A stretch of 64,000 nt of DNA from Candidatus Omnitrophota bacterium (GTDB lineage Bacteria; Omnitrophota; Gorgyraeia; Gygaellales; Profunditerraquicolaceae), in contig JAPLLX010000003.1 of assembly GCA_026387335.1 (NCBI GenBank), positions 138,230 to 202,229 on the forward strand, in the 5' to 3' direction. The notes under the pieces were generated by a model. That model had not been told where the DNA came from, made no database searches, and worked only from the letters and a program-made list of their open reading frames with translations. Each line of letters opens with the position of its first letter. Within the stretch, counting starts at the first letter, position 1. The position numbers were made by a program, and so were the translations under genes. Shown here piece by piece: positions 1 through 64,000 of this stretch.

Positions 1-941
1 GCGTAATTAGCAATATGCGCGGCTTCCAGCTTGCTTGCTCCGGAACATAACCCCAGGGTAAAAGTTGAAATCACCGTATCCCCGGCTCCGGATACATCAA
101 AAACCTCTTGGGCTACGGTGGGAATATGCGTTATTTTTTTTCCTTTCTGGAACAATTTCATCCCCTGTTCGCCCAGAGTGACCAATAGCGAGTCCAGCCC
201 TAAATATTCCAAAATCTGGCTTCCGGCGGCGTCAATATCCTTATCGGTAAATAATTTATCGCTATCCAGCTTTAATTTATTCTTATTATCCCGGATTTTT
301 AAATTCCTCACCGCGTTCTCCAGTTCCTTACGGTTAGGAGTAATAGAAGTGACCTGGCGATAGTATTGAAAATGGTCCTCTTTCGGGTCAACTGTCACAA
401 TCTTCTTATGCGCCTGAGCCAGTAAGATCACGCCTTCCAATAGCTGCGCGTTGATCACGCCCTTCCCGTAATCTTCAATGATTATAGCGTCAAAATCCTT
501 AATATTGCTTTTGATGAAGTTAAAGATTTTACGCGTTACGCCTTGAGGCAACGGTTCAATGTGTTCCCAGTCCACCCTGACCACCTGCTGATGCCCGGCG
601 ACTATCCGGGTTTTGACTGTTGTATACCTATTCGGCTCTACGAATATACCTTGGGTATTTATTTTATTCTTCTTTAACTGCGCAAGGAGCATGGCGGCAT
701 TCGCGTCGTTTCCGATGACCCCGGCTAAATATACATCCGCCTCATATGAACGTATATTGTTGGCCACATTCGCCGCCCCTCCCGGCACATGCGTGCGCTT
801 ATTTGCCCAGACTACCGGAACAGGCGCCTCAGGCGAAATCCTCTCCACCTTTCCCCAGATATATTCATCCAGGATAAGATCGCCGATAACCAATATCTTA
901 GGTCTATTCAACCTGTGGATTATATCTTTTAGGTTTTTCAT
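1..941 (-). CDS. hldE: D-glycero-beta-D-manno-heptose-7-phosphate kinase (RfaE/HldE domain I, PfkB carbohydrate kinase); C-terminus runs off the window edge
   Basis: Reverse-strand translation from the ATG at 941 reads MKNLKDIIHRLNRPKILVIGDLILDEYIWGKVERISPEAPVPVV...DVSGAGDTVISTF, with the ribokinase-family GAGD motif. The start overlaps the stop of the upstream gene as ATGA. This ORF is absent from the supplied track because it is open at position 1. Confidence 0.7.
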   Translation of the reverse strand, partial: MKNLKDIIHRLNRPKILVIGDLILDEYIWGKVERISPEAPVPVVWANKRTHVPGGAANVANNIRSYEADVYLAGVIGNDANAAMLLAQLKKNKINTQGIFVEPNRYTTVKTRIVAGHQQVVRVDWEHIEPLPQGVTRKIFNFIKSNIKDFDAIIIEDYGKGVINAQLLEGVILLAQAHKKIVTVDPKEDHFQYYRQVTSITPNRKELENAVRNLKIRDNKNKLKLDSDKLFTDKDIDAAGSQILEYLGLDSLLVTLGEQGMKLFQKGKKITHIPTVAQEVFDVSGAGDTVISTFTLGLCSGASKLEAAHIANY

Positions 942-1867
942 AAATTCTCGATGACTGCCTGGGCTAAAAGCGGCAGCATTATTTCATGATGCCCGATTAT
1001 ATAATAACCTTTACCGGCTGACGCCGTCGGCCGCGTGACTACGTTCTGCGCTGCGCGATATTGGTAAATCATATCAAAATTAGCCGTAGTAAAACCTCTG
1101 ACATTATTGCCTAAATTACGGGCTAAATTCAGGGCCTTTAAGAATACCTCCGGCAGCATTACCGCTGAACCAAAATTTAAAACCACGCCCCCGTTATTTA
1201 AGGCGCGGATATTTTCAGCCAAGGTGTAAAAATCCGCTTGCGACCCCCTGCCGGTCAAACCGGCGTCAAACGAAGGATGCTGGTGGATTATATCTGTCCC
1301 GATACCGACAAAAACGCAAACCGGGACTTTGTATTTATAGGCATTAAATAACAGGCTTAGATTTTTATAGCGTAGCTGGGAATCAGCGATTTTGCGAGCG
1401 ACAGAATTCCCCAGGCCCAGGCCACTCTCAACGCCCTCAGCTACCGCGCAATTTATAAACTCGGCGGTCTCTTTACCCATCCCGAATTTGCCGGTTTTAA
1501 GATTGGCGGCGACATCTTCGGAGGTTTTGCCCTGAAAAGCGATCTCAAAATCATGGATTATGCCTGCGCCGTTTAAGGCTATACAGGTAATAACCTTATT
1601 TTTAATCAACTCAATTACTACCGGATTAAGCCCGCATTTAATCACATGCGCGCCAGCCATAAATATGACTGCTTTTCCCTTTTTACGGGCGCTGACCAGG
1701 TCTTTAACCAGGCAACGTAAATCCTTCGCCCTTAAGATATTAGGCAAAGAAGCATAAAAGGCCCGAAAGCCCTTATTTTTAGCCGGTGCCTGGGCAAAAT
1801 CCGCGGAATTCACCTTGCTCAAGCGCGACTTAACCGAATATGTCTTAACCTTGTTTATATTTATCAT
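938..1867 (-). CDS. conserved hypothetical protein, deoxyhypusine-synthase-like fold (tentative)
   Basis: A 309-aa ORF. The segment VIFMAGAHVIKCGLNPVVIELIKNKVITCIALNGAGIIHDFEI matches the pattern of the DHS segment [43 protein letters not shown]. It is translationally coupled to the heptose kinase. Confidence 0.4.
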   Translation of the reverse strand: MININKVKTYSVKSRLSKVNSADFAQAPAKNKGFRAFYASLPNILRAKDLRCLVKDLVSARKKGKAVIFMAGAHVIKCGLNPVVIELIKNKVITCIALNGAGIIHDFEIAFQGKTSEDVAANLKTGKFGMGKETAEFINCAVAEGVESGLGLGNSVARKIADSQLRYKNLSLLFNAYKYKVPVCVFVGIGTDIIHQHPSFDAGLTGRGSQADFYTLAENIRALNNGGVVLNFGSAVMLPEVFLKALNLARNLGNNVRGFTTANFDMIYQYRAAQNVVTRPTASAGKGYYIIGHHEIMLPLLAQAVIENL

Positions 1868-1923
1868 AATGAACTAATAATTTTAGCATAATCCAGCGCT
1901 AAATCAACTAAAAACTGCCAGTA

Positions 1924-3948
1924 TCATTTCAAAATTACATCCGCAGCAGCTACAACGTCTTCCACACTTATCGCCTTAAGACAGGCGAATTCTTTTTTAC
2001 AATTATGCGCCAGGCACTCAATACAGCCGGATTCCTTATGTAAAACCTTATCTTTTTTACCCAGCGGCCCCCAGCGCTTGGGGCTTAGGCCTGCCTGTTT
2101 TCTTCCGAATATAGAAATCACCGGCGTGCCCACGGCTGAGGCGATATGCACCGGCCCGGAATCATTGGAAATAAACAACCTGCATCTTTTTAATAAACTC
2201 GCTAATTGCGTTACGGAAGTCTTACCGGCCAGGTTTATTGGCGAAGAGCGCATATGTTTAACTAAATTATCGGCGAGCGTAAGGTCTTTGGGCCCGGCGA
2301 CGACTAAGACTTTAAACCCGTATTTCTGCGCAAGCTTTCCAGCGACCTCGGCAAAACGTTGCAGCGGCCAGATCTTAGAAGGACAGCTTGCCGCAGGATG
2401 AATAGCCAACAATTTATCCGTATCGCTTATCCCCTCTTGCGCAAAGATCTCGGCGACCCATTCCTCGGATTCCTTTTTTATAGGCATGAATAAATTTTTA
2501 TCCCGCGCTGCGATCCCTAGATACCTTAATAAATCTAAATTGTATTCTAATTCGTGTTTTTCGCCGAACTGTTTAGTATGTTTGACCCTGTCCGTAAGCA
2601 GGAATCCCAATTTCCGGTCATAACCGACTCTTCTAGGTATGCCGCTAAGAAAAGTTATCAGGTGCACGCGGTTAGTCGGATGTAAGATCAAACTCAAGTC
2701 AAATCTGTTTTTCTTTAATTCCTGTATAAATTTAGCTGAATGTAACCAACCCTTGTGTTCTAGTTCCTTATCTAAAATAACCACCTTATCCAGATAAGGA
2801 TTACCTTCAACAATATCTTTGGCATATCTAGAGACCATCATGGCGATATAGGCGCTGGGGTACTTATCTCTTAAGGCCTTGATCACCGGAGTAGATAAAA
2901 GCACATCGCCGATCCTATCTGTGCGCACGATAAGGATACGTTTAAAATCATCCTCTTTCCTGGTTATTCTTTCCTGGTTACCGGCGATCAATACAGCCTT
3001 GGCTGCCCTGAACACATCGTCTACTTTGACCAAAGATAAACATTCTAAAGTCCCGGATCCGCAGAGCGCCTTAGAGCAGGGCCGGCAATATATATCCTTT
3101 TTTACTACCAAAGAACCTTCTGACCAGGGAGCGTATTTTTCATCATCAGTTATCCCGAATATAGCTACGACCGGAATATCCATATAACTGGCGATATGTA
3201 AAGACGCGCTGTCATTACTGATTAAAAGGCTAGCTCTTTTTAATAGAAGAGCCAACTCATTCAAGGTAGTCTTTCCGCTTAAATCTAATATTGGAATTTT
3301 AGCGTGTTCCGCTATATACCGGTTTACCTGCGCATCTTCCTTATCTCCCGCCAAAATTATCCTTACCGGAAATTCCTTGGCCAGTTTTGAAATTAACTCC
3401 CCAAATTTTTCTTTATCCCAACGCTTGGTCTGGCTACGGGCTCCGGGGGCAATAACGATTAACTTATCGTTTTCTTTTATATTATTTTCTTGGAATAACC
3501 CAGCAACCCTCTTTTTATCCTCGGGGCTAAAATAAATTGACTTATCCGCGGTGTTGAGTTTAGCGCTTTTAAGAAATTTCCTGATTTTATACAGGTGCCT
3601 ATCTTTCATATGCCTTAGGCGCTTAGGAATTTTCAAGAATGGCGAAGTTTTACATTTTGCCTTAAGCAGCGCGCCAAAAAGGCTATTGCGTAAATCTACT
3701 ATAAGATCAAACTTTTCTTTCCTTAAAATATTAAATAACTTTAGCTTTTCCCGAAGCTTCATACGCTTATTGAAAGGAATAAATTTACTTATATAAGGAT
3801 TGCCTGCAAATATCCCGCTGGCCCTTTCTCCGGCGATTACCGTGATCTGCGCGCCGCTAAAATTATCACGCAAAGCATCCAGCGCCGGAAGGGTCAGGAT
3901 AACATCGCCGATATTACTTAAAGTAATGAAAAGGATTTTAGGCGCCAT
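1924..3948 (-). CDS. tandem two-domain glycosyltransferase family 9 protein (ADP-heptose:LPS heptosyltransferase-like x2)
   Basis: Two GT9 N-terminal signatures are present: ILFITLSNIGDVILTLPALDAL and ILIVRTDRIGDVLLSTPVIKAL. Each half ends in a Cys-rich tail. Confidence 0.8.
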   Translation of the reverse strand: MAPKILFITLSNIGDVILTLPALDALRDNFSGAQITVIAGERASGIFAGNPYISKFIPFNKRMKLREKLKLFNILRKEKFDLIVDLRNSLFGALLKAKCKTSPFLKIPKRLRHMKDRHLYKIRKFLKSAKLNTADKSIYFSPEDKKRVAGLFQENNIKENDKLIVIAPGARSQTKRWDKEKFGELISKLAKEFPVRIILAGDKEDAQVNRYIAEHAKIPILDLSGKTTLNELALLLKRASLLISNDSASLHIASYMDIPVVAIFGITDDEKYAPWSEGSLVVKKDIYCRPCSKALCGSGTLECLSLVKVDDVFRAAKAVLIAGNQERITRKEDDFKRILIVRTDRIGDVLLSTPVIKALRDKYPSAYIAMMVSRYAKDIVEGNPYLDKVVILDKELEHKGWLHSAKFIQELKKNRFDLSLILHPTNRVHLITFLSGIPRRVGYDRKLGFLLTDRVKHTKQFGEKHELEYNLDLLRYLGIAARDKNLFMPIKKESEEWVAEIFAQEGISDTDKLLAIHPAASCPSKIWPLQRFAEVAGKLAQKYGFKVLVVAGPKDLTLADNLVKHMRSSPINLAGKTSVTQLASLLKRCRLFISNDSGPVHIASAVGTPVISIFGRKQAGLSPKRWGPLGKKDKVLHKESGCIECLAHNCKKEFACLKAISVEDVVAAADVILK

Positions 3949-3949
3949 A

Positions 3950-4969
3950 TTATTTTTTTATTTCCTTGAGCACATCATTCGGGGTAATGGCCTTCATGCA
4001 GCGGTTGTCTTTACAATTGACCTGGTAACAGGAAATTTTACAACCGACGTCTTTACGCAGGATGATTACGTTTTTTAACGGGTAGGGCCCGGTTACTTCC
4101 GGAGAGGTAGGGCCAAAAAGCGCGATTATTTTCTTGGCCCCCACGCTATTGGCAATGTGCATCGGCCCGGTATCGGCAGTAATGAAGAGGCTGACGATTT
4201 TGCTCAAGGCCCCCAGCTGTTTTATATTAAATACTCCGCAACCTATTATAGGCTTATGGATCATTTTATCCTGGATATGCGTAGCTAACGCTAAATCATT
4301 GGTTGAGCCGGAAATAATCACCTTGGCCCCGAAATCTTCTATCAGTTTATCCGCCAATTGCGCCCAATAATCTTTTGGCCAGCGTTTAGGCAGCCAGTTT
4401 CCTCCGGGGTTTATGATCACCATAAAATCTTCTTCGGCAACCGAATGCTTCTTTAAGAAAGCTTTTGCGAATTCTAAATCTTCATCGCTCACGAAGAATT
4501 CCGTATACCTGTCTTCTATCCTTAAGCCGGACTTTTCAATAATATCCAGGTAATAATCTATGCGATGCAGCGAATCTCTTTTCGGCGGGATAATTTTCTG
4601 GGTAAGCAGAAAAGCCCTTTTCTTGGTGTAATGACCTATTCTTTCGGGTATGCCGCTTAAGCGGCAGATCAAAGCCCGGCTAAACGACCTGTGTAACAGG
4701 AAAGCCACATCAAATTTTTTGGCCTTAAGGGTGCGCACAAAATCCAGCACCTTAAAAATACCCTTATGTCTGTCTTTTTCATCAAAGATGATTATCTCAT
4801 CCAGATGGGGATTGCCTTTTAAAACCGGATAGCAGCGGCTGGGGATAATACAGGCTATAAAACTCTGCGGGAAATTACGCCGCACATTCCTGATCAGGGC
4901 GGTAGAAAATAACACATCCCCCAGCCAGTTAACATTAAAAATAAGTATTCTCTTGTATTCCTGTTTCAT
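3950..4969 (-). CDS. GT9 heptosyltransferase (WaaC/WaaF-like)
   Basis: RILIFNVNWLGDVLFSTALIRNV is a GT9 N-terminal motif. The C-terminal CKISCYQVNCKDNRCM tail is shared with the other GT9 domains in this locus. Confidence 0.8.
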   Translation of the reverse strand: MKQEYKRILIFNVNWLGDVLFSTALIRNVRRNFPQSFIACIIPSRCYPVLKGNPHLDEIIIFDEKDRHKGIFKVLDFVRTLKAKKFDVAFLLHRSFSRALICRLSGIPERIGHYTKKRAFLLTQKIIPPKRDSLHRIDYYLDIIEKSGLRIEDRYTEFFVSDEDLEFAKAFLKKHSVAEEDFMVIINPGGNWLPKRWPKDYWAQLADKLIEDFGAKVIISGSTNDLALATHIQDKMIHKPIIGCGVFNIKQLGALSKIVSLFITADTGPMHIANSVGAKKIIALFGPTSPEVTGPYPLKNVIILRKDVGCKISCYQVNCKDNRCMKAITPNDVLKEIKK

Positions 4970-5760
4970 TATTTCTTCCGGTTTTCCCTTATAAGATTAT
5001 AATAGCCGCTGGTTTCTATCCAGAATATAAACAAATTAGCGCAATTTTGAGAGATCCTTAAGCGTTTAAGAGCGAATACATCATCATCGGGAATCTCTTT
5101 ACCCGGGTTAGTCGCTACTGCGATTTTATAACCGCTATCAATGACTATCTGCCTTATCTCTTTATTGAATCTTCCTGCCGGATAACAGAAAACATCTACC
5201 TTCCTGCCTAACTTAACCTCCAATACCTTTTTGGAATCCTGGATCTCCCTTCTGATATCCTCCCGCGAAGTTAAATCAATCAGATAGGGATGCCTAAAGG
5301 TATGGCTGCCGACGGTAACCAGACCCGATGCCTGCATAGCGTATATATCATCCCAGGAGACCATATCGCCTTCAGGCCGGCCTACTTCATCAATAATAAT
5401 AAACAGGGTCGCCGGGAATCCGTATTTCTTTAGTATAGGAAAAACATAGGTATAATTATCTTTGTAACCGTCATCAAAAGTTAAAACTATTGTATTAGCC
5501 GGGGCCTTCTTTTTATTCTTAATAATATCAGCCGCTTTTTCCAGAGTGATAACATTGTAATTATGTTCTTTTAAGAAACGCATCTGCCTGGCAAAGGCCT
5601 GCGGGGTTATCGCCAGGCGGTTATCTTTTTGAACATTAGGATTAATTGAGTGGTACATCGCGATAGGAATAACATATTTAGGCTGGATAAAATTAATAAA
5701 AGAGAATATTAAAACGCTTACAAAAACAACAGCAATGATTAATCTTTTACGCTTAAACAA
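4969..5760 (-). CDS. polysaccharide deacetylase (CE4/NodB-homology) with N-terminal membrane anchor
   Basis: LTFDDGYKDNYTYVFPILKKYGFPATLF is the NodB motif 1 context (TFDDG). The N-terminus is hydrophobic. Confidence 0.7.
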   Translation of the reverse strand: MFKRKRLIIAVVFVSVLIFSFINFIQPKYVIPIAMYHSINPNVQKDNRLAITPQAFARQMRFLKEHNYNVITLEKAADIIKNKKKAPANTIVLTFDDGYKDNYTYVFPILKKYGFPATLFIIIDEVGRPEGDMVSWDDIYAMQASGLVTVGSHTFRHPYLIDLTSREDIRREIQDSKKVLEVKLGRKVDVFCYPAGRFNKEIRQIVIDSGYKIAVATNPGKEIPDDDVFALKRLRISQNCANLFIFWIETSGYYNLIRENRKK

Positions 5761-6842
5761 TTTAAGTACTCCTTTTCGGTTTCTAGAACCATCTTTTCTT
5801 GAGAAAAGTTATTTTGGATAAAATCCTGAGCCTCTTTTCCCAATTCCAGCCTCTTAGCCGGATCATTTAACAAAGTTAAAATTGCCTGCGCTAAAGCAGG
5901 GCTATCAGCAGGCTCAACCAACAATCCGTTGCGGCCGTCCTGGATTAAAGTTTTAATGCCCCCGACATTTGAGCCGATGACGGCCTTACCCGCAGCCATC
6001 GCCTCCATAAGGGCAAGTCCCAATCCTTCCTGAAGCGAAGGCATGACAAAAATATCCGTGACCGCTAAGGCGTCGGTGGTATCCGGGATCTCCGGGACAA
6101 AAAATACGCTTCTCTTGATCCCCAGATTATCAGTTAACCCGCTTAAATCTTTCTCGGTCTTACCGGTGCCCACAATAAGAAGGCTGGAGTCCGGGTATTC
6201 CCTTAAAACTATTTTCATCGCCTCGATGAGATATTTATGGCCTTTTACATCCGAAAGCCTGGCGATAATACTTATAACCGCTCCCGTATTTAACCCGAAT
6301 TTCTTCTTTATCTCTGCTTTCGGCTTAGAGGTTACCCTTTTAAACCGGTCAATATCTATCCCGTTATTGACCACGGCAATGACTTCTGCGGGAAGCTTAA
6401 AATCATCGATCAGATGCTCTTTTACCTGCTGGCTTATGGCAATGATCCCATCTCCCCAACAGGGAAAAATCCTGCGCAAAAATCTTCGCTTAAAAAAACC
6501 GTGGCAGGTAAAAATGTTTTTTACGCCGGTAAACTTTTTTAACCAACAGCCTAAAACCTGGGTGGTCCGGCTATGCGAATGTATAATATCGATCTTCTTT
6601 TCTCTTATTATAGCGGATAATTTAAATAAACTAAAAATTATCTTCGGGCTGATCTCTTTTTTAGTTTTTAGGGGAACGGGGATACTTATTATCCCGGCTT
6701 CCTTAAATTTAGAGCTAAGTTCTCCGCCGGAAGAAGCGATATATATATTATGCCCTCTTTTCTTTAACCCGCAAGCAAGAGTAAATACGTAACTGGTTAT
6801 GCCTCCGACATTAAGATGGTTGGTTATAAATAGGATATTCAT
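5739..6842 (-). CDS. glycosyltransferase family 4
   Basis: The N-terminal FITNHLNVGGITSYV and C-terminal EGLGLALMEAMAAGKAVIGSNVGGIKTLIQDGRNGLLVEP form the GT4 EX7E region. Confidence 0.8.
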   Translation of the reverse strand: MNILFITNHLNVGGITSYVFTLACGLKKRGHNIYIASSGGELSSKFKEAGIISIPVPLKTKKEISPKIIFSLFKLSAIIREKKIDIIHSHSRTTQVLGCWLKKFTGVKNIFTCHGFFKRRFLRRIFPCWGDGIIAISQQVKEHLIDDFKLPAEVIAVVNNGIDIDRFKRVTSKPKAEIKKKFGLNTGAVISIIARLSDVKGHKYLIEAMKIVLREYPDSSLLIVGTGKTEKDLSGLTDNLGIKRSVFFVPEIPDTTDALAVTDIFVMPSLQEGLGLALMEAMAAGKAVIGSNVGGIKTLIQDGRNGLLVEPADSPALAQAILTLLNDPAKRLELGKEAQDFIQNNFSQEKMVLETEKEYLNCLSVKD

Positions 6843-6843
6843 A

Positions 6844-8931
6844 TTACTTAAGTAATTTATCTATCGCTTCCAGCACTTCTTCAACTGTAATCAAATCCAT
6901 GCATTTCTTATGCCTGCATTTAGGCTTATAGCAGGGGCTGCAAGGCAGGTCTCTTTTAATGATCAGGTAATCCTTGGCCGGAGGCATATGCCTGGCCGGG
7001 TCAGTCGGACCAAAGAATGCGATCACCGGGGTATTTACAGCCGCCGCAATATGTAACGGCGAAGAGTCCGCTGAAATATACAATGAGCAGCGCCGAATAA
7101 GGCAGCTCAACTGATTAACGGTAGTCTTGCCGCAGGCATTGATGATTTTAGTATTCTTCACCATTAAAACTAAGGCATTGGCGCTAGACGCATCCGGTTC
7201 TGTTCCGGTAATCACTACGCGTATATTTCTTACCCCCAGCTCATCGCATAACCGGGCGATGCGGACTGTAGGCCAACACTTAGTAAGCCATTTTTTGCTG
7301 GCGTTAATATTTATTCCGATGATTTTCTGGTCAGCGCTTAACCACTCCCCGCTCAGCAAGTTTTCGATGTATTCTTCATCATCCTTGCTTGGCCACATCT
7401 CCAAACGATTATCCCGTAAATCTATCCCCAGCATTTTAAGCATCCGGAATTGATGGGTCACCGGGTCAATAGCGGGTTTCTCGTCTTTGATCCGGTGATT
7501 AAGGAGAAAACTGAATTTCTTATTGGCGTAGCCGTAACGCTGGACACTTAAAGAAAGAAAAGAAAGCAGGTGGCTTGAGCGGTTATTCTGCATATCAATG
7601 ACCAGGTCAAAATTCTTTTTTCTTAAAACCCGGGCCACGCCAAGCAAACCCCTTAGACCCTTATCTTTGTTCTTAAGGTCAACGACCAAGAGTTCGTCAA
7701 TATAAGGACACCTCAGCAAGACATCTTTAGATTCTTCTCCGACTAAGAAACTGATTTTATGATGCGGGAACCTCTCTCTTATTGCCCTTAAAGAAGGAGT
7801 AGATAAAATCACGTCTCCCAACGAACTTAACTTGATGATTAAAAGTTTAAAATTAGTCAGGGCGTCTTTATAGACATTCAACGTATTATTCACCATTAAC
7901 TCAACATTATATTTTTCTTTGACCTTCGTATACGCTGCCTCGGCCAGGCTGCGCGCCAGACTGGGGTCCTTAAATATTTTAATAACCGCTTCGGCCATAC
8001 TCTGGGGATCGCTGGGTGGAACCATCAACCCGGTGCGGCCATCTTCAATAATATCCACTACCCCTCCGACTTCGGTAGCGACTACCGGCACCCCGGCGGC
8101 CTGCGCCTCTATGATCACTCTTCCAAACGCTTCATGAGTCGTAGTCGCCAGAACAACCAAGTCCAAATTGGATAATATCTCCGGGATATTCCTTTGCGTG
8201 CCTAAAAACTCGGTGCAATGATTAAGCCCCAGCCTCCTGACTAAAACCTGTATTTGCTCTTTATAAGCCTGGCGGGAACTCGGCGCGTCGCCGACTATCC
8301 AGATTTTTATTGACGGCACTACCCTGGCCACCTTAGCCATAGCTTTAATAAAAAACAGGTGGCCCTTAAGCGGAGTGATCCTGCCGATAATGCCGATATT
8401 AAATTCTTTTCCCCGTTTTTTATCGGGGCTGGAATATTTAAATCTTTCCAAATCCACGCTGCGCGGAATGAGCCTTATACGCTCGTGGGGAACAGCGAAA
8501 TCTTCAATCATGTGCCGGGCGATTACGTTGCTTAAAACAATCACCCGTTTTGCCCAACCCATCACATAACTGAATAAATGTTTTTTGTAATAACCGTGGC
8601 AGGTAGTGATAAATACGGTTTTCGTCGAGCGGCAGGCAAAAAAAGCGATCCAGGCAGGCACCCGCGACCGGGCGTGCACAATATCTATCTCTTCTTTCTT
8701 GATGATTTCAACCAGTAAAGGAACGGTTTTGACCATAGAGAGAAGATTCTTTTTATGCACGGGGAGTTGATAATGTAGGCCGCCTAAGGCCTCTATGTCC
8801 TTGACCAGCGAGCCGCCGGCAGAGACCACAACCGCCTTATGCCCTAAGCGGACTAAATACTTGGCCAGATCCAGCGTCCCTGTCTCCACGCCGCCGACAT
8901 TAAGTTCAGGTAATATCTGGAGTATTTTCAT
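6844..8931 (-). CDS. GT4-GT9 fusion glycosyltransferase
   Basis: The N-terminal half is GT4 (EAFGRVIIEAQAAGVPVVATEVGGVVDIIEDGRTG). The C-terminal half is GT9 (LLIIKLSSLGDVILSTPSLRAIRERFP ... CSPCYKPKCRHKKCM). Confidence 0.8.
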   Translation of the reverse strand: MKILQILPELNVGGVETGTLDLAKYLVRLGHKAVVVSAGGSLVKDIEALGGLHYQLPVHKKNLLSMVKTVPLLVEIIKKEEIDIVHARSRVPAWIAFFACRSTKTVFITTCHGYYKKHLFSYVMGWAKRVIVLSNVIARHMIEDFAVPHERIRLIPRSVDLERFKYSSPDKKRGKEFNIGIIGRITPLKGHLFFIKAMAKVARVVPSIKIWIVGDAPSSRQAYKEQIQVLVRRLGLNHCTEFLGTQRNIPEILSNLDLVVLATTTHEAFGRVIIEAQAAGVPVVATEVGGVVDIIEDGRTGLMVPPSDPQSMAEAVIKIFKDPSLARSLAEAAYTKVKEKYNVELMVNNTLNVYKDALTNFKLLIIKLSSLGDVILSTPSLRAIRERFPHHKISFLVGEESKDVLLRCPYIDELLVVDLKNKDKGLRGLLGVARVLRKKNFDLVIDMQNNRSSHLLSFLSLSVQRYGYANKKFSFLLNHRIKDEKPAIDPVTHQFRMLKMLGIDLRDNRLEMWPSKDDEEYIENLLSGEWLSADQKIIGININASKKWLTKCWPTVRIARLCDELGVRNIRVVITGTEPDASSANALVLMVKNTKIINACGKTTVNQLSCLIRRCSLYISADSSPLHIAAAVNTPVIAFFGPTDPARHMPPAKDYLIIKRDLPCSPCYKPKCRHKKCMDLITVEEVLEAIDKLLK

Positions 8932-10871
8932 AGAATTTTACCCACCGCTTCGCTGATTAAAGAGTTATCTTTTAAGATATTGACAGCGGGGTTAGCGCGC
9001 CATATATCTTCTATTCTTACGCTCAATTCCTTAACCTCGCTTAAATATATATGATTATTGCCGGCTAAATTCCTAAGAAAATAGCGGTGTTTCGCGCTTA
9101 AACCCCCGGCCTTAAAAACAACTACAAATTTAGCGCTATTGGCTGCCTCCGAGACCATGGATATACTTTCCGGAGAACTAACGACTACTTTGCTTAAACC
9201 TAATATTCCGCCTACGGCTTCCGGAATGTTTTTTTCGTTGGCGATAAGCATAAGTTTGCAACGTTTAAAACCATCAAATTCCTGTTTTAATAACTGGGCA
9301 ACCTTGGCGGAAGTCCGCCGCGATGTAGTCAGGAGAATATCGGCGTTAATTTTATCCGCCGCGCGTTTAACCTCGCTTATGACTCCCCGCATAATATCAT
9401 TATCCAGGGTAAATTTCTTGCTATCCCCCCCGATTAATAACCCGATATAATCCGAACACGGATTTAGGTTACAGGAGCGGATTAATTTAGCGCCTTCTTC
9501 TTCCAGGTATTGCGGGCTCACCAGGTTAGGCGCCCCCATAGTCACCACTATGTTTTTTTTCTTTTTGGGCTTATCGTGCCTGGGAAGAATGACCAGGTCA
9601 AATTTCTTGGCACTTAAAAATTGGGGCCGCATAATCTGAACGGACTTGCTCAGGTTTTCCCGCGAAATTATAAAATTAATAGCGCTTAAGCCCGAACCGC
9701 AGGAGATAACAATATCCGGTCTAAACGAGCTAAGCGTTTTATAGGCGTTTGTATCAATAAATTTCCTTAAGCATCCCAGGCATCCCTGACAGTTATATTT
9801 GCCTGATAAAAGACTGCTTAAACTTAAAGCTGTTTTTAAAAATTTATTTTTAAACTTTACCTCGGTTATTTCCAGCCCTACCTTTATCCCCTTATTCTTC
9901 AATCTTTCGCTGATTATATTAGCGACAGCCTCTGACTGGCGCAGGTGTCCGGTCTTGCCATCGCTTAATATCAGTAGGCTGCGCTGGTTTGAATATTTCC
10001 AGATCTTATAAGTCCAAAGGTATTCTTTGGGATATTCCCGGATATATTCTTCAAATACCTGGACGGCTCTCCTTAAATTATCTTTTACATCCTTCTCTAA
10101 ATCCCCGGCTCTGCTTAACTCTATCTCCTTACCCACTAAAACTTTTATCTTTGGTCCGCTCTTTCTGGTAAAATATACCGGGACAACGCTGGAACCGTAT
10201 TTTAAGGCTAACTTGATCCCTCCGGTAGACATAGAAGCGGTACGGCCAAAAAATTCCACTAAATCCCCTCCTTTACCCCCCTGATCAAGGGTTATCCCGA
10301 CCGTAGCGTTATTTTTGAGCGCGTCAATTAATTGTTTCAAGCCCCCTTCTTTGGTGATTATCGAGCAGCCTTTTTGGCGACGGTAATTATTCAGTAGTTC
10401 ATTCAAACGGGGGAAACTCTGGCCCTTTACAAAAAGATAGAATGGAAAACCCAGGTTGGCGCAGATAATATTGGAAAGCTCCCAACTTCCTGCGTGAACG
10501 GCAAGAAGAATAACGCCCTTGCCTTTTTTTAAGCCCGCGTAAATATTTTCTAATCCCTCTATTTCTATATATTTTTTCATGTAGGCCTGGCCTACTTTAG
10601 GGATAAGGAATATCTCGATCAGGCTTTGGCCAAATGACTCATAAAATTCTTTCGTAATTTTAGTGATAGCTTTTGGGGAAAGTTTACTGCCAAAAGCCGC
10701 CTTAATATTGGCATAGCTCCTGGCCCTATGCTTAAAATCAAAATAGTAAAAACAATTCCCCAACAGCTGCCCTAAGAAAAGGCTAGCCTCAACCGGGATA
10801 AACCTAAGAACGGCTCCCAGTACCTTAAATAGAATACAGGCCAAGTAATCCAGTAACGAGTTGTTCTTCAT
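8928..10871 (-). CDS. lipid A biosynthesis (Kdo2-lipid IVA) acyltransferase LpxL/HtrB-like domain fused to an ELM1/DUF1022-family putative glycosyltransferase domain
   Basis: The N-terminal ~300 aa have LpxL-family features (HAGSWELSN; GITLDQGG). The C-terminal ~340 aa begin LLILSDGKTGHLRQSEA, resembling the ELM1-family signature vLsDGkaGhenQ. Confidence 0.65.
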   Translation of the reverse strand: MKNNSLLDYLACILFKVLGAVLRFIPVEASLFLGQLLGNCFYYFDFKHRARSYANIKAAFGSKLSPKAITKITKEFYESFGQSLIEIFLIPKVGQAYMKKYIEIEGLENIYAGLKKGKGVILLAVHAGSWELSNIICANLGFPFYLFVKGQSFPRLNELLNNYRRQKGCSIITKEGGLKQLIDALKNNATVGITLDQGGKGGDLVEFFGRTASMSTGGIKLALKYGSSVVPVYFTRKSGPKIKVLVGKEIELSRAGDLEKDVKDNLRRAVQVFEEYIREYPKEYLWTYKIWKYSNQRSLLILSDGKTGHLRQSEAVANIISERLKNKGIKVGLEITEVKFKNKFLKTALSLSSLLSGKYNCQGCLGCLRKFIDTNAYKTLSSFRPDIVISCGSGLSAINFIISRENLSKSVQIMRPQFLSAKKFDLVILPRHDKPKKKKNIVVTMGAPNLVSPQYLEEEGAKLIRSCNLNPCSDYIGLLIGGDSKKFTLDNDIMRGVISEVKRAADKINADILLTTSRRTSAKVAQLLKQEFDGFKRCKLMLIANEKNIPEAVGGILGLSKVVVSSPESISMVSEAANSAKFVVVFKAGGLSAKHRYFLRNLAGNNHIYLSEVKELSVRIEDIWRANPAVNILKDNSLISEAVGKIL

Positions 10872-11871
10872 TTTTTGTGATTTTTAAGGCGATGCGTAAA
10901 ACTAATACCGGATACCCTTTAAATATCTTTAGCTTACTTTCAGATAATCTGGCAGCGTCTTTTTCGGTGGTAATGATCACCTGAAGTTTCTTTTCCCGGC
11001 ATCTGGAAATGATCCCGGACAAATCTTCCGGGCTATAATTATAGTGGTCCGCAAATCTTAGATCCAGGCCTACCTTTATTCCTAAACTGCTGATCAATTT
11101 GGTAAACGAATACGGGTCGCCGATCCCGGAAAATAAAGCCGCGCTTTTGTCTTTAAGCTGGCTTAAACTCAATGATTTATCCGGGTGATTGATTTCATAA
11201 AATCCGGCTGCTTCATGGACTGATTCTATGACCGGAATAGCCGCGTTAATTTTATTTAAACAACTTTTAATATTTTCTAAATCGTTGGTCAGGTTGGTCT
11301 TGGTCAAAACAAAGAGATCCGCGGCCTTAAGCGCAGAAAGCGGCTCGCGCAATATTCCCCGCGGCAGCATATGCCGGTTGCCGAATCCCTGGGGAGCGCT
11401 GACCGCTACAACCTCTAAATCTTTAATTATGCGCCATTGCTGCATACCGTCATCCAGAATAACTGTGTCGGCGCCATACTCCTGGACCGCTCTTCTAGCG
11501 GCCCTGGCCCTGTCTTTATCCACAATTACCGGAATGCCTCCTAAGTTCTTAAGCAGCATAGCCGGCTCATCGCCAAGAGAATCTTTGAGTTTCTTATATC
11601 CCCGGCTTAAAACCGCGACCTTATGGCCTTTGGCTTTAAGGAAACGGGCGACAAACTCTACCAGCGAAGTCTTGCCTGTGCCGCCAACAGTAATATTACC
11701 GATACTGATGACTTTACAATTTAGTTTAAGCGGCCTGAATGAATAAAACAAGATCAGCCCTCTTATTATAGCGCCATAGACAAAAGAGAGTAAAAGCAGG
11801 GGAATTTTTAACAATAAAGCCAGGGGCCCCTGATACCTATCGGTTGCCAGGTTATAAAGATGCTCTTTCAT
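10825..11871 (-). CDS. lpxK: tetraacyldisaccharide 4'-kinase
   Basis: ISIGNITVGGTGKTSLVEFVARFLKAKGHKVAVLSRGY is a P-loop in LpxK context. Confidence 0.8.
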   Translation of the reverse strand: MKEHLYNLATDRYQGPLALLLKIPLLLLSFVYGAIIRGLILFYSFRPLKLNCKVISIGNITVGGTGKTSLVEFVARFLKAKGHKVAVLSRGYKKLKDSLGDEPAMLLKNLGGIPVIVDKDRARAARRAVQEYGADTVILDDGMQQWRIIKDLEVVAVSAPQGFGNRHMLPRGILREPLSALKAADLFVLTKTNLTNDLENIKSCLNKINAAIPVIESVHEAAGFYEINHPDKSLSLSQLKDKSAALFSGIGDPYSFTKLISSLGIKVGLDLRFADHYNYSPEDLSGIISRCREKKLQVIITTEKDAARLSESKLKIFKGYPVLVLRIALKITKNEEQLVTGLLGLYSI

Positions 11872-11960
11872 ATTAGTTTATTATGATAGCACAGCCAAAA
11901 TCAAGAATCAACAGCTTTATCAGGCAAAAAAGCCTATAAAGGACAAAGAGATAGGAGAAA

Positions 11961-12617
11961 TTACGGCTTAATCAAACTTGGGATTTCCTGCAATTTATTA
12001 ATAATAAGGTCGGCTTTCTTTAGGTATTCTTTAGGCAGGCTGGTAGTAATTGCGACGCAAGACATGCCTGCTCTTTTAGCGGATTCTATGCCCAGGGGCG
12101 CGTTTTCTATCACCAGGCAGGAACTCGGGCTTAGGCCAAAAAGGCCGGCAGCTCTTAGATACGGCTCAGGATCAGGCTTACCTTTCTTTACCTGGTCTCC
12201 GGCTACAATGACTTTAAATAAAGAGATAACCTTAAGGGGCAGGATTGAATTTACCTCATTTTTAGGGGTACCGGTAACTAAGCCTAAGGCATAACCTTGC
12301 CCTTTGAGAGACGCTAAAAGCTTCTCTACCCCGCTAAAAACAAAACGTTTAAAAAGTTTCTTAAATATCTTCTGGCGCTTGATAAACACCTCTCTTAAAA
12401 GCTTAGGCACGGGCTTTATGCCTGACTGGATAAACAAATCCTTAAGCGTATCGTTCCACTTCTCGCCTTCTTTAGAATACACGTCAAAACAGCTCACCCG
12501 CACGCCATAGGGCCTGAGGGCCTCATACCAAGCCAGAAAATGATACGGCATAGAATCAATGATCACGCCATCCATATCAAAAATTATTGCTGCGGGTTTG
12601 ATTTTCAGTTTGGGCAT
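11961..12617 (-). CDS. HAD-IA family hydrolase (beta-phosphoglucomutase-like phosphatase)
   Basis: IIFDMDGVIIDS is HAD motif I, and the length is 218 aa. Confidence 0.7.
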   Translation of the reverse strand: MPKLKIKPAAIIFDMDGVIIDSMPYHFLAWYEALRPYGVRVSCFDVYSKEGEKWNDTLKDLFIQSGIKPVPKLLREVFIKRQKIFKKLFKRFVFSGVEKLLASLKGQGYALGLVTGTPKNEVNSILPLKVISLFKVIVAGDQVKKGKPDPEPYLRAAGLFGLSPSSCLVIENAPLGIESAKRAGMSCVAITTSLPKEYLKKADLIINKLQEIPSLIKP

Positions 12618-12625
12618 TTTCTTAT

Positions 12626-13345
12626 CTATTCCGGCGAGATTAAAGAAAGGTTGCGCTCAATAAATTCCACCAGCTCCTGTTGCGTATTTAACGGCAGGTT
12701 GACGAATTCTATCCCCATCCCGGGATAAGAATGCGGCTGGACCTGTTTATCCGGGATCCAGACTACCTTGCCTTCCAGTTCCAGCTCTTTAGACTTAGGA
12801 GGAAGCTTGATCTTAAGAGTCACTTCATCCCCCAGCCTGAACTTATCGCAACCAAATATAAAAGCGCCTACGCCGCTTAAATTCAGAAGATCCAGTTTTA
12901 AGCAAATGGGGGGCCGCTCATGTTTAGATTTCAATTCTACTTTTATATCGATCGGCAGGCGTTTAAAACGCCGGCGCAGCTGCATCTTTTTTATATCTTC
13001 AATGATCTTATCTTCTTTAAAACTGTTCAGGGCCTGCTCTTCGTTGGCGTACATTTCAATCACCCTGTCTAATCCGGCGATGCAAAAAATATTCTTGATC
13101 GCTACCGGCACATTACAGAATTTCATCCTTCCCTGGTTATTCACTATCTCCTTGTAGGCGATAACAATCACGGATGTGCCCATATAATCAATGAAGTCCA
13201 CCTCTTCCAGATTACAGAGAATATCTTTATACCCGTCATGGACGCACTGGCCGACTACTTCCACTAAATTGGCCGAGTCCACATCAATACGCTCGGATAG
13301 GTCCAAAACAATGACGCCGTTAATCTGCCTGATTTTAATTTCCAT
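12626..13345 (-). CDS. STAS (anti-sigma-factor antagonist-like) domain fused to a PilZ c-di-GMP-binding domain
   Basis: The N-terminal ~110 aa have SpoIIAA-like STAS topology. The C-terminus carries RRRFKR (RxxxR) and, ~25 aa later, NLSGVG (D/NxSxxG) plus GMGIEF. The start overlaps the end of kdtA. Confidence 0.65.
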   Translation of the reverse strand: MEIKIRQINGVIVLDLSERIDVDSANLVEVVGQCVHDGYKDILCNLEEVDFIDYMGTSVIVIAYKEIVNNQGRMKFCNVPVAIKNIFCIAGLDRVIEMYANEEQALNSFKEDKIIEDIKKMQLRRRFKRLPIDIKVELKSKHERPPICLKLDLLNLSGVGAFIFGCDKFRLGDEVTLKIKLPPKSKELELEGKVVWIPDKQVQPHSYPGMGIEFVNLPLNTQQELVEFIERNLSLISPE

Positions 13346-14603
13346 CGGATAACCCTATAAATTTAATTGCGTCCATATTTCTTAAGGTCGCGCCCTGATT
13401 TCCGGCGATCACTTCCTTGGCGTTAGCCGCCAGCTGGGTTGCCCGGGAATCGCTTTTTAATATTTCTTCCAGGGCCAAGGCCAGATCCGCTTCGGTCTTG
13501 ACCATTATCGCGGCATTATTCTTCAGGAACATCCCGGATATATCCCGGAAATTAAACATGTGCGGCCCGAAAATTACCGGCTTGCCAAAATTAGCCGGCT
13601 CCAGAATATTGTGCCCGCCTCTTTTAATCAGACTTCCGCCCACGAATACGATGTCCGCGGCCGAATAGAAATTCACTAATTCTCCGACGGTATCCAGAAT
13701 AAAGACAGGATTATCTTTAGAACTGACATTAACCGAGTTTAACCTAGAGATCTCCAAACCCTTAAACCCATAAGCAGCTGTTATTTTTAAGAGGTCTCTT
13801 GCTCTTTGCGGATGCCTGGGCGCGATTAAAAGCTTAAGGCCGGGGAATTTATTTAAAAGCCCCGCATAGGCCCTTAAAATTATCTCTTCTTCTCCCGGGT
13901 GGGTTGAACCGGCGATCAATAATTTATCGCTAAAACTTAAACCCAGTTTTTCCCTGTATCCCTGCGCCTGAGCCAGGCCTAACTGGTCAAATTTCATATT
14001 TCCGGTCACTTTTACTTTATCCGGGATAGCCCCTAACCGCCTAAGTCTGTGCGCGTCGGATTCTGTCTGCGCGCAAAATAAATTTATTTTATTTAAGATA
14101 GGTTTGATTAAAAACCTGACCGCTAAATACCCTTTAAAAGAGGCATCGGATATCCGGGCGTTTACAGTGACAATGGGTATATTTTTTTTATGCAGATAGG
14201 TTATCAGGTTCGGCCATAGCTCAGTTTCAGCGATAATAAAAATACCCGGATTGATCCTGTTGATCACCTTTCTGACCGTAAAACTAAAATCCAAAGGCAG
14301 ATAAGTGACCAGGTCCCTATCTTTAGCTATAGTCTTAGCGATTTTATTCCCGGCGGGAGTAACCGTAGAGATAACGAATTTCTTATCCGGATAAACCTTG
14401 CGCAACTCTTCCACCAAGCCGCGGATAGATATGGCCTCGCCTAAACTTACGGCGTGGATCCAAATCGGCCTAGCTAATGATAGATCCTTAAAAGGCGCTC
14501 CTAAACGCGCTAAAAACCCGCGATGGAACTTACCTTTAAACAAATACGCCGGCAGGCAAACTAAAGTAAATACCAGAAATATTAAATCATATAATATAAA
14601 CAT
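13335..14603 (-). CDS. waaA: 3-deoxy-D-manno-octulosonic acid (Kdo) transferase
   Basis: ARLGAPFKDL...IWIHAVSLGEAISIRGLVEEL matches GT30 KdtA. Confidence 0.85.
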   Translation of the reverse strand: MFILYDLIFLVFTLVCLPAYLFKGKFHRGFLARLGAPFKDLSLARPIWIHAVSLGEAISIRGLVEELRKVYPDKKFVISTVTPAGNKIAKTIAKDRDLVTYLPLDFSFTVRKVINRINPGIFIIAETELWPNLITYLHKKNIPIVTVNARISDASFKGYLAVRFLIKPILNKINLFCAQTESDAHRLRRLGAIPDKVKVTGNMKFDQLGLAQAQGYREKLGLSFSDKLLIAGSTHPGEEEIILRAYAGLLNKFPGLKLLIAPRHPQRARDLLKITAAYGFKGLEISRLNSVNVSSKDNPVFILDTVGELVNFYSAADIVFVGGSLIKRGGHNILEPANFGKPVIFGPHMFNFRDISGMFLKNNAAIMVKTEADLALALEEILKSDSRATQLAANAKEVIAGNQGATLRNMDAIKFIGLSDGN

Positions 14604-14611
14604 ATTTTTCC

Positions 14612-15484
14612 TCAGGCATGCGGATGGGCCTTATCGTAAACGCTCTTTAGCCTATCGGTTGTTAAATGCGTGTAAATCTGCGTAGAGGACAGGTTCGCGT
14701 GCCCCAACAACTCTTGTACTGTACGCAAATCCGCTCCCCTGTTCAATAAGTGCGTGGCAAAAGAATGCCGGAAGGTATGGGGAGAGACTCCCCGGGCAAT
14801 GCCGGCGCCCTTTAAATACTTCTCCACTATATTGCGTACGCCTCTGGTAGAGATCCGTTTACCGTTCTTATTCAAAAATAAAGCGGTACTTTGCTTTTTT
14901 CTTTTATCCAGATACTTTCTGATGGCGTTTAAAGCCGCGTCGCCTATGGGCACGACCCTTTCTTTTTTTCCTTTTCCAAAAGCCTTAACTACGCCGGATA
15001 TAAAATCTACATCCTCAATACTTAAAGAGACCAGCTCCGATATCCTTAAACCGCTGGAATAAAAAGTTTCCAGTATCGCCCGGTCGCGTAAACCAAATTC
15101 ATCCTTTTCATTTTTGGCAAAAGCGGACTCGATCAATCTTGCTACTTCTTCTTCGGTCATAAAAGAAGGTAGATGCTTATCCAACTTGGGGCTAGAGAGC
15201 ATAAGAATAGGATTGGTTTTAATATACCCTTCGCGGCTAAGGAACCTAAAAAAACTGCGTAGCGCGGATAAGTGCCGGCCAACGCTTCTATTCCCCAAGC
15301 TCTTCTCTTTTAAAACCGCCAGGTATTTTCTTAGAAGCAGGTAATCTATTTTATCCAGGCTAAGCTCGCCGCAGAATTTGCTGAAATCCTTTAAATCCAC
15401 CTTATAATTTATTAAGGTGTGCTGCGAATAATTCTTCTCGATCTCCATATAACGCATGAATCTTTCAATGTATTTATCCATCAT
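14612..15484 (-). CDS. tyrosine recombinase XerC/XerD
   Basis: The C-terminal HTFRHSFATHLLNRGADLRTVQELLGHANLSSTQIYTH contains the catalytic R, H and Y. Confidence 0.85.
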   Translation of the reverse strand: MMDKYIERFMRYMEIEKNYSQHTLINYKVDLKDFSKFCGELSLDKIDYLLLRKYLAVLKEKSLGNRSVGRHLSALRSFFRFLSREGYIKTNPILMLSSPKLDKHLPSFMTEEEVARLIESAFAKNEKDEFGLRDRAILETFYSSGLRISELVSLSIEDVDFISGVVKAFGKGKKERVVPIGDAALNAIRKYLDKRKKQSTALFLNKNGKRISTRGVRNIVEKYLKGAGIARGVSPHTFRHSFATHLLNRGADLRTVQELLGHANLSSTQIYTHLTTDRLKSVYDKAHPHA

Positions 15485-15487
15485 ATA

Positions 15488-17464
15488 CTATTCTTTATCC
15501 TCCGGAAGAGCGCGCGAGGTAAAAGTACACTTGGGGAAATTAGAACAACCGTAGAAGAATCCACGCACAGAGCGGCGCTCGATCAATTCTCCGCCGCAAC
15601 CCTCCTGCGGGCACTTTACGCCGCTAGTGATAGATTTAGAGTTTTTACAGGTCGGGAAATCCGAACAACTTAAAAATTTTCCTCTCCTGCCCCACTTAAC
15701 GATCATGGGTTTGCCGCACTGAGCGCAAACCTGATCCGTAGTGATGACTTCCTTTTTAATATTTCCTTGAGCAAACTCCAGGCTCACCTTAAAAGGAGCG
15801 TAAAAGTCTTCTAAGACCTTAAGCCGCTTAAGTGTGCCCTCTTCAATCTGGTCCAGCTCTTCCTCCATGGCGGCGGTAAACTTTACATCAATGATCTTAG
15901 GAAAATATTCAACTAATAGATCACTCACCTTAAAACCTAACTCCGTAGGATTCAGGTAACCTTTAATCCGGCGGGTGTAATCGCGCAATATCAGGGTATA
16001 AATTATCGGCGCATAGGTCGAGGGCCGGCCAATACCATCTTCTTCCAGCGCTTTGATCAAGGAGCTATCCGAATAGCGGGCAGGCGGCTTGGTAAAATGC
16101 TGCGAAGGTAAAAGCTTTAATAACTCTAATAATTCGCCCTCTGCTAAAACCGGTAGCACATTCTTTTTTTCCTTTTCTTGCTCCTCAGCGTTCTCCTCAT
16201 CGATCTTAGCGTAGGCCGCCATAAACCCGCTAAAAATAAGCGTGCTTCCTGAAGCGTTAAATTGATATTTACCCGCTTCTATGGCCACCGAAGTAACGGC
16301 GTATATAGCCGGTTTCATTTGGCTGGCTACAAACCGGTTATAAATTAACTCATACAATTTAATCTGATCTGGAGTTAAGAAATTTTTCAGGCCCTGCGGG
16401 TGACGCGAAACAAAAGTCGGGCGGATCGCCTCATGCGCTTCCTGAGCCAACTTCTTAACCTTATAGTAATTCGGCGCCTCCGGAAGATGCTCTTTACCAA
16501 AACTTCTGGCGATATAATCGCGCACTTCAGAAATAGCTTCAGGCGCGACCCGCGGAGAATCCGTACGCATATAAGTGATTAAGCCGACCGGGTTATCCGT
16601 ACCTATATCAATACCTTCATAAAGCTGTTGGGCTATAGACATTGTCCGGTTGGCGTTAAACCTTAAACGGTTAAAGGCATCCTGCTGCAGAGTGCTGGTA
16701 ATGAAAGGCGCGTCCGGGTAACGCTTCTTTTCGCTCTTTTTTACCTGGGCGACCCGGAATTGTTGCGTTTGAATATCGGCGCATAATCTATCCGCTTCTT
16801 CCTTATTCTTGATCTCGGCTTTCTGGGAATCTATTTTATCCAGCTTAGCGCTAAATTCGCTATCGGCCTTGGCCAATTGCGCCTCAATCTCCCAGTATTC
16901 CCGCGCAACAAATTTCTGGATCTCTCTCTCCCTTTCGATAATCAATCGCAGGGCCACTGACTGGACGCGCCCGGCGCTTAAGCCCCGGGCGATTTTTTTC
17001 CAGAGCAAAGGACTTAAAAAATAACCCATTATTCTGTCTAATATGCGCCTGCCTATCTGAGCCTCTACCATATTTAAGTCAAATTCCCGCGGGTGTTTGA
17101 ACGCCTCTTTAACCGCGCTGGGGGTAATTTCATGGAAAGTAACGCGCAGAATATTTGCTTTATTTAAAATTCTCTCTTTAATCTGCCAGCCGATGGCCTC
17201 GCCTTCCCGGTCAGGATCGGTAGCGATATACACGGTTTCTTTGCCTTTAGCTTCTTTTTTAAGTTCAGTTACGACCTTTTGCCTGCCGGTTAAAGTCACG
17301 TATTCCGGTTCAAATTTATTTTCTATATCCACCCCGAGTTTTTTTTGCGGCAGGTCGATAATATGCCCCATAGAAGATACGACGCTGAAACTTTCCCCTA
17401 AGATCTTACCTATGGTTTTAGCCTTAGTCGGAGATTCAACAATAACCAAACCTTTTTTCTTCAT
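15488..17464 (-). CDS. topA: DNA topoisomerase I
   Basis: A Toprim/TopA core is followed by C-terminal Cys4 zinc ribbons (CAQCGKPM...C..C; CPQEGCGG...C..C). Confidence 0.9.
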   Translation of the reverse strand: MKKKGLVIVESPTKAKTIGKILGESFSVVSSMGHIIDLPQKKLGVDIENKFEPEYVTLTGRQKVVTELKKEAKGKETVYIATDPDREGEAIGWQIKERILNKANILRVTFHEITPSAVKEAFKHPREFDLNMVEAQIGRRILDRIMGYFLSPLLWKKIARGLSAGRVQSVALRLIIEREREIQKFVAREYWEIEAQLAKADSEFSAKLDKIDSQKAEIKNKEEADRLCADIQTQQFRVAQVKKSEKKRYPDAPFITSTLQQDAFNRLRFNANRTMSIAQQLYEGIDIGTDNPVGLITYMRTDSPRVAPEAISEVRDYIARSFGKEHLPEAPNYYKVKKLAQEAHEAIRPTFVSRHPQGLKNFLTPDQIKLYELIYNRFVASQMKPAIYAVTSVAIEAGKYQFNASGSTLIFSGFMAAYAKIDEENAEEQEKEKKNVLPVLAEGELLELLKLLPSQHFTKPPARYSDSSLIKALEEDGIGRPSTYAPIIYTLILRDYTRRIKGYLNPTELGFKVSDLLVEYFPKIIDVKFTAAMEEELDQIEEGTLKRLKVLEDFYAPFKVSLEFAQGNIKKEVITTDQVCAQCGKPMIVKWGRRGKFLSCSDFPTCKNSKSITSGVKCPQEGCGGELIERRSVRGFFYGCSNFPKCTFTSRALPEDKE

Positions 17465-18552
17465 TAAGAATTCCTCACAAATTGTTTACCCGGAAGTTGT
17501 TTAATTAATTTCCTGAACTGCAGATTTAAAAGGATGCCGGAAATTTCAGAAACATCCATATTCGCTTTCTCGATCAAATCATCCAGGGTTACTGCTTGCG
17601 GCGTTATTAATTCATAAAGCCTATTTTCTTTTTCATTGCCGGAATTGCGCCTTAAATTCCTATTCTCTTTCGGCACAGGGGCGGCAGTAAAACTAAATTC
17701 TTCCAATATATCCGTAACCTGGGTAACTAATTTCGCTCCCTGCTTAAGCAATTCATTGGTGCCAAAAGAAGATGCTGAATCAATTTTCCCGGGTAGGGCG
17801 AATACCTCTCTTCCCTGTTCCAGCGCGAAATCCGCGGTAATCAGGGCCCCGCTGTTCTTAGCCGCTTCGGCGACCAAGACTCCCAGGCTTAAACCGCTGA
17901 TAACCCGGTTACGCCGGGGGAAATTCTCCTTCAACGGCTTTTCGTTTAACGGAAATTCGGAGATTACCGCTCCCGAGCGCGAGATCTCCTCGGAAAATTC
18001 TTTATTCTCCGGAGGATAAATATTATTAAACCCGCTACCCATGACGGCTATAGTCCGGCCGCCTGCCTTTAACGCGGCCCGATGAGCAGAAGTATCTATT
18101 CCGCGGGCCATCCCCGAAACAATCGTAAATCCAGCGGCTGCCAATTCAGAGGCGAATTTGCCAGCCGCGCTTAATCCGTAGAAACTGGCCTGCCGCGAAC
18201 CGACAATACCTATGGATAGAGAATCTTGCGGCTTGATATCGCCTTTTACATAAAGCACGATAGGCAAACCCGGAATATTTTTTAAATTTTCCGGGTAAGC
18301 CGCATCTTCAAAGGTAATAATCTTTAAGGAAAGCTTACGGCAGAGGTCTAATTCTTTGGCTAAATCTTCTTTTTTAAAAGAATTTATCCGGCTGGCTAAA
18401 TTTTCACCGATCCCGGATACCGCGACCAGTTTTTCTACTGTCGCTTCGAATATTTCCTGCGGCGAGCCAAAATTTTCCAGCAGGTTTTTTAGCCGAACGC
18501 TGCCTATACTACCTGCCATGTTTAAAGCAACCAATGCCTCTAATCTTGTCAT
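17464..18552 (-). CDS. dprA: DNA processing protein DprA/Smf
   Basis: GIVGSRQASFYGLSAAGKFASELAAAGFTIVSGMARGIDTSAHRAAL is the DprA Rossmann signature. Confidence 0.85.
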   Translation of the reverse strand: MTRLEALVALNMAGSIGSVRLKNLLENFGSPQEIFEATVEKLVAVSGIGENLASRINSFKKEDLAKELDLCRKLSLKIITFEDAAYPENLKNIPGLPIVLYVKGDIKPQDSLSIGIVGSRQASFYGLSAAGKFASELAAAGFTIVSGMARGIDTSAHRAALKAGGRTIAVMGSGFNNIYPPENKEFSEEISRSGAVISEFPLNEKPLKENFPRRNRVISGLSLGVLVAEAAKNSGALITADFALEQGREVFALPGKIDSASSFGTNELLKQGAKLVTQVTDILEEFSFTAAPVPKENRNLRRNSGNEKENRLYELITPQAVTLDDLIEKANMDVSEISGILLNLQFRKLIKQLPGKQFVRNS

Positions 18553-18568
18553 ATATTTAACGCGCCGC

Positions 18569-19081
18569 TTATTGTTTATTCCCCGGTAATAATTTTAAGA
18601 TTTTAGCAACTACTTCCTTTACCGAAAACTTGGATGTATCTATTGTTTTATCGGCTAAAGCGTAATAAGGCGAGCGCAGCTTAAGCAGCAACCCTATTCT
18701 TTCTTTAGGGTTCTTAACATTAAGCAGCGGCCTGTGCGTTGAGCCGGAGACCCTTTTCAATATTACCGCGGGCTCTGCGCTCAAGCAGATGACTATACCG
18801 CTCTTTTTCATAATCTTAATATTTCTTTCATCAATGACTATTCCTCCGCCACAGCCGACCACAAAGTTCTTTTCTTTGGCTACTTCTTTTAACACCTTAC
18901 TTTCTACGCGCCTGAAATACGGTTCGCCAGCCTGAGCGAAGATATCCGGAATACTCCTTCTCTCTTTTAACTCAATTAGTTCATCCAGGTCAACAAACCG
19001 CCATTTCTTATTTTTGGCCAGTTCGCTTCCTACGGCGCTTTTGCCTGTGCCCATAAATCCGACTAAATAAATATTCTTCAT
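18569..19081 (-). CDS. aroK: shikimate kinase
   Basis: MKNIYLVGFMGTGKSAVG is a P-loop, and the length is 170 aa. Confidence 0.8.
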   Translation of the reverse strand: MKNIYLVGFMGTGKSAVGSELAKNKKWRFVDLDELIELKERRSIPDIFAQAGEPYFRRVESKVLKEVAKEKNFVVGCGGGIVIDERNIKIMKKSGIVICLSAEPAVILKRVSGSTHRPLLNVKNPKERIGLLLKLRSPYYALADKTIDTSKFSVKEVVAKILKLLPGNKQ

Positions 19082-19088
19082 TTTAATT

Positions 19089-19165
19089 TAGGGACGGTTC
19101 TCAAGACAATCTTAAACTGTCCCCTAATCAGGGACACTTTTCCTTTGAGTTGAGAACCGTCCCTA
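19089..19165. other. nested perfect inverted-repeat hairpin element between aroK and spoVG
   Basis: tagggacggttctcaa (19089-19104) is the exact reverse complement of ttgagaaccgtcccta (19150-19165). An inner 6-bp hairpin tgtccc/gggaca lies at 19118-19136. Confidence 0.6.
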
Positions 19166-19168
19166 CTG

Positions 19169-19432
19169 TTATTCCTTATACGCTGTTAAAACCGCTGCGC
19201 TTAGTTGCTCCTTAAGCTCTTTAGTGGCAGGATAAACCGTGTTATACCACTTTCCGTCTTTACCCTGATGCCGCGGCATACTCACAAACAATCCCTTGCT
19301 GCCGTTAACCACGCTAAAACCCTTAACGATTACCCCCGCCAAAGATACATCGGCGAAGGCCTTGAGCTTGGATTCGCCGTCGACCCGGTAGATCCGGCTG
19401 ACCTGAATCGTATTATCATCCATAAGAATCAC
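19169..19432 (-). CDS. spoVG: septation protein SpoVG
   Basis: An 87-aa ORF. KAFADVSLAGVIVKGFSVVNGSKGLFVSMP follows the SpoVG pattern. Confidence 0.85.
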   Translation of the reverse strand: MILMDDNTIQVSRIYRVDGESKLKAFADVSLAGVIVKGFSVVNGSKGLFVSMPRHQGKDGKWYNTVYPATKELKEQLSAAVLTAYKE

Positions 19433-19493
19433 CCCCCTTCTATCTAAATAGACGTAAGGGGAATGATTTTCTAACGCTAAAATTATCTAAAGA

Positions 19494-19781
19494 TCAGTAG
19501 GCGCTTTCCAGGTATATTTCATAACGCTTTATATCCTTGGCTGTACTATCATATTTTAGGTCTTCCACGATTTTTTCAAAACCCTTGGTTGCCCCGGCGT
19601 TAAGCCCATTGATTAAAATAATAACATTGGCTATAGCGATATTCTTGACAAAAATAATCATCCTTAGGGCTATGGCGGCATAGCTTTTAACGGTCTTATT
19701 GCTGACCTCGCCTCTTATGATAATATCGCCTGTTTCTTTGGACCGCTCAAAGCTTATATTGTAGTATTCTAAATTAATCAT
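19494..19781 (-). CDS. hypothetical small protein
   Basis: A 95-aa ORF whose start overlaps the aroC stop. No recognisable motif. Confidence 0.35.
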   Translation of the reverse strand: MINLEYYNISFERSKETGDIIIRGEVSNKTVKSYAAIALRMIIFVKNIAIANVIILINGLNAGATKGFEKIVEDLKYDSTAKDIKRYEIYLESAY

Positions 19782-20821
19782 GCGGATATACGCTTAATAT
19801 AGCCTGAGTAAGCTTGTTTTATATCCTTTAAATTATCGCATCCGAATTTCTCCAGGAACGCCTCAGCCAATACAAACGCGCAGGCCCCCTCGGCCACAAC
19901 AGCGGCAGCCTCCACTACAGAAGTATCCGAACGTTCAGTAGCTGCTTTAGAAATATGCTTGGTATTTATATTGACCGAATCCAAAGGTTTCATTAAGGTG
20001 CATATGGGTTTCATGCAGGCGCGCAAAATTATATCCTCGCCGTTAGAAATCCCGCCTTCAACGCCTCCGGCATTATTTGTTTTACGGAAATACCCTTTTG
20101 CCTTAGAGTAAAAAATTTCATCATGCACTTCCGAGCCAAAACTGACCGCGTAGCCTAACCCTAGGCCAAACTCTACAGCCTTAATCCCGGGGATAGCTAT
20201 TATTGCCTGGGCTAATTTTCCATCTAGGCGCCTGTCCGGCTGGACATAGCTGCCTAAACCTGACGGAGCGCCTTTGATTACTACTTCCAATATTCCTCCG
20301 ATAGTATCCTTCTTCTTCATAGCTTCGCTTATCTTCGCTTTCATATTTACGGCAGTATATTCACCGCCTACAGATAAGACCCGGCTACTGATATTTACCT
20401 TAAATTCATTTAAAAAAATCTTGCATAATCCGCCTATCCCTACGGTCGCGGCTGTGCTCCGGGCTGAGGCCCGCTCCAACACTTCCCTTATATCCGTAAA
20501 ACCGTATTTTAAGAGCCCGGATAAATCCGCGTGTCCCGGCCGCGGACATAAAACCTTATGCAGATTATCAATACCGCAATCTTTGTTCTGGATAAGCAGC
20601 GTGATCGGGCTGCCCAGAGTAGTATTATTCTTTAACCCTGATAATAACTGAGCCCGGTCATTTTCAATCTGCATCCTTTTACCGCGGCCAAAACCGGATT
20701 GCCTGCGCTTTAACTCTTTATTGATCGACTCCAGGTTTACTTTAAGGCCTGCCGGCATACCCTCAAGGATAGCCACAATCGCCTTGCCATGTGATTCACC
20801 CGCGCTTAATTGACGTAACAT
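19778..20821 (-). CDS. aroC: chorismate synthase
   Basis: MLRQLSAGESHGKAIVAILEGMPAGL is the AroC N-terminus. Confidence 0.9.
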   Translation of the reverse strand: MLRQLSAGESHGKAIVAILEGMPAGLKVNLESINKELKRRQSGFGRGKRMQIENDRAQLLSGLKNNTTLGSPITLLIQNKDCGIDNLHKVLCPRPGHADLSGLLKYGFTDIREVLERASARSTAATVGIGGLCKIFLNEFKVNISSRVLSVGGEYTAVNMKAKISEAMKKKDTIGGILEVVIKGAPSGLGSYVQPDRRLDGKLAQAIIAIPGIKAVEFGLGLGYAVSFGSEVHDEIFYSKAKGYFRKTNNAGGVEGGISNGEDIILRACMKPICTLMKPLDSVNINTKHISKAATERSDTSVVEAAAVVAEGACAFVLAEAFLEKFGCDNLKDIKQAYSGYIKRISA

Positions 20822-20839
20822 AATTACCTCCCTTATATT

Positions 20840-21406
20840 TTATTTCCATAATCCGCGTTTATTCTGACGGGCCTGCTGGTATAACTTAAGAAATAAATCC
20901 GCGTATTTTACGTTCGGCGGATAAGTCATTAATGACGCGTAACCCTCTTCTACGATCTTAGCGTTTACGAATGTCCCGTCTTTTAAATAAACATACGCCA
21001 ACAGCCTTTTATACCGGTCGTATCTCTCTACATCAAATTCCAGGCTCACCCGTTTCCCCTCAACCAGGTTTTTGGTAAATTCATACGAGCGCCGGCCTAA
21101 TTTCTGGATCGTGGTCACATCCTGTTTGGTGCGTTGAGCGTCCCGGTAAAGCTTATTGGATTCATGGAGCTCCGGCGTATCAATACCGATGAGCCTGACC
21201 CTCTCCCCGCTTTCCAGAAGAAGGGTATCTCCGTCAACTGCCCGGGTCACCAGGACATCCGCGTAATTATAATTCCTGCCAAAAGGCATAACGAATTTCG
21301 CTTTTGAAGAATCAAAAGAGAGCTGCGAGTCTTCATTACAGCCGACCAAACTAAATAATATAACCAATCCGCTCAACAAATAAATTTTATTTTTGCTATG
21401 TTTCAT
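20840..21406 (-). CDS. thermonuclease (SNase-like) lipoprotein
   Basis: VTRAVDGDTLLLESGERVRLIGIDTPE is the SNase motif. The start is chosen at MKHSKNKIYLLSGLVILFSLVGC (lipobox LVGC). The track ORF extends to 21460. Confidence 0.7.
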   Translation of the reverse strand: MKHSKNKIYLLSGLVILFSLVGCNEDSQLSFDSSKAKFVMPFGRNYNYADVLVTRAVDGDTLLLESGERVRLIGIDTPELHESNKLYRDAQRTKQDVTTIQKLGRRSYEFTKNLVEGKRVSLEFDVERYDRYKRLLAYVYLKDGTFVNAKIVEEGYASLMTYPPNVKYADLFLKLYQQARQNKRGLWK

Positions 21407-21422
21407 TTTTTCTCCCCCTTTT

Positions 21423-21974
21423 TTAGAGGCTGCTTCCGATAATCCCGGCCAAGACCACAATATCTTCGGTGCAAAATATACCGGTTATACTGGAATCAAA
21501 ATACATATTCGCGTCAGGGCCGAACTCCGTATCAGCCTTCCAAAGCTTAACCAAGACCGGGACCCCGGCAAAAGCCTGAATAACAATCCCAAAATCTCCG
21601 CCGCCGGACTGCTCAGCCGGCAGCCTTTCTAACGCGGTTTTAATCGCTTCGGGGTTTTGGCCGTACTTTCTTATAATCGGCTCGATTGCCCGTTTACGGT
21701 AAGCGTCAAAATACCCTTCAACTCCGGAAAATTCCCTGAAGGTAAGCCAATTCCCGGTGACCCCGGGCAACCCTTTTATCTTTTGAACAAGATAATGCAG
21801 GATAAGAATGCTTGTAAAATCTTTCGCCTGGGTATTGCACGAAAGCGATAAGACCCTCTTGGCTTCTAAATCCAGGCTATATTCATCGGCTAAGAATTTA
21901 ACTGATAACTCCTTCGCCGGCTTTAACTTAGCTAAATCTTCCCAGGCCTTCTTAACGGCTACCTCATATCCCAC
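21423..21974 (-). CDS. hypothetical protein
   Basis: A 183-aa ORF divergent from the helicase gene. No confident family assignment. Confidence 0.4.
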   Translation of the reverse strand: MGYEVAVKKAWEDLAKLKPAKELSVKFLADEYSLDLEAKRVLSLSCNTQAKDFTSILILHYLVQKIKGLPGVTGNWLTFREFSGVEGYFDAYRKRAIEPIIRKYGQNPEAIKTALERLPAEQSGGGDFGIVIQAFAGVPVLVKLWKADTEFGPDANMYFDSSITGIFCTEDIVVLAGIIGSSL

Positions 21975-21996
21975 AAATTCATTTTACTATTTATTA

Positions 21997-22026
21997 TTAG
22001 ATAAATCAATGATTTTAGATTATAAT
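21997..22026 (+). promoter_or_regulatory. candidate promoter for a leaderless helicase transcript
   Basis: TATAAT lies at 22021-22026, 6 nt before the ATG at 22033. A weak -35-like ttagat sits 18 nt upstream. Confidence 0.3.
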
Positions 22027-22032
22027 ATTTGT

Positions 22033-23913
22033 ATGATCTACGACCGGTTCCAACAGGAAGCGATTGACCACATAAATAACGGCCATTCGGTAATCGTCTC
22101 CGCTCCGACCGGAGCGGGAAAGACCGCCATTGCCGAACATATCATAACCACATGCATTGAAAAGAATATAGGCGTAATCTACACCGCTCCTATCAAAGCC
22201 CTCTCTAACCAGAAGTTCCGCGATTTTCAGGCTCAATACGGAGATAAGATCGGGCTATTGACCGGGGACGTTTCCTTAAACGCTTCCGCTCCGATTTTAA
22301 TCATGACTACCGAGATCTTCCGCAATAAAATCCTGGATGAGCCCAAAAGCCTGGAACAATACTCCTGGATCATATTTGACGAAATTCATTATATTGATAA
22401 CCCCGAGCGCGGCACTGTCTGGGAAGAATCCCTGATTTTTCTGCCCCGGCATATGAATATTCTGGGGTTATCCGCGACTATCCCGAACATAAAACAATTC
22501 GCCTCCTGGATCGAATCAATCCATAATAAACCGGTCCAGACCGTAATTGAAGAAAAACGGCCCGTGCCTTTGCATTTCTTCTTTCAGGTCGGCAACGAAA
22601 TCAGCGATAAGCTTGACCACTTTAAAAGGATGCGTTTCCATAAACCTAATAAATTATTCGGCCTGATAAATTATCTGCGTTCCAAGGAAGGGCTGCCCTG
22701 TATATATTTTGTCTTCGGCCGGCGCCGGGCGGAAGAATTAGCGTCGGATCTAGCCTCTTCTAATTTCCTGAACGCGGAAGAAAAAACAAAAATCCTGCGG
22801 ATGTATAGCGAACTCTGCGAGCGTTTTGACTTAAAAGGCGACCGCACTGCCCAAAATTTATACCAGCTTGTGCAAAACGGCATCGCCTACCACCACGCCG
22901 GAATGCTCCCTACCTTAAAAGAAGTGATTGAAAGGCTCTTTACGAGCAGGCTCTTAAAAGTCATCTTTACCACTGAGACATTTGCCTTAGGGATAAATAT
23001 GCCCAGCCGCACGGTTATATTTGATGAACTGCGTAAATTCTACGGCCGTTACGTGCGGGCCTTAAAGACGCGGGATTTCTACCAGATGGCTGGACGCGCG
23101 GGCAGGCGGGGGATTGATACCGAAGGCTCGGTCTATTGCCGGATCAACCTGCAGAGGATCCGCCTGGAGGAAGTCAAACGCGTAATTTACGGTAAGCCCG
23201 AAGAAGTAAAAAGCCAGCTGAACACTTCTTACGCCACTATTCTTAATCTTTATGAAAAATATAAAGAAGATTTATTTAAGATCTACCCTCTTTCATTGCA
23301 TTTCTTCCAGTCGCGCAAAAACGAGCAAAAAGAGGCCCTCAGGCTTATCGAGGCTAAATTAAATTTATTGAAAGGCTTAAACTACATAGCTGACGGCGCT
23401 TTGACCGAAAAAGGACAATTCGCCAAAAATGTCTACGGTTATGAATTGATCTTAAGCGAGCTCTACGACCAGCATATCTTAGAGCAGTTGGATGAATTCG
23501 GTTTGGGAGTAATAGCGGTTTCCGCTGTATTTGAGCCGCGTAAAAACCAACGCCTCCCCTCTAACCTTTCTAAAAGTACCCGGCAGATCAAAAAGCTCTG
23601 CGAGGATATCTACGACGGGATCAAACATAAAGAAGAAAAATTGCGGATCTATCCTTTCAGCAAACTCCCCTATTTTCACATGAGTACCGCAATGGAGGCT
23701 TGGCTGCGCGGAACAAATTTTGATAAGACCTTGAGGTTCGGGGATACCGATGAAGGCGAAGTAGTGCGCTATTTCCGGATGAGTGTGCAGGTTCTACGCG
23801 AAATCAAAGACGCCAAAATTTCTTCTTATGTATTAAAAGATAAAATCAAAGAGACGATACGCGTAATTAACCGCGATGTAGTGGACGCGGAGAAACAACT
23901 TAGGGAAGGCTAA
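22033..23913 (+). CDS. Ski2/Mtr4/HelY-like DExH-box RNA helicase
   Basis: Motif I is APTGAGKT. Motif II is IIFDEIHYIDNPERGTVWEE, very close to the Mtr4 FDEVHY..ERGVVWEE. A C-terminal DSHCT-like region is present. The start is trimmed to MIYDRF. Confidence 0.75.
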   Translation: MIYDRFQQEAIDHINNGHSVIVSAPTGAGKTAIAEHIITTCIEKNIGVIYTAPIKALSNQKFRDFQAQYGDKIGLLTGDVSLNASAPILIMTTEIFRNKILDEPKSLEQYSWIIFDEIHYIDNPERGTVWEESLIFLPRHMNILGLSATIPNIKQFASWIESIHNKPVQTVIEEKRPVPLHFFFQVGNEISDKLDHFKRMRFHKPNKLFGLINYLRSKEGLPCIYFVFGRRRAEELASDLASSNFLNAEEKTKILRMYSELCERFDLKGDRTAQNLYQLVQNGIAYHHAGMLPTLKEVIERLFTSRLLKVIFTTETFALGINMPSRTVIFDELRKFYGRYVRALKTRDFYQMAGRAGRRGIDTEGSVYCRINLQRIRLEEVKRVIYGKPEEVKSQLNTSYATILNLYEKYKEDLFKIYPLSLHFFQSRKNEQKEALRLIEAKLNLLKGLNYIADGALTEKGQFAKNVYGYELILSELYDQHILEQLDEFGLGVIAVSAVFEPRKNQRLPSNLSKSTRQIKKLCEDIYDGIKHKEEKLRIYPFSKLPYFHMSTAMEAWLRGTNFDKTLRFGDTDEGEVVRYFRMSVQVLREIKDAKISSYVLKDKIKETIRVINRDVVDAEKQLREG

Positions 23914-24193
23914 ACTCTACTTTATCTCCTACCTGTAGCTTATACTTATCGCAAAATCCGGCATTCACTTCCAGCGCATAAAGGGCGGCAGCTAAAGGAG
24001 CCAGAGCCCGGTTTTCTTGATCATTAGGAGGCTCGGGCTGGAAATACTTTACCATGCCGACAATTTTTTTATGCGCATCCAGCCAGAGGATATCCAGGGG
24101 GAAATTCATATTTTTCATATAGAAAAACTGCCGTTCCAGCCGCTCAAAGATAAAAAGCATCCCTTGACCTTGGGCTAAACTCTTCCTGAACAT
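23900..24193 (-). CDS. DUF192 (COG1430) family protein
   Basis: GMLFIFERLERQFFYMKNMNFPLDILWLD...ALEVNAGF is the DUF192 signature. An in-frame upstream signal-peptide/lipobox segment extends to ~24340 without a canonical start codon. Confidence 0.55.
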   Translation of the reverse strand: MFRKSLAQGQGMLFIFERLERQFFYMKNMNFPLDILWLDAHKKIVGMVKYFQPEPPNDQENRALAPLAAALYALEVNAGFCDKYKLQVGDKVEFSLP

Positions 24194-24333
24194 TAAGCCC
24201 TTTTGTCTGTCGCTATCAGTATCTACGACTTCGGCGCTGATACATATATTCTTAAAGCAGACTTTTTTATTTTTGGAATTTGGCAGGCAACCCGAGGTAA
24301 AAATCAGGATAAGAACCAGCAGGAAAAGCTTAT

Positions 24334-25281
24334 TTAAGATGACTCTCCTCTTTCTTTATATTCCAGATAATCCCGAAGTATTTTTTTATGGTCAAAAGCC
24401 AGATCCAGCAAAACAGCTTCCTTAGGCTGAACTATTTTTAATGCCGCCGCGTCATCGCCGGCTTTGGGCTTACCTTTGGCGCAGGCAATAAAAATAGTCC
24501 CTATAGTGTGGAAGCGCGGGTCGCGCTTAGGGTCAGAGTAAATATGGAATTGTTTTACGCGAGTTATATCCAGTCCGGTCTCTTCTTTTGCTTCTCTGAC
24601 AACAGCGTCTTCCAGGCTCTCGCCATAATCCACGAATCCTCCCGGCAGGGCCCAACCAAAAGGAGGGTTGCTCCGCTGGATCAGGACTATACCGCCGTCT
24701 ATTTCAATTATGGCATCAACCGTAGGAAACGGACCATTCTGCAATTTATAAACAATATGCTCTAAGTATTTGATCACCCCTTGATCAAAGATAGTGTAAG
24801 CCTCCTGGTCGTAGAGGCTAAAAGATATTTCTTTAAGCTGGGAATCCTCTTCCCTTAAATAACGCCAAACTTCCTGGGCCATAATTTTAGCCGAAGCCAA
24901 TAAAGGAAACTTGCCCACTCCGCAGCCTAACGCCGGGAAGACGATAGACTTTACCCCTAACTCATCCGCTATCCTTAAAGAATTCCTGCAGGAATTCCGG
25001 ATCTTTATTTCATCGGTTTTAAAATCCGGGCCCATGACCGCGGCATGAATTATATATTTTGCCTTTAAGTCTCCGGCGGTAGTAAAAACTGCTTCGCCTA
25101 TATTTATCGGGCATTTTTTTAGCGCTTCTTCCTCAATAATTTTGCCGCCCTTGTTTTTTATAGCCGCGGCCACCCCCCCGCCCATAATTCCTTGATTATT
25201 TGCCGCGTTGACAATGGCCTCGGCTGCCAGCTCGGTAATATCCGCCTGAACAATTTTTATTTCGCACTTGTTGATTTTCAT
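24334..25281 (-). CDS. macro domain (ADP-ribose binding/processing) fused to NUDIX hydrolase
   Basis: The N-terminus ([18 protein letters not shown]...IHAAVMGP) is a macro domain. The C-terminal Nudix box is [24 protein letters not shown]. Confidence 0.7.
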
Positions 25282-25295
25282 GCTTAACCCTCTCG

Positions 25296-25991
25296 CTATA
25301 GCTTTTCCAGTATCAACTTCTTATTTTTCTGGTCAACCTTAAAGTTAAACCTCTTTAAGAACGACATCCCCAGCAACCCGTCGCCAAAACCGGACTTTCC
25401 TGTATCATCCAGTAAAACCGCTGCCTCCACGTTTCTGGCCTCCACCCCCTGGACCTCTACCCTGTCAATAAAGGCGCGCTTGGCTTTAATTTCGTGGCCG
25501 CCGACAACCTGGGCTTTCATATCCAGAGAGCTGCCGGTTAAATCAATCTTTAATTTATCCGCGATATTCTTAGTGATGATCATAACCGAAGCGCCGGTAT
25601 CTAAAACCATTTTGGCTTCCACTTTATTATTCAGGATGACCTTTACCGTGATACCCTGCTGGTCGGAAGAGAACTTTACGGAGCTGGGAGCGCCCTCTTC
25701 TTCAAGTTTTTGTTTAGCCGCTTTTTCCTCTGACTCAATTTTATTCTCCTGCCATTTACGGCGCAAAGCCAAAGAATTATCAGAAGAGCCTTTGACGATA
25801 TTTTCTATTTCGCTTTTAAGAAAACTTACCTGGCAAGCTTCGCCTACTTCCAATTCTACGGTTTTAGCGTTGTCGTTTTTTACAATGCCTACTACGCTGC
25901 GGCCGTTTTTAAGGTAGATGATATCGGCAGAGGAATACAGGGGAAAAACAAAGAAGATAAACAGACTGATGAGAACCTTCGGAATGACCAT
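25296..25991 (-). CDS. secreted retropepsin-like (clan AA) aspartic protease
   Basis: An N-terminal signal peptide is followed by [12 protein letters not shown], the D-T-G-A aspartyl protease motif. Confidence 0.6.
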
Positions 25992-27394
25992 TAGCCTCTT
26001 TTAAATTTAGCGGGTTTGGGGAAATTTTTAATTGCTTCCAGCGACTTCTTTAAGTCTTCTTCGGGGAGGTAATAATCGGATAATCCTCCGCTTAAGAATT
26101 TAGCGTAACCCGCTAAATCCATAAGGCCGTGCCCGCTGTAATTAAAAAGAATGACCTTCTTTTTCCCTTCCTTCTTGGCCTTAAGCGCTTCGTCAATCGC
26201 GCAGGCGATGGCGTGAGTCGTCTCCGGAGCAGGAAGAGTGCCTTCGGTTTTCAGCCAAAGCATGGCTGATGCGTAACATTTTAGCTGGTCATAAGCCCTA
26301 GGCTCGACCAGGCCATCCATAATTGCCTGGCTCACTAGCGGCGCCATACCGTGATAACGCAGGCCTCCGGCGTGAATCGGTTCGGGGATAAAGCCGTGGC
26401 CCAAGGTAAACATCGGAAGAAGCGGCGTCATCCCGGCGGTATCGCCGAAATCATAAGCAAAGGGCCCCCGCGTCAGCGTCGGACAGGCTGTGGGTTCAAC
26501 CGGTATGATCTTGATCTTGGCGCCGTGGATCTTATCGTATAAAAACGGAAAGGCCAGCCCCGCGAAATTACTTCCTCCGCCGACGCAACCGATAATGACA
26601 TCCGGTTTCTTAACTCCTACCATGGCCAATTGCTTCTTCGCTTCTAAACCGATTATAGTCTGGTGTAATAATACGTGATTCAACACGCTCCCTAAAGAAT
26701 AGCGGGTCGCGCCGCTTTTATCCGCAACAGCCTCTTCTATCGCCTCGCTTATAGCTATGCCTAAAGACCCCGGGGTATCCGGCATCTTGCTTAAAATTTC
26801 CCGGCCGGCGTTAGTTTCATTGCTGGGGCTGGCAACGCACTTGGCGTTCCAGACCTGCATCATAATTTTACGCAATGGCTTCTGGTCAAAGCTGATGCGC
26901 ACCATATACACCTTGCATTCCAGGCCTATTAAATTACAGGCAAAGGCTAAAGCGCAACCCCATTGCCCGGCCCCGGTCTCGGTGGTCAACTTCTTTATCC
27001 CGAATTTTTTATTATACCAGGCCTGAGCCACTGCGGTATTGGGCTTATGGCTTCCCGCCGGACTGACACTTTCATCTTTATAATAAATGCGCGCCGGCGT
27101 TTTTAAGTGCTGCTCCAGATACACTGCCCGCCGCAAAGGCGCTGGCCGCCAACGGTAAAGGATCTCTAAAATCTCCTCCGGAATATCTATCCAGCGTTTA
27201 GTAGACATCTCCTGCTCGATTAAGTTCTTCGGAAAGACCTTTTCCAGCATCTTAGGCTCTAAAGGGCTTCCATCGGGGCCTAGCGCTGGCAATAACGGAG
27301 TCGGTAAATCCGCGGCCAGGTTATACCATTTCTTAGGTATATCTTTCTCGTCTAACAATATCTTCTTACAAACCATATACTTATCTTTCCTCAC
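25991..27394 (-). CDS. trpB: tryptophan synthase beta chain, TrpB2-type
   Basis: A 467-aa [19 protein letters not shown] is the PLP-binding lysine context. The long N-terminal extension is typical of TrpB2. Confidence 0.8.
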
Positions 27395-27405
27395 GCTTAG
27401 AAAAA

Positions 27406-28392
27406 TTACATTATGATATCCAGGCGGAATTCACTATAGAAACCATTATCCAACGCGACCTTGCCTAAATTGTTCTCTTTGTATTTGATCGACCGGTCAA
27501 ATACGCTACCGCAAGCAAGAGAGGCTTTAATATTTTTATTTATCGCGCATCTTAAGCCCGCGCCTAAGCGTATTTCATTATAATTAAGCACTAAATTCTT
27601 AAGGTCGCCCTGTTTTACTTTGTATTCGTCGGAGAGATAGTCTCCCTGGGCAAAAACCGTCCACCTTTTGCTAAAATCGTAAGCGATTTCCGGGTTACTG
27701 GGCGTTATGTTAAAGGTAAGCCGGTCATTGGGCCTATAGATAAACCCTACGATCGGATCAAGCGCAGGCCGAAAACCCGGAGAGTATTCTACCCCGGCGA
27801 TAAGGGTCAATTTTTCATTGGGCTGATAAATCATAAAATAACGCTGGATAAGAGAGAACGTTGAAGAATTAAAATTCCAGTTATCTGAAAAAAATGAAGG
27901 CGCCAGGCCGATAGTAAGATAAGTCTTATCCAGGTTAAAAAACGGCAGCGTAGTCTCCATACCGAAAGAAGCCGCAGTCAGTTTCGCCGGAAGCTGAACG
28001 GCTGTAGAATTATGTATTCCTATATACTTGCTGATCACGGCGAATTGAATAGGTAATTGGTCAAAAGCCTTAATATTATAATTATATTCTGAAGCCGCGG
28101 TCACTAATCCGACTTTCCCTGACTGGCACTTGGCTCCTGTATTAGGCATGAAACGCACGTAACTATCCAGCTCCTGGCGAAAAAATTCTTCTTCCACCAC
28201 AATAGGCTTACCCAATTTCTGGCGGTAATCAAGAGCAGAGGGATCATCGGACTCCTGGGCTGCCTGAATTGCCTGTTCCTGCGCCCGCTCCCTGCCTTCA
28301 TCCGCATAAACATCCAATAAAAGCAGCGAAAAAATAAAAACGCCTAACAACAAGAATAATGCTCCCCGCTTTCCGGTTACTTTTATTAACAT
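27406..28392 (-). CDS. hypothetical secreted/outer-membrane protein
   Basis: A signal peptide is followed by beta-rich alternating hydrophobic segments. Confidence 0.4.
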
Positions 28393-28428
28393 GGACTCTC
28401 CTTTGTTTTTTTAATTATAGCATAAATG

Positions 28429-30861
28429 TTAAATTCTCTTCAGAAAAGTATCGGCCAGGCTCTTAATAATATCGGTTACCGCCGCCTGAAATCTATATTT
28501 CGGCTCCTTAAGCGTTCCGCTGATTTTAATCTCCGCGAACTTCCCGGACTGGCCGATTATGGCGGTAGCCACATCTTTAAATGTCCCGGTTAGAGGGACA
28601 AATTCATCAAGGATATTAACATTCAGCTTAGCCAATATGGAACCATCAAACCCTATTTTCACCGGGCCGGACAGATTCACCATGTTGCTTTTTAATTCCA
28701 GTTTATCGCTAAATATAGATTTATCCTGTATATTGAACGCGCAGGAACCTTCGTTAAATGTAACATTGGCTAAATCCTGCGAAAATAATAATTTACCCAT
28801 TCCTTTAAACAAATCCAATTCCCAGAGCTTGCCTTTAGTGATAGCTATCGTTCCGGACCCTTGAGAACCGGCGAGGTCTCCTAAGAGCCCGCTGGCCTTA
28901 ACCTCTCCCTGGATGATCCCGGAGATGTCCTTGGCCTTGGCCGGAGTATCCAGCTTGAGCTCTTCAATCCGGACATCCTGAATATTGGCGTTAAGCAAAT
29001 AAGGATAATTGCCGGATTTTAAATTTGTCCTGAAAAAAGCGTTCAATGACCCGCTGTATAAAGAGAGGCGCAGAGATGAAATACTGGCTATACCTGCCTC
29101 CTGAATGTAATTTATAAACAGGTTTTGGCCTTTTAAGCCATACAGAGAAACAGCGTCTGCGGCAACCTCGACATTAATGGCGCAACCCGCCAAATCATTA
29201 GCCTGGCCGGTTAAATTAAATTTAGCGTTAAGCTTCCCCTCAGGATTAGCCTTATCCAACTGCTCCCTGAACTTACGCAAAGGAACTTTTAAATCCTTTA
29301 AATCAATAAGCAGCTCTCCTGCCAGGTCAACTTGCGGACCGGAATCATCCGCGCTATCAATATTACCGGAAACTTGAAACTCTGAATTTAAATAACTTCC
29401 CGAACACTGAAGAACTTTGAGTAATTTATTATTAAAATTTAGGTCAGAGGCGAGCGAAATTTCGCTGGATTTTAAGTCAACGCCAAGAAGTAAAGCCGGA
29501 CTGAGTTTGTCTTTTGAAAACGACACCTTTCCGTTAATCCCTTGTATTGGATAATTTATATTCTTTAAATTCAGCCCCGCGTCAATAAATTCAATATAAC
29601 CGCTTGTCTCTAAATCACCTGCTGCGGAAAGCCTGCCCTTAGCCGCAAAATACAAATTCCCTTTTCCGTCAATAGTCCCGGGGAAATCAAATTTAAATTT
29701 ATCTTTTAAGAGCCCCTGTAAAGAAGCCAGGTTTAAGCCGGAAACAACATTTACATCTACATAAGGATCGCTAAAATTATCCAAGGTAGCCTGGCCTTTA
29801 AATGGCAGGCCCAGAACAACGGCAGACAGATCCTGCGTTTTTAGCCCGGAGTTGTTAAAAGTTACTGTCGCATTAACAGCGCTGATCTTATCAATAAATT
29901 CCACTCCGGAAATTTCTGTGCCCTTGATCTGGCAGCTCCCGGAATATTTCAGGGTTTTAGCGCCCAGGTCATACTCCAAAACAGCCCTTAATTCCGGGCT
30001 GGTTTTAATGCCGATATTATTTAGCCGGATATTTAAATCATTCCCTTGCGCCTGTAAGTCGGCAGAAAGCAGGTTCTCCTTAACTCTTAAATCAACCAGC
30101 GCGTTTATGAGCCCTGTAGGAATTTTTAACCCTGAGCCCTGATAATAAACGGATAATTCATCAGGAGAGAAATTCAGGATATTTAATTTAGCGCTTAATT
30201 CCCGCTGCGGGATTTTAAATTCCCCGGAAGCCCGGATTTTTATTGGCTGGACAGCCGGGACAATAGCGGAAAGATTGAATTTTACCGCTGCCGGCAATGA
30301 TAAATAAGCCGTCAAATTCAGATTCTTTACGTTTTTAATAAAAGGCTTATCTAATGTAGAATCCCGGAAAATAATTTCACTATTGGATAGGTTCACCCGG
30401 TAAACATAAAAGCTGAATCCTTTTGACGGATGCGCCGGAGCTTTAGGCGAAGCTGTACTTACAGAGGAAGTTGCGGGAGGGGTTTGGGGAGAAAACAGGC
30501 TGGCTAAATTAAAGGTATTGTCCTTTCGCCTCTCAAGAAATACTCGCGCGGATTTAATGCTTATATTGGGGATAATGATCTGCTTACGCAGGAACGCGAA
30601 AGGTAAAACAATACAGGAAGCTTCTTTTACCTCTATCAACGGGTTTTCTTCCTGATAAATATTCAGGTCGGTCAAAACCAGCCCTTTAAATATATTTACC
30701 TTGATAGCCCCTAGAGTGGCCCTTGAGCCGGTGTTTTCTTCAATACCCTTAATAATCAGAGAATGGATTGTTTTAGGCAGATATACATTATTTAAATAAA
30801 CTATGGCTAGGGTGAATAAAACAACTAAAACAATCAGGCTTATAATTATGATCTTCTTCAT
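28429..30861 (-). CDS. AsmA-family (TamB-like) outer-membrane biogenesis protein
   Basis: An N-terminal TM anchor begins an 810-aa repetitive beta-rich protein starting MKKIIIISLIVLVVLFTLAIVYLNNVYLPK, as in AsmA. Confidence 0.65.
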   Translation of the reverse strand: MKKIIIISLIVLVVLFTLAIVYLNNVYLPKTIHSLIIKGIEENTGSRATLGAIKVNIFKGLVLTDLNIYQEENPLIEVKEASCIVLPFAFLRKQIIIPNISIKSARVFLERRKDNTFNLASLFSPQTPPATSSVSTASPKAPAHPSKGFSFYVYRVNLSNSEIIFRDSTLDKPFIKNVKNLNLTAYLSLPAAVKFNLSAIVPAVQPIKIRASGEFKIPQRELSAKLNILNFSPDELSVYYQGSGLKIPTGLINALVDLRVKENLLSADLQAQGNDLNIRLNNIGIKTSPELRAVLEYDLGAKTLKYSGSCQIKGTEISGVEFIDKISAVNATVTFNNSGLKTQDLSAVVLGLPFKGQATLDNFSDPYVDVNVVSGLNLASLQGLLKDKFKFDFPGTIDGKGNLYFAAKGRLSAAGDLETSGYIEFIDAGLNLKNINYPIQGINGKVSFSKDKLSPALLLGVDLKSSEISLASDLNFNNKLLKVLQCSGSYLNSEFQVSGNIDSADDSGPQVDLAGELLIDLKDLKVPLRKFREQLDKANPEGKLNAKFNLTGQANDLAGCAINVEVAADAVSLYGLKGQNLFINYIQEAGIASISSLRLSLYSGSLNAFFRTNLKSGNYPYLLNANIQDVRIEELKLDTPAKAKDISGIIQGEVKASGLLGDLAGSQGSGTIAITKGKLWELDLFKGMGKLLFSQDLANVTFNEGSCAFNIQDKSIFSDKLELKSNMVNLSGPVKIGFDGSILAKLNVNILDEFVPLTGTFKDVATAIIGQSGKFAEIKISGTLKEPKYRFQAAVTDIIKSLADTFLKRI

Positions 30862-32303
30862 CTGGCCTTACTTTTTATAAACTTAGACGCCGCCTTAAGG
30901 GCCTCTTCCTTGCTTTTTATTTTACCGATCGCCTGCAACTCTTCCAGTTCGGATAAGATCTTACCGATTAACTTGGAAGGGCTCAATTTAAATTTCCTCA
31001 TTATATCATTACCGTTAACCAACCGCTTCTTTTTCTTTTCCTTGCCCTTCTTTAAATATTCTTTGATTAAAAGCCCGACCACCCGCTCATGCTGCTTACG
31101 GGCATTATTAGTAGTCAAGGGCCCTTTAGTCGCTCTCTGGTCAGCTAACGATAATAATAATACGGATAATGCCTCGAGCCCCGCGTCCCGAAAATAGCGG
31201 AATTTCGCCCGCTCAGTCGGATGCTCGCTATCCGCCAGATATCCCGGCCTAAGGTGCCAAAGGACCATTTTATGCAAAGAATGCAGCTCTTCGTTAGAAA
31301 GTTTCAGCCTTTTTCCGATTTGCGCGCTTAAAAACAAACCTTCTCTTTCATGGCCATGAAAAGTGGTCCGGCCTTTTTCCCGGCGCATAGTCGCGGGCTT
31401 TCCGATATCATGCAGGAATAGACCCAATCTTAATAACTGCCGGCGGCTTCTTTGAGCGGAAATAATTTCATCCAGATACTCCTGGATTTCTTTTTCCTTT
31501 ATATCTTTTAACAAATGATCCAACTGCCGGATAGATTCTAAGGTATGCTGCCAGACATCCAGATGATGATACGGGCCCTGGCCGATGCCGCGCATCTTTT
31601 TTATTTCCGGGAAAATAATCTCTAAAATTTTTAATTCATCCAAGACCTGAAAACAGGCGAATGTTTTTTCTGTATCAAAAATTTTAAACAACTCATCGCG
31701 TATACGCTCAAACGAAACAACCGCTAATTTTTTCTTCTCTTTTTTGGCTAGGGCTAACGTTTCTTTATCAATTTCAAAACCCAATATGCAAGCAAAGCTA
31801 AAGGCGCGTAAAATACGCAAAGGGTCTTCGCTAAAAGATTGCTTATTCACTATCCGGATAAACTTTTTCTTTAAATCCTCCCTGGCACCGTAAGGATCAA
31901 CCAAAAATCCACTCAGATCTTTTGGGTCAAAGGCATCATCCAGATTTAAGGCCATTGAATTTATGGTAAAATCGCGATGTTTTAAATCTTCCTGCAGGTC
32001 TTTACCGCGAAAATCCGAAAAATCAAAGGTATAAATCTGGCTGCCTGTCTTTTTTACTACGCGGCAGGCGCCATGCTCTTTATCCAAAACCACAAAACCC
32101 GCTCGCATCTTCTGGGCCAGGCTCCTGCCAAAACTTATTGAGCGCGATTTAATGGCAAAATCAAAATCCGGATTTGCTTTTTCTCTTTCCAAAATAAGGT
32201 CGCGCAGCGCTCCCCCCACCAAATACAGCTTCACCCGCCTGCATTTGGCGAAGCTATGAACTTCTTTAAGAATATTTTTATCTTTTAATGTAAATCTAAG
32301 CAT
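30858..32303 (-). CDS. cca: CCA-adding tRNA nucleotidyltransferase with HD domain
   Basis: YLVGGALRDLIL is the pol-beta nucleotidyltransferase head. FLHDIGKP...HGHEREG is the HD domain. Confidence 0.8.
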   Translation of the reverse strand: MLRFTLKDKNILKEVHSFAKCRRVKLYLVGGALRDLILEREKANPDFDFAIKSRSISFGRSLAQKMRAGFVVLDKEHGACRVVKKTGSQIYTFDFSDFRGKDLQEDLKHRDFTINSMALNLDDAFDPKDLSGFLVDPYGAREDLKKKFIRIVNKQSFSEDPLRILRAFSFACILGFEIDKETLALAKKEKKKLAVVSFERIRDELFKIFDTEKTFACFQVLDELKILEIIFPEIKKMRGIGQGPYHHLDVWQHTLESIRQLDHLLKDIKEKEIQEYLDEIISAQRSRRQLLRLGLFLHDIGKPATMRREKGRTTFHGHEREGLFLSAQIGKRLKLSNEELHSLHKMVLWHLRPGYLADSEHPTERAKFRYFRDAGLEALSVLLLSLADQRATKGPLTTNNARKQHERVVGLLIKEYLKKGKEKKKKRLVNGNDIMRKFKLSPSKLIGKILSELEELQAIGKIKSKEEALKAASKFIKSKAR

Positions 32304-32512
32304 AATATTTATTATCTTATAGATATTTTGCTTGAGGGTATTGTTAAGCGTGCAATTAGAAATTTTTCGGCAATTGTGTGCAAGGCTTTACGGCGAGTGT
32401 AGACAATACCCTTAAAGCGTGAGGAACCTTGCGCTGCCGGAGCGAGCCGTAAACCGTAGCACACGGCGAAAAATTTCGCACGCGGACAATACCCGAAAAG
32501 CAAAATATCATA
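32304..32512 (-). ncRNA. structured intergenic region (candidate 5' leader / small RNA) upstream of cca
   Basis: One 9-mer gggtattgt (32336) is complementary to two copies of acaataccc (about 32416 and 32484). The additional hairpin gcgaaa/tttcgc supports alternative pairings. Confidence 0.3.
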
Positions 32513-32923
32513 TTATTTATCTTGATTGAATGTCGCTGACTGCTTGATGATCTCATCAGCGACAAATATAGGCGCGTGCGCCCTTACTGCCAGCGCTACG
32601 CTATCAGACGGCCGGGCATCAATGATCTTTTCAACTCCGGATGCGGTCTTTAAGACTACTTTAGCGTGAAAGGTATTCTCTTCCAGTTTATCAATGATGA
32701 TCCTTTCAATGGTCGCGTCCAGATAACCTATTGTGTTATGCAATAAATCGTGAGTCAGGGGGCGCGGAGGCTGGAACCCGCTTAATTTTAACTTTATCGC
32801 CGAGGCCTCGGCCAAACCTATAACAATGGGTAAGACCCGCTCTCCGTTTTTTTCCCTTAAAACAATAAGCTGGTCATGCCTCTTTTCATCAATGACAATT
32901 TTATTTAATTCCATCTCGATCAT
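32513..32923 (-). CDS. bifunctional nuclease (DUF151/BFN) family protein
   Basis: LPIVIGLAEASAIKLKLSGFQPPRPLTHDL is the DUF151 signature. Confidence 0.7.
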   Translation of the reverse strand: MIEMELNKIVIDEKRHDQLIVLREKNGERVLPIVIGLAEASAIKLKLSGFQPPRPLTHDLLHNTIGYLDATIERIIIDKLEENTFHAKVVLKTASGVEKIIDARPSDSVALAVRAHAPIFVADEIIKQSATFNQDK

Positions 32924-32936
32924 AATAATCCCTTTT

Positions 32937-33428
32937 TTATTTAAGCTTCTTGCCCGGTTTAACTAAACGGGGTTTTTCTTTCCCTAAAATATCCCGCAAT
33001 TCCAGCATAAACTGTCCCACATCCTTGAATTGCCGGTAAACCGAGGCAAAGCGCACGTAAGCGACATCATCTAAAAGTTTTAATTTCTCCATCACCAGCT
33101 CGCCTATACGGCTGGATAAAACTTCCCGGTCAGATTTCTTCTGGATCGAACGCTCAACCCAAGTTATAATTTCTTCCATCTTTTCCATGCTCACCGGCCT
33201 TTTTTCGCAGGCGCGGATGATCCCGGCGAGGATTTTTTTGCGGTCAAATGGCTCCCGGCGGCCGTCTTTTTTTATCACCATAAGCGAAACTTCTTCAATG
33301 TATTCATAGGTAGTAAAACGTTTGCCGCATTTAAGGCACTCTCTGCGCCGCCTGACCGCGGATTCTTCCGCCGTAGAGCGCGAATCAACTACTTTATCTT
33401 CTTTATATCCGCAAAACGGGCATTTCAT
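32937..33428 (-). CDS. nrdR: transcriptional repressor NrdR
   Basis: [17 protein letters not shown]...[12 protein letters not shown] is a zinc ribbon followed by an ATP-cone. Confidence 0.9.
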
Positions 33429-33889
33429 TTTATTTTTTTTATTTTTATTTTTGCTTCTTTCAGGAAATCCAGCGCCATCTTATCAGGGTAGCCCTCGGCA
33501 ATGACAATTTCTTTGATCCCGGCATTAATAATCATTTTAACGCATATGATGCAGGGCTGGCAGGTCGCGTACATCGTACTCCCCTTAACGCTTATTCCGT
33601 ATAAAGAAGCCTGGATTAACGCGTTTTGCTCCGCGTGTAACGCCCGGCAGAGCTCATGTCGCTCTCCCGAAGGAATTTTTAATTTCTGGCGCATACAACC
33701 TACATCCGCGCAATGTTTTAATCCCGAAGGCGCGCCGTTATAACCCGTGGCCAGAATCCTCTTATCTTTTACCAGGACCGCACCTACTGAGCGGCGCAAA
33801 CACGTTGCCCGCTTGGCCACAAGTTTAGCCACATCTAAAAAATACTCATCCCAGGTTGGGCGCTTATGGGTACTAATCTTTTTGCTCAT
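33425..33889 (-). CDS. dCMP deaminase (ComEB-like cytidine/deoxycytidylate deaminase)
   Basis: HAEQNAL...[11 protein letters not shown] contains the HxE and PCxxC zinc ligands. Confidence 0.8.
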
Positions 33890-35139
33890 TTTATTTTAGT
33901 TAGCTCCGGGTATAATGGAAATCTCTTAGTTAAATTTAGAACCTCTTGCCTGATGGCTTGGATAACCTTAGGATCGTCGCTCGCCTCGATCGCGTCATTT
34001 ATAAATTGGCTGATCTTACGCATATGAAATTCTTTTAAACCGCGGGTGGTTACCGCGGGAGTCCCGATGCGTATACCGCTAGTAACCCCTGCTCCCTTTT
34101 TATCAAAAGGTATAAGATTTTTATTGACCGTTATATTGACCTGCCCCAGGATATTGGAGGCATCTTTTCCGGTGACTCCTTTTTCATTTAAATCCGCCAA
34201 TAATAGGTGCGTATCTGTGCCTGCGGAAACTATGCGGAATCCTTTTTGAGCTAAATCCTTAGCCAGCTCTTTGCAATTTTTGACCACCTGCCTCTGATAT
34301 CTTTTAAATTTGGGGCTCATTGCTTCCTTAAAGGCCACGGCTTTAGCCGCAATCACATGCATCAGCGGGCCGCCCTGGATTCCGGGAAAAATCTGGGCAT
34401 CAATTTTTTTGCCGAACTCTTTGCGGCAAAGAATAAATCCGCCGCGGGGGCCGCGCAGGGTTTTATGTGTCGTAGAGCTAACGAATTCCGCGTAAGGCAC
34501 AGGCGAGGTATGGACGCCGGCAGCGACCAGCCCGGCAATATGGGCCATATCCACGAATAAATACGCGCCGACCTTATCACAAATTTTTCTAAAAGCCTTA
34601 AAATCTAATTTTCTTGGGTAAGCTGAAGCTCCGGCAAGGATCATCTTGGGCTTATGTTTTTTGGCTAAATTCATAATCACATCGTAATCCAGCATTTCGG
34701 TTTTACGGTCCACGCCATAACCGACCATCTTAAAAAACCTGCCGGAAAAATTATGCGGATGGCCATGGGTCAGATGTCCGCCGGCAGCCAGATCCATCGC
34801 TAAAACCGTATCCCCGGGCTCTAATGCCGCAAAATAAATCGCCATATTCGCCTGTGAACCCGAATGCGCCTGCACATTGGCGTATTCAGCGCCGAATATT
34901 TTTTTGGCCCGCTCAATCGCCAGGCGTTCTACCGCATCCATATTCTCGCATCCGCCATACCAGCGATGCTCGGGGTAACCTTCGGCATATTTATTGGTCA
35001 GGACCGACCCCTGGGCCTCAAGCACAGCCAATGAGGTAAAATTCTCCGAGGCAATCAGCTCTAAATTCTCTTCCTGCCTTTTGATCTCTTCTTTAATACA
35101 CGCGTAAATTTCCGGATCCACTGCTTTCAAGTGTTTCAC
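33886..35139 (-). CDS. glyA: serine hydroxymethyltransferase
   Basis: [16 protein letters not shown] and [11 protein letters not shown] are present, and the protein is full length. Confidence 0.95.
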
Positions 35140-35594
35140 TTTCTGCTCCTTATCTTTTTCTCGATTTCTTTTAGCTGATTAAGCCTGCGCTTATGCCGGC
35201 CGCCTTGAAATTTTGTATTTAGCCAAACGTCGACTATTTTCTTGGCCAATCCGGGTTTGACGAATAACGCGCCAAAAACCAGGATATTACTATCATTGTG
35301 TTCGCGGGATAACCGCGCTACTTTTACATTAGCGCATAACGCCGCGCGCGCTCCGGGGACGCGGTTAGCGACCATAGAATTACCTATGCCGCTTTTACAG
35401 ATTAAAATCCCTCTTTTAAATTTGCCCTCTCCGATTTTACTGGCCAGGTTATAGGCAAACTCCGGGTAATCGCATCTTTTTTCGCTAAAAGCCCCCAGGT
35501 CCTTGACTACCAACCCTTTATTTTTTAGATACGGTTTTAAGCTCTCTTTTAAAGCAAATCCGCCGTGATCGCAAGCTATAAGAATAGTTTTCAT
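35136..35594 (-). CDS. rpiB: ribose-5-phosphate isomerase B
   Basis: [19 protein letters not shown] is the RpiB/LacAB N-terminus. Confidence 0.85.
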
Positions 35595-36652
35595 ATAAGT
35601 TTACTCACCCTTTCCAAAGCCTCTTTTATGGAAATAAATATCTGTTCGTAATTATCCTGGGGCCTACCCACCGGGTCGGAAATATCCAGATTATTTTCAT
35701 CTATTTTAGCAAATTCTTTTAACAAAAACACCCTATTTTTTACATCGGGAGCCAACTTTATTATAGCGCCTTCATGCATCTTCTCCATAACCAGGATAAG
35801 GTCTGAACTCCTGACCAACTCTTTAGTTACTTCCTGCGAAATATGCCCGGACACATCTATTCCTTCCCTGGCTAAAACCTCCCGCGCGCCCATAGACGGG
35901 CCTATCCCGGAAAGCGTCGTTACTCCGGCTGAAAACACCTCCACATCCTCCCTGTGTTGCTCCCGCAGCATTTTCTTAAAGAGGGCTTCAGCGATTACCG
36001 AACGGCAGGTATTACCGGTGCAGACAAAAAGAATGTTTTTCTTCTGGATAACCTTAGTTATATCATCCTGGCTTATCGCGCCTATTCTTAAAACCTGCGG
36101 CGGCTCAACCGTAAAATCAACAATGGAAGATTCCAGCCCCAGTTTTACCGGCCCGGCGTCAATGGCCAGCTCGACCAGACCTCCTAAATCCCGGATCGCT
36201 TCTGCAAAATTCAGCGGCGCGGCTTTTCCGGAAAGGTTTGCCGACGGAAGCGCTAGCGGATAACCTACTGCGGCGATAACCTTGAGGGCAATCGCGTTAT
36301 CCGGCATACGCAGGCCCACGCTAGACTGGTTAATCCCTTTTAAGATTAAAGTCAGCGGCCCCGGCCAAAATTTATGCATCAGTTTATAAGCAGCCGGCGG
36401 GATATCTTGAGCCAGCTCTTCTACCCTCTCTTTTTTTTCAATAGCTATTGAGAAAGGCTTACTTCTAGGCCGTTTCTTGATTTCAAATAATCTATCTAAC
36501 GCCTTATTGTCCAACATACTCGCGGCTAAGCCATAGACTGTCTCGGTGGGAATTATGACTAAACCGCCGGACTTTAAAACATCGGCAGCCTCGCGGATAT
36601 ATTCTTCCTGAATCTTTAAAGGGTCAATTTTGATTATTTTGGCAGGACTCAT
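35591..36652 (-). CDS. L-threonylcarbamoyladenylate synthase (YrdC/TsaC domain) fused to a low-molecular-weight protein (Tyr/Arg) phosphatase domain
   Basis: The N-terminal VIIPTETVYGLAASMLDNKALDRLFEIKKRP is a YrdC fold. The C-terminal ILFVCTGNTCRSVIAEALF is the LMW-PTP CX5R P-loop. Confidence 0.75.
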   Translation of the reverse strand: MSPAKIIKIDPLKIQEEYIREAADVLKSGGLVIIPTETVYGLAASMLDNKALDRLFEIKKRPRSKPFSIAIEKKERVEELAQDIPPAAYKLMHKFWPGPLTLILKGINQSSVGLRMPDNAIALKVIAAVGYPLALPSANLSGKAAPLNFAEAIRDLGGLVELAIDAGPVKLGLESSIVDFTVEPPQVLRIGAISQDDITKVIQKKNILFVCTGNTCRSVIAEALFKKMLREQHREDVEVFSAGVTTLSGIGPSMGAREVLAREGIDVSGHISQEVTKELVRSSDLILVMEKMHEGAIIKLAPDVKNRVFLLKEFAKIDENNLDISDPVGRPQDNYEQIFISIKEALERVSKLI

Positions 36653-37131
36653 AATTTAATTTTTGTCTTGGTTACTTTAAGCCGCATATCTTTTCTATGC
36701 TTGGCTAATTTTACGGCTATTTTCTTATCGCTAATAGCTAAAATTTCTAAAGCGAATATCCCTGCGTTCCTGGCTCCGGATTTGCCTATAGCCATAGTCG
36801 CGACCGGAACTCCCGTAGGCATCTGCACTGTGGAAAGCAAAGAATCCAGTCCTTTTAAGGCTTTTGTCTCTATCGGAATACCGATTACGGGTAAATTTGT
36901 ATTACTGGCGATTACTCCAGCTAAGGCCGCGGCGCCTCCGGCAGCGGCAATAAAAACTTTTATGCCTTTTTTATGAGCCTCTTCCACATAACTGCGCAGA
37001 TTATCCGGCGCCCGGTGCGCGGATAAAACCCTGATATCAAAACCGACTTTAAATTTCTTCAAGACATTGATTGCCTCATTTACTGTCCCTAAATCCGATT
37101 CGCTGCCCATAACTATGCTTATTTTATTCAT
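36649..37131 (-). CDS. purE: N5-carboxyaminoimidazole ribonucleotide mutase
   Basis: ISIVMGSESD...AGGAAALAGV matches PurE. Confidence 0.9.
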   Translation of the reverse strand: MNKISIVMGSESDLGTVNEAINVLKKFKVGFDIRVLSAHRAPDNLRSYVEEAHKKGIKVFIAAAGGAAALAGVIASNTNLPVIGIPIETKALKGLDSLLSTVQMPTGVPVATMAIGKSGARNAGIFALEILAISDKKIAVKLAKHRKDMRLKVTKTKIKL

Positions 37132-37145
37132 CTCGCCTCCTTTAT

Positions 37146-38441
37146 CTAGCTAGCTTTTGCTCCTATATCCTTCCTATAATGCATCCCTTCAAAACTAATT
37201 TCCTTAACTGCCGCATAAGTATTATTAATTGCTTCTTTTATAGTTTTACCTAAGCCAGTTACTCCCAGGACCCTTCCGCCGCTAGTTAAATATTCTGTTT
37301 CCTGCTTCTGTCCCACATCATTTACTATCCGAGACTTAGTCCCGGCATGAAAAACTACCACATCTTTCATCTTAGCCACTTCATCCAATCCAAAAATTTC
37401 TTTATTCTTTTCATAATTTCCCGGATATCCGCCGGCGGCAGCTACAACGCAGACGCAGACGCGGCTATCCCATTCCAAATTCCTTACGCGGTTTAATTTC
37501 TGCTCAGTTGTTGCCAACATTATTTCCAGCAGATCCGATTTTAACCTGGGTAAAATCGCCTGGGTTTCCGGGTCGCCGAAACGCACATTAAACTCTAAAG
37601 TCTTTGGACCATCTTTAGTCAACATTATCCCGGCGTATAAGACTCCCCGGTAATCTATACCCTCTTTGACTAAACCGTCAATCGTGCGATAAATAACTTT
37701 ATCCAGGATTTCTTTAAATAATTCTTCTGTGACTATTGGCGCAGGTGAATATACGCCCATACCGCCGGTATTTGGGCCCTGGTCATTATCAAAAACTCTC
37801 TTATGATCCTGGGCTGAGGCTAAGGCAATTACTTCTTTGGAATCGGTGATTACTAAAATAGAGGCTTCCTGGCCCTGAAGGCACTCCTCAATTATAACTT
37901 TGTTGCCGGCAGCGCCAAAAACTTTATCCTGCATTATTGACTCAACCGCTTTTTTGGCTTCATCAACTGTTTTAGCTACCACTACACCTTTACCCGCAGC
38001 TAAACCATCGGCTTTAACTACGCAAGGGCTGCCAATCTTCTCTATATATTTCTTGGCCGCATCGGGATTATCAAAAACTTTAAATTCGGCAGTCGGCACT
38101 TTATATTTAGCCATCAGCTCTTTGGAAAAAACTTTGCTTGCTTCCATACGCGCCGCGGATTTATTCGGGCCGAATATCTTTAATTTATATTTAGCGAATT
38201 CATCAACAATTCCTAATGAAAGCGGGACTTCCGGCCCCACAACCGTTAAATCTATTTTTTCTTTTCTGGCAAAATCCAATAGTCCCGGAATATCATCAGC
38301 CTTAATATTAACGCATTCGGCGATTTGCGCGATTCCGGCATTGCCCGGCGCGCAAAATAACTTATCGCAGAGCTTGGACTGCGCAATCTTCCAGACTAGC
38401 GCATGTTCCCTGCCTCCAGATCCAATCACTAATATTTTCAT
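37146..38441 (-). CDS. purD: phosphoribosylamine--glycine ligase
   Basis: MKILVIGSGGREHAL is an ATP-grasp domain in PurD context. Confidence 0.9.
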   Translation of the reverse strand: MKILVIGSGGREHALVWKIAQSKLCDKLFCAPGNAGIAQIAECVNIKADDIPGLLDFARKEKIDLTVVGPEVPLSLGIVDEFAKYKLKIFGPNKSAARMEASKVFSKELMAKYKVPTAEFKVFDNPDAAKKYIEKIGSPCVVKADGLAAGKGVVVAKTVDEAKKAVESIMQDKVFGAAGNKVIIEECLQGQEASILVITDSKEVIALASAQDHKRVFDNDQGPNTGGMGVYSPAPIVTEELFKEILDKVIYRTIDGLVKEGIDYRGVLYAGIMLTKDGPKTLEFNVRFGDPETQAILPRLKSDLLEIMLATTEQKLNRVRNLEWDSRVCVCVVAAAGGYPGNYEKNKEIFGLDEVAKMKDVVVFHAGTKSRIVNDVGQKQETEYLTSGGRVLGVTGLGKTIKEAINNTYAAVKEISFEGMHYRKDIGAKAS

Positions 38442-38449
38442 ATTTAAAA

Positions 38450-38486
38450 GTCATTGCGAGTCCGCCATAGGCGGACGAAGCAATCC
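38450..38486. repeat. small palindromic hairpin element (copy a), immediately downstream of the cupin gene stop
   Basis: gtcattgcgag-TCCGCC-ata-GGCGGA-cgaagcaatcc. An inverted copy with compensatory stem changes lies at 40624-40659. Confidence 0.55.
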
Positions 38487-38491
38487 CTGAT

Positions 38492-38806
38492 TTAAGCCTT
38501 TATCATTACTAAAAGCATCTTAAAACGCTCTACAGCTTTTAAAGAATGCGTCTTATTCGCCGGCATAATAATTACTTCACCTGCTTTTAGGTTATGCTGC
38601 TTTCCGGCAATAGTAATTTCTGCCTTGCCGTCAAAGATATATACTAACGCGTCAAATGGCGCGGTATGTTCACTCAACCCCTGTCCCTTATCAAAGGCAA
38701 ACAAGGTCACCGTGCCCTTATCTTTCCTGATGACTTCTTTGCTGACAACAGAACCACCCTGATAATCCACCAAACTCACCAAGCTCTTCGCTTCTTCAAT
38801 ATTCAT
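38492..38806 (-). CDS. cupin-domain protein
   Basis: A 104-aa ORF with two beta-motifs (G(X)5HxH-like: GLSEHTAPFDALVYIFDGKAEI; GEVIIMPANKTHSL). Confidence 0.6.
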   Translation of the reverse strand: MNIEEAKSLVSLVDYQGGSVVSKEVIRKDKGTVTLFAFDKGQGLSEHTAPFDALVYIFDGKAEITIAGKQHNLKAGEVIIMPANKTHSLKAVERFKMLLVMIKA

Positions 38807-38842
38807 ATCTTACCTTACGCGGGGTCTGTCGAGCACACTCTT

Positions 38843-38961
38843 CGCAGGGACGCGTGATTTTTCCCAGCGTGAAAAATCACGCTCGGCTACTCGACTGCGC
38901 TCTTGCTAGTTCCTTTATAGGTGGCAAACCTTGCCCGCTCCGCCTGCGTTACGCCCTGCTC
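38843..38961. repeat. 119-bp inverted repeat, arm A of an IR pair bounding a two-gene cassette
   Basis: The reverse complement aligns to 40452-40570 at ~80% identity, including an identical 30-mer gagcagggcgtaacgcaggcggagcgggca. Compensatory substitutions preserve the inner hairpin (gtgattttt/aaaaatcac versus gcgattttcc/ggaaaatcg). Confidence 0.6.
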
Positions 38962-39007
38962 AAAGTGTGTCTCGCCACCCGCTAAAGGACAACTAAGTAT
39001 TATGTCC

Positions 39008-39724
39008 CTACAAGTCCAGTCCTCTGGAACTATTTGTTAGAAATTTATTTTTTATATCTCGAATAACGATATCATTACCTTGCATTTGTTGTGGTGATAT
39101 TTCGAATTCAAATCTTGTATCGCCATTGACAATAACAAAAGCTTTACCGCTTATTACTTGACTATTTTCAGGAATCTTTACAAACCTTACTTGAATTATA
39201 TCAGATTCTTGAAGTATTTCGATTGGTTTACCTACAGCTGAATAATTGGATTGCATGCGAAAAACTCCTATATAAATAACTTCACCTTTTCCGTTTTGTT
39301 TAGCATCTGATTGCGTATCTGACATTAACAATAGCGGTTGTCTATTTTTCACGAAACAAAGCAACCCGCCAACATCCATATATCGAGTAGATACTTTTTC
39401 GTCAGATTTTATGGTAACTTCAACTTGAGCTTCCGCAGATGCTATTGATTTCTTGAGGGGATTTTCTAGTTCTTGAATTCTTTCGGCTAGTTTTTGTAAC
39501 CTCTCCTGTTCTGAACCTGTGTATTTTTCCAAAGCAATTGTTTTGAATGGTGTTAATTGGGTTTCTAATCGTTGAATTTCGGCTATTTTATCTGAATTTT
39601 CTTTTTCCAATTTCTTAATTACCCCAAGATTTATAATTATTTGGATAATAGCTATTATTAATAAAAATACTCCTGTTACTATTGCAGTTTGAACCGAAGC
39701 CTTTTGATACCATTTCTGAGCCAT
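39008..39724 (-). CDS. hypothetical membrane-anchored coiled-coil protein (AT-rich cassette gene 1)
   Basis: A 238-aa ORF with an N-terminal TM helix, a coiled-coil and a C-terminal beta-rich domain. It has no recognisable motif, and its GC is well below the flanking genes. Confidence 0.5.
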   Translation of the reverse strand: MAQKWYQKASVQTAIVTGVFLLIIAIIQIIINLGVIKKLEKENSDKIAEIQRLETQLTPFKTIALEKYTGSEQERLQKLAERIQELENPLKKSIASAEAQVEVTIKSDEKVSTRYMDVGGLLCFVKNRQPLLLMSDTQSDAKQNGKGEVIYIGVFRMQSNYSAVGKPIEILQESDIIQVRFVKIPENSQVISGKAFVIVNGDTRFEFEISPQQMQGNDIVIRDIKNKFLTNSSRGLDL

Positions 39725-39779
39725 AGTTATTTTATTTTTTCATCGTTCTAGGACTGCTTACTTCTAACTTATAAAAACT

Positions 39780-40415
39780 TCAGTTCCTTTTTACTTTAGT
39801 GCTTTTTTCTATCCTATCAAAAGTTATAGTGTTTTCTTTGCCGTCCTTAAGAAATTTCTGTTTGTAGTTATCTTTATCATAATCCTTTTTAATATCGAGT
39901 TTTTTTCCATTGAAATAATAATGAAATCTTTTCTTAATGTGGAATGGGGCTAAAATTCCAGAACCTCTATAAGAATACTCTAAACAATAACTTTTTGGCA
40001 GCAAATCGATATACGAAGCTGGAAAAACATCACCTACCTTGTCTTTATCTAATCTACCGGTTTCTACAGTTACGGTAGCATTAGCAAAAGGAGGGAAATT
40101 ACTTGTTCCCAGCCTTACCCCGCTACTATAAAAACCACTAAGATCTTCAGAGCACTTGTGTATTTCAATAACTACATTATGAAGAGAAGTATCACTGACC
40201 TCTGAAATAAATAAATCTTTATCAATCCTAGCACCTAAAGCAACATTGTATATATCGCGACTGCCATCGTTTCTAAGAATAAAGGTAAAAGAGTTATTTT
40301 TTAAGTTTTGTTCTATCTTAAGAAAAATCCGAGGGTAAAATATCAAATCAAAAATTATACTAAGTAATATAAGTATAGAAACGCCTGCAATCATAGAAAT
40401 TAAAAAAGGCTTCAT
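39780..40415 (-). CDS. hypothetical membrane-anchored protein (AT-rich cassette gene 2)
   Basis: A 211-aa ORF with an N-terminal TM helix, no recognisable motif and low GC. Confidence 0.5.
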   Translation of the reverse strand: MKPFLISMIAGVSILILLSIIFDLIFYPRIFLKIEQNLKNNSFTFILRNDGSRDIYNVALGARIDKDLFISEVSDTSLHNVVIEIHKCSEDLSGFYSSGVRLGTSNFPPFANATVTVETGRLDKDKVGDVFPASYIDLLPKSYCLEYSYRGSGILAPFHIKKRFHYYFNGKKLDIKKDYDKDNYKQKFLKDGKENTITFDRIEKSTKVKRN

Positions 40416-40451
40416 CTTATCCTCTCTTGTGGATGGCTTGGCTTAGTTTCG

Positions 40452-40570
40452 GAGCAGGGCGTAACGCAGGCGGAGCGGGCACGGTTCGCCCGCTATTTAA
40501 TAATTAGCGAGAGCGAAGCCGAGTAGCCGAGCGCGATTTTCCACGCTGGGGAAAATCGTGCGGCCCTGCG
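40452..40570. repeat. 119-bp inverted repeat, arm B (reverse complement of arm A)
   Basis: See arm A at 38843-38961. Confidence 0.6.
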
Positions 40571-40623
40571 AGAAACAAGACAAGGCAGACACAATTGATA
40601 TCTATATTTTCAAATGAGCAAGA

Positions 40624-40659
40624 GATTGCTTCGGCTGCCTATGGCAGCCTCGCAATGAC
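40624..40659. repeat. small palindromic hairpin element (copy b, inverted), immediately downstream of the SPFH gene stop
   Basis: The reverse complement gtcattgcgag-GCTGCC-ata-GGCAGC-cgaagcaatc matches copy a, with compensatory stem changes. Confidence 0.55.
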
Positions 40660-40660
40660 G

Positions 40661-41548
40661 TTATTTAGCTGGTTTTTCTTCCTTCTTCTTCAAGGGTAAA
40701 AAACCGGCCATTTCACCGATTACATTGACTAATTCCGTATTCGCCGGAACGACAATTTTTGCGTTATTCTGCAATGATTTTTCAACAGCTTCTAATTTCC
40801 GCAGCACCTGAGCATTCCCCACAAAATATTCTTCCGCTGCTTCATTGACTAGTTTAATCGCCGTTGCTTCGCCTTCAGCTTCTAAGATTCTTGCCTGCTT
40901 TATACCTTCAGCCTTTTTAATCTCGGCGCGTTTCTGTCCATCAGCAGCAGTTTCGGTGGCGGTAGCAAAATCAATTGCCGCTATTTTTTCATTCTCGGCC
41001 TTGACCACCTTATTCATTGTCTCCTGGACATCTTTAGGAGGATCGATTTCTTTTAATTCGGTCCTGACTATCTCTAAACCCCAGGTTCCGGTTTCACTGC
41101 AAAGAGTATTATGCAACTCCGCGTTAATTTTGCCTCTCTCGCTGTTCGCGGATTTTAGAGTAAGTGTACCGATAATATTTCTTAGGGTTGTGCGGGCGAG
41201 ATTTACAATCTGCCACTGGTAATTATTCACGCTATATTGCGAACTTTTTACACTTTGCTCGTCTGCCTTGACCTTAAAATAAACCTGCGCGTCAACTTTG
41301 GCATTCAGATTATCATTAGTGATGATCTCCTGCGGCTCAGCATCCACCATTTGCTCAGTTGTATTAACCTGATAAATAACTTCGATAAAAGGGAAAATCC
41401 AGTTAAACCCGGGGTTAGCAAAACGGTTATACTTCCCAAATCTTTCCACTAGGCCGCGGTGCGTAGGCCGGACAATCCTGATACCCATAAAGAAAAATAA
41501 AACTACGCCAATAATTATTGCGACTGTAACATCCATACCCACCTCCAT
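40661..41548 (-). CDS. SPFH/band-7 (stomatin/prohibitin-like) membrane protein
   Basis: An N-terminal TM segment is followed by IVRPTHRGLVERFGKY, an SPFH domain. Confidence 0.8.
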   Translation of the reverse strand: MEVGMDVTVAIIIGVVLFFFMGIRIVRPTHRGLVERFGKYNRFANPGFNWIFPFIEVIYQVNTTEQMVDAEPQEIITNDNLNAKVDAQVYFKVKADEQSVKSSQYSVNNYQWQIVNLARTTLRNIIGTLTLKSANSERGKINAELHNTLCSETGTWGLEIVRTELKEIDPPKDVQETMNKVVKAENEKIAAIDFATATETAADGQKRAEIKKAEGIKQARILEAEGEATAIKLVNEAAEEYFVGNAQVLRKLEAVEKSLQNNAKIVVPANTELVNVIGEMAGFLPLKKKEEKPAK

Positions 41549-41572
41549 TTTTACTTACTTACGGGACAGTCC

Positions 41573-42571
41573 CTAAGCTATGCGCACTTTTTTATTGCCT
41601 TTAACAACTTCTCCGATAATCCAGGATTTTAACTTCTGGCTTTGTAGTTTTAAGATTATAGAATTTACCGACGCAGGCGTAACAATTAAAACCATGCCTA
41701 TGCCCATATTCAAGGTATGATACATTTCGCGTTCGGGTACATTACCCTTATTTTGAATAAGGCGGAATATTTTCGGCACATTCCAGGAATTTTTGTCAAT
41801 CTTAACATCCACATTACCGGGGAGGATCCTGGCGATCTTATCGTAAAAAGCTCCTCCGGTAATATGCGCGATTCCTTTGATAAATTTACTCGGTAATAAA
41901 CTTAAAACCTGTTTTACATAAATGCGCGTGGGCGTAAGCAACTCTTTACTCATCCGCTTAAGTTCGCTGGTAGAAAAAACTTTTCTCACCAATGAATAAC
42001 CGTTGGAATGAATTCCACTTGATTCTAAGCCAATAACCACATCGCCTGCCTGAATGCGGCTTCCGTCAATAATTTTATCCCGCTCAACCACTCCTACGCA
42101 AAACCCGGCAATATCATATTCTCCTGGCCTGTACATCCCGGGCATCTGCGCGGTCTCTCCGCCAATCAGAGAACAACCGGACTGAATACAGCCGTCGTTA
42201 ATGCCTTTTACGACGTCTATTAATACTTCTTCCTTAACTGTGCTGTGAGCGATGTAGTCCAGGAAAAATAACGGCTCAGCGCCCGCGCAGAGAATATCAT
42301 TCACATTCATCGCCACGGCGTCAATGCCTACGCTATCGTGCTTATTCACTAATCCCGCTATTTTTAATTTTGTGCCTACGCCGTCGCTTGAGGAGACCAG
42401 AACCGGATTTTTATATTTATTCTTATCCAGCTTAAAGAAACTACCAAACCCGCCGATATCTTTTAAAACTTCTGCCCGAAAAGATTTTCTAACCAATGGC
42501 TGGAGTTTAGATTTAAACGCGCTTGCGCTGTCTATATCCACCCCTGACTTCTTATAAGTTACTCTTTTCAT
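41573..42571 (-). CDS. purM: phosphoribosylformylglycinamidine cyclo-ligase (AIR synthetase)
   Basis: MKRVTYKKSGVDIDSA...DGVGTK...GGETAQMPG matches PurM. The start is trimmed so that it overlaps the purF stop as ATGA. The track ORF extends to 42673. Confidence 0.9.
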   Translation of the reverse strand: MKRVTYKKSGVDIDSASAFKSKLQPLVRKSFRAEVLKDIGGFGSFFKLDKNKYKNPVLVSSSDGVGTKLKIAGLVNKHDSVGIDAVAMNVNDILCAGAEPLFFLDYIAHSTVKEEVLIDVVKGINDGCIQSGCSLIGGETAQMPGMYRPGEYDIAGFCVGVVERDKIIDGSRIQAGDVVIGLESSGIHSNGYSLVRKVFSTSELKRMSKELLTPTRIYVKQVLSLLPSKFIKGIAHITGGAFYDKIARILPGNVDVKIDKNSWNVPKIFRLIQNKGNVPEREMYHTLNMGIGMVLIVTPASVNSIILKLQSQKLKSWIIGEVVKGNKKVRIA

Positions 42572-44013
42572 TTTATAATTTCTCCTTGGCCACAACAATG
42601 CGTCTCCAGCGAAAATTTTCCCTGCCTCTTCTCTGCCCTTACCGGATATTTTCCGGTCCAACAGGCAGCGCAATTCCCGATTCCGGAATTTTTAAAACAA
42701 CCCAGCATCCCCCCGAGGCTTAAATACCCCAGGCTATCCACTTCCATATACTGCCGGATTTTATCTAGCGATTCGTATTTATTGGCGATTAATTCGCTGG
42801 TTTTATGGAAATCAATCCCGTAAAAGCAGGGAAAGCGGTGCGGCGGACAAGATATCCTTAAATGCACTTCTTTAACTCCCGCTTTACGCAAATTGCGCAC
42901 GCGAATCTTGGAAGTTGTTCCGCGCACGATAGAATCATCAACCACGATGATCCGTTTTCCTTTTAGAACATCCCTGAGCAGGTTAAATTTAACCCGCACT
43001 CCTAAATCCCGCGTATCCTGCATCGGCTGGATAAATGTCCTGCCGACATAATGGTTACGGATGATCCCCAATTCTAACGGGATCCCCGATTCCTGAGAAT
43101 AACCCATGGCCGCTGAAAATCCTGAATCCGGAACAGGAACAACAAAATCCGCGTCCACCGGATGCTCCTGCGCAAGTTGGCTGCCTAATTTCCGCCTGAC
43201 TGAATGCACGGTCTCTCCGAAAACAACTGAATCCGGACGGGAAAAATAAACGTGCTCAAAGGTGCAGAAGGCGTGTTTATTGGAATGTAATTCTTTAGGT
43301 TTAATTGACCTTAAACCCGTGTCATTAATGATAACGATTTCGCCGGGTTCAATATCGCGGATATATTTAGCGCCGACTAAATCAAAGGCGCAGGTCTCTG
43401 AAGCTAAGACCCAGGAATTACCCAGCTTGCCTAAAGATAAGGGCCGAAAACCATACGGGTCCCTTATGCCGATAAGGCTGTTATCCGCGATCATAACTAA
43501 AGAATAAGCGCCTTTAATCCTTCTTAAGGCGTAAATAAGGCTATCTTCCAGATTGCGCAATTTGGCCCGGGCCATAAGATGAATAATTATTTCGGAATCG
43601 GTTGTAGTCTGAAAAATTGAACCGGTCTTTTCCAAATACTGGCGCAGTTCCAGAGAATTCACCAGGTTGCCATTATGCGCGATGCAAACCGAACCCTTGG
43701 CATAATCAATTAAAAGCGGCTGGGAATTTTTTAAGACGCTTGAGCCGGTGGTAGAATAACGCACATGGCCCACAGCCATATTTCCCTTGAGCCGGGCTAA
43801 GACCGCCTCATTAAAAACATCGCTGACTAAACCCATTTCTTTATGTATGGATAAAACGCCTTTGTTATTGGCGACAATTCCGCAGGCTTCCTGGCCCCTA
43901 TGCTGTAACGCGTAGAGCCCAAGATAAGTAAGCCAACTGGCGTGTTTATTATTATTTATCCCGAATAAACCGCAATACTCCTTAGGTTCATCGTTATTAT
44001 TTTCTTTTGGCAT
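42568..44013 (-). CDS. purF: amidophosphoribosyltransferase (propeptide plus Cys1 Ntn glutaminase, PRTase, C-terminal Fe-S cysteines)
   Basis: A propeptide MPKENNNDEPKEY precedes CGLFGI...LQHRGQEA. The PRPP loop is VVDDSIVRGTTS. The C-terminal cysteines are CFKNSGIGNCAACW. Confidence 0.9.
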   Translation of the reverse strand: MPKENNNDEPKEYCGLFGINNNKHASWLTYLGLYALQHRGQEACGIVANNKGVLSIHKEMGLVSDVFNEAVLARLKGNMAVGHVRYSTTGSSVLKNSQPLLIDYAKGSVCIAHNGNLVNSLELRQYLEKTGSIFQTTTDSEIIIHLMARAKLRNLEDSLIYALRRIKGAYSLVMIADNSLIGIRDPYGFRPLSLGKLGNSWVLASETCAFDLVGAKYIRDIEPGEIVIINDTGLRSIKPKELHSNKHAFCTFEHVYFSRPDSVVFGETVHSVRRKLGSQLAQEHPVDADFVVPVPDSGFSAAMGYSQESGIPLELGIIRNHYVGRTFIQPMQDTRDLGVRVKFNLLRDVLKGKRIIVVDDSIVRGTTSKIRVRNLRKAGVKEVHLRISCPPHRFPCFYGIDFHKTSELIANKYESLDKIRQYMEVDSLGYLSLGGMLGCFKNSGIGNCAACWTGKYPVRAEKRQGKFSLETHCCGQGEIIK

Positions 44014-45421
44014 TTTTTACTCCGTTTTTTGGCTCTTTACCTAACCAACAGTATAAGCAAAGTTTATTTTCCGGCAGGCCTATCGCCGCGATCATATCCT
44101 TTAACTTCTGGTATTTTAAAGTAGTCGCTCCCAAATCTTTGTTAATCCATTCTACCATTTTTTTATGTTCGCCAGAATTTTCATTCAGGTATTTGGATAA
44201 ATTCTTGGTATCGCTTCCCGTAAGGGCCTTGATGGCTTTACGCGCCGCCAGTTCGTGGATGCTGCGGGTGGAATAATTGTATTTACAGGGAAACATTAAT
44301 GGCGGACAGGCTATCCTTAAATGCACTTCCTTGGCCCCGTTTTCTTTAAGCTTACGTATCGTATAATTTTTTAGCTGTGTGCCGCGCACAATGGAATCAT
44401 CGCAAAAAACCAGGCGTCGGCCTTTAATGATCTCCAGAATGGGGATTAATTTCATCTTGGCGATTAAATCGCGCTGCTCCTGGGTAACCGGCGTATAGCT
44501 GCGGTCATACCCGGGAGTATATTTTATTAACGGCCGGCGCAGCGGTATCCCGGATTCCATACTATAGCCTATGGCGTGGGCTGTCCCTGAATCCGGAATG
44601 CCGGCGACCATATCGGCGTCTATAGTGTCGGATTTTGCCAACATGCAGCCGCAGCGTTCCCTGGACATCTCCACATTTATATTCTCATAACAAGAAGCCG
44701 GAAATCCCGTATAAATCCATAAGAAAGAGCAGATCTGGTTAGTCTTGGCGCCTTTACGTTTTAGCTTAATCCCGGACTCATCAAGCAAAACTATTTCGCC
44801 CGGCTCAAGATACTTCACAATTTTATAACCTAAGTTTAAAAAGGCGGAGGTTTCGGTGGTCACTGCCCAATCCTTGCCTTTCTTACCGACGATTAACGGC
44901 GTTAATCCGAACCTGTCCCGGGCAGCGTAGATCCCGTCCTTATTTAATAATAATAACGAGCATGACCCTTCAATTTTAAGGAACATTTTTTCAATACCGC
45001 TGACAATATTTTTTCCGCGGATAAGCATTTTAGCGATCAGCTCGGTAAAGTTTACCCGGCCGGAGGTGACTTCGCTAAAAGACTTCCCCTCCTTAAACAG
45101 CTCTTTGGCTAACTTCTCGGCATTATCAATATACCCATTGGTAATAATGGCGAACGGCCCGAATTTGGAATTTATCACCACCGGCTGTTCGTCTCTGGCG
45201 CTGATGGCGCCTATGCCTTTAGCCCCTTCCATATTTTTATAGTCTTCGTGAAATTTAGCCTTAAACTGGCTGCCCCTGATATCGTGGATTTTGCGCTGTA
45301 ATCCTTTTCCGAATACGGCTAACCCGGCAAATTGCGTGCCCAGGTGCGAATGATAATCCGTGCCATAATATAAATCCTCAAGGCAGTGTTTCTTGGAAAT
45401 TACCCCAAATATACCGCTCAT
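43997..45421 (-). CDS. PurF paralog lacking the Ntn catalytic cysteine (glutaminase-dead amidophosphoribosyltransferase-like)
   Basis: The protein begins MSGIFGV (Ser where Cys1 is expected), and the oxyanion Arg is replaced (YHSHLGTQFAGL versus LQHRGQEA). The PRTase motif VFCDDSIVRGTQ and the C-terminal Cys cluster are retained. A strong SD (GAGGAG) and an in-frame stop sit directly upstream of the ATG. Confidence 0.7.
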   Translation of the reverse strand: MSGIFGVISKKHCLEDLYYGTDYHSHLGTQFAGLAVFGKGLQRKIHDIRGSQFKAKFHEDYKNMEGAKGIGAISARDEQPVVINSKFGPFAIITNGYIDNAEKLAKELFKEGKSFSEVTSGRVNFTELIAKMLIRGKNIVSGIEKMFLKIEGSCSLLLLNKDGIYAARDRFGLTPLIVGKKGKDWAVTTETSAFLNLGYKIVKYLEPGEIVLLDESGIKLKRKGAKTNQICSFLWIYTGFPASCYENINVEMSRERCGCMLAKSDTIDADMVAGIPDSGTAHAIGYSMESGIPLRRPLIKYTPGYDRSYTPVTQEQRDLIAKMKLIPILEIIKGRRLVFCDDSIVRGTQLKNYTIRKLKENGAKEVHLRIACPPLMFPCKYNYSTRSIHELAARKAIKALTGSDTKNLSKYLNENSGEHKKMVEWINKDLGATTLKYQKLKDMIAAIGLPENKLCLYCWLGKEPKNGVKNAKRK

Positions 45422-45432
45422 TTATCTTCTCC

Positions 45433-46212
45433 TCACAGATGCTTCCTGCAATATGCTACCCCGTTTTTAAAAATACCTAACCCGTCTCCCTGTTTTTTAT
45501 TCTTCAAACTGAACCAGCGCGGATGCTGATGAATTTCAATGTGCCTTTCCGGATGCGGCATAAGCCCTAAAATCCTGCCTGTCGCATCAGTAATACCGGC
45601 GATATCTTCCAGCGAGCCATTGGGGTTATCCGGATAGCTACCAGGCTTTCCCCGCGCGTCGCAATATTTAAAAATAATCTGGCTGTTTTTTTTAAGCTTA
45701 TTCAAAATAGAATTATCTTTTACAATAAATTTACCTTCGCCGTGGGCAACCGGCAAATAAATAATCTGCGGGATATTCTTGGTCCAAATACATTTACCGC
45801 TACTTTTTAGATACACCCAGCGGTCTTCAAATTTTCCTGAATCATTAATAATAAGGCTTGTGTCCTGTTCAGAATTCGCATTCCCAGGGAGTAAACCGCT
45901 CTTAACTAAAATCTGAAAACCATTACAAATTCCGATAATTAATTTACCTTCGTTAACAAATTGCCTTAGCTCTTCTCCTAACTTACACTTTAACTCATTG
46001 GCAAAGACCTTACCTGAGGCAATATCATCCCCGTAACTAAACCCTCCGGAGAAAGCCAGGATTTGATAATCCGCCAGGCTCTTCTTTTCCCCAATAAGAT
46101 CATTTATATGGACGAACTCGCTCTCTGCCCCGGCTTTAGCGAAAGCAAAAGCAGTCTCTTTATCGCAATTGGTCCCGGCTGTCCTGATTACACAAACTTT
46201 AACCTTGCGCAT
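45433..46212 (-). CDS. purQ: phosphoribosylformylglycinamidine synthase, glutaminase subunit
   Basis: MRKVKVCVIRTAGTNCD...GICNGFQIL matches a class I GATase PurQ. Confidence 0.85.
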   Translation of the reverse strand: MRKVKVCVIRTAGTNCDKETAFAFAKAGAESEFVHINDLIGEKKSLADYQILAFSGGFSYGDDIASGKVFANELKCKLGEELRQFVNEGKLIIGICNGFQILVKSGLLPGNANSEQDTSLIINDSGKFEDRWVYLKSSGKCIWTKNIPQIIYLPVAHGEGKFIVKDNSILNKLKKNSQIIFKYCDARGKPGSYPDNPNGSLEDIAGITDATGRILGLMPHPERHIEIHQHPRWFSLKNKKQGDGLGIFKNGVAYCRKHL

Positions 46213-46888
46213 AGAATTTCTTGATTGCCGCGACTACTTCCTTGGGTTTGTCAACTACCGTAAAAATATCCAAATCCGATTTACTGATATTCCCATTAGC
46301 CAGTACAGCTTCTTTCAACCAATCCAACAGCCCGTTCCAATAAACGCTTCCGAACAATATAACGGGAAATTTATTTATCCTCTCGGTCTGAATAAGGTTG
46401 ATCGCCTCAAAAAATTCATCCAGCGTGCCGTAACCTCCCGGCAAAATCACAAACGCCTTGGCGTATTTAACGAACATAACCTTCCTGACAAAAAAATAAC
46501 GAAAATCCAATAGAGTATCCACGTACTCATTTGGTTTTTGTTCGCAAGGAATATGGATGTTTAAACCGACGGAATGTCCCCCTGCCCGGCGCGTTCCCTT
46601 ATTTGCCGCTTCCATCATCCCGGGCCCGCTTCCGGTAATTACGGCGTAGCCTGCCTTGGCCACATGATAAGCGACTTCTTCACCCAATTTATAATATTCT
46701 GTGCCGCGCGTTGTCCGGGCTGAACCGAATATCGAAACAGCCTTACCGATTTTAGAAAGGACCTCAAAGCCTTCCACAAACTCAGACATAATCCGGAATA
46801 CGCGCCAGGGGTCTTCCCGCGTAAAATCGTTAACTAAATCTACCCTACGGATACAAGATTTTTTTACCATTTTAACGGCTCCTTCCAT
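46199..46888 (-). CDS. LOG-family (TIGR00730) nucleotide 5'-monophosphate phosphoribohydrolase
   Basis: VSIFGSARTT...ITGSGPGMMEAANKG...VILPGGYGTLDEFFE contains the PGGxGTxxE LOG motif. Confidence 0.75.
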   Translation of the reverse strand: MEGAVKMVKKSCIRRVDLVNDFTREDPWRVFRIMSEFVEGFEVLSKIGKAVSIFGSARTTRGTEYYKLGEEVAYHVAKAGYAVITGSGPGMMEAANKGTRRAGGHSVGLNIHIPCEQKPNEYVDTLLDFRYFFVRKVMFVKYAKAFVILPGGYGTLDEFFEAINLIQTERINKFPVILFGSVYWNGLLDWLKEAVLANGNISKSDLDIFTVVDKPKEVVAAIKKFYAQG

Positions 46889-49752
46889 ACTTTTTTTAAT
46901 TTATCAATTCCGGCGTTAACGCAGATTTTATTATCTAAGCCATAGACCTTAAATTCTTTCTTTTTGCTTACGCAGCCGATTAATCCGAAGGATTTGCCTT
47001 TTAAGCTTTGCTCAAAAGCTTTCTGATTTTTCTTTTCAACTTCCACGATAAACCGAGAGTTGGATTCGGAGAATAAAACGAAATCATTGCGTTTTTCTCC
47101 CACGTAAGGAACGCTGGATAAAAATATATCCATACCTAACCCGCCGGAAAAAGCCATTTCAGCTAAAGCTACTGCCAGCCCTCCTTCAGAGCAATCATGC
47201 ATTGAACGGATCAACCTTCTACTTGAAGCCCGGCTTAAAGAATCAAAAAGCGCTTTGGCTTTCTTTACCTTAACCTTAGGCACACTATTGCCGATAGCTC
47301 CGGATAAATCGTAATAATGCGAACCGCCCAATTCTTGATATGTTTGACCAACCACATAAACCAGGTTACCCGCGTCTTTAGCGTACATTGATATTGCTTT
47401 GCTCGCGTCTTCCATCACTGAAATTGCCGAAATTAAAAGCGTTCCGGGGATAGCCAGGGATTTACCGTGTTCGCTGTATTCGTTATACAGGCTGTCCTTT
47501 CCGGAAATAAACGGCGCGCCAAAACCAACTGCCGCGTCATAACAACCGTAAGCGCAGCGCACTAAACTTCCCAGCCTATCCGGCTTATCCGGATTGCCCC
47601 AGCAAAAATTATCTAAAATCGCGACTTCCTTTAATGAGCCGCCGCAGCTGATAATCTGGCGCAAGGCCTCGTCAATACAAGAAGCAGCCATCCAGTAAGG
47701 ATCAATAAATCCGTATCTAAAATTTATTCCGTTGGAGACAATTACGGCCTTAGAAGAGCTTAAAACCGGCCTGACGATACTGGCATCCGATGGCCCATCG
47801 TTATCTATACCAGTCAAAGGCTTCATCACTGAACCGCCTTGCACCTCGTGATCATACCTGCGGATTACCGATTCTTTAGAACAGATATCGTAATGCGCCA
47901 GCAGCTTTTCTAAAACCGGGGTCAAATCTTTGGCGGGATTTATTTTCGGCTCCCGGTGCTTAGCCGGAGCGTACACCGCCTCTTTGACAATTTTAGGCTG
48001 GCCCTTGTGAAGAAACTCCATGCCCAGCGAGCAAACCAGGTTATCCTTATAATAAAGTTCAAGTTTTTTTGTAGCGGTAAACTCGCCGATTACCGTAGCT
48101 TCCACATTCTCGTTTGTAAAAACTCCCAGTAAATCCTCAATTTTTTCTGGCGGGACGGATAAAACCATCCTCTCCTGCGATTCGGATATCCAGATCTCCA
48201 TATAAGATAACCCGTCATACTTCAAGGGCACTTTATCCAACTCCACCCGGGCGCCTAATTCCGCGGCCATCTCTCCAACCGCGCTGGATAATCCGCCTGC
48301 GCCGCAATCAGTAATCGCGCTGTATAAATTTTTGTCGCGGGCCTGTAAAATCGTATCCAGCATCTTTTTTTCCTGAATGGGATTACCGATCTGGACCGCG
48401 CCGCTGGAAATAGTTTCAGACTCATGCGTCAGCTCGCCGGATGAAAAAGTCGCGCCGTGAATACCGTCTCGACCGGTCCTGCCGCCGACAACTACCACTA
48501 AATCCCCGCTATTTGTTTTCTTAAAAGATTTCTCCCGCGGCATAATCCCGGCTGTGCCGCAATAGACCAGCGGATTGCCGGTAAATTTTTCATGGAAGAG
48601 TATGGCCCCGTTTACAGTAGGAATCCCCATTTTGTTCCCGTAATCGCGCACGCCGCTGACTACACCCTTCATCACCCGCTTAGGATGGAGCGCGCCAACA
48701 GGCAACTTACTAAACGGATAATCCGGCAGGCCAAAACAAAAAATATCGGTATTTAAAAATGGCTTAGCGCCTAATCCTGTCCCCAGCGGATCGCGGATTA
48801 CGCCTCCTATACCGGTATTCGCTCCGCCGAAAGGCTCTAATGCCGAAGGATGGTTGTGCGTTTCAACCTTAAAACAAATATTGTATAAATCGTCAAAACG
48901 GATTATGCCGGCGTTATCCTTAAATACCGAAACGCACCAGGGCTTGTTTAATTCTTGGGTTACTTTCATTATTGTCGCCTTAAGCAGGCCGTCAATTAAT
49001 TTTGTCTTTGTCGCCTTAATTTTCTCGGTATATTTAATCTTACCCCGGAATGTTTTATGCGAGCAATGTTCGGACCAGGTCTGGGCAATGGTCTCAAGCT
49101 CACAATCAGTAGGATTACGCTTTAAACTCTTAAAATAATTTTTTATTGAGCGCATCTCAGACAGGTTCAGGAATAACTGGCCCCTCTTGCTTATCTCCAG
49201 CAATCTCTCGTCTGAAGCGCCTAATAAGTCTACGTTAACCAGGTTAAACTGGTACCTTGAACTCAATCGGGGGCTGTCCCCGGAAGGGACTGTCCCCGAT
49301 TTTACAATGTGCTGGATTAATTTATTATAAAGGAGTTTTTCGCAGATAGTTTTTAGCTGGGTAGCGGAGAGTTTTCCCTGGATTATATATTTTTTCGCCG
49401 TCTTAACAGATTCAGCTCCGGATATGCCCAAATCGCGCACACCTTTTAAGGTGGATTCCTCAACCGGGTCCATAACTCCCGGATTATAAGCGACCTCAAC
49501 GATAAATTTATCTTTCTGATTTCTTTCCGCGGCAGGATTAACAGAATAACACTGATAAACTTTATCGGTAAGTAGTTCAGCGCAAATTTTTGTTATCTCT
49601 TCAACGCTAAGTTCGCCTTCAATAGTATAAACCTGGATAAACCTGACCTCTTTGACTGTCTTTATCCCGAAATCAAGGATATCGCTCTTGACGCCGGCTA
49701 CCGCAGCGTCAAAAATACCGCTTCTTTCTCTTACTTCAATTTTGTAAAGCAT
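46864..49752 (-). CDS. purL: phosphoribosylformylglycinamidine synthase II with N-terminal PurS domain(s) (PurS-PurL fusion)
   Basis: The N-terminal ~160 aa are PurS-like (MLYKIEVRERSGIFDAAVAGV...). The PurL AIRS domains follow (GIGGVIRDPLG). Confidence 0.9.
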   Translation of the reverse strand: MLYKIEVRERSGIFDAAVAGVKSDILDFGIKTVKEVRFIQVYTIEGELSVEEITKICAELLTDKVYQCYSVNPAAERNQKDKFIVEVAYNPGVMDPVEESTLKGVRDLGISGAESVKTAKKYIIQGKLSATQLKTICEKLLYNKLIQHIVKSGTVPSGDSPRLSSRYQFNLVNVDLLGASDERLLEISKRGQLFLNLSEMRSIKNYFKSLKRNPTDCELETIAQTWSEHCSHKTFRGKIKYTEKIKATKTKLIDGLLKATIMKVTQELNKPWCVSVFKDNAGIIRFDDLYNICFKVETHNHPSALEPFGGANTGIGGVIRDPLGTGLGAKPFLNTDIFCFGLPDYPFSKLPVGALHPKRVMKGVVSGVRDYGNKMGIPTVNGAILFHEKFTGNPLVYCGTAGIMPREKSFKKTNSGDLVVVVGGRTGRDGIHGATFSSGELTHESETISSGAVQIGNPIQEKKMLDTILQARDKNLYSAITDCGAGGLSSAVGEMAAELGARVELDKVPLKYDGLSYMEIWISESQERMVLSVPPEKIEDLLGVFTNENVEATVIGEFTATKKLELYYKDNLVCSLGMEFLHKGQPKIVKEAVYAPAKHREPKINPAKDLTPVLEKLLAHYDICSKESVIRRYDHEVQGGSVMKPLTGIDNDGPSDASIVRPVLSSSKAVIVSNGINFRYGFIDPYWMAASCIDEALRQIISCGGSLKEVAILDNFCWGNPDKPDRLGSLVRCAYGCYDAAVGFGAPFISGKDSLYNEYSEHGKSLAIPGTLLISAISVMEDASKAISMYAKDAGNLVYVVGQTYQELGGSHYYDLSGAIGNSVPKVKVKKAKALFDSLSRASSRRLIRSMHDCSEGGLAVALAEMAFSGGLGMDIFLSSVPYVGEKRNDFVLFSESNSRFIVEVEKKNQKAFEQSLKGKSFGLIGCVSKKKEFKVYGLDNKICVNAGIDKLKKVWKEPLKW

Positions 49753-49772
49753 GGTTATAAATTACGGGGTTA

Positions 49773-50057
49773 CTGAGTCTCCGGCAAATAATGGGCATAT
49801 TGGAAGCCCGGATTTAGGACGTATGCAAGGCGCGACGACGAAGGCGTAGTCGTAGCACTACGCCGAGGAGAAGCAACGCCGCAGACGGCCGAAAGGCGGG
49901 CTTCCCTCTTACTCCTATATATATGGGCTGGCTGATTTTGGGCTGCGACTGCGTCACTCGTCCTTGGCGTAGCGCTTTGGCTACGCCGGTGTCCTCGTTC
50001 CTTGTCTCGCTCCAAAATCAGATCAGCCAATGTGTCCATTATTTGCCGGAGACTCAG
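49773..50057. mobile_element. MITE-like element: ~35-bp terminal inverted repeats flanked by a TA dinucleotide duplication
   Basis: The left end ctgagtctccggcaaataatgg (49773...) is the reverse complement of the right end ccattatttgccggagactcag (...50057). TA lies at 49771-49772 and 50058-50059. Internal 8-bp hairpins include ggcgtagt/actacgcc and ggcgtagc/gctacgcc. The element is GC-rich and has no coding capacity. Confidence 0.6.
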
Positions 50058-50072
50058 TAGGTGGGTAAATAT

Positions 50073-51365
50073 TTATAAACCGACTCTCTTGAATATTTTA
50101 TTTACGTTGCGCAGATAATAATTTAAATCAAATATATTATCCAGTTCCTTTTCGCTTAAAATCTCCGCCACTTTCGTATCCAGCAAAAGGCTGTCTCTAA
50201 AATCTACTCCCTCTTTCCAGGTATACATGGCACAGCGTTGCACTAAATCATAAGCCTTGGGTCTGGCTAAACCCTTATCCATCAGCGCCAAAAGCACGCG
50301 CTGGGAAAAAATCAGTCCGCGGGTCTTGATAATATTGGCCATCATATGTTCAGGATAGACATTCAGGCCTTCCATAACCTGAATAAATTTATTCAGCATA
50401 TAATCCAGGGCTAAAGTGGAATCCGGCATAATTATTCGCTCAACCGAGGAATGCGAAATATCCCGTTCATGCCAGAGCGCTATATTCTCCATTGCGGCGA
50501 CAGAATTGCCGCGTAAGAGGCGGGCTAATCCGCATATACGCTCGCAGATCACCGGATTGCGCTTGTGCGGCATGGCGCTGGAACCCTTTTGGCCCTTGCC
50601 AAACGGCTCTTCTGCCTCTAAAACTTCAGTGCGCTGCAGATGGCGTATTTCGGTAGCAAATTTTTCTAAACTTGAGCCGATAATCGCTAATCTGGCCATA
50701 AACACAGCATAAATATCCCGCTGGATTATCTGAGTAGAGATTTTGGCCGGTTTTAATCCCAGCTTTTTACAGACATAAGTTTCAACCTGCGGGTCAATAT
50801 TAGAATAGGTGCCGACTGCTCCGGAAAGCTTACCTACCGAGACTTCTTCTTTGGCTAACCTTAAACGCTCCAGGTTACGTTGCATTTCATCATACCAGAG
50901 GGCTAATTTTAAACCAAAAGTTGTAGGCTCCGCGTGTACACCATGGGTACGGCCTATACAAGCTGTATCCTTATAATTTAAAGCTTTTTTAGCCAGGACT
51001 TTTAGCAGCCTGTTGACATCATCAACGAGGATATCTGCCGCTGCTTGCAGCTGGACCCCGAGGGTAGTATCTAAAACATCCGATGAGGTAAGGCCCAAGT
51101 GCAGGTATTGGGCGTCTTTCCCAATATATTGTGATACATTGGAGACAAACGCCACTACATCATGTTGTGTCTTCTCTTCGATCTTCTTGATTTGGGCTAA
51201 ATTAAATCTGGCTTTTTGTTTGATTCTTCTGACTGCGGCTGGCGGGACTTTTTTCTGCTTGGCTAAGGCTTCCAGGCTGAGGATCTCAATGGCAAGCATG
51301 GTTTTAAACTTAAACTCTTCCTGCCAGATATTATTCATTTTGGGAAGGCTGTAACGTTCAATCAT
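50073..51365 (-). CDS. purB: adenylosuccinate lyase
   Basis: MIERYSLPKMNNIW...SSAMPHKRNP is the fumarase/ASL family signature. Confidence 0.9.
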   Translation of the reverse strand: MIERYSLPKMNNIWQEEFKFKTMLAIEILSLEALAKQKKVPPAAVRRIKQKARFNLAQIKKIEEKTQHDVVAFVSNVSQYIGKDAQYLHLGLTSSDVLDTTLGVQLQAAADILVDDVNRLLKVLAKKALNYKDTACIGRTHGVHAEPTTFGLKLALWYDEMQRNLERLRLAKEEVSVGKLSGAVGTYSNIDPQVETYVCKKLGLKPAKISTQIIQRDIYAVFMARLAIIGSSLEKFATEIRHLQRTEVLEAEEPFGKGQKGSSAMPHKRNPVICERICGLARLLRGNSVAAMENIALWHERDISHSSVERIIMPDSTLALDYMLNKFIQVMEGLNVYPEHMMANIIKTRGLIFSQRVLLALMDKGLARPKAYDLVQRCAMYTWKEGVDFRDSLLLDTKVAEILSEKELDNIFDLNYYLRNVNKIFKRVGL

Positions 51366-51455
51366 GTACGCTCCGTTTCTTATATTAGAGAGTGTATTAT
51401 AGCAAAAAAACGCCGTTTAGCAAATAAAAAAGATAGCCAAATATGCCGGTGAATA

Positions 51456-54074
51456 TCAGCCTAAAACGATGCTTACAAGATTGAGGGAGGATTTTTGTAG
51501 GGATTTGCGGTTAATGAGGATGCGCTGAGAATCGGTTAGTGGCAAAGGCCGGGAGTTTAAAGAGGCTTTTAATATCCTGTACTGGCCATAATCCAGCTTC
51601 TTAGGATTAGAAATATTAACCTGCAGCTTTGAGCCGGCAAAGGGCCGGTTCACGCTGATTGTTGGATTCAGCTTGAATTGTTCAGCCGTTAATTTTGGTT
51701 CAATCAATAAATCACCGTTCTCCCCCCGGACGCCAAAGGCTTGCGTCACTAAAGTCAGGATAAACCAACTGGCTGAGCCGGTAAGATACGCGTACATTCC
51801 CCGGCCTTCGGCATTAAAATACTCCGGAAGACAGGGATAAATCTTGCTCTTTTTTGTATCAACGGCTAATTTATAAAGCGAACTCAAGGCCTTCCACCCT
51901 TCCTTGGCCAAACCGCGGCTGTAAAGGCTATAAGCATACATTACAACCATGTGACTAAAAATCGCGCCGTTCTCCTTATCGCCGTAAGAGAATGAAAATG
52001 CCCGGCCCAGGTTATGCTGCTCAACTTTAAAATCAGTATTCAAATGATAACCTTTTAGTTCTTTATCTAAAAGATATCTGTTTACGCTCTGGATAATCTT
52101 ATCTACCTGTTTACTATCGGCAACCCCGGACATGATCGGAAAAACCTGCGCGGCCAGGCACATCCTTAGTAAACCATTTACTTTTCCTTCTACCCGCCTC
52201 TTCTTATTATCATAATAGCCGTTAAAGAATCCCTGCTTTAACCATTCGCTTTTACGGATATGCCCTGTCAGCCACAAGGATTTTATTTTTAAGTTACGCG
52301 CCAGCGCCTCCACCTTCACTTCTTTTTTCCTCCCTGAAAGAGAGAGCGCGGCTTTAGCAAAATAAGCGTCGAGAATCTTACGTTTTTCGTTTTTGTTATT
52401 ATAATCAAAATCTTTAAGCAAGATCAGCATCTCTTCGGCGAGCCGGATTTTCTTTTTCCCGGTTTTTAATAAAAGTTCGGCGAGGCGTTTTAAATTTTGA
52501 GCGTACATCGCGCTAAAAGCTACGCTTTCGCCATACTCTTTCGCCATATCCAAACCGTCATTCCAGTCCGCGCCCTCTAGGCGAATATAGTTATGCGGCC
52601 CGACATTAAAAAACTGGCTCAGGTTCTGGATCAAAAGATGCTCATAAAGCGGGCCTTTGCCGATTTTACGCTTATTCCAATCCCGGTCAATTTTTGTGGA
52701 GCGCCAGGTATGCTGGTCGCAGAAATACGCCACTTCTGCAAACAAAATAGCTAAATCCCCGCTTTCGTTTATATAAAAATCAGTAGTTATTAACGGCCAG
52801 ACTCCGTGGTCCATCCAGACGCGGGGAATATCGTTACGGTCGGCGATAAATTCGCCCGGCTTCTTTCCTACGATCGTAGCGTTAGAACCATCAGTCCTCA
52901 CCCCCCGAAAATTATTCAGCAAGAGTGAGCGGACTTGTTTGGGGTCGCTTAAAAGTAACCCTAAACAATCCTGCCACAGGTCGCGCCAGCCGCGGCCGCC
53001 TTTGCCGTAATCAAAATCCGGTAAGAACGAACACCCGAATATTTTTCTTAAAACCGGCTGGATATTCACCCAGTTAAGCCAATTGTCAAAATCGCCATCC
53101 GCGCTCGCTGTTTTAATCGCGCGGGATTTCTCCAGCCAAAATAACTTTGTTTTCTTAAGCGCTGCCTCAATTTTGGCGTTGGTGTTAAATTTATTTAAAA
53201 GGCGGTTGATTTCCCCAGAGCTTTCAGTAATGCCCATCAGGATAATATAAGAACAACTGCTTCCGGGACGAAGGGTGATCTCCCTAAAACGCAAAGCTCC
53301 CATCGGCTCTTTACCCTGAATGTTCCTCTTATCAGGTAAAAGATCATTTAAAATTGCCTGCGGCGCCTCTAAATCCCCTCCTTCACCGCAAAACATCTCC
53401 TGTGTCGGATAAATATATTGCGGAGCACAGGCCTTACCATCAACGCCTAAAACAAAATAATTCTCTTTATTCGGTTTATGCCCTGCCTCGTCAAAAGAAA
53501 GCGTGGGTTTGGAGATGACGCCGTATTTATTTAAGGTCAGGCGCTGCAGCAAGGAAGTTACCTGGCGGTGGTCACGGATGTTATTGGCGCCTCTGGCATA
53601 AAGAGGAATAGCTGCGGTAGGAATGAATTTTATTTTCTTAGAGCTAATGTTGATAAGCTTAACCTGCATTAACTCTAGCGGCTCTTCCAGCGGAATAAAA
53701 GAAAGGGTCTCTGCCCTTAAGCCTATTTTCTTGTTTTCTCTGGTAACCTTCTGCCAGAGTAGCCCGGCTTTTAGATCAACGCGATCCTCTTTAATCAGCC
53801 TTAAATCCTTGGATACGCCGGTAGCTGACCAGGTTTTATGCGGATCAATATAAATCCAAAAGTTTCTTGAGGCCCGGGAAGTGGTCAGGTTTAGGCGTGA
53901 AACAGGTTCTAAAAGAAAGGAACTCTGTCCGGCCTTAATATCTCCGTGCAGGTCAGGGGATACCGACGACATAAGGACTGCGTTACCCAGCGGAAAATAA
54001 AGGCTTTTGTTTTTATCAGCCGAAGGAAATTCAAATGTGCCTGAATTATCAATAAAATTCCAGATTCTTTCCAT
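51456..54074 (-). CDS. GH94/GH65-superfamily glycoside phosphorylase-like protein (cellobiose-phosphorylase-like)
   Basis: An 872-aa ORF. GKGGRGWRDLWQDCLG resembles the GH94 GRGMGFRDSNQD catalytic loop. The N-terminal YFPLGN resembles the GH94 N-terminal domain. Confidence 0.5.
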   Translation of the reverse strand: MERIWNFIDNSGTFEFPSADKNKSLYFPLGNAVLMSSVSPDLHGDIKAGQSSFLLEPVSRLNLTTSRASRNFWIYIDPHKTWSATGVSKDLRLIKEDRVDLKAGLLWQKVTRENKKIGLRAETLSFIPLEEPLELMQVKLINISSKKIKFIPTAAIPLYARGANNIRDHRQVTSLLQRLTLNKYGVISKPTLSFDEAGHKPNKENYFVLGVDGKACAPQYIYPTQEMFCGEGGDLEAPQAILNDLLPDKRNIQGKEPMGALRFREITLRPGSSCSYIILMGITESSGEINRLLNKFNTNAKIEAALKKTKLFWLEKSRAIKTASADGDFDNWLNWVNIQPVLRKIFGCSFLPDFDYGKGGRGWRDLWQDCLGLLLSDPKQVRSLLLNNFRGVRTDGSNATIVGKKPGEFIADRNDIPRVWMDHGVWPLITTDFYINESGDLAILFAEVAYFCDQHTWRSTKIDRDWNKRKIGKGPLYEHLLIQNLSQFFNVGPHNYIRLEGADWNDGLDMAKEYGESVAFSAMYAQNLKRLAELLLKTGKKKIRLAEEMLILLKDFDYNNKNEKRKILDAYFAKAALSLSGRKKEVKVEALARNLKIKSLWLTGHIRKSEWLKQGFFNGYYDNKKRRVEGKVNGLLRMCLAAQVFPIMSGVADSKQVDKIIQSVNRYLLDKELKGYHLNTDFKVEQHNLGRAFSFSYGDKENGAIFSHMVVMYAYSLYSRGLAKEGWKALSSLYKLAVDTKKSKIYPCLPEYFNAEGRGMYAYLTGSASWFILTLVTQAFGVRGENGDLLIEPKLTAEQFKLNPTISVNRPFAGSKLQVNISNPKKLDYGQYRILKASLNSRPLPLTDSQRILINRKSLQKSSLNLVSIVLG

Positions 54075-54595
54075 TAAGCTGCCGGTCTCATCTTTATTTC
54101 CTGCAATGCTTGGATGACCTGGAACAATAATTGTTCGCCTTTTTTAACTAAAGGCGCCCTTTCTTTATCCATGATCGTCGGGTCATCTTTTTCCAGCGCC
54201 TCTATCGCCTTGTTATACGCCGCGATGTCGTTATCCAGCACCTCTAAGAACATCTTGCTTATAGCGCTATATTTCTCTATAGGCACGCTGGCTAAATATG
54301 CGGTCTTTACATCTTCCAGCAATTTTTTCTCAGCTGAATAATAATTGACGGCGACCGCATTGCCAAAAGCGTCTTTCTTCGGGACAAAAGTTACTACTTT
54401 GTTACGGCAAATGAGCTTGCCGCTGGTTATGTTTTTTACCCTGTCTGCCAGGCTCAACATCGTGTTTACATAAACAGCTTTCGACAGCGGCTTGGGCGCT
54501 GTAGTTACTTTCTTCTGATGAGTAAACTTTAGACCAAAGAAAACTAAACCCAAAAACACAACAACTACCACCCCGAATATCCCGATTCTCTTCAT
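54074..54595 (-). CDS. hypothetical membrane-anchored protein
   Basis: A 173-aa ORF with an N-terminal TM helix. Its stop overlaps the downstream gene start. Confidence 0.4.
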   Translation of the reverse strand: MKRIGIFGVVVVVFLGLVFFGLKFTHQKKVTTAPKPLSKAVYVNTMLSLADRVKNITSGKLICRNKVVTFVPKKDAFGNAVAVNYYSAEKKLLEDVKTAYLASVPIEKYSAISKMFLEVLDNDIAAYNKAIEALEKDDPTIMDKERAPLVKKGEQLLFQVIQALQEIKMRPAA

Positions 54596-54626
54596 ATTAT
54601 CGTCCCCTTTTCTTATTGAACCAGCC

Positions 54627-54914
54627 TTAAGAAACCTTGGGCGTATTCATAAACTCTACGCCGATTTCATACCTATCATCTTTAGTATCTTCCCTGACCC
54701 ATACAACTCTGGCAAAACCATCATAGGAGAACTCCGTTAAAGAAAACCTTATCTTTAAAATAGTCTCTTTAGGAATAAATTCATGCGTAAAGAAACTTAC
54801 CCCTCCCTGGCTGATATTCCGGGTAAGAAAAAACTGCGTTTTCGGGTTGTTGGAGATTTCGTATGCTATATTCAGGGATTGCGGTATCCGGACAAATTTC
54901 CTTCGGTCTATCAT
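54627..54914 (-). CDS. PilZ domain protein (c-di-GMP receptor)
   Basis: RRKFVRI (RxxxR) and NISQGG (NxSxxG) are present, and the length is 95 aa. Confidence 0.6.
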   Translation of the reverse strand: MIDRRKFVRIPQSLNIAYEISNNPKTQFFLTRNISQGGVSFFTHEFIPKETILKIRFSLTEFSYDGFARVVWVREDTKDDRYEIGVEFMNTPKVS

Positions 54915-54929
54915 GATATAAGTATTCTT

Positions 54930-55346
54930 TTACTCGCCTATTATCTTTATTAAAACCCGTTTCTTACGCTGGCCGTCAAATTCTCCATAGAATATCTGCT
55001 CCCACGGCCCAAAGTCCAGCTTGCCGCCGGTAATAGCCGCGACAATCTCTCTACCCATTACTGTTCTTTTAAGATGAGCGTCTGCGTTATCCTCTCCGGA
55101 TAGATTATGTTTATATTTCTCTTTTCCGTAAGGAGCAAGCTTTTCTAACCAACCGCTAAAATCATCATGCAGGCCTGTCTCATCATCATTAATAAAGATC
55201 GAACTGGTTATGTGCATCGCGTTAACTAGACACAGCCCTTCTTTAACCGCGCTTTTATTAACCGCCTCTTGGACCAGCGGGGTAATATTTATAAACTCCT
55301 GCCTCTTTTTAGTGTTAAACCATAAATATTGAGTATGGGATTTCAT
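54930..55346 (-). CDS. YjbQ/UPF0047 family protein (secondary thiamine-phosphate synthase-like)
   Basis: [18 protein letters not shown]...HLKRTVMG is the UPF0047 signature. Confidence 0.7.
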
Positions 55347-55383
55347 TGATTTTATTATACCCCAAACAAAACTCTAAAACAAC

Positions 55384-55417
55384 AAAAAACCCGCCGGATT
55401 TCTCCAGCGGGTTTTTT
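55384..55417. terminator. bidirectional rho-independent terminator
   Basis: aaaaaacccgc-cggatttctcca-gcgggtttttt has an 11-bp stem flanked by an A-run and a T-run. It lies downstream of the minus-strand operon ending at 55573. Confidence 0.6.
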
Positions 55418-55572
55418 ACTGATTGGCCATGTTGGTATAGGTAATAATTATATCTCTTAATACTAATAAACTAATTATATAGAAAAATTATCACCTATCT
55501 TGAGGGTAACATATCCAAAAGAAAGCTATCTTCTGTGCGGCTACCTTAATGTCGTAAAGCTGAAGCAGATAT

Positions 55573-57252
55573 CTACTCTTGACTCCAACCAGAACAAATT
55601 CCTTTTGTAAAATACAGGTTTATTTTCTGGTTACCAATTTTATAGGTAGCAGTAATGACTTCTTGTGTCTTATGATTCTTCAATAAATTAACTGGTTTAT
55701 CAAAAAGGATGCTTGCTTCTTCAAAAGTTATTTGCTTTATTACATCTAGAGCATCTATTTTACCAACATACCTTTTTATTAATTCTTCTCTATTCTCTGA
55801 CGAAGGACCTGATGATTTACTCGCTTTAGAATACTGCATTATATTCTTAATGAATGTACTTACTAAACTTTCCCTTTTCTCGGTCTTCTCGTCTGGCTTG
55901 ACAAACCCTGACAAGGAAGATTCTGAATCTGTCGAAACTCTATACTGCAATATTCGTTGAAATATAATATTATCTTTGTCTTTTTGGATATCAACATCAA
56001 ACTCATATTTCAATTTATCTGCTATCCCATCATTTGACAGTTGTGAATTTCGGCCATTAATAAATCCGATACTAATCTTATGCTTTCCTGGTGGAATAAA
56101 TAGTGGATAAATAATAACATGTTCGGGTAGCAGGCTCCAATATCTTATGTCTGCTTTTGGATTTGTTATCCCACTCATAATAGCTGCCCCACCTGAGAAT
56201 AAAGCAGAAATTCCTGCTGCTGCAGCCAATGCGGCCTTTGAATACTGATCGGACGTCTGGTTAGCTTGATTCAAAAGTTGTTGAGAAAGACCAATCGCTG
56301 CTACAGAAGTATTTGCTGCGTTAGTTTTAAATTGAGCTTTCCCCTTTAGTATCGCATCCATCTTCCTTCCGCCTCTTGTGCTTGCCTGAAAATATATATC
56401 TGTATTAGAATATACTTGATTTTCTGCACTTACTTTGCCATCAATCTTTATATTCCAACCACTAATATCGTACCGATTCCCATTTATCACTGCTAATTCA
56501 CCGTATCGGCCCCTTCTTGACTTAAATGGCCCTTCGCCGAATTCAATAACTAATAAAATATTATTTTTTAGATCAAGTATTTTATTTATAAATTCATCAC
56601 TGAAACCAAGGCTAGAATAATCAGGATTATTTTCTAGTTCCTTAACTACGTTATAATAATCACTGCTTAATGATTCTTCTCCTAATTTATTAGAAATGCG
56701 CGAAACAAGCAAATAAAGTATCGCGATATCGCTTTTATATGCTTCCCCCTTTGAATCAGAATCTGCTAATATTCCATTTTTTAAGGCAGCTTTCGCATTT
56801 TCTAAGTCTCCTTTATTGTAAAGCAATAATCCTACATACAGCGAATTCATCGCTTTTTCGTATGGATCGCCTTTATAGGCCTTACTATCCTCAGAACCTG
56901 TTAAGGAAACTGCCCCGCGCTCTAGTTCTTTAAATGCAGGAATATTATTCATCAGATAATGCGCTTTTAAAAACGCGTCGAGCGCTTTATCATAATCTCC
57001 TTGGGCTAAATATATTGAACCTAATTGATTATCCCATAAGGCATAATTCCTATCCCTTAGCTTAGATGCCTCTTCATATGTTTCTGTTGCAGTCTTAAAG
57101 TTGCCAGATTGAATTTGGTAATTGTAATCACCAATTTTTTCAAAAGAATACTTGTCTACATGCGCGCAGGAAGCCAGAAGCACACTGCAGCAAATCAATG
57201 GTAAGACTTTAACTGCTTGGATAATCTTTTTGTTTTGTGGGATTAGTTTCAT
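55573..57252 (-). CDS. TPR-repeat lipoprotein
   Basis: A signal peptide with lipobox LLASC is followed by TPR-like repeats (LGSIYLAQGDYDKALDAFLKAHYL). The gene is AT-rich. Confidence 0.5.
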   Translation of the reverse strand: MKLIPQNKKIIQAVKVLPLICCSVLLASCAHVDKYSFEKIGDYNYQIQSGNFKTATETYEEASKLRDRNYALWDNQLGSIYLAQGDYDKALDAFLKAHYLMNNIPAFKELERGAVSLTGSEDSKAYKGDPYEKAMNSLYVGLLLYNKGDLENAKAALKNGILADSDSKGEAYKSDIAILYLLVSRISNKLGEESLSSDYYNVVKELENNPDYSSLGFSDEFINKILDLKNNILLVIEFGEGPFKSRRGRYGELAVINGNRYDISGWNIKIDGKVSAENQVYSNTDIYFQASTRGGRKMDAILKGKAQFKTNAANTSVAAIGLSQQLLNQANQTSDQYSKAALAAAAGISALFSGGAAIMSGITNPKADIRYWSLLPEHVIIYPLFIPPGKHKISIGFINGRNSQLSNDGIADKLKYEFDVDIQKDKDNIIFQRILQYRVSTDSESSLSGFVKPDEKTEKRESLVSTFIKNIMQYSKASKSSGPSSENREELIKRYVGKIDALDVIKQITFEEASILFDKPVNLLKNHKTQEVITATYKIGNQKINLYFTKGICSGWSQE

Positions 57253-57295
57253 TTTTAATTAAGGGAAGCGTGCTAGATCTAAACTAGGATGTGCC

Positions 57296-58294
57296 TTATC
57301 TTTCTGAAGTATTATTTCCGTAGATTCGATTCCAAAGGTTAGTTTCGGTATTCTTTTTAAGAATAACTCTCTTCGCCGAGACAATATCTCCTTCTTTAAT
57401 TAGAACTTTTATGTCCAAAGATTTAGCTAAAGATAAGCTCTTTTCTAAAACATCTACAACCTTGATCTTAGCAATCTCTGTTTGCTTATAACCAAGAACC
57501 TGGCCAGTAGTTTGATCTTTAATTGAATCTTCTAAGCGAATTACAGCAAAAACATCATTTTTTTCAATTTTATCATCAAACCCAGCATTTATATATACAC
57601 CTTTATCATCTAAACGCACCACACGACAAGTCCAAGGGTTGCCTTCTAAATCATCCGATAAAGCATGAACTGCACGTGCTAATGCCTTTTGCAAATAATC
57701 CCTCTGCCCTGTTCCGGTTGAGATTACAGCTCCTGTATTAACATCTACTAAACGCAATGTTATTGTATATTGGGTAGAGCTAAACTGTTCACCGCCATAA
57801 TTAGGTAAAATTTCTCCGAGCAAAATATATTGCACCCCATAAATATTCCCTAGCTCATTAGCGGGATCTTTTTTCACCCAATCTGATTTTTCAAATTTAA
57901 TTTCCCGAATCAATTGGTTTACCTCTTGCCGCTCCACAACTTCAAACTTATCGGTCTTTTGAAGAAGGTCGGATAACATTCCTACAACTGAGTTAACTTG
58001 CGGTACTCCGGGTTTTTCAAGATTTGGCGTAGAAATGTTAATATTATACGTTTGAGACCTGCTATCCTCTTTTTCGGCGGTTTTATTAAACGGACTCCCG
58101 GGAATATCGACTGATTCACCAAAGCTACCAATCGCTACTTTATATTTTATATTTTTTTCTTTAACCCGATTTAATTTTTCCTGAGAATATTTAAATTCTT
58201 TCTTTTCTCCTTCTCCCGCCTGAACAACCCCCCGAGTCAAAAATCCAAATACAAAAAATAAAGTAAATAAACTAAAAAACAACTTTTTTTTCAT
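57296..58294 (-). CDS. CsgG-family (curli-secretion-channel-like) protein
   Basis: A signal peptide is followed by MLSDLLQKTDKFEVVERQEVNQLIREIKF, which matches the CsgG core AMLVTALKDSRWFIPLERQGLQNLLNERK. YILLGEI matches IMVEGSI. Confidence 0.55.
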   Translation of the reverse strand: MKKKLFFSLFTLFFVFGFLTRGVVQAGEGEKKEFKYSQEKLNRVKEKNIKYKVAIGSFGESVDIPGSPFNKTAEKEDSRSQTYNINISTPNLEKPGVPQVNSVVGMLSDLLQKTDKFEVVERQEVNQLIREIKFEKSDWVKKDPANELGNIYGVQYILLGEILPNYGGEQFSSTQYTITLRLVDVNTGAVISTGTGQRDYLQKALARAVHALSDDLEGNPWTCRVVRLDDKGVYINAGFDDKIEKNDVFAVIRLEDSIKDQTTGQVLGYKQTEIAKIKVVDVLEKSLSLAKSLDIKVLIKEGDIVSAKRVILKKNTETNLWNRIYGNNTSER

Positions 58295-58313
58295 CGTTTA
58301 CTCCTTATGTTCT

Positions 58314-58742
58314 TTACTGGGCTTTACGAATACGAATCGTGTAATCCTTGGCCTTAGAATTAAAAGCAGTTGTTTTATATGCGTACGTAGAATACTGAGG
58401 AATCAAGATAAGCTCCCAATTAGTATCGTCACCTATCTGAAAACCTTTGTCGTCGCGAAAAATAGTTTGAACTTGCAATCTTAATAACTCTTTTTTCATA
58501 TTGCGTATCTCGCAATATACTTTTAGCCGATTATCATCGGTTAAGTCAGTTTTCTGAGCTAAAATGACAACTCGCTTTTGAGAAAACTGATTGTCCAGAT
58601 CCTTATCGAGAATAACTACTTTCAGATTCCGTTCCTTATCCTGATTAACACTATAGGGAATAGTATGATAAGGACCAGCGGCGCAACCATTTAGAATAAA
58701 AATTCCAACTGCTATAAAAAATATAGAAGAAAGTTTTGACAT
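58314..58742 (-). CDS. small lipoprotein (possibly DUF4810-like partner of CsgG-family proteins)
   Basis: A signal peptide with lipobox LNGC begins a 142-aa ORF. The family assignment is by operon context only. Confidence 0.4.
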   Translation of the reverse strand: MSKLSSIFFIAVGIFILNGCAAGPYHTIPYSVNQDKERNLKVVILDKDLDNQFSQKRVVILAQKTDLTDDNRLKVYCEIRNMKKELLRLQVQTIFRDDKGFQIGDDTNWELILIPQYSTYAYKTTAFNSKAKDYTIRIRKAQ

Positions 58743-58765
58743 ATTTATCTCCTTATCGTTTAAGT

Positions 58766-59362
58766 TTATTGATAGGCAACCCCTGATTCACCAACTCGTT
58801 TTATCTCATAAGAATCTTCCCAAATAATATCGCTAGTTTCCGCATCAATTAATTGAAAAGCCATTAAGACATAATCTGACCGGTTGTTGCTAACTGCCTT
58901 TGATAATCCAGTTAATTCTCCAGTCAAATAAAAATCAACTCCGTAAAGATCGCCCTCCTTACTAGCTGTTACTAAATTCTTTCTTTTAGCTTCACGTTCC
59001 TTAAGGATATCATCTATTCGGTCGCGGGCAAGAAATCGTACCTTTCCGGTAGCATTTTTATTAAGTTCCATTCGAATCTTTTGAGTAAAAATATCTTTAT
59101 TAATTATAAATCGTGTACTGTTCTTAACCGGTAGAAGGGCGATTCGAGGAGTTCCTTGAGCATTCATAATCTCGGGAACCTCTAAGATAGAAATGGCCAT
59201 CTTCCGGGCAACCGTTAGTAAGTCTGTCGATTCAATACCAGTCCCACCTAAATTATCATCATTATCAGGGAGGATCACATTTGAGTGCGAAACCGGAACA
59301 CTAGCACATGATGATAATGTTATTGTAAATAAAATCAATACTAACAATTTAAAATGTTTCAT
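58766..59362 (-). CDS. lipoprotein (possibly DUF799-like partner of CsgG-family proteins)
   Basis: MKHFKLLVLILFTITLSSC has the lipobox LSSC. The protein is ~200 aa, and the family assignment is by context only. The track ORF extends to 59398. Confidence 0.4.
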   Translation of the reverse strand: MKHFKLLVLILFTITLSSCASVPVSHSNVILPDNDDNLGGTGIESTDLLTVARKMAISILEVPEIMNAQGTPRIALLPVKNSTRFIINKDIFTQKIRMELNKNATGKVRFLARDRIDDILKEREAKRKNLVTASKEGDLYGVDFYLTGELTGLSKAVSNNRSDYVLMAFQLIDAETSDIIWEDSYEIKRVGESGVAYQ

Positions 59363-59425
59363 TTCTCTCCCCTTTCGTCTCAAGATGACTTTTAACATAG
59401 ATTTATCTATTTTTGGAACAAAAAA

Positions 59426-59449
59426 ACAATTCCCTCTATAGAGAATTGT
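59426..59449. promoter_or_regulatory. 24-bp near-perfect palindrome (candidate operator) upstream of the lipoprotein operon promoter
   Basis: ACAATTC-cc-TCTATAGA-GAATTGT matches its reverse complement at 22 of 24 positions. It lies ~30 bp upstream of a sigma70-like -35/-10 (TTGTTC-16-TATGTT) and the SD AAAGGGGAGAG. Confidence 0.35.
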
Positions 59450-59549
59450 CTATAAAATTACATATCTAATTCTATTGCCACTTCCTTGTGACATAGATTG
59501 ATTATACACTCCATAGGCTTATATTCAACATTTATTCCCTATTTTGCGT

Positions 59550-59577
59550 ACCGCCGGATTTCTAAAAGCGGTTTTTT
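59550..59577. repeat. terminator-like hairpin sharing a 13-nt core (ccgccggatttct) with the terminator at 55384-55417
   Basis: accgc-cggatttctaaaa-gcggtttttt. A direct repeat of the loop core and G/C stem lies at 55391-55403. Confidence 0.45.
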
Positions 59578-59610
59578 AATTATGGAAAATAATTATCCAA
59601 CTTGTTACAG

Positions 59611-60375
59611 CTATTTCTTATATCGCAAAGAGCCTATTTGAGAAAAGAATTTTCCTGCATCAATTTTATTTATATTTAAATATACAGAATGATCTGGATA
59701 GTAATTTCTTATTGGGGTAATATGGCTTGGCACGAATTCACTAAGCATTCTCTTAAGCTGGATTATGCCTTTTCTATTAACGGACCTAACCCTAATCATG
59801 CCCCTAGCATTAAAACAAGCCTCATCATCAAAAAACGCCTTAATCCAATTCTTTTTTACTTCTTTTTTTGCTTTCATAATTTTTGGAGAAATAAACCATT
59901 CCCTGGATTTGCCACCTCCCAGATCCTTCATTAACCGCCACACATCCTTTGATTTAACTGTTACGCAGTTATTTCTAAAATATGGTTTTAATCCGAAGGT
60001 CGACTTTGAATCTCTTATAAATTCCCTGATTAAACGTTGATTAAAATTGGTATATTGCACTCCAAATCTAAAACGATAACTGTTAGGTTTATAGATTCCC
60101 ATGTAACCATATGCGTCTTTTTCTCGTCTCTGGAATAAATTACCGTCTCCGCAAACGTGCGCATGCACCCTTGCTAATGCAGAAGTAATCTTTCGCGGTA
60201 TTTTAATTTTGGGGAGGGATCTGTTTCTTTTAAACTTCTTTGATAGGTGCTGATTTACAGAACCAGGAGTTCTAGCTAAAATTTTACAAATCTTCAATAT
60301 TGAAAGCTTCTTATCAAAATAAAGATTTTTTAACCTTTTATCTTCTTTTTTGCTCCATTTTTTAATATTTCGCAT
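59611..60375 (-). CDS. Myb/SANT-like HTH plus LAGLIDADG-like double-motif protein (putative homing-endonuclease-family DNA-binding protein)
   Basis: The N-terminal WSKKEDKRLKNLY...ILARTPGSVNQHL is Myb/SANT-like. LARVHAHVCGDGNLF and IKAFFDDEACF resemble the two LAGLIDADG motifs. The gene is AT-rich and lies immediately upstream of tRNA-fMet. Confidence 0.4.
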   Translation of the reverse strand: MRNIKKWSKKEDKRLKNLYFDKKLSILKICKILARTPGSVNQHLSKKFKRNRSLPKIKIPRKITSALARVHAHVCGDGNLFQRREKDAYGYMGIYKPNSYRFRFGVQYTNFNQRLIREFIRDSKSTFGLKPYFRNNCVTVKSKDVWRLMKDLGGGKSREWFISPKIMKAKKEVKKNWIKAFFDDEACFNARGMIRVRSVNRKGIIQLKRMLSEFVPSHITPIRNYYPDHSVYLNINKIDAGKFFSQIGSLRYKK

Positions 60376-60396
60376 AATCTATTGAAATATAAAAAA

Positions 60397-60470
60397 TTGC
60401 GGGGGACCGATTTGGACGGTCGACCTCAAGGTTATGAGCCTTGCGAGCTACCAGGCTGCTCCACCCCGCG
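60397..60470 (-). tRNA. tRNA-Met (CAT), initiator type; no encoded CCA
   Basis: The reverse complement is CGCGGGGTGGAGCAGCCTGGTAGCTCGCAAGGCTCATAACCTTGAGGTCGACCGTCCAAATCGGTCCCCCGCAA. Its D-arm is identical to E. coli tRNA-fMet. C1:A72 is mismatched and the anticodon is CAT. Confidence 0.85.
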
Positions 60471-60527
60471 AAACTTTTTAAAGAACAATTATATTATAAC
60501 ACAATAAGATGCGTGAATAGCCGATAT

Positions 60528-60809
60528 CTATTTTTTCTTCTGCGGGACGATCTTAATGGGGATCTCGCCCTTCCTGACTATCCCCATCTTTTCCCGGGCA
60601 ACCCTTTCCTGATAAACCGGGTCGCTGGCTACCTTCTTCATCTCTTCTTCCAAAAGAGCGTTTTCTATATTTAAACGCCGGATTTTATCTAATAAATCCC
60701 GGTTTTTTTCCCGCAGATCCTGAAGCTTGCTAAACCCGGGTAAGAATAAAATCAAAAAAATTATTATTAAACCAAAACCCCAAAAAGCCTTTTTTAATGT
60801 GGCTAACAT
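60528..60809 (-). CDS. ftsB: septum formation initiator FtsB/DivIC-like
   Basis: A 93-aa ORF with an N-terminal TM helix and a coiled-coil (LQDLREKNRDLLDKIRRLNIENALLEEEMKK). It lies directly downstream of eno. Confidence 0.55.
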   Translation of the reverse strand: MLATLKKAFWGFGLIIIFLILFLPGFSKLQDLREKNRDLLDKIRRLNIENALLEEEMKKVASDPVYQERVAREKMGIVRKGEIPIKIVPQKKK

Positions 60810-62075
60810 TTATTTCTTGATAAGCGTGCCCGCGTAAACCGCTTTTGAGCCCAGCTCCTCTTCGATCCTTAAAAGCTCGTTATATTTGCAAATCCTGTCA
60901 GTGCGCGATAGCGAGCCGGTTTTAATCTGGCCGCAAGAACAGGCAACGCTTAAGTGGGCGATTGTCGTATCTTCAGTTTCGCCGCTGCGATGGGATATAA
61001 TCGCCTTATATTTATTTTTCTTGGCGATATTTATCGCTTCAATCGTCTCAGAGAGCGAACCGATCTGATTTAACTTTATCAGTATAGCATTACCTATTCT
61101 TTGCGCAATGCCTTTTTTAAATATCTTGGGGTTAGTGACAAATATATCATCGCCGACCAGCTGAAGCCGCGAACCCAGCTTTTTGGTCATCTCCTGCCAC
61201 CCGAGCCAATCATGCTCGCCTAAGCCATCCTCAATGGATAGAATAGGGTAATTATTTAACCACTCCTCGTAAATCTGGATTAAGTCGCCGGAAGTTTTCT
61301 GGGAATTTTCGAAAAGGTACTTACCGTCTTTACAGAATGAACTGGCGGCGCAATCCAAGGCTAAGGAAACATCCTTACCGGGCTTATACCCGGCTTTCCC
61401 AATCGCCTGGATAATTAAATCCAGGGCTTCGCGGTTAGAAGTTAAATTCGGGGCAAACCCTCCTTCGTCTCCAACTGAAGTAGAGAGCTTCTTGGACTTA
61501 AGGAGCGACTTCAAATTATGGAATACCTCGGTGGCCATACGCAGGGCTTCGCTAAAACGCTGTGTGCCTATAGGCATAATCATAAACTCCTGAATATCCA
61601 GATTGTTATCCGCGTGCATTCCGCCGTTTAAGATATTCATTAAAGGTATCGGTAAAAGTTTTGCCTTTTCTCCGCCTAAAAATCTATATAAAGGCTGTTT
61701 CTTGGATAACGCCGCGGCTTTAGCCACGGCTATAGATACCCCTAGAATCGCGTTGGCGCCTAAATTTGCCTTGTTCTCTGTCCCGTCTAACTTGATTAAT
61801 AAGGCGTCTACCTTATTAAAATCAGGAGTTAAACCCTTTATTTTGGAAGCAATTATGGTATTTACGTTATTCACTGCTTTTAATACGCCCTTACCTAAGT
61901 ACCTCTTCCTATCCCCATCTCTTAATTCCAGGGCTTCTTTTTCACCCGTGGATGCTCCGGAGGGGACCGCTGCCCTGCCTAAAATACCGTTATCCAGAAT
62001 AACATCCACCTCTATCGTGGGATTTCCGCGGGAATCCAGGATTTCCCGGGCCAAAACTTTCTTGATTTTTGCCAT
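60810..62075 (-). CDS. eno: enolase
   Basis: [25 protein letters not shown]...SHRSGETED matches enolase. The start is trimmed from the track ORF. Confidence 0.95.
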
Positions 62076-62222
62076 CTTCATTTCTCCTTGCACAGAAGTG
62101 CACACCGGCCTATCCAATAAGGCCGGGTGTTATATTTTTTTGAATATAGCGGGTTTAACTGTGGAATTCCTATTATACATAGCTAACACAAGCAGTCAAG
62201 GAAAATTGATGTTTCAAATAAA

Positions 62223-62251
62223 TTGACATATAATCAAAGTTATGCTATTTT
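62223..62251 (+). promoter_or_regulatory. sigma70-like promoter for the ftsH-like gene
   Basis: TTGACA (62223-62228), a 17-nt spacer and tatttt (62246-62251) are followed by the SD aaggaaagg, 6 nt before the ATG at 62279. Confidence 0.4.
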
Positions 62252-62278
62252 AGTTAAAATCCATAAGGAAAGGCCAAA

Positions 62279-63976
62279 ATGAATAAACGCAAATTAAAAC
62301 TATTTTTCAAAATGCACTGGATAGCCCTCAGTGTAATCTTGTTATGCGCGGTAATCGCCATATCTTTTGTCTTCTTCCTGAATAGCGCCATTAACGCCTG
62401 GATCACCTCCGAATCTTATTTTAAAAAATCCGCCCTGGCCCAATACGGGCTCTTCTTCTATATATTCCTGGTCTTAAACCTTATCAGCCTTCCTTTAAGC
62501 GGCGCGCTCTGGTTATGGATGATGCAGGGCGGCCATATGAAATTCACCCAGATCGGCAAGAAAGCGGTGGAAGGCAAAGATATCCGCATCCACTGGAAAG
62601 ATGTTATCGGGATGGAAGAAGCCAAAGAAGAGGCTATGGAAGTAGTGAGCTTAATGACTGACCGCGTGCAGTTGCAGCTCATTGGAGGTAAAATCCTGAA
62701 AGGGATTTTAATGATGGGGCCTCCGGGTTGCGGAAAAACTTACCTGGCTAAAGCCATAGCCACCGAAGCGAATATGCCTTTTATCGCTATGTCCGGTTCG
62801 GAATTCATTGAGATGTTCGTCGGCGTAGGCGCCAGCCGTATACGCAAGCTTTTTAAACAGGCGCAACAATTAGCCTATGTTGAAGGCGGATGCATAATCT
62901 TTATTGATGAACTTGACGCGGTCGGAGCCCAGCGCTCGGTTGACCGCGGTTTTGGCGGCCAGACTGAAAGCAACACTACCCTAAACCAACTCCTCATTGA
63001 GATGGACGGGTTAAAAGATAAAGAGCATAATGTTGTGATAATCGGCGCCACCAATGCCCCGGAATCATTCCTGGATCCCGCCCTGCTGCGTCCGGGAAGA
63101 TTTGACCGTAAAATTTACCTGGAATTACCCAACCTGGAAGAACGCCAGAAACTCTTTGAATATTATTTAAAAGGTGTAAAGTGCGACGCATCCATTGACC
63201 TCCTGCGCCTAGCCAGATTAACCGTCTCTAACAGCCCCGCGGATGTCTCTAACCTTATCAGGGAAGCAGCGCTCATCGCGATACGCAACAAAAAAGAAGA
63301 AATATCAATGAGGGAAATATCCGAGGCTTATGACCGGGTGGAGATGGGCGTAAAACATAAAGTTGTCTCCACGCAGGAAGAACGCAAGAAAATCGCTTAT
63401 CATGAAGCAGGGCATGCCATTGCTATGTATTTTCTCGCTCCCCACTCCGACGTATTCAAGGCCACGATCCTGGCCCGGGGAGGCGCGCTGGGTTTTGTTA
63501 TGCCCCAGGCCCGTGAAGAAATCCACGTGCGCACTAAAGAGCAATACTTAGGAGATATAAAAGTAAACTTGGGCTCTTATGTCTCCGAAAAACTTAAATT
63601 AAAAACTACCACCTCAGGCGTATCTCAGGATTTTAATAACGCCACGTGGTTCGCGCATAATATGGTCTGGAAGTGGGGTATGGGCGGCTCCGGATTAATC
63701 GGTAATTACAACCTTCTGGAAAACATGCGCGAAGATTACGGATCCTTTAGGGGAGAAAAATCCTCTTTCCTGTCGGAGAAATTAAAGGAACAACTAAATA
63801 ACGACGTTCAAAAGATCCTGAATGACTGCTTAAAAGAAGTTGAGGTCCTGCTTACGCGTGAAGACGCTATACTTGAGCGTTTCGCGCAGGAACTTCTGGA
63901 TAAAGATGAACTCAATTATGATGAAATTGAAGCTATATTTAAAGACTTTGGCAAGGCCCGCCCTTTTACTGCTTAG
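62279..63976 (+). CDS. ftsH: FtsH-like ATP-dependent zinc metalloprotease (short, divergent N-terminus)
   Basis: Two N-terminal TM helices are followed by the AAA+ Walker A GPPGCGKT and Walker B IIFIDELD, then the zinc motif HEAGHAI. No large periplasmic domain is present. Confidence 0.75.
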
Positions 63977-64000
63977 CGCCTTCTCCATCCTTTTATCCGG

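Follow-up and report, generated by a model that had tools for sequence, protein, structure and literature searches.

STAS partner switches and PilZ receptors are among the best-studied bacterial signalling modules. SpoIIAA and RsbV, the anti-sigma factor antagonists, are standalone STAS proteins of roughly 110 aa, and the phospho-acceptor serine of SpoIIAA is the residue directly after the Asp in the string 'FMDSSGLG'. MlaB, a STAS protein that serves the MlaFEDB lipid transporter as an accessory subunit, works in lipid homeostasis of the outer membrane, outside sigma-factor pathways, and provides a precedent for a STAS protein directed at the envelope. Among PilZ proteins, the two-domain receptors YcgR, MotI/DgrA, PlzA and PP4397 carry a canonical PilZ domain at the C-terminus, with the RRxxxR motif placed on the inter-domain linker; in proteins of the YcgR/MotI type the N-terminal domain is itself a PilZ-derived barrel (xPilZ/PilZN). 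The motifs RxxxR and [D/N]hSxxG define the PilZ domains that bind c-di-GMP, and some PilZ-family proteins do not bind this ligand (doi 10.1101/814665). STAS-PilZ is not among the architectures listed in that review (doi 10.1101/814665), and a literature search covering STAS together with PilZ, anti-sigma antagonists and c-di-GMP in Omnitrophota found no paper describing a STAS-PilZ architecture. The protein analyzed here has a STAS domain where YcgR/MotI-type receptors have a PilZ-derived barrel and, unlike SpoIIAA and RsbV, has this domain covalently fused to PilZ. With modest confidence, we read it as a cytoplasmic c-di-GMP-gated, phosphorylation-independent two-domain STAS adaptor, characteristic of Omnitrophota.

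The STAS-PilZ gene and its family

A sequence-only reading of the window (the whole 64-kb stretch of DNA that was analyzed) had proposed a STAS-PilZ fusion at 12626-13345, with the motif strings RRRFKR, NLSGVG and GMGIEF, located between kdtA/waaA and a HAD-lpxK-lpxL series and overlapping the kdtA stop codon. All of this was borne out: both domains were recovered, the three strings are present in the translation (GMGIEF, read from the sequence, at residues 209-214), and the position is correct, with an overlap of 11 nt. The features of the gene and of its neighbours are the following:

12626..13345, minus strand: STAS-PilZ gene, an ORF of 239 aa, with Pfam STAS and PilZ both above gathering cut-offs
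13031..13345, minus strand: STAS domain of SpoIIAA/RsbV type, residues 1-105 (Pfam, residues 3-105; phmmer against PDB; Foldseek)
13184..13186, minus strand: TAT codon of Tyr54, at the phospho-serine position of SpoIIAA/RsbV (HMMER alignment)
12965..13042, minus strand: long linker helix from STAS to PilZ, residues 102-127, with RRxxxR at its end (AF2 model)
12959..12976, minus strand: RRRFKR, the first c-di-GMP motif (RRxxxR), residues 124-129 (read from the sequence)
12866..12883, minus strand: NLSGVG, the [D/N]hSxxG motif, residues 155-160 (read from the sequence)
12656..12976, minus strand: PilZ domain, residues 124-230, a beta-barrel followed by a C-terminal helix (Pfam, AF2, Foldseek)
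13335..14603, minus strand: kdtA/waaA Kdo transferase (Glycos_transf_N, 200.5 bits)
13335..13345, minus strand: overlap of the kdtA stop and the STAS-PilZ start, 11 nt, ATGGAAATTAA (read from the sequence)
11961..12617, minus strand: HAD-IA hydrolase, beta-phosphoglucomutase/YqaB-like (HAD_2, 105.4 bits)
10825..11871, minus strand: lpxK, tetraacyldisaccharide 4'-kinase (Pfam LpxK, 254 bits; TIGR00682, 170 bits, above cut-off)
8928..10871, minus strand: lpxL-type lipid A acyltransferase fused to an Elm1-like domain (Lip_A_acyltrans, 156.9 bits; Mito_fiss_Elm1, 156.1 bits)

The STAS domain scored 53.8 bits over residues 3-105 (cut-off 22.6) and the PilZ domain (PF07238) 58.7 bits over residues 124-230, covering profile positions 2-101 of 102 (cut-off 22.5). 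The ORF is a genuine gene and not a chance reading frame, since its product has homologs in more than 1000 clusters (90% identity level) at E ≤ 1e-5, the best 120 of which are 239-251 aa long and 68-100% identical to it. The window protein is matched at 100% identity by an NCBI entry that comes from a Candidatus Omnitrophica MAG and is annotated as 'anti-sigma factor antagonist'. At present the family carries no annotation but this one, and the name implies a phospho-regulated mechanism for which the sequence gives no support.

When 1.84 billion representatives were searched exhaustively, wider full-length two-domain relatives with 28-46% identity were retrieved, and every organism-named member of the close and deep family is assigned to Candidatus Omnitrophota. 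Family members vary little in length (mostly 236-252 aa) and are well conserved in sequence. Judged by these comparisons, STAS-PilZ is a large, uncharacterised family spread across the uncultured phylum Omnitrophota, and apparently a single-copy one. Its size, good conservation and apparent single-copy state make it a probable central c-di-GMP effector in this phylum, which has almost no cultured members.

Gene order and the lipid A neighbourhood

In the window, STAS-PilZ lies in a co-directional run formed by kdtA, the HAD gene, lpxK, lpxL-Elm1 and GT4/GT9 core glycosyltransferases, with a polysaccharide deacetylase gene also found beyond lpxL-Elm1. The TAA stop of kdtA sits inside ATGGAAATTAA, the STAS-PilZ start codon is ATG, and the HAD gene follows 8 nt downstream of the STAS-PilZ stop codon. 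Two of the neighbours scored under the cut-offs of their more specific families, namely the kdtA product (367.7 bits against NF004388, equivalog cut-off 438) and the HAD hydrolase (126 bits against TIGR02009). Upstream of kdtA and on the same strand are xerC, topA, dprA and aroK. STAS-PilZ is probably co-transcribed with kdtA, the HAD gene and lpxK in the lineage of the window; a promoter and terminator scan of 8.5-19.5 kb yielded sites no commoner than in shuffled sequence and was uninformative on this point.

Other genomes share the arrangement; had it been confined to this one, that would have spoken against the sequence-only reading. Among 80 species-level Omnitrophota ortholog loci (64-82% identity), kept from 131 matches, about 85% show synteny with kdtA/lpxK. 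Where at least 5 kb of upstream flank was available, kdtA was found somewhere upstream in 46 of 54 loci, and of the 61 loci whose downstream flank reached 2.5 kb or more, 51 had lpxK within 2.5 kb downstream. The spacing is far from uniform: of the 73 loci with at least 1.5 kb of upstream flank, 11 show the 11-nt overlap of kdtA with the STAS-PilZ gene and 7 have kdtA 0-120 nt upstream; in 36 other genes intervene and kdtA is found 0.1-4.3 kb upstream, and 19 have no kdtA in the flank. The intervening genes, named by reading their sequences and not by family search, include greA, a CMP/dCMP-type deaminase, a UbiA prenyltransferase and an OsmC-like gene. The HAD gene adjoins STAS-PilZ in 35 of 80 loci, two of which are without lipid A genes. 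In many loci a Leu codon aligned with M1 had suggested a fusion with the upstream OsmC-like gene, which was rejected, as the start lies one codon earlier (MLEI...).

In about 12 ortholog loci, kdtA and lpxK are both missing from the neighbourhood and no gene for lipid A synthesis lies within 6 kb; these loci mostly form the basal branches of the ortholog clade in a rough NJ tree. Paralogy was considered for these loci and rejected: none of the assemblies concerned has a second, lipid A-linked copy among the 80 loci kept of 131 matches, and the loci are therefore orthologs in different contexts. Lipid A genes are likewise absent from all seven deeper family contexts examined. These are of three types, the first with ribosomal protein S21, a small ORF and sometimes BacA upstream, the second with a standalone PilZ gene and a small ORF upstream and an ECF sigma factor and an AsmA-like gene downstream, and the third with an M23 peptidase and a 47-aa ORF upstream and a radical SAM gene downstream. 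Small conserved neighbour ORFs of 47, 77 and 125 aa were observed in loci L085-L094, which belong to other clades.

These data bear on the proposal that STAS-PilZ is a dedicated c-di-GMP regulator of late lipid A/Kdo/core assembly, in which the STAS domain would bind KdtA, LpxK, LpxL or another envelope enzyme encoded nearby and c-di-GMP would tune LPS synthesis. In its favour are the co-directional run in the window, with the kdtA-stop overlap and the 8 nt to the HAD gene, and the frequency of kdtA upstream and lpxK downstream among the orthologs. Envelope machines served by STAS proteins are also known, as MlaB with MlaFED. Against it, the same gene string includes dprA, topA and xerC, and in the 36 loci with separated kdtA such genes as greA, the deaminase, ubiA and osmC intervene, so that the string is not a dedicated operon; the overlap with kdtA is confined to the 11 loci mentioned, the mostly basal orthologs do without any lipid A gene within 6 kb, and the seven deeper contexts have S21/BacA, PilZ with an ECF sigma factor, or an M23 peptidase with radical SAM instead. 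Nor does the protein resemble MlaB, which is absent both from the PDB sequence matches at E ≤ 0.01 and from the best 50 Foldseek matches; no mlaFED or other ABC-transporter gene adjoins the STAS-PilZ gene, and with neither the similarity nor the transporter present a MlaB-like role was dropped.

We read the lipid A neighbourhood as a gene order that is conserved yet particular to one lineage, within a long, mixed housekeeping string. It is compatible with co-transcription and is weak evidence for a functional link. Of the earlier suggestion that c-di-GMP directly controls LPS core assembly, the gene adjacency stood, but its sole basis is this lineage-specific gene order, with the overlap seen in 11 of 73 loci and kdtA separated in 36 of 73. 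The protein could control LPS assembly directly, but support for this is weak, and a dedicated regulator of this kind is in our judgement unlikely. Should the linkage to lipid A, for which the evidence is weak, prove functional, it would represent a new regulatory input into LPS biogenesis.

The STAS half and its phospho-acceptor position

Sequence and predicted structure place the N-terminal domain in the SpoIIAA/RsbV anti-sigma-antagonist type. SpoIIAA structures (1auz, 1th8) were retrieved by phmmer against the PDB at E about 5e-10, and the closest Foldseek match, 1th8_B, is the SpoIIAA of G. stearothermophilus in complex with SpoIIAB (TM 0.85, rmsd 1.6 A, 32% identity), with RsbV (6m36) also among the matches. 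The protein passed the NCBIfam family TIGR00377, 'anti-sigma factor antagonist', with 57.9 bits against a cut-off of 53.45. Beyond the common fold, it keeps the Asp of the D-S-x-G loop and the YK of helix 2.

The phospho-acceptor itself is replaced. In the HMMER alignment the query string 'FIDYMGTS' stands opposite 'FMDSSGLG' of SpoIIAA, with Tyr54 opposite Ser, so that at the start of helix 2 the conserved Asp is followed by Tyr54 instead of a phosphorylatable Ser/Thr. This is also the position at which the 1tid chain differs from that of 1th8, the sole difference between them being Ser to Ala. Tyr54 (motif DYxG) is invariant in all three family alignments, including the one with 94 members. 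In a census of the residue at this position among the 150 best representatives, Tyr was found in 19 of the 20 two-domain close or deep family members with an aligned residue, and Ser in 66 of 81 standalone STAS matches; 12 standalone matches have Tyr and may be truncated family members. By alignment, then, this is a STAS domain without its phospho-acceptor serine, which a family-invariant Tyr has replaced. A nearby residue, S58, is conserved in at least 90% of sequences, and either S58 or Tyr54 itself could in principle be modified.

The genes expected of a partner switch were searched for in two ways. Pfam revealed no HATPase_c_2/RsbW kinase, SpoIIE/PP2C phosphatase or sigma factor among essentially all genes of the window. 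A phmmer search, run on every ORF in about 926 kb of sequence from the window and 90 related loci, with the flanks of L091-L094 left out, recovered no RsbW/SpoIIAB-like kinase but STAS domains only; it used kinase queries only, namely RsbW and SpoIIAB sequences and a STAS-HATPase_c_2 fusion protein.

The sequence-only reading had suggested c-di-GMP input into a partner-switching module; a module of the classical form does not agree with these results. As an explanation it would make the protein a phospho-regulated anti-sigma antagonist that releases a sigma factor, with PilZ as a second input and with an RsbW-type kinase and a PP2C phosphatase encoded elsewhere. The TIGR00377 score and the SpoIIAA-SpoIIAB complex as closest structure are consistent with it, as are sigma-70-family genes 2-4 kb from some deep family members. 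Further support comes from a small separate STAS-PilZ group (P0191, P0243; seven sequences found), which has the same domain order and a similar length but keeps the DSxG serine where the Omnitrophota family has Tyr. Judging by its sequences, this group is probably from Acidobacteriota, and it looks like an independent fusion, since its STAS halves are nearest to standalone STAS proteins of Terriglobia and Blastocatellia. Weighing against a classical antagonist are the invariant Tyr at the phospho-acceptor position of the Omnitrophota family, the lack of a detectable RsbW-like kinase, adjacent or otherwise, in the window and the 90 related loci, and the absence of PP2C phosphatase and HATPase_c_2 kinase genes from the window by Pfam. 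We regard this explanation as quite unlikely.

The PilZ half and its predicted coupling to STAS

The PilZ motifs, whose degeneration would have undermined the sequence-only reading, are intact. In an alignment of 94 diverse family members, which share 29-78% identity with the window protein, R125, R129 and G160 do not vary, and R124, N155 and S157 are conserved in at least 90%. The AF2 model built on this alignment (pLDDT 88.5) shows a STAS fold, the long helix 102-127, a PilZ barrel and a C-terminal helix, and supersedes an earlier model on a 12-sequence alignment (pLDDT 69), in which the PilZ domain was poor. In the PilZ half, strands extend across residues 130-214 and a helix spans 219-236, with pLDDT about 85-93, and Foldseek matched it to MotI (5vx6), the c-di-GMP-bound PilZ domain of Alg44 (4rt0) and the PilZ domain of BcsA. 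As far as sequence and model can tell, the domain has all the features, in sequence and in fold, of a PilZ domain that binds c-di-GMP, and binding of c-di-GMP by the protein is well supported by inference. In loci L056 and L085, REC-GGDEF genes are found at a distance of 2-5 kb from the family members, which implies that c-di-GMP synthesis exists in Omnitrophota; a second canonical PilZ encoded in the window also speaks for c-di-GMP signalling in the phylum.

On another reading, PilZ would work as a protein-interaction module that needs no ligand, as the eponymous PilZ protein does, and c-di-GMP would have no role. This reading can cite the existence of non-binding PilZ-family proteins (doi 10.1101/814665) and the lack of any diguanylate cyclase in the window, where Pfam recovered no GGDEF, EAL or HD-GYP protein among essentially all genes, but it is highly improbable, given that non-binding PilZ domains have lost their motifs and here both are invariant or nearly so, and that Omnitrophota genomes carrying family members have REC-GGDEF genes.

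With the phospho-site gone and no kinase detected near the gene, a phosphorylation-independent, c-di-GMP-gated adaptor is the simplest model. In the AF2 model the conserved helix 102-127 runs from the last STAS helix straight into RRxxxR, and in the ortholog-clade alignment nearly every residue of the linker S108-P131 is invariant; the inter-domain geometry of the model is of low confidence (pTM 0.52), and pLDDT falls to 55-68 in the linker, at roughly residues 111-130. RRxxxR on the linker in front of a C-terminal canonical PilZ domain is the arrangement of the two-domain receptors named above, and it leads us to expect that ligand binding re-orients the N-terminal domain. By analogy with these receptors, c-di-GMP would wrap the RRxxxR segment onto the PilZ barrel, and this wrapping would re-orient the N-terminal STAS domain, whose partner-binding face could thereby be exposed or hidden. 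In such a switch c-di-GMP would take the place of the kinase/phosphatase pair as the on/off input to STAS. Conformational coupling between PilZ and STAS is inferred from YcgR/MotI-type proteins. An envelope-related output of the adaptor is possible in the lineage of the window and is not required by the evidence.

A fusion of this kind, with its phospho-site lost, would mean that c-di-GMP can do the job of a kinase/phosphatase pair. The most far-reaching version holds both that c-di-GMP binding, through a Tyr-for-Ser STAS domain and PilZ, has replaced kinase/phosphatase input in Omnitrophota and that the switch is wired to KdtA/LpxK in the lineage of the window. We consider this combined claim very unlikely to hold; if true, the wiring would place lipid A-Kdo assembly under direct control by a second messenger, the first such case.

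The window contains one further PilZ gene, also pointed out in the sequence-only reading:

54627..54914, minus strand: standalone PilZ protein of 95 aa (Pfam PilZ, 45.8 bits)

It is real, and its motifs, DRRKFVR and NISQGG, are canonical, which marks its product as the predicted second c-di-GMP receptor of the window, outside the STAS-PilZ locus.

HAD-IA hydrolase, glycoside phosphorylase and signalling neighbours of STAS-PilZ

In two related Omnitrophota loci, L046 and L069, the HAD-IA hydrolase gene lies directly upstream of the STAS-PilZ gene, that is, in reversed order, and the pair is located away from lipid A genes. The persistence of the pair in these loci hints at a pairing of HAD with STAS/PilZ that is independent of both kdtA and lpxK. 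An ortholog of the GH94-like gene of the window adjoins STAS-PilZ in three relatives outside the lipid A setting, namely the same two loci and L045. In the window, the following features were identified:

51456-54074 (-), GH94-like glycoside phosphorylase
54627-54914 (-), standalone PilZ protein, inside the region 51456-55346

In the window, the GH94-like gene is two genes away from the standalone PilZ gene, which is itself adjoined by a YjbQ/UPF0047 gene.

In several ortholog loci, a receiver-domain-like gene was found immediately upstream of the STAS-PilZ gene, with kdtA either not nearby or about 3 kb off. These include the first three loci listed here. The fourth harbors a REC-GGDEF gene on the downstream side:

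L060, 5604-5993, receiver-domain-like gene upstream of STAS-PilZ
L076, 4392-4886, receiver-domain-like gene upstream of STAS-PilZ
L080, 2681-3064, receiver-domain-like gene upstream of STAS-PilZ
L056, 8749-9960, REC-GGDEF gene 2 kb downstream of STAS-PilZ

Small flanking ORFs and an aspartyl protease in deeper family members

In other Omnitrophota clades (loci L085-L094), the STAS-PilZ gene is flanked by small conserved ORFs, which are candidate partners:

L089, L090 and L094, ORF of 47-48 aa upstream of STAS-PilZ
L085 and L086, ORF of 77 aa downstream of STAS-PilZ
L087, L088 and L093, ORF of 125-126 aa upstream of STAS-PilZ

In another of these loci (L092), the gene directly 3' of STAS-PilZ is a homolog of the aspartyl protease gene of the window, which in the window adjoins a gene encoding a Macro-NUDIX fusion:

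24334-25281 (-), Macro-NUDIX fusion protein
25296-25991 (-), retropepsin-like aspartyl protease

Fused proteins and strand layout of the window

The LPS core region of the window encodes fused glycosyltransferases (the first two entries below), and the fusion of LpxL with an Elm1-like domain is kept in about 50 related Omnitrophota loci:

1924-3948 (-), double GT9 (heptosyltransferase) match in one protein of 674 aa
6844-8931 (-), GT4-GT9 fusion of 695 aa
8928-10871 (-), LpxL-type lipid A late acyltransferase and Elm1-like (Mito_fiss_Elm1) domain in one protein of 647 aa

In model bacteria, AsmA/YhdP-like proteins and FtsH are tied to the homeostasis of LPS and outer-membrane lipids. Genes for both are present in the window, neither of them adjoining the STAS-PilZ gene, together with the other genes listed:

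28429-30861 (-), AsmA/YhdP-like protein
35591-36652 (-), Sua5/YrdC (t6A synthesis) domain fused with a low-molecular-weight phosphotyrosine phosphatase domain
42568-45421 (-), tandem pair of PurF-like glutamine amidotransferase genes
46864-49752 (-), PurL of 962 aa, with PurS matches at its N-terminal end
62279-63976 (+), FtsH

A strong strand bias extends over the whole window, the minus strand holding nearly all long ORFs (about 50) and the plus strand only those of a helicase (21808-23913) and FtsH.

Follow-up and report, generated by a model that had tools for sequence, protein, structure and literature searches.

The window is the 64,000-nt stretch of DNA from a Candidatus Omnitrophota bacterium that was analysed here. 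The locus under study lies between two of its minus-strand genes: purM (41573..42673, with AIRS and AIRS_C domains) is the conserved upstream boundary of a variable interval, and purD (37146..38441, with GARS_A/N/C domains) is the conserved downstream boundary. The interval contains an SPFH/Band 7 gene (40661..41548; Band_7, E-value 6e-39), two AT-rich genes that we call ORF211 (39780..40415) and ORF238 (39008..39724), and a cupin gene (38492..38806; Cupin_2, E-value 5e-10), all likewise on the minus strand. ORF211 and ORF238, referred to below as the cargo, are enclosed by two inverted repeats. Outside them lies the cupin gene, which a sequence-only reading of this DNA had already recognised as such and whose identity Pfam confirms.

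That reading described the repeats as reverse complements of ~119 bp with ~80% identity. A repeat search across the window shows that they are real, although more similar and part of a longer unit than was stated: the arms (38842-38961 and 40452-40571) are 120 nt long, gapless, 85% complementary and 1490 nt apart, with an arm-against-arm BLAST E-value of 1e-22, and a third copy is absent from the 64 kb. Each arm is the core of a repeated unit of ~171 nt, which we call E, located at 38815-38985 (+) and 40427-40598 (-). Beyond the core, E extends into an outer stem of ~30 bp whose sequence is unlike between the two window copies while its pairing is kept. Both copies face the cargo with their 3′ ends. 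The 5′ end of left E adjoins the cupin gene, 8-11 nt from its start codon; the 5′ end of right E adjoins the SPFH gene, and its 3′ end abuts the ribosome-binding site of ORF211. The covariance model of the family, R1, matches left E at 38813-38987 (167 bits, E-value 2e-45) and right E at 40424-40601 (192 bits, E-value 2e-52), and nhmmer places left E at 38817-38986.

Each window arm is nearer to copies in other genomes than to its partner. Left E is 96.6% identical over 176 nt to the copy at locus L004, whose context is unrelated, and right E is 90% identical over 201 nt to the copy at L025 (97% and 90%, respectively, compared to 85% between the arms); the two arms are members of different E subfamilies. 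The 30-mer TGCCCGCTCCGCCTGCGTTACGCCCTGCTC, correctly reported as identical in both arms, also occurs in copies from other genomes and is therefore a family feature, not a peculiarity of the window pair.

The earlier claim of compensating substitutions in the internal hairpin (GCGTGATTTTTCCC..GAAAAATCACGC versus GCACGATTTTCCCC..GGAAAATCGCGC) holds, and covariation at the level of the family supports its corollary that the arms are selected for structure. In left E this U-rich hairpin, P2, spans 38852..38882 (+) and has the stem GCGTGATTTTTCC / GAAAAATCACGC, the loop CCAGCGT and self-complementary matches; its counterpart in right E spans 40531..40561 (-). In an alignment of 42 copies, the fold comprises 49 pairs with 95.6% of cells paired, compared to 36-47% with slid partners and 87.6% in shuffles; 21 pairs are doubly compensated, and the observed covariation score was reached by 0 of 500 shuffles. 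P2 (helix 4) is 99.5% paired with double changes in three of its 10 pairs, and in diverged copies its entire stem is swapped while the loop is retained. The ends (helices 1-2) are 83-91% paired, and their sequence differs among copies with compensatory changes. The overall architecture is a conserved multi-branch core closed by the outer stem, in which the loop CCCAGCGWG is kept and the P2 stem is free to vary. Three copies (L019, L031 and L037) have inserts within the hairpin loop. The conservation of two segments is overstated in the 42-copy alignment because these were search anchors and invariant by construction; diverged copies show that both vary. Fold z-scores range from -3.3 to -5.2 (-3.3 and -4.7 for left E). 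Judged on its sequence, E is unusually well structured, and 21 doubly compensated pairs suffice to define a predicted fold from sequence alone.

Such a fold is compatible with E being chiefly a functional structured RNA, co-transcribed with its operon as a processing, stability or insulator element; convergent copies could then pair over ~120 nt, forming an RNase III-type site at which the cargo would be parted from the pur messages. The strong covariation in the internal hairpins, the conserved unpaired and loop nucleotides and the stable folds fit this account, as does the position of E inside operons, with its 5′ end 3-18 nt from stop codons or 8-17 nt from start codons. An excess of G.U-type over A.C-type cells on one strand (107 versus 26) fits as well, but the opposite strand folds more stably in 43 of 45 copies, and the two tests disagree on the strand of action. 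Also against this account, E is common both sense and antisense to transcription (25 and 13 copies). Of 42 copies, 38 lie between co-directional genes. Rfam 15 gave no match at the gathering score across the whole window and none at E-value <= 10 for either E copy, and a known RNA family was rejected as its identity. We also rejected an intrinsic terminator or promoter: a terminator scan found nothing at the E copies or at the two small hairpins described below, promoter and terminator signals did not exceed those of shuffles, and the flanks have the order T-run, stem, A-run on both strands, with no terminator-like T-run after the stem. Moreover, copies of E are present or absent at orthologous sites (see below), which speaks against a needed cis function. 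On balance, we consider a chiefly RNA-level role improbable.

Beyond the window, we found ~50 copies of E in Omnitrophota MAGs and metagenomes. Two full copies came from Omnitrophota MAGs (185,579 species representatives searched) and 47 metagenome loci carry the element; nhmmer and the covariance model added further diverged copies. Eleven of the 13 genome matches to the 20-mer CCGCCTGCGTTACGCCCTGC were chance matches in coding sequence of unrelated phyla and were discarded. E is always intergenic, at unrelated sites mostly beside housekeeping genes, with a density of roughly one copy per 100-300 kb of contig; it contains no conserved ORF and, like a MITE, is small, non-coding and dispersed in many copies. 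A plasmid or phage origin was rejected, as blastn found no match in plasmid or phage collections and none in viral contigs. Among 148 neighbouring proteins no transposase or recombinase family recurs, nor does any other family, and an enzyme encoded beside E was likewise rejected. Rfam, two annotated DNA collections and a full-text literature search returned no described Omnitrophota repeat family, and a literature search with the hairpin sequence string returned unrelated primer matches only. We conclude that E is a previously undescribed repeat family, MITE/ERIC/REPIN-like, specific to a clade of Candidatus Omnitrophota.

Three known families resemble E in part. ERIC (IRU) elements of enterobacteria are imperfect palindromes of ~127 nt in transcribed intergenic regions of ordinary operons; they occur in either orientation, their presence varies between relatives and in some copies the interior is interrupted by insertions at fixed points; no associated transposase is known. 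E shares the intergenic placement in operons, either orientation, the polymorphism and the loop inserts, but is set apart by its description: it is longer, with a multi-branch core, a variable outer stem and no known sequence relation. Correia (NEMIS/CREE) elements of Neisseria are 100-155 nt long, have inverted ends, lie inside operons and are co-transcribed, and together with the ‘minimal mobile elements’ of that genus they are tied to variable gene content between conserved flanks. The likeness is in the repeats with inverted ends in operons and in the variable gene content between conserved flanking genes; however, the Correia termini are conserved 26-bp repeats and are accompanied by a TA duplication, whereas the terminal stems of E vary in sequence and no duplication is definable. 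REP elements, including REPIN-RAYT and BIME, are structure-selected palindromes that form inverted doublets and mosaic arrays with other repeats and are served by a single-copy enzyme in trans. E likewise is a structure-selected palindrome that forms inverted doublets and clusters with other repeat types. REP units, in contrast, are 20-40 nt long and number hundreds per genome, compared to the 171 nt and sparse distribution of E, and no RAYT/Y1-type protein is present among the 148 neighbours.

The cargo has a composition of its own. GC content is 0.33 in ORF238 and 0.31 in ORF211, compared to 0.42-0.43 in their window neighbours, and at every locus bracketed by E the cargo (0.31-0.35) is poorer in GC than its surroundings (0.43-0.49). 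ORF211 encodes 211 aa with an N-terminal hydrophobic segment and is a near-orphan single-gene module with only six homologues (73-100% identity); at the DNA level its homology (81-83%) is confined to 39788-40428 and occurs in three other contexts, defence-island-like and without E. ORF238 encodes 238 aa and has 127 homologues, every one unnamed or hypothetical, in varied accessory contexts that also lack E. Its AlphaFold2 model (pLDDT 77.6) has a low-confidence N-terminus, a long helix and a C-terminal beta-sandwich with weak PLAT/LH2-like fold matches (best E-value 1e-4). Elsewhere, the exact ORF238 protein occurs solely on short contigs whose ends fall within the arms. Neither protein has a Pfam or PADLOC match, and the description of the pair as strongly AT-rich genes of unknown function stands. 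The reported absence of a transposase between the arms was confirmed by Pfam, by PADLOC and by the predicted structure of ORF238. More broadly, cargo identity as transposase, recombinase or defence protein was rejected at four loci (no Pfam or PADLOC match; the ORF238 model is a helix and a PLAT/LH2-like beta-sandwich only), as were kinship between the cargo of different loci (no BLAST links) and a fixed ORF211-ORF238 module, each gene being found alone elsewhere. No E was found beside cargo homologues in their other contexts. The cargo is compositionally foreign and independent of E.

Comparison of the pur locus in relatives links each arm to its outer neighbour. Orthologues of purD and purM are present at L017, L055 and L037, and the locus takes four different states across the compared loci. 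The unit of E and cupin gene recurs in L037, where 5763-6297 aligns to window 38494-38980, and the unit of SPFH gene and E recurs in L017 and L055, with an SPFH protein of 94% amino-acid identity followed by E. (An exact-protein look-up of the window’s SPFH sequence gave no match, probably because another start codon is on record.) The left arm is orthologous to a solo E in L037, and the right arm to the solo E beside SPFH in L017 and L055. On the right side, similarity to L017 and L055 ends at 40427; on the left side, similarity to the relative ends at ~38980.

These orthologies bear on the mobile-cassette proposal. The sequence-only reading regarded the insert as a mobile cassette or a repeat-mediated insertion within an operon, with the repeats as the termini of the cassette. 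A repeat-associated insertion does recur, since a window-like layout is found at L042 in a folate operon, at L056 in an LPS-core operon and at L017 at the pur locus. The role of termini fails: other members of the arms’ repeat family occupy dozens of unrelated intergenic sites, the first observation that the reading itself had named as grounds against it; each arm is nearer to copies elsewhere and has as its orthologue a solo E linked to the outer neighbour; and both cargo genes occur without such repeats. The more general version, in which E-cargo-E is a composite non-autonomous transposon moving as a unit with the E copies as long terminal inverted repeats, fares no better. Three to four loci show the layout, each with cargo of its own and always with the same ends outward, an empty site exists in a relative where L056 has the full unit, and the missing internal transposase is consistent with mobilisation in trans. 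Yet relatives retain one E at both comparable sites, and the difference is then cargo plus one E; no unit was found at two sites, and no flanking duplication was seen at the compared sites, whose spacers have diverged. MITE-flanked composites such as integron mobilisation units also have two small inverted non-autonomous repeats that bracket passengers with no transposase inside, as here, but the E arms come from different subfamilies, were there before the cargo and remain singly in relatives. We regard a composite transposon as highly unlikely. Because the arms are orthologous to solo copies and the cargo is found elsewhere without E, we take the repeats as markers of an insertion slot and not as the vehicle of the cargo.

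The behaviour of E at other sites points to a similar turnover, and its presence or absence at orthologous positions is a trait of MITEs as well. The site at window 1908-1926 is empty in the window, carries a solo E and a copy of a second repeat family, F, in L022, and carries E-cargo-E in L056; L045 has a solo E at the site where L042 has E-cargo-E. No target-site duplication can be defined between the empty and filled sites (window 1908-1926, L022 and L056) because their spacers have diverged. All close pairs of E are convergent: the window, L042, L056 and L026, the last with a 25-nt spacer, plus remnants in L017 and L055. No tandem or divergent pair lies within 2 kb, among both nhmmer and covariance-model copies. 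Such close pairs usually surround AT-rich genes with no assigned function. Taken alone, the pair excess over chance is modest (~4 of roughly 40 independent loci, compared to ~1-1.6 expected from rough density), and the orientation rule carries most of the weight in the case for doublets, the pair excess less. Family membership, covariation, presence/absence polymorphism and the convergent-pair rule are all observed directly. To our knowledge, neither convergent doublets nor the junction rule described next is a feature of ERIC.

Synteny breaks at the 3′ ends of E, to within a few bases. A block of CopG-module and E ends at the 3′ end of E, family F is 3′ of E in 12 of 12 loci, and short remnants of the E 3′ end stand directly before accessory genes. 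Several repeat families accumulate at the same sites, and this, together with the different subfamilies and separate orthologies of the arms, the travel of the cargo genes without E and the small pair excess, would suit coincidental bracketing, in which E and AT-rich genes both gather in permissive intervals and arms and cargo arrived separately, with no mechanism. Against coincidence are the uniform convergence of the close pairs (four full pairs and two with remnants), the position of the breaks and of F at one end of E, and the recurrence of the states empty, solo and pair with cargo at independent sites. Bracketing by chance is in our judgement unlikely.

The variability at one end of E, together with the convergent-pair rule, suggests either a DNA-structure recombination hotspot or a site-specific process with a putative enzyme. 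In the latter case, E might serve an unrecognised gene-capture system, directed by structure, as its folded recombination site: a functional analogue of attC with the cross-over at the E 3′ end. Integron attC sites are folded imperfect palindromes of 57-141 nt, conserved in structure over sequence, with small orphan and toxin-antitoxin cargo. In E, too, the 5′-side gene is linked to the element and the 3′ end is a mosaic junction; structure is conserved with a free stem sequence and a fixed loop; and the cargo consists of promoterless-looking single genes with gene-exact boundaries and of toxin-antitoxin-type modules, with the 3′-end remnants before accessory genes as a further point of agreement. 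However, the ends of E (TTAGCGGG... and ...CCCGCTAA) covary, and the attC core sites RYYYAAC ... GTTRRRY are absent from the alignments; copies are solo or in convergent pairs, not in same-orientation arrays; no integrase or other recombinase is present among the 148 neighbours; and the conserved centre with a variable outer stem is the reverse of attC. The occurrence of cargo genes without E counts against this analogy as well, and we find it very doubtful. The more specific proposal that convergent doublets are the working sites of structure-directed gene capture, where a trans-acting enzyme would read the folded E, with its fixed loop and sequence-free stems, and cut or join at its 3′ end, is quite unlikely; if true, it would explain why single-gene modules, toxin-antitoxin modules and F all join at the E 3′ end inside conserved biosynthetic operons.

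We judge it somewhat probable that the arms are independent copies of a dispersed, non-coding, structured palindromic repeat, that the DNA between the 3′ ends of a doublet is an insertion and turnover slot, and that the arms were in place before the cargo and did not bring it along. By this account, E copies would be gained and lost at intergenic sites within ordinary operons, spreading as non-autonomous mobile DNA acted on in trans, and would tend towards convergent doublets whose 3′ ends face each other, with the DNA between them turning over. The doublet itself may promote insertion: a long inverted repeat could be prone to hairpin or cruciform formation and to breakage at its centre, and repair of the broken palindrome could capture foreign DNA, separating the arms and so stabilising the locus. 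In the window, the purM-purD slot would have been filled by ORF211 and ORF238 as two horizontally acquired single-gene modules, which elsewhere reside in defence-island-type neighbourhoods. Two features sit less easily with mobility. Variation in the outer-stem sequence is odd for terminal inverted repeats that a transposase would have to recognise by their bases, and covarying internal hairpins in a highly conserved multi-branch core are what one would sooner expect of a functional RNA than of a MITE. Ends that pair yet vary in sequence could reflect a transposase-binding site, but a constraint on structure accounts for them no less well.

In practice, E accounts for why short-read assemblies break near these genes, it flags small foreign-gene islands hidden in housekeeping operons, and model R1 serves for annotating the family. 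Either a recombination hotspot or a site-specific process would be relevant to the routes by which uncultivated bacteria with streamlined genomes take up accessory and defence-type genes.

Outside the E copies, two small palindromic hairpins had been noted. They are 42 nt long and 86% complementary to each other, and their compensatory inner-stem changes are confirmed. The first (38447..38488), GTCATTGCGAG-[GTCCGCC ATA GGCGGAC]-CGAAGCAATC, lies between the cupin gene and purD, and the second (40621..40662) lies in the opposite orientation directly after the SPFH stop codon. They are not part of E. Both conform to a separate, generic and very widespread hairpin family whose shoulders, GTCATTGCGAG...CGAAGCAATC, are conserved and whose short inner stem-loop varies. 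The window’s two copies are the only ones in the 503 kb of Omnitrophota sequence compared, whereas viral contigs with the motif number at least 120; among the 159 matches listed there are 123 distinct inner sequences.

The inverted-repeat arms around the two AT-rich genes lie at 38842-38961 and 40452-40571, each is 120 nt long, they are separated by 1490 nt, and they show gapless 85% complementarity (E-value 1e-22, BLAST within the window). All the features that the sequence-only reading described here are present. BLAST bears out its identical 30-mer, the final 30 bases being the same in both arms, and the sole numerical correction is to the arm identity, put at ~80% and measured at 85%. With every gene on the minus strand, the order is purM, SPFH/Band 7, hairpin, arm, ORF211 (39780-40415), ORF238 (39008-39724), arm, cupin, hairpin, purD. 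The enclosed ORFs have GC contents of 0.31 and 0.33, below both their neighbours (0.42-0.43) and the window as a whole (0.43), and neither has a Pfam or PADLOC family match. BLAST found no third arm copy within the window, and a profile HMM and covariance model recovered the same two copies only, even at an E-value <= 10. Two neighbouring, overlapping amidophosphoribosyltransferase (purF-like) paralogues, ~32% identical to each other via comparison with locus L017, occupy 42568-45421 on the minus strand.

Aligned with copies elsewhere, each arm belongs to a unit of ~171 nt, called E (plus strand 38815-38985, minus strand 40427-40598). The two are no private pair: E is a dispersed Omnitrophota family, with 47 metagenome loci identified by a two-anchor pattern and copies in MAGs. 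We searched 185,579 species representatives for an exact 20-mer from the conserved end of E, and it matched 13 genome contigs; two, both from Candidatus Omnitrophota MAGs, carry the whole element, and the other 11 matches are coincidental, inside coding sequence. The copy at locus L004 is 96.6% identical to the left E over 176 nt, has nothing else in common with the window, and neighbours an LPG-synthase-like gene and an RNase T-WYL gene. The profile and covariance models yielded further diverged copies. The anchors GGCTACTCG and GCGTTACGCCCTGC are invariant by construction in our 42-copy alignment; both segments do vary in diverged copies recovered without them. We found no counterpart of E in Rfam (gathering score, or E-value <= 10), in plasmid or phage collections, or in viral contigs, and a full-text literature search on Omnitrophota repeats found nothing relevant.

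Both arms fold alike, into a multi-branch shape closed by GCAGGG...CCCTGC (z-scores -3.3 to -5.2), and the closing stem is lengthened by flanks whose sequences differ between the two window copies. We tested the structure using 49 pairs on 42 distinct copies, taking the core from RNAalifold and the outer stem from pairing frequencies. Standard pairs form in 95.6% of cells, compared with 87.6% in column shuffles and 36-47% when partners are slid by 1-3 columns; 21 pairs (161 cells) have changed on both sides, compared with a shuffle mean of 15.0 pairs (44.3 cells), and the observed covariation score was reached in 0 of 500 shuffles. The covarying helices are the outer stem, a variable hairpin (up to five pair types at one position) and the U-rich hairpin, in which compensatory changes had already been noticed; these alignments uphold the earlier proposal, and the structure of E is under selection. 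Three inner helices are invariant and therefore uninformative either way. In diverged copies the U-rich stem is swapped outright (GATTTTCC/GGAAAATC, GTTTTGCC/GGCAAAAC, GGCGCG/CGCGCC, GGATTTCC/GGAAATCC and GTCCCGCC/GGCGGGAC) and the loop CCCAGCGWG is retained despite the replacements, which is the signature of a hairpin recognised by its shape plus its loop. Some E copies (L019, L031 and L037, the last at 5756-5980) carry an insert of ~20-50 nt exactly in this loop, recalling the fixed-point insertions described for ERIC elements.

A structured repeat may act at the RNA level, which is a main rival to reading E as a DNA repeat, and its genomic setting bears on this point. E copies are always intergenic, and 38 of 42 lie between co-directional genes, 25 in one orientation relative to those genes and 13 in the other. 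Typically a stop codon lies 3-18 nt from the 5′ end of E, or a start codon 8-17 nt from it, and on the 3′ side the next gene is usually 100-340 nt away. Two tests for the acting strand disagree: G.U-type cells outnumber A.C-type cells by 107 to 26 on the C-rich strand, the strand on which the pairs had been picked, and the G-rich strand has the more stable fold in 43 of 45 copies (by a mean of 8.6 kcal/mol), which may reflect composition. Neither E nor the small hairpins resemble intrinsic terminators, and there is no enrichment of promoter-like sites at either. The 148 complete ORFs within 2.5 kb of the elements include no recurring family of transposases, recombinases or nucleases; the families that do repeat are housekeeping orthologues and a CopG-type antitoxin.

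We now compare occupied and unoccupied sites. The pur locus reads purM-SPFH-E>-ORF211-ORF238-<E-cupin-purD in the window. At locus L055 it reads purM-SPFH-E>, ~210 nt, a 16-nt remnant of an <E 3′ end, BamE-like, purD; at L017, purM-SPFH-E>-ORF235, remnant, YGGT-nucleotidyltransferase-HEPN, remnant, BamE fragment, purD; and at L037, purM-<E (with an insert)-cupin-three other ORFs-purD. Similarity of the window to L017 and L055 ends at 40427, the inner (3′) end of the right E, and similarity to L037 ends at ~38980, the inner (3′) end of the left E. The short 3′-end remnants (CCTCGCCACCCGCTAA; L017 1293-1308 and 2877-2892, L055 1901-1916) immediately precede accessory-gene start codons (BamE-like, YGGT), and the BamE junction is common to L017 and L055. 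In the folate operon, L045 has folD-E>-350 nt-metF and L042 has folD-E>-256-aa ORF-<E-metF. A third site has three states: empty in the window (1908-1926, where a spacer of 16 nt, TACTGGCAGTTTTTAG, separates a heptosyltransferase-like gene from the gene that follows), a solo E plus F, a second repeat family, in L022, and E>-239-aa ORF-<E in L056. From these comparisons, the arms appear to have been there first, as independent members of a structured, non-autonomous repeat family, one tied to SPFH and one to cupin on its outer side, and the AT-rich genes to have arrived later between the two E 3′ ends. Of the proposed repeat-mediated or mobile cassette, the repeat-associated insertion stands; the repeats as its own termini do not, since the arms appear older and tied to SPFH and cupin.

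The enclosed ORFs at E pairs are all AT-rich (GC 0.31-0.35 vs 0.43-0.49 in the flanks), and one convergent pair, in L026, has a 25-nt gap with nothing between; the two copies in L037 are 8 kb apart. A main rival holds that the bracketing of cargo is coincidence. Close pairs exceed a rough chance expectation only modestly in number, and their uniform convergent orientation has a probability of ~0.01 or less, given the 25:13 split of solo copies. We favour a structural hotspot, in which the long inverted repeat of an E doublet would extrude and break at its centre, repair could capture foreign DNA, and the captured DNA would then separate and stabilise the arms. The polarity of E is unexplained and testable: all variability is at the 3′ end, and close pairs are only convergent, with no tandem or divergent pair within 2 kb. 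Another main rival is an attC-like capture site; E did not match the attC criteria tested.

Read as a composite transposon, also a main rival, E-cargo-E did not match the criteria tested, and the cargo, judged by its other contexts, does not need E. ORF211 has six homologues (73-100% identity), and its DNA, 81-83% similar over the gene only (39788-40428), turns up in three further settings where restriction-modification and other defence-type genes abound, none with E or F; in the window, the upstream edge of this module coincides with the right-hand E 3′ end. For ORF238 there are 127 homologues, none of them named, and the exact protein is "hypothetical" in a Candidatus Omnitrophica MAG (204,744-bp contig). 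On long contigs its homologues lie in a defence-island-like region with nSTAND NTPase, PLD and FxsA genes, adjoin a GIY-YIG gene after gltX, or adjoin a RhuM gene between glycoside hydrolases, with no E or notable inverted repeat nearby. AlphaFold2 models it (pLDDT 77.6) as a long helix plus, at the C-terminus, a beta-sandwich that weakly resembles PLAT/LH2 membrane-binding domains. Otherwise the exact ORF238 protein occurs only on two Logan contigs under 2 kb; L014 (window 38932-40460) terminates inside both arms and L015 (38961-40090) at the inner edge of the left arm, so the repeats break short-read assemblies at this locus.

E is a new repeat family of an already known general kind. Like MITE, ERIC, Correia and REPIN-type intergenic repeats, it is small, non-coding, dispersed and polymorphic, folds as a palindrome and has no enzyme in cis; we file it with them on behaviour alone and claim membership of no named family. 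E did not match the REP/RAYT or Rfam criteria tested.

Other DNA adjoins the E 3′ end. F is palindromic (~190 nt, fold energy about -90 kcal/mol), and occurs in at least 14 loci; in 12 of 12 loci its position is 3′ of E, often abutting it. Its solo window copy (32310-32520) is 82-94% identical to copies in L040, L053, L051, L057 and L059, and L037 has an E at the orthologous site. L005, L020, L048 and L062 have in common a ~700-bp block made up of E and a CopG-type two-gene module, with similarity stopping at the E 3′ end. These four loci also have a series of small ORFs on one strand (CopG-type antitoxin, HTH_17, DUF6941; L005 4000-7600) and several other short repeats at 90-98% identity, and the stretch resembles a mosaic of accessory DNA that holds additional repeat families.

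The outer 42-nt hairpins (38447-38488 and 40621-40662) are 86% complementary when inverted and match much worse in direct register. Both are present as first reported, and they are not part of E. Their motif, GTCATTGCGAG-N(8-30)-CGAAGCAATC, is carried by at least 120 viral contigs, where the matches listed number 159, fall on both strands and have 123 different inner sequences; in the 503 kb of Omnitrophota sequence examined, its two window copies are the only ones. Being so widespread and varied inside, it is a separate, generic hairpin repeat, and its symmetric placing is best read as coincidence. A separate ~290-bp palindrome (49771-50059; 124-nt arms, 72% complementary, 41 nt apart, near-perfect termini ACTGAGTCTCCGGCAAATAATGG) has no Rfam match at gathering score and looks like another MITE-like element. 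A 77-nt hairpin (TAGGGACGGTTCTCAA... / ...TTGAGAACCGTCCCTA; 19089-19165) comes just after a stretch (15144-19078) orthologous to the L016 sequence that precedes its E, thus placing a different palindrome at about the same intergenic position.

Follow-up and report, generated by a model that had tools for sequence, protein, structure and literature searches.

Two foreign-looking genes for predicted membrane-anchored proteins in a MITE-edged variable slot of an Omnitrophota purine operon

Gene content and base composition of the locus

The window analyzed here, i.e., the whole stretch of 64,000 nt, derives from a Candidatus Omnitrophota MAG and contains a purine operon on its minus strand. The genes follow the order purQ, purF-like, purF, purM, SPFH/Band_7, ORF211, ORF238, cupin, purD, purE, Sua5/LMW-PTP, rpiB and glyA, which agrees with the synteny of the closest relative, L064. 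The two genes of interest are ORF211 (39,780–40,415, minus strand; 211 aa, MCX5695697.1) and ORF238 (39,008–39,724, minus strand; 238 aa), both ORF calls and separated by 55 nt; the two protein accessions of the locus are MCX5695696.1 and MCX5695697.1. As an earlier note on this DNA had described, both are co-oriented with the operon, lying on the same strand as purM, SPFH, cupin and purD. Their conserved neighbor on the upstream side is the SPFH/Band_7 gene (40,661–41,548, minus strand; Pfam E 5.8e-39), which follows purM in L064 and L065. On the downstream side it is the Cupin_2 gene (38,492–38,806, minus strand; Pfam E 5e-10), which precedes purD in L064 and, in L053, lies downstream of a MITE, with inserted genes before purD.

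The base composition of both genes departs from that of their surroundings. GC content is 0.313 for ORF211 and 0.329 for ORF238, and the kilobase they occupy has the lowest GC content of the 64-kb window, in line with the marked AT-richness reported earlier; the flanking genes range from 0.42 to 0.47, not the previously given value of approximately 0.48. GC3 is 0.25 for ORF211 and 0.22 for ORF238, compared with 0.40–0.52 in the thirteen-odd neighboring genes, a gap that reflects codon usage and not amino-acid composition. Together with the GC deficit of ORF238 relatives against their host loci and the spread of that family across phyla, both described below, the GC3 gap shows the two genes to be foreign in origin. 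Both are under purifying selection, with dN/dS values of 0.16–0.34 for ORF238 and 0.17–0.20 for ORF211 against several homologs; since dN/dS stays within 0.16–0.34, we regard them as real genes. A promoter and terminator scan gave no signal above shuffled background, and because none stands out, operon read-through was assumed; ORF211 and ORF238 are probably transcribed in this way.

Several further features of the window were recorded. A REP-like hairpin of 35 nt (TCATTGCGAG...CGAAGCAATC), an inverted-repeat pair with no strand assigned, occurs only twice in the window, at 40,621–40,662 directly past the stop codon of SPFH and at 38,447–38,488 between cupin and purD, just downstream of cupin; the 35-nt pattern itself covers 40,624–40,658 and 38,451–38,485, and it is absent from all fetched relatives. 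Two purF-like amidotransferase genes lie side by side in the pur operon, and synteny with L064 places a LOG/lysine-decarboxylase-like gene between purL and purQ (42,568–45,421 and 46,199–46,888). A second low-GC island (54,000–60,400; GC 0.34–0.37, window mean 0.43) carries genes for a TPR protein and two CsgG/LpoB-like lipoproteins. It abuts tRNA-Met (60,396–60,471), the sole tRNA gene of the window, and may be a tRNA-associated island.

The flanking inverted repeat

ORF211 and ORF238 lie within an inverted repeat whose arms (38,842–38,961 and 40,452–40,571) span 120 nt and are 85% complementary (blastn E 1e-22), with only two copies in the 64 kb. A 26-mer common to both arms recurs in 19 metagenome stretches, with several per contig, and elsewhere the sequence occurs as solo copies of approximately 160 nt that are 75–95% identical (L045–L064). 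Aligned copies have sharp ends, with a head (GCGGATGGCTTGGCTTGTTTC) and a tail (GAAACAAGACAAGGCAGACGC) that are mutually inverted. These ends form terminal inverted repeats (TIRs) of approximately 21 nt, in which the head and the reverse-complemented tail match at 17 of 21 positions, and the head pattern also matches tails. TA borders both ends of most aligned copies; several, including the right-hand copy of the window, are exceptions. Rfam searches of the whole window and of the region gave no match, so the arms are not a known riboswitch or sRNA.

In this study, we refer to the element as a MITE on the grounds of its dispersed copies, its sharp ends with inverted termini, its foldback structure and the lack of an Rfam family. 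The inverted-repeat arms are two inverted copies of this dispersed, approximately 160-nt foldback MITE, with their heads pointing inward. The R copy (40,429–40,592, plus strand) contains the right arm and has its head end (GTGGATGGCTTGG) toward ORF211 and its tail toward SPFH. The L copy (38,821–38,982, minus strand) contains the left arm and carries an L-type head variant, with the head toward ORF238 and the tail toward cupin. Each copy is predicted to form a closed foldback with paired termini (z −5.5 for R and −4.7 for L). Directly after the ORF238 stop lies a 22-nt junction (GGGACATAATACTTAGTTGTCC; 38,987–39,008, minus strand). Junction and MITE head together make up 39 nt that are 95% identical to L065 6760–6798 and to L067 6–44, and the junction also follows a different cargo gene in relatives.

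Three other readings of the repeat were rejected. An integron/attC cassette array was set aside by reasoning: attC sites are co-oriented, one following each ORF, and the two elements here are mutually inverted. An invertible phase-variation segment was likewise rejected by reasoning, as the arms belong to a dispersed repeat with solo copies elsewhere. Pairing of the two arms into a long-range dsRNA stem was rejected as well, each copy folding stably on itself.

Across the collected MITE copies, a low-GC gene starts beside the head, reading away from it, in 6 of 19 cases (with examples in L046, L050, L063 and L065), and never at the tail. To our knowledge, such a bias of low-GC genes toward the head end of a MITE is not a described property. 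At the cysS–tmk junction, L050 (3829–4877) carries a MITE and a 289-aa AT-rich membrane protein, and L052 (2155–2316) carries a MITE in the opposite orientation without cargo.

A strain-variable slot between SPFH and cupin

Relatives were selected as the closest purD homologs, and their contigs were inspected. L064 (purD 92%) contains SPFH, a degenerate MITE, YggT, cupin and purD. In L065 (89%), SPFH is followed by a MITE in R orientation, an Mrr_cat nuclease (E 2e-10), the 22-nt junction with a truncated L-type MITE head, Fic and purD. L067 and L068 (87%) carry Fic and then purD. In the more distant L053 (69%), purM is followed by a MITE in L orientation, cupin, three other small genes and purD. 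Homology between L065 and the window ends exactly at the R head and restarts 22 nt before the L head. The Mrr-like nuclease of L065 lacks a canonical start codon (6000–7911, together with Fic), and the operon slot of L053 (6338–7707) holds an AT-rich 224-aa membrane protein, DUF5674 and a 94-aa ORF.

This comparison shows that the segment between SPFH and cupin in the Omnitrophota purine operon is a strain-variable slot whose edges are marked by MITE copies. The interpretation of the two genes as an accessory insertion is thereby upheld, three relatives with the same backbone carrying other genes or none at this site. Had ORF211 and ORF238 been housekeeping envelope genes, homology to such a family and conserved pur-operon synteny would have been expected; neither was found, and L064, L065, L067 and L053 carry other genes or none. 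Since the backbone is kept and its content differs among relatives, a housekeeping role is ruled out.

The earlier description of the genes as cargo of a cassette bounded by inverted repeats holds only in part. The 120-nt, 85% repeat is real, but its arms are dispersed MITE copies, and the cassette does not behave as a unit: a cargo-free relative, L053, has the L copy in identical position and orientation upstream of cupin, and L065 has the R copy at the same site next to different cargo. These two observations also weigh against a composite transposon, in which the inverted MITE pair and its cargo would have moved in as one unit. MITE-flanked cargo is known elsewhere, and two inverted, TIR-bearing copies around 1.4 kb of foreign DNA are what such an element would look like. 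Nevertheless, the outer flanks carry no direct repeat, an absence that argues against a composite transposon, and no transposase with matching TIRs lies in the window, where a search for a cognate transposase gave no further TIR matches. At the DNA level, moreover, the window is homologous to other ORF211 and ORF238 loci over the ORFs only (±~15 nt), with no MITE there, and no 120-nt inverted repeats were found around homologs in other genomes. We therefore consider a composite transposon improbable. Exchange of cargo by recombination through the conserved flanks would be the simplest reading, with the MITE copies and the backbone genes probably serving as the homology through which cargo enters and is replaced.

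ORF211 and its small family

Searches against Pfam, NCBIfam, PHROG and PADLOC returned no family above threshold for ORF211 or ORF238, which agrees with the initial impression that neither could be assigned. The single N-terminal transmembrane (TM) helix proposed for each protein was likewise recovered, as one strongly hydrophobic N-terminal segment per protein. In ORF211 it starts at residue 4, with a Kyte–Doolittle mean of 2.8 over 19 residues, and is followed by a predicted beta-rich (Ig/CARDB-like) region. Flanking charges (positive-inside analysis) are ambiguous for the topology of both proteins.

ORF211 has six close homologs (73–100% identity). A HMMER scan added 13 remote representatives of 170–3339 aa; most of them measure 215–267 aa and align over nearly their full length, and most share the TM-plus-beta layout and the motifs GDVFP, SY..Y.Y.P.G and DFDG. 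Positions 17–76 of the ORF211 profile match repeats of giant DUF11 proteins (E 1.6e-12). The AF2 model consists of a TM helix and an all-beta part at low confidence (pLDDT 56), and Foldseek with this low-confidence model retrieved only generic Ig/cohesin sandwiches at high rmsd. ORF211 is thus best described as a putative bitopic protein with an Ig/CARDB-like beta region, belonging to a small orphan family.

The close ORF211 homologs with informative surroundings are found in restriction-modification islands. One lies with MvaI/BcnI, two methylases and Vsr; another with a methylase, a ResIII helicase and nucleases; and a homolog adjoins a lambda Ea47-like gene. In L001–L004, four independent assemblies break approximately 60–170 nt past the ORF211 homolog, which points to repetitive or strain-variable sequence just beyond the gene.

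ORF238 and its modular family

ORF238 can be divided into two parts. Its N-module (residues 1–92; 39,449–39,724, minus strand) comprises a predicted TM helix and coiled-coil stalk and bears the near-invariant motif EIQRLETQLTPFKTIALEKYTGSEQE, with P59 and A64 invariant; the hydrophobic segment starts at residue 13 and has a Kyte–Doolittle mean of 2.8 over 19 residues. Its C-domain (residues 93–238 and stop; 39,008–39,448, minus strand) is modeled as a beta-sandwich of PLAT/LH2-like fold. The AF2 model, built from 58 sequences, places helices at residues 6–67 and 72–86, followed by a 10-strand beta domain, and thereby agrees with the coiled coil and beta-rich C-terminal domain that the earlier note had proposed for one of the two proteins. 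The sandwich itself (residues ~95–225) is modeled with pLDDT above 90.

Foldseek against the PDB matched the ORF238 head best to the PLAT domains of lipoxygenases, of pancreatic and lipoprotein lipases and of C. perfringens alpha-toxin (E 4e-5 to 5e-2, probability ~1, ~130–150 aligned columns). The resemblance is at fold level only, with a TM score of ~0.3 over the whole query. ORF238 has no match in Pfam, PLAT (PF01477) included, at E up to 1; a PDB profile search with the C-domain is empty at E up to 10; and a PDB sequence search with the full-length profile yields coiled-coil noise only. Structure prediction combined with Foldseek, the check suggested at the outset, gave consistent PLAT matches for the ORF238 head and, for ORF211, a low-confidence model and generic matches. 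We consider ORF238 a predicted bitopic membrane protein with an anchor helix, a coiled-coil stalk and a PLAT/LH2-like beta-sandwich head.

In total, 127 relatives of ORF238 were collected. The N-module is common, at 45–70% identity, to proteins with unrelated C-terminal parts, which BLAST clustering separates into at least nine head classes: 65 window-like, 20 alpha/beta, 11 beta and 7 helical or TPR-like heads, with several smaller classes. No head has an enzymatic Pfam match; only coiled-coil and TPR matches were obtained. ORF238 itself is, judging from its identities, a mosaic protein: residues 1–40 are ~60% identical to one subgroup, and residues 41–230 are 75–87% identical to another, which is itself only 20–32% identical over residues 1–40. 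Relatives at 54–73% identity occur in Omnitrophota, Stahlbacteria and Phycisphaerae, and members sharing the N-module extend over about a dozen phyla, with the family also represented in Planctomycetes, Kiritimatiellota, Sumerlaeota, Lentisphaerae, Verrucomicrobia, Bacteroidales, Chloroflexota, Patescibacteria and Desulfobacterota. In 18 of 25 loci, the family gene lies at least 7 GC points below its host locus. Literature searches found nothing relevant. Taken together, the ORF238 family is an undescribed, widely transferred and modular family in which one conserved type of anchor and stalk is joined to nine or more different heads.

A phage origin was also considered, in which the two genes would be prophage remnants or morons, i.e., leftover superinfection-exclusion genes. 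The N-module does show a weak PHROG match to the phage membrane-protein family phrog_22697 (E 6.7e-4), and the lambda Ea47-like neighbor of an ORF211 homolog would fit such an origin. On the other hand, IMG/VR viral contigs, INPHARED phages and PLSDB plasmids contain no relatives of either family, a BFVD fold search returned nothing, and none of the copies is flanked by integrase or phage structural genes. This origin is accordingly very improbable.

Genomic neighborhoods and independence of the two genes

The earlier note had regarded the two genes as a pair forming one module. Their adjacency, co-orientation and 55-nt spacing, the membrane anchor predicted for each, their shared foreign codon usage and the presence of ORF211 homologs in restriction-modification islands would all suit a single two-component defense, abortive-infection or toxin-immunity module. 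The pairing is nevertheless contradicted by the neighborhoods, as the two families never occur together in the other loci examined and no neighbor family recurs. An ORF211-family HMM that included the remote members matched none of the ORFs in the ORF238-family loci retrieved up to that point. Conversely, in L001–L004 the ORF211 homolog is followed by unrelated sequence with no ORF238 relative, the downstream side of the L001 homolog included, and in L071 and L072 the neighbors of the ORF211 homolog are other than ORF238 relatives. PADLOC gave no match (in PADLOC-DB 2.0, ORF238 hits ZorB best, at E 0.42, and ORF211 hits nothing), and no toxin or enzymatic domain was identified. A joint module is hence improbable. 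Since each family occurs alone elsewhere, the genes are better read as two independent single-gene units than as a two-component system.

An all-against-all comparison of 129 neighbors from 24 ORF238-family loci revealed no recurrent partner, and the sole recurring neighborhood feature of the family consists of shikimate-pathway genes at two loci. The two N-module members there, L022 (3267–4403) and L036 (8001–10598), have different heads and come from different lineages, both lying among shikimate-pathway (aroE/aroK-like) genes. Individual ORF238 homologs lie in a defense island with HsdR, an nSTAND NTPase and PLD; beside HEPN, PDDEXK_3 and DUF4145; or in a 4-nt overlap with RhuM, and other contexts include GIY-YIG and a 23S-IVS protein. 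Most neighbors are nevertheless housekeeping genes, and no defense family is present in more than 2 of 24 loci. As to recurrence in defense islands, the check proposed earlier, some homologs lie among restriction-modification or defense genes, and the ORF238 family sits mostly among housekeeping genes.

Proposed role and significance

In plain terms, the locus is an ordinary accessory islet that encodes two hypothetical proteins. Our explanation goes further and takes ORF211 and ORF238 to be two independent foreign single-gene units in a MITE-edged slot, encoding membrane-tethered binders for which exclusion or sensing is the most likely role; we give it an even chance of being right. Both proteins would be envelope binders held at the membrane, devoid of catalytic activity. 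Most likely they would exclude or sense phages and other invaders, the specificity residing in the swappable head of the ORF238 type.

Alternatively, the two might be envelope, adhesion or host-interaction proteins unrelated to defense, for instance surface binders of a host-dependent bacterium or partners of the neighboring SPFH scaffold. A membrane anchor and stalk with a binding-type beta-sandwich or TPR head would suit such proteins, an SPFH gene adjoins the slot, and the closest relative carries the small membrane protein YggT there. These points are countered by the absence of the genes from close relatives, their foreign codon usage, the occurrence of the family across many unrelated phyla at high identity and the lack of SPFH beside other family members. 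We consider this alternative unlikely.

A bolder extension of our explanation treats the N-module as the mark of a new, widely transferred class of single-gene 'stalk plus swappable head' envelope proteins that recognize invaders, with inward MITE heads acting as portable homology arms or an integration signal for cassette exchange at operon slots. We regard this extension as a long shot.

If exclusion or sensing is indeed the role, the accessory and defense repertoire of uncultivated phyla (Omnitrophota, Planctomycetota, Patescibacteria and Desulfobacterota among them) would gain, with the ORF238 family, a modular recognition protein that is tethered to the membrane and non-enzymatic; one member, an N-module gene of the cultured Desulfogranum marinum (WP_205224352.1), makes the family accessible to experiment. 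On a small scale, the MITE-bounded slot clearly illustrates housekeeping operons taking up and swapping foreign genes. Wider interest is limited to the undescribed modular ORF238 family and the association of genes with MITE heads.

Comparison with known systems

The window element resembles Correia/CREE-type and IS630/Tc1-mariner-derived MITEs in its length of approximately 160 nt without an ORF, its ~21-nt TIRs and mostly TA-flanked ends, and in its many dispersed intergenic copies, foldback structure and placement inside transcription units. The likeness is one of features, with no sequence relation claimed and no cognate transposase found.

With respect to protein folds, the ORF238 head is like PLAT/LH2 domains as a beta-sandwich for which these are the best consistent Foldseek matches, but it differs in having no sequence similarity to them, in its 10 modeled strands and in belonging to a predicted bacterial bitopic membrane protein. 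For ORF211, the likeness to DUF11/CARDB Ig-like repeats is confined to profile positions 17–76; in contrast to DUF11, it has no Pfam match, is a single-pass protein of 211 aa and possesses conserved C-terminal motifs that DUF11 lacks.

Small membrane-anchored phage-exclusion and Abi proteins include T4 Imm and Sp, P22 SieA and lactococcal Sie. ORF211 and ORF238 have no homology to them and were not found on phages, yet like them they are small single genes of low GC content, with one predicted TM helix and without an enzymatic domain, and have a patchy distribution that sometimes includes defense islands. The organization of the ORF238 family, finally, recalls polymorphic toxins and phage tail fibers. 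Although its heads are non-enzymatic and it has neither an immunity gene nor a conserved neighbor, nor a secretion-system or virion context, it likewise combines a conserved N-module with at least nine unrelated C-terminal domains and displays intragenic mosaicism.

Follow-up and report, generated by a model that had tools for sequence, protein, structure and literature searches.

A PurF-family protein with a putatively dead glutaminase domain in an Omnitrophota purine operon and its relatives in bacteria and archaea

The locus and its operon

The window analysed here, a stretch of 64,000 nt from a Candidatus Omnitrophota contig (JAPLLX010000003.1), carries on its minus strand a purine biosynthesis operon with the gene order purQ-PAR-purF-purM, where PAR denotes a second PurF-family gene and its product. 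The following features were delimited, with coordinates given within the window:

41573..42571, minus strand: purM (likely true start at the ATG at 42571, inferred from sequence)
42568..44013, minus strand: canonical purF, of the glutamine-dependent B. subtilis type, with propeptide and Fe-S cysteines (TIGR01134, 518 bits)
43997..45421, minus strand: PAR, a 474-aa PurF-family paralog with an MSGIFGV start (stop codon 43997-43999)
44000..44731, minus strand: type-I PRTase domain of PAR (residues 231-474), with the PRPP loop CDDSIVRGTQ and aligned Fe-S cysteines
44732..45421, minus strand: N-terminal class-II (Ntn-type) amidotransferase-like domain of PAR (residues 1-230; Pfam GATase_7, 1.2e-14)
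45429..45434, minus strand: Shine-Dalgarno sequence GAGGAG of PAR, overlapping the purQ stop codon
45433..46212, minus strand: purQ, the glutaminase subunit of FGAM synthase, immediately upstream of PAR
46199..46888, minus strand: LOG/TIGR00730-family gene inside the operon, overlapping both purSL and purQ
46864..49752, minus strand: purS-purL fusion, the large subunit of FGAM synthase

The stop codon of purQ (TGA, 45433-45435) is separated from PAR by 11 nt, the 3' end of PAR overlaps the start of purF by 17 nt, and the purF stop codon and the purM ATG at 42571 form an ATGA overlap. By the direction of transcription PAR lies upstream of purF, and not downstream of it as the first-pass annotation had it. 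The description of purF as canonical was borne out by its motifs (a 13-residue propeptide, CGLFGI, HRGQE, GHVRYST, HNGN, and TDSE) and by a score above the TIGR01134 equivalog cut-off of 350 bits. The LOG/TIGR00730 gene is syntenic in loci L001 and L081-L087. An Rfam scan of the whole window gave zero matches, and thus no riboswitch or other known RNA regulator was found.

PAR begins with MSGIFGVISKK, its GAGGAG is located 8 nt 5' of the ATG, and the minus strand upstream reads ...CATCTG TGA GGAGAAGATAA ATG. Since an in-frame TAA (45422-45424) abuts the ATG and blocks any extension, an upstream Cys start is impossible, as had been argued initially from the same start, ribosome binding site, and stop codon, all of which are present. 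Among the 120 homologs nearest to PAR (73-100% identity), 119 begin with M-S-G and the other is N-terminally truncated. An NCBI protein 100% identical to PAR and a protein 98% identical to it come from independent metagenomes. A sequencing error or an alternative start was rejected on the basis of the upstream stop, the start shared by the 119 full-length homologs, and the low dN/dS of PAR (~0.05-0.13).

Domain architecture and residue conservation

PAR has the full two-domain PurF fold, a class-II Ntn amidotransferase domain joined to a type-I PRTase domain. It matched B. subtilis PurF (1ao0) at 1.6e-54, and an AF2 model superimposed on 1ao0 over its full length with TM scores of 0.73/0.76 (Foldseek). 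The model had a moderate pLDDT of 74, partly because the alignment was limited to close homologs, and was used for the overall fold only, leaving pocket geometry aside. Against TIGR01134 PAR scored 213.6 bits over residues 3-419, which is under the cut-off.

For the residue comparison 107 PAR-family sequences were set against 22 canonical PurF sequences. Cys1 is absent throughout the family: the Cys1 column, at which 91% of the family begin exactly, holds Gly in 49, Ser in 44, Thr in 4, and Ala in 3 of the 107 sequences. The first-pass annotation had also pointed to HLGTQFAG in place of a canonical HRGQE-type motif, which is seen directly against the HRGQEACG of the neighboring purF and extends across the family as Gln24 to Ser, Arg26 to Leu, and Gln28 to Thr. 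In addition, His70 is replaced by Val, the Arg73/Tyr74 loop is shortened to S-D/A, and Asp127 has become variable. The lost Arg had been described as an oxyanion-hole residue; the oxyanion hole of PurF is formed by Asn101/Gly102, with Arg26 no part of it. The alignment check proposed for N101, G102, and D127 gave a divided result, as D127 is lost while N-G is retained in the PAR of the window (TNGY) and lost in most of the family, where the Asn101 column is mostly Val. PAR has no N-terminal Cys nucleophile and, N-G aside, none of these glutamine-site residues of PurF.

The PRTase half has the PRPP loop, the flexible-loop Lys/Arg residues, and the four Fe-S cysteines of PurF. R254, G258, P276, S278, G285, H367, and the D342-S-x-V-R-G motif are kept in at least 86% and mostly in at least 94% of the family, and of the flexible-loop residues of PAR (K300, R307, R317, K324) the last three are retained in 102-103 of the 107 members. 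In the alignment C231, C379, C455, and C458 fall on the canonical [4Fe-4S] ligand positions and are kept in 96-100 of 107; in a Hadarchaeota member (L020) all four are absent together. The retention of the PRPP loop (DDSIVRGT) and of the cysteines agrees with the first reading of the sequence, and the comparison as a whole, in which nearly every PRTase invariant is retained, supports the prediction that the glutaminase is dead and the PRTase half intact. Several PRTase-domain invariants are nonetheless altered family-wide, namely the second Thr of RGTT (T354) to Gln, Glu240 to Leu, Arg246 to Phe/Tyr, and the channel Ile (I315) to Thr/Met, and the chemistry or regulation of PAR may therefore differ. 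A family-specific insertion of ~25 residues follows PAR residue 394.

The N-domain has family-specific motifs (G-x-D-Y-x-S-H-x-G-T, QFKxKF, and GIGxISxxDxQP) and new invariant residues (D22, Y23, S25, F53, F57, S74, and N124). In comparisons with L088 and L089 its dN/dS was 0.05, and that of the C-domain was 0.09-0.13; by this measure purifying selection acts on the putatively dead N-domain no less strongly than on the catalytic half.

Ancestry and taxonomic distribution

PAR shares 30% identity with the neighboring purF and 45-60% (median about 50%) with its relatives, which come from 15 or more phyla of bacteria and archaea and from at least 600 species, mostly bacteria. In a neighbor-joining tree the PAR family forms a single clade, and the phylogeny places PAR in an old clade separate from canonical purF. 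A recent tandem duplication was rejected, given 30% identity to the neighbor versus ~50% to members in other phyla and the single clade. The term "tandem paralog" used in the first-pass annotation is hence apt for the position of the gene and misleading for its origin, as the implied local duplication is wrong. Thermoproteota were absent among the best 80 PAR loci. One distant member of the family is fused to a TIR domain.

Genomic context

The gene neighborhood was surveyed for the best 80 PAR loci. At ~80% of these no purF was present within 10 kb, and at ~80% the neighbors were heterogeneous and uninformative, most loci being outside pur operons. A purine-gene context was found in Omnitrophota, Planctomycetota, Anaerolineae, and Asgard archaea. 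The order is purD-PAR-purE in Hadarchaeota, together with purB, purM, purSL, and purQ and with purF absent within 20 kb, and purP-PAR-purD in Methanosarcinales. Adjacent purF and PAR genes occur in the window and in L006/L014 (with purM between), L018, L027, L029, L032, L054, L059, L082, and L088. A DUF1846 gene adjoins PAR in 8 of the 80 loci (Omnitrophota, a Pirellulales-labelled MAG, and Bacteroidales), on the same strand in six of the eight pairs and in one with a 4-nt overlap. carB often adjoins PAR, with carA absent directly upstream.

Among Omnitrophota operons that share the order purB-purSL-LOG-purQ-[X]-purM, slot X occurs in three states. It holds PAR alone in L001, L081, L084/85, L090, L093, and L099, purF alone in L086, L087, L092, L094, L096, L097, L105, L107, and L108, and both genes in the window, L082/83, L088, L095, L104, and, in reverse order, L018. 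The three states are interleaved in the purQ tree and one tight purQ clade holds all of them, which is the pattern expected of reciprocal loss of redundant genes. The PAR proteins of the PAR-only operons have the same dead glutaminase site. Neither gene is located between purQ and purM in L113, L116, L118, L125, and L160, and a PAR or purF gene can therefore sit elsewhere; genomes with PAR-only operons may likewise encode purF at another place. Among the best 120 matches, the closest purF relatives, none was on the PAR-only contigs of 590 kb, 366 kb, and 78.5 kb, a weak result that applies to the same contig only.

Comparison with known systems

With PurF of the B. subtilis type (EC 2.4.2.14; 1ao0/1gph; TIGR01134) PAR shares the overall fold, the PRPP and flexible loops, the four [4Fe-4S] cysteines, and the location in a purine operon. 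It differs by the absence of Cys1 and of a propeptide, by the replacement of Arg26, the Arg73/Tyr74 loop, Asp127, and, family-wide though not in the window, Asn101, and by its low identity (~30%), the 25-residue insertion, and RGTQ instead of RGTT. Beta-lactam synthetase and carbapenam synthetase are AsnB-like enzymes that have lost Cys1, in which the dead N-domain is structural and catalysis is C-terminal. They resemble PAR as class-II amidotransferase homologs with a retained dead N-domain, but have an ATP pyrophosphatase C-domain and a chemistry that is not simple ammonia use.

A Cys-less PurF homolog located near the real purF and other pur genes has been described in Crenarchaeota as PurF' (Brown et al., 2011, Biol Direct 6:63, PMC3261824), and its ammonia dependence was first proposed there as a hypothesis. 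The PAR of the window likewise lacks the N-terminal Cys and lies near a Cys-bearing purF and pur genes. As compared by description, PurF' starts with Ala/Val and has been described only in Crenarchaeota, whereas PAR has mainly Gly/Ser and is spread over at least 15 phyla. The purified DUF1846 protein PyrJ forms CTP from ammonia and none from glutamine (bioRxiv 10.1101/2024.09.24.614635). PyrJ (DUF1846/UPF0371) is, as PAR may be, a glutamine-independent alternative to an amidotransferase step of nucleotide synthesis and its gene adjoins PAR in three phyla, but its fold and reaction are unrelated, and its use of ammonia has been demonstrated biochemically whereas that of PAR is predicted.

Putative function

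We give about an even chance to PAR being a PurF-family enzyme that does not hydrolyze glutamine and makes 5-phosphoribosylamine (PRA) from PRPP and free ammonia. PRPP would bind in the PRTase site, cytoplasmic NH3 rather than ammonia from a glutaminase site would attack C1, PPi would be released, and PRA would be passed to PurD. The N-domain would be kept as a lid or scaffold closing over the PRTase site and might also admit ammonia or have a regulatory role; a purely structural lid would not obviously need strongly conserved new motifs. In ammonium-rich, energy-poor anaerobic habitats such an enzyme would spare the cell the ATP cost of glutamine synthetase for each nitrogen, and it could act beside canonical PurF, as in the window, or replace it. 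A stand-alone ammonia-dependent PRA synthase is favored because PAR alternates with purF in the operon slot and has PyrJ and carB as neighbors. For E. coli PurF, replacement of Cys1 abolished the glutamine-dependent activity and left the ammonia-dependent activity (Mei and Zalkin, 1989, as cited in PMC3261824). Literature searches turned up no experiments on PurF proteins that lack this Cys.

The overlapping, co-translated PAR and purF of the window, their adjacency in several loci (including L018, L082, and L088), and the strong conservation of a catalytically dead N-domain would also fit a non-catalytic or regulatory pseudoenzyme that forms hetero-oligomers (dimer or tetramer) with canonical PurF, tuning its feedback inhibition or stability or the hand-over of PRA to PurD. 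The exchange of R246 for F/Y points the same way, since this residue, near an Fe-S Cys, belongs to the site at which allosteric nucleotides bind in B. subtilis PurF. We nevertheless regard such a partner as unlikely: purF is missing within 10 kb at most of the surveyed loci, at least six operons have PAR alone in the purF slot, PAR is the sole PurF homolog of the Hadarchaeota pur cluster, the cross-phylum conservation of every PRPP-binding and flexible-loop residue would be superfluous in a partner without catalysis, and the association with PyrJ and carB is left without explanation. Somewhat less credible to us is a neofunctionalized PRTase that uses a nucleophile other than ammonia, or binds another ligand in its remodeled N-domain, and yields a different product. 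The new invariant N-domain residues, the PRTase-domain changes (T354 to Q, E240 to L, R246 to F/Y, and I315 to T/M) with the 25-residue insertion, the many loci outside pur operons, and the TIR fusion in a distant member would all suit it, but the informative contexts are those of purine synthesis (purD, purM, purE, purP, and purQ) or of ammonia-dependent nucleotide synthesis, and the swap with purF in one slot argues for the same product.

That PAR receives glutamine-derived ammonia from a separate glutaminase, such as the adjacent class-I PurQ or another partner, is suggested by its position directly after purQ in the Omnitrophota operon. We consider this improbable, as PAR rarely adjoins purQ or any GATase gene outside Omnitrophota and canonical purF holds the identical post-purQ position where PAR is absent, so that the purQ-PAR adjacency reflects operon order. 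It is very improbable that PAR is a Ser/Thr N-terminal-nucleophile hydrolase, in which Ser2, exposed by Met removal, would attack glutamine or another amide. Of the 120 closest Omnitrophota homologs, all 119 that are full-length carry Ser2, and position 2 is always small enough for Met excision in a family that starts predominantly at this column. Ser is conserved within Omnitrophota, but roughly half of all family members have Gly (49 of 107) or, in three cases, Ala at this position, which makes a Ser nucleophile unlikely. Gone, too, are the residues that hold the two polar ends of glutamine, its carboxylate and its amine, and, in most of the family, the oxyanion Asn, and the Cys1-to-Ser form of E. 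coli PurF had no glutamine-dependent activity according to the citation in PMC3261824. Of the three options offered by the first-pass annotation, the genomic context thus favors ammonia-dependent PRA synthesis, a Ser nucleophile is disfavored, and an obligate PurF partner is weakened.

Implications for nitrogen entry into nucleotides

PurF commits the cell to purine synthesis at a step that is feedback-regulated, and the enzyme is treated as universally glutamine-dependent. Since PAR-family proteins are named simply "amidophosphoribosyltransferase" in the databases, they are counted as normal PurF in metabolic reconstructions. In this family nature provides a clear-cut example of an amidotransferase domain that is apparently dead and yet strongly selected for.

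We tentatively propose, as a possibility that we hold with low confidence, that PAR, PyrJ (DUF1846), and stand-alone CarB together allow anaerobic bacteria and archaea to build purine and pyrimidine nucleotides by an "ammonia-only" route that bypasses glutamine, with PAR fully replacing PurF in some lineages and the committed step existing in two forms that are kept, swapped, or lost according to nitrogen and energy supply. If ammonia-dependent PRA synthesis by PAR is true, the recently discovered ammonia-only CTP synthase PyrJ would fit a wider pattern, and inferences of glutamine demand and purine auxotrophy from genomes would need correcting. Nitrogen would then enter purines more cheaply in many anaerobes, among them gut Bacteroidales and Prevotella, Omnitrophota, Planctomycetota, syntrophs, methanogens, and Asgard archaea.

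Host operon and start of the gene

The PurF-like paralog (PAR, a name used here also for its whole family) lies in a purine operon transcribed in the order purB ... purS-purL fusion, LOG/TIGR00730-family gene, purQ, PAR, purF, purM and Band-7 gene, with purD and purE farther along beyond the Band-7 gene:

46199-46888, minus strand, LOG/TIGR00730-family gene, overlapping purSL by 25 nt and purQ by 14 nt
43997-45421, minus strand, PAR, 474 aa, N-terminus MSGIFGVISKKHC
42568-44013, minus strand, canonical purF
42673 (listed TTG start, within purF), minus strand, purM
40661-41548, minus strand, Band-7/HflK-like gene, directly 3' of purM

Every junction from purSL to purM is an overlap or a gap of at most 11 nt, including a 17-nt overlap between PAR and purF and an ATGA overlap joining purF and purM. 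The start of purM is more likely the ATG at 42571, judged by this overlap with the purF stop and the normal-length PurM it would give. The LOG/TIGR00730 gene is related to cytokinin-riboside-5'-phosphate phosphoribohydrolases and the nucleotide nucleosidase PpnN, and its position was kept in all syntenic Omnitrophota operons seen (loci L001, L081-L088 and many of L09x/L10x); the Band-7 gene occupied the same place in every syntenic operon examined (L081-L087). An Rfam search of the 64-kb window returned no families at gathering score: tRNA and rRNA were absent, as was a riboswitch before the purine genes.

In minus-strand orientation the region 5' of PAR is ...CATCTG-TGA-GGAGAAGATAA-ATG, where the purQ stop TGA overlaps the Shine-Dalgarno sequence (GAGGAG). 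The ATG is immediately preceded by an in-frame TAA, so that no upstream start could give PAR a Cys. The Cys1-less reading frame described in the first-pass annotation was thus confirmed in its start, stop and Shine-Dalgarno sequence, as was the canonical nature of the neighbouring purF, which has a 13-residue propeptide, CGLFGI, HRGQE, GHVRYST, HNGN and TDSE and scored 518 bits on TIGR01134 vs 213.6 bits for PAR (cut-off 350). A sequencing artefact or alternative start was ruled out by the stop abutting the ATG, by an NCBI protein of identical sequence (Candidatus Omnitrophica MAG), by a 98%-identical protein from independent metagenomes, and by the M-S-G-[ILVMT]-F-G start of 119 of the 120 closest homologs, the remaining one being N-terminally truncated.

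Conserved and lost residues

An alignment of 107 PAR and 22 canonical PurF sequences agreed with the earlier prediction of a dead glutaminase in a protein retaining the PRPP loop and Fe-S cysteines.

Glutaminase positions in PAR (Arg73/Tyr74 in E. coli numbering)
Cys1: Gly 49, Ser 44, Thr 4, Ala 3 (n=107)
Gln24: Ser
Arg26: Leu
Gln28: Thr
His70: Val
Arg73/Tyr74 loop: shorter, S-D
Asn101: mostly Val; Asn in the window PAR
Gly102: mostly retained
Asp127: variable

Of the three residues singled out beforehand for inspection, Asp127 varies, Asn101 is replaced in most of the family but kept in the window PAR, and Gly102 is largely kept. The glutaminase half retains structural Gly and Pro, and D22, Y23, S25, F53, F57, S74 and N124 are near-invariant there and peculiar to PAR. 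Against L088 and L089, residues 1-230 gave a dN/dS of 0.05 and residues 231-474 one of 0.09-0.13; the N-domain shows no decay and is under purifying selection.

In the PRTase half nearly every canonical-invariant residue is retained (R254, G258, P276, S278, G285, R307, R317, K324, D342-S-I-V-R-G, H367 and the four Fe-S Cys). Peculiar to PAR are RGTQ in place of RGTT (Gln in 103 of 107), Glu240 to Leu, Arg246 to Phe/Tyr, flexible-loop Ile to Thr/Met, and some 25 extra residues inserted behind residue 394.

Family breadth and descent

PAR aligned over its full length with B. subtilis PurF 1ao0 (E = 1.6e-54), and its AlphaFold model (pLDDT 74, pTM 0.75) superposed on 1ao0, 1gph and 6lbp along the full length (TM about 0.73-0.76). 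Among 1.8 billion representative proteins searched, PAR proved to belong to a large, diverse family with the N-terminus M-[GSTA]-G-[ILF]-F-G and the motif G-T-D-Y-H-S-H-L-G-T, vs L-Q-H-R-G-Q-E in PurF. The survey for Cys1-less paralogs suggested by the first-pass annotation was run as a pattern scan over GTDB, with one genome for each species, and matched at least 600 species. The best 80 loci, which were described, came from Omnitrophota, Planctomycetota, Spirochaetota, Elusimicrobiota, Thermodesulfobacteriota/Syntrophaceae, Bacteroidales (Prevotella, Bacteroides), Kiritimatiellia, Victivallis, Gemmatimonadota, Latescibacterota, Anaerolineae and Aminicenantes, and among archaea from Hadarchaeota, Methanosarcinales, Asgard groups and Altiarchaeota.

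The window PAR had a median identity of 50% to its family vs 30-37% to canonical PurFs (30% to the adjacent purF), and in a neighbour-joining tree 99 of 102 PAR sequences formed a single clade containing no canonical PurF. The tandem arrangement noted earlier therefore stands as adjacency, while origin by local duplication was rejected; judged from these comparisons the family is old. PAR is a genuine gene in a widespread PurF-family branch with a predicted dead glutaminase domain.

Several relatives deviated. In a Spirochaetota MAG (L039:10001-11399) the frame is broken in two near residue 290, either an assembly frameshift error or a pseudogene. Further PurF-like groups (proteins P0161, P0176, P0192, P0218, P0226, P0230 and P0247; P0207, P0208, P0233, P0238, P0251 and P0268) included one keeping Cys1 and HRGQ with the Arg73/Tyr74 loop and Asn101 absent, and a Cys-less one (M-A-G-x-x-G-L-S, H-L-G-E-E) with some members named from Patescibacteria; PurF-like diversity exceeds a canonical/PAR split. 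P0132 carries C-terminal TPR repeats. The distant Cys-less P0203 (665 aa, 33% identity, representative search) has a C-terminal TIR domain (TIR_2, E = 1.4e-29), an architecture that suggests anti-phage defence or an NAD-consuming effector rather than biosynthesis.

Genomic context

PAR accompanies pur genes in distant lineages, as purF-purM-PAR in Planctomycetota (L006, L014), purF-PAR in Anaerolineae (L059), purP-PAR-purD in Methanosarcinales (L024) and adjoining purF in Asgard loci. A Hadarchaeota locus (L020) has purD-PAR-purE with purB, purM, purSL and purQ, and canonical purF is absent within 20 kb, leaving PAR as the sole PurF homolog of a nearly complete cluster. In this PAR (L020:10001-11404) all four Fe-S Cys positions are changed together (A, S, N, V), which would make it a cluster-free variant comparable to E. 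coli-type PurF.

Syntenic Omnitrophota operons were gathered from genomes, single-protein look-ups and a purQ-anchored metagenome scan.

Content of the position between purQ and purM
PAR only: L001, L081 (590-kb contig), L084/85, L090, L093, L099
purF only: L086 (1.19-Mb contig), L087, L092, L094, L096, L097, L105, L107, L108
PAR then purF: window, L082/83, L088, L095, L104
purF then PAR: L018
Neither (purQ then purM directly; more distant operon relatives): L113, L116, L118, L125, L160

In the last group the PRA-forming gene must sit elsewhere in the genome. The purQ tree mixes purF-only, both and PAR-only operons within a single tight clade, and the dead glutaminase site is identical in kind in PAR-only operons. 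The pattern resembles reciprocal loss starting from an ancestor with both genes, which usually points to redundant function.

A DUF1846/UPF0371 gene lay beside PAR in eight of the best 80 loci, spanning three phyla: Omnitrophota (L003, with a 4-nt overlap, L021, L023 and L025, as DUF1846-carB-PAR), a Pirellulales-labelled MAG (L005) and Bacteroidales (L043, L057, L060). carB was immediately 5' of PAR in L013, L025, L040 and L078, with carA not directly upstream of carB in any of these; both DUF1846 and carB are absent from the 64-kb window. [quoted passage not shown] PAR thus travels with an enzyme shown experimentally to stand in for a glutamine amidotransferase using ammonia only.

Putative function

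Of the readings considered, an ammonia-dependent PRA synthase is the likeliest for PAR, and we put its chances at about even. It would bind PRPP in the manner of PurF and use free NH3 to form phosphoribosylamine, the N-domain being kept as a lid over the PRTase site or a scaffold for it, and perhaps also serving regulation or the entry of ammonia. The PAR-bearing taxa are largely known as anaerobes of sediments, groundwater and guts, habitats in which ammonium would typically be plentiful and the ATP cost of glutamine synthetase would matter. A precedent is provided by E. coli PurF Cys1 mutants, which are cited as having lost glutamine-dependent and kept ammonia-dependent activity (Mei and Zalkin, 1989, cited in PMC3261824).

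That PAR is instead a non-catalytic partner of PurF is unlikely given its occurrence without purF nearby and its intact PRPP site, and a PRTase acting on another acceptor is slightly less probable again, since the exchange with purF in one operon position points to the same product. That another glutaminase, for instance PurQ, delivers the ammonia seems improbable, as purF occupies the identical position after purQ. Least credible is a Ser/Thr nucleophile, position 2 being Gly in half of the family and the glutamine pocket being absent.

PAR shares with PurF proper the two-domain architecture, PRPP site and Fe-S ligands, but differs from it in lacking Cys1 and the glutamine site and in scoring below the TIGR01134 cut-off. 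The closest described system is PurF' of Crenarchaeota, a Cys-less homolog beside purF in pur clusters whose ammonia dependence was put forward as a suggestion in 2011 (Brown et al., 2011, PMC3261824); the window PAR fits its description. In our literature searches no experiments on a Cys-less PurF came up, and the PDB contains no member of the PAR family. The idea of ammonia dependence is itself not new; what appears new relative to 2011 is how widely the family occurs in bacteria, the either/or/both filling of a single operon position and the association with PyrJ and carB. With this evidence assembled, the ammonia hypothesis for PAR is now specific and cheap to test.
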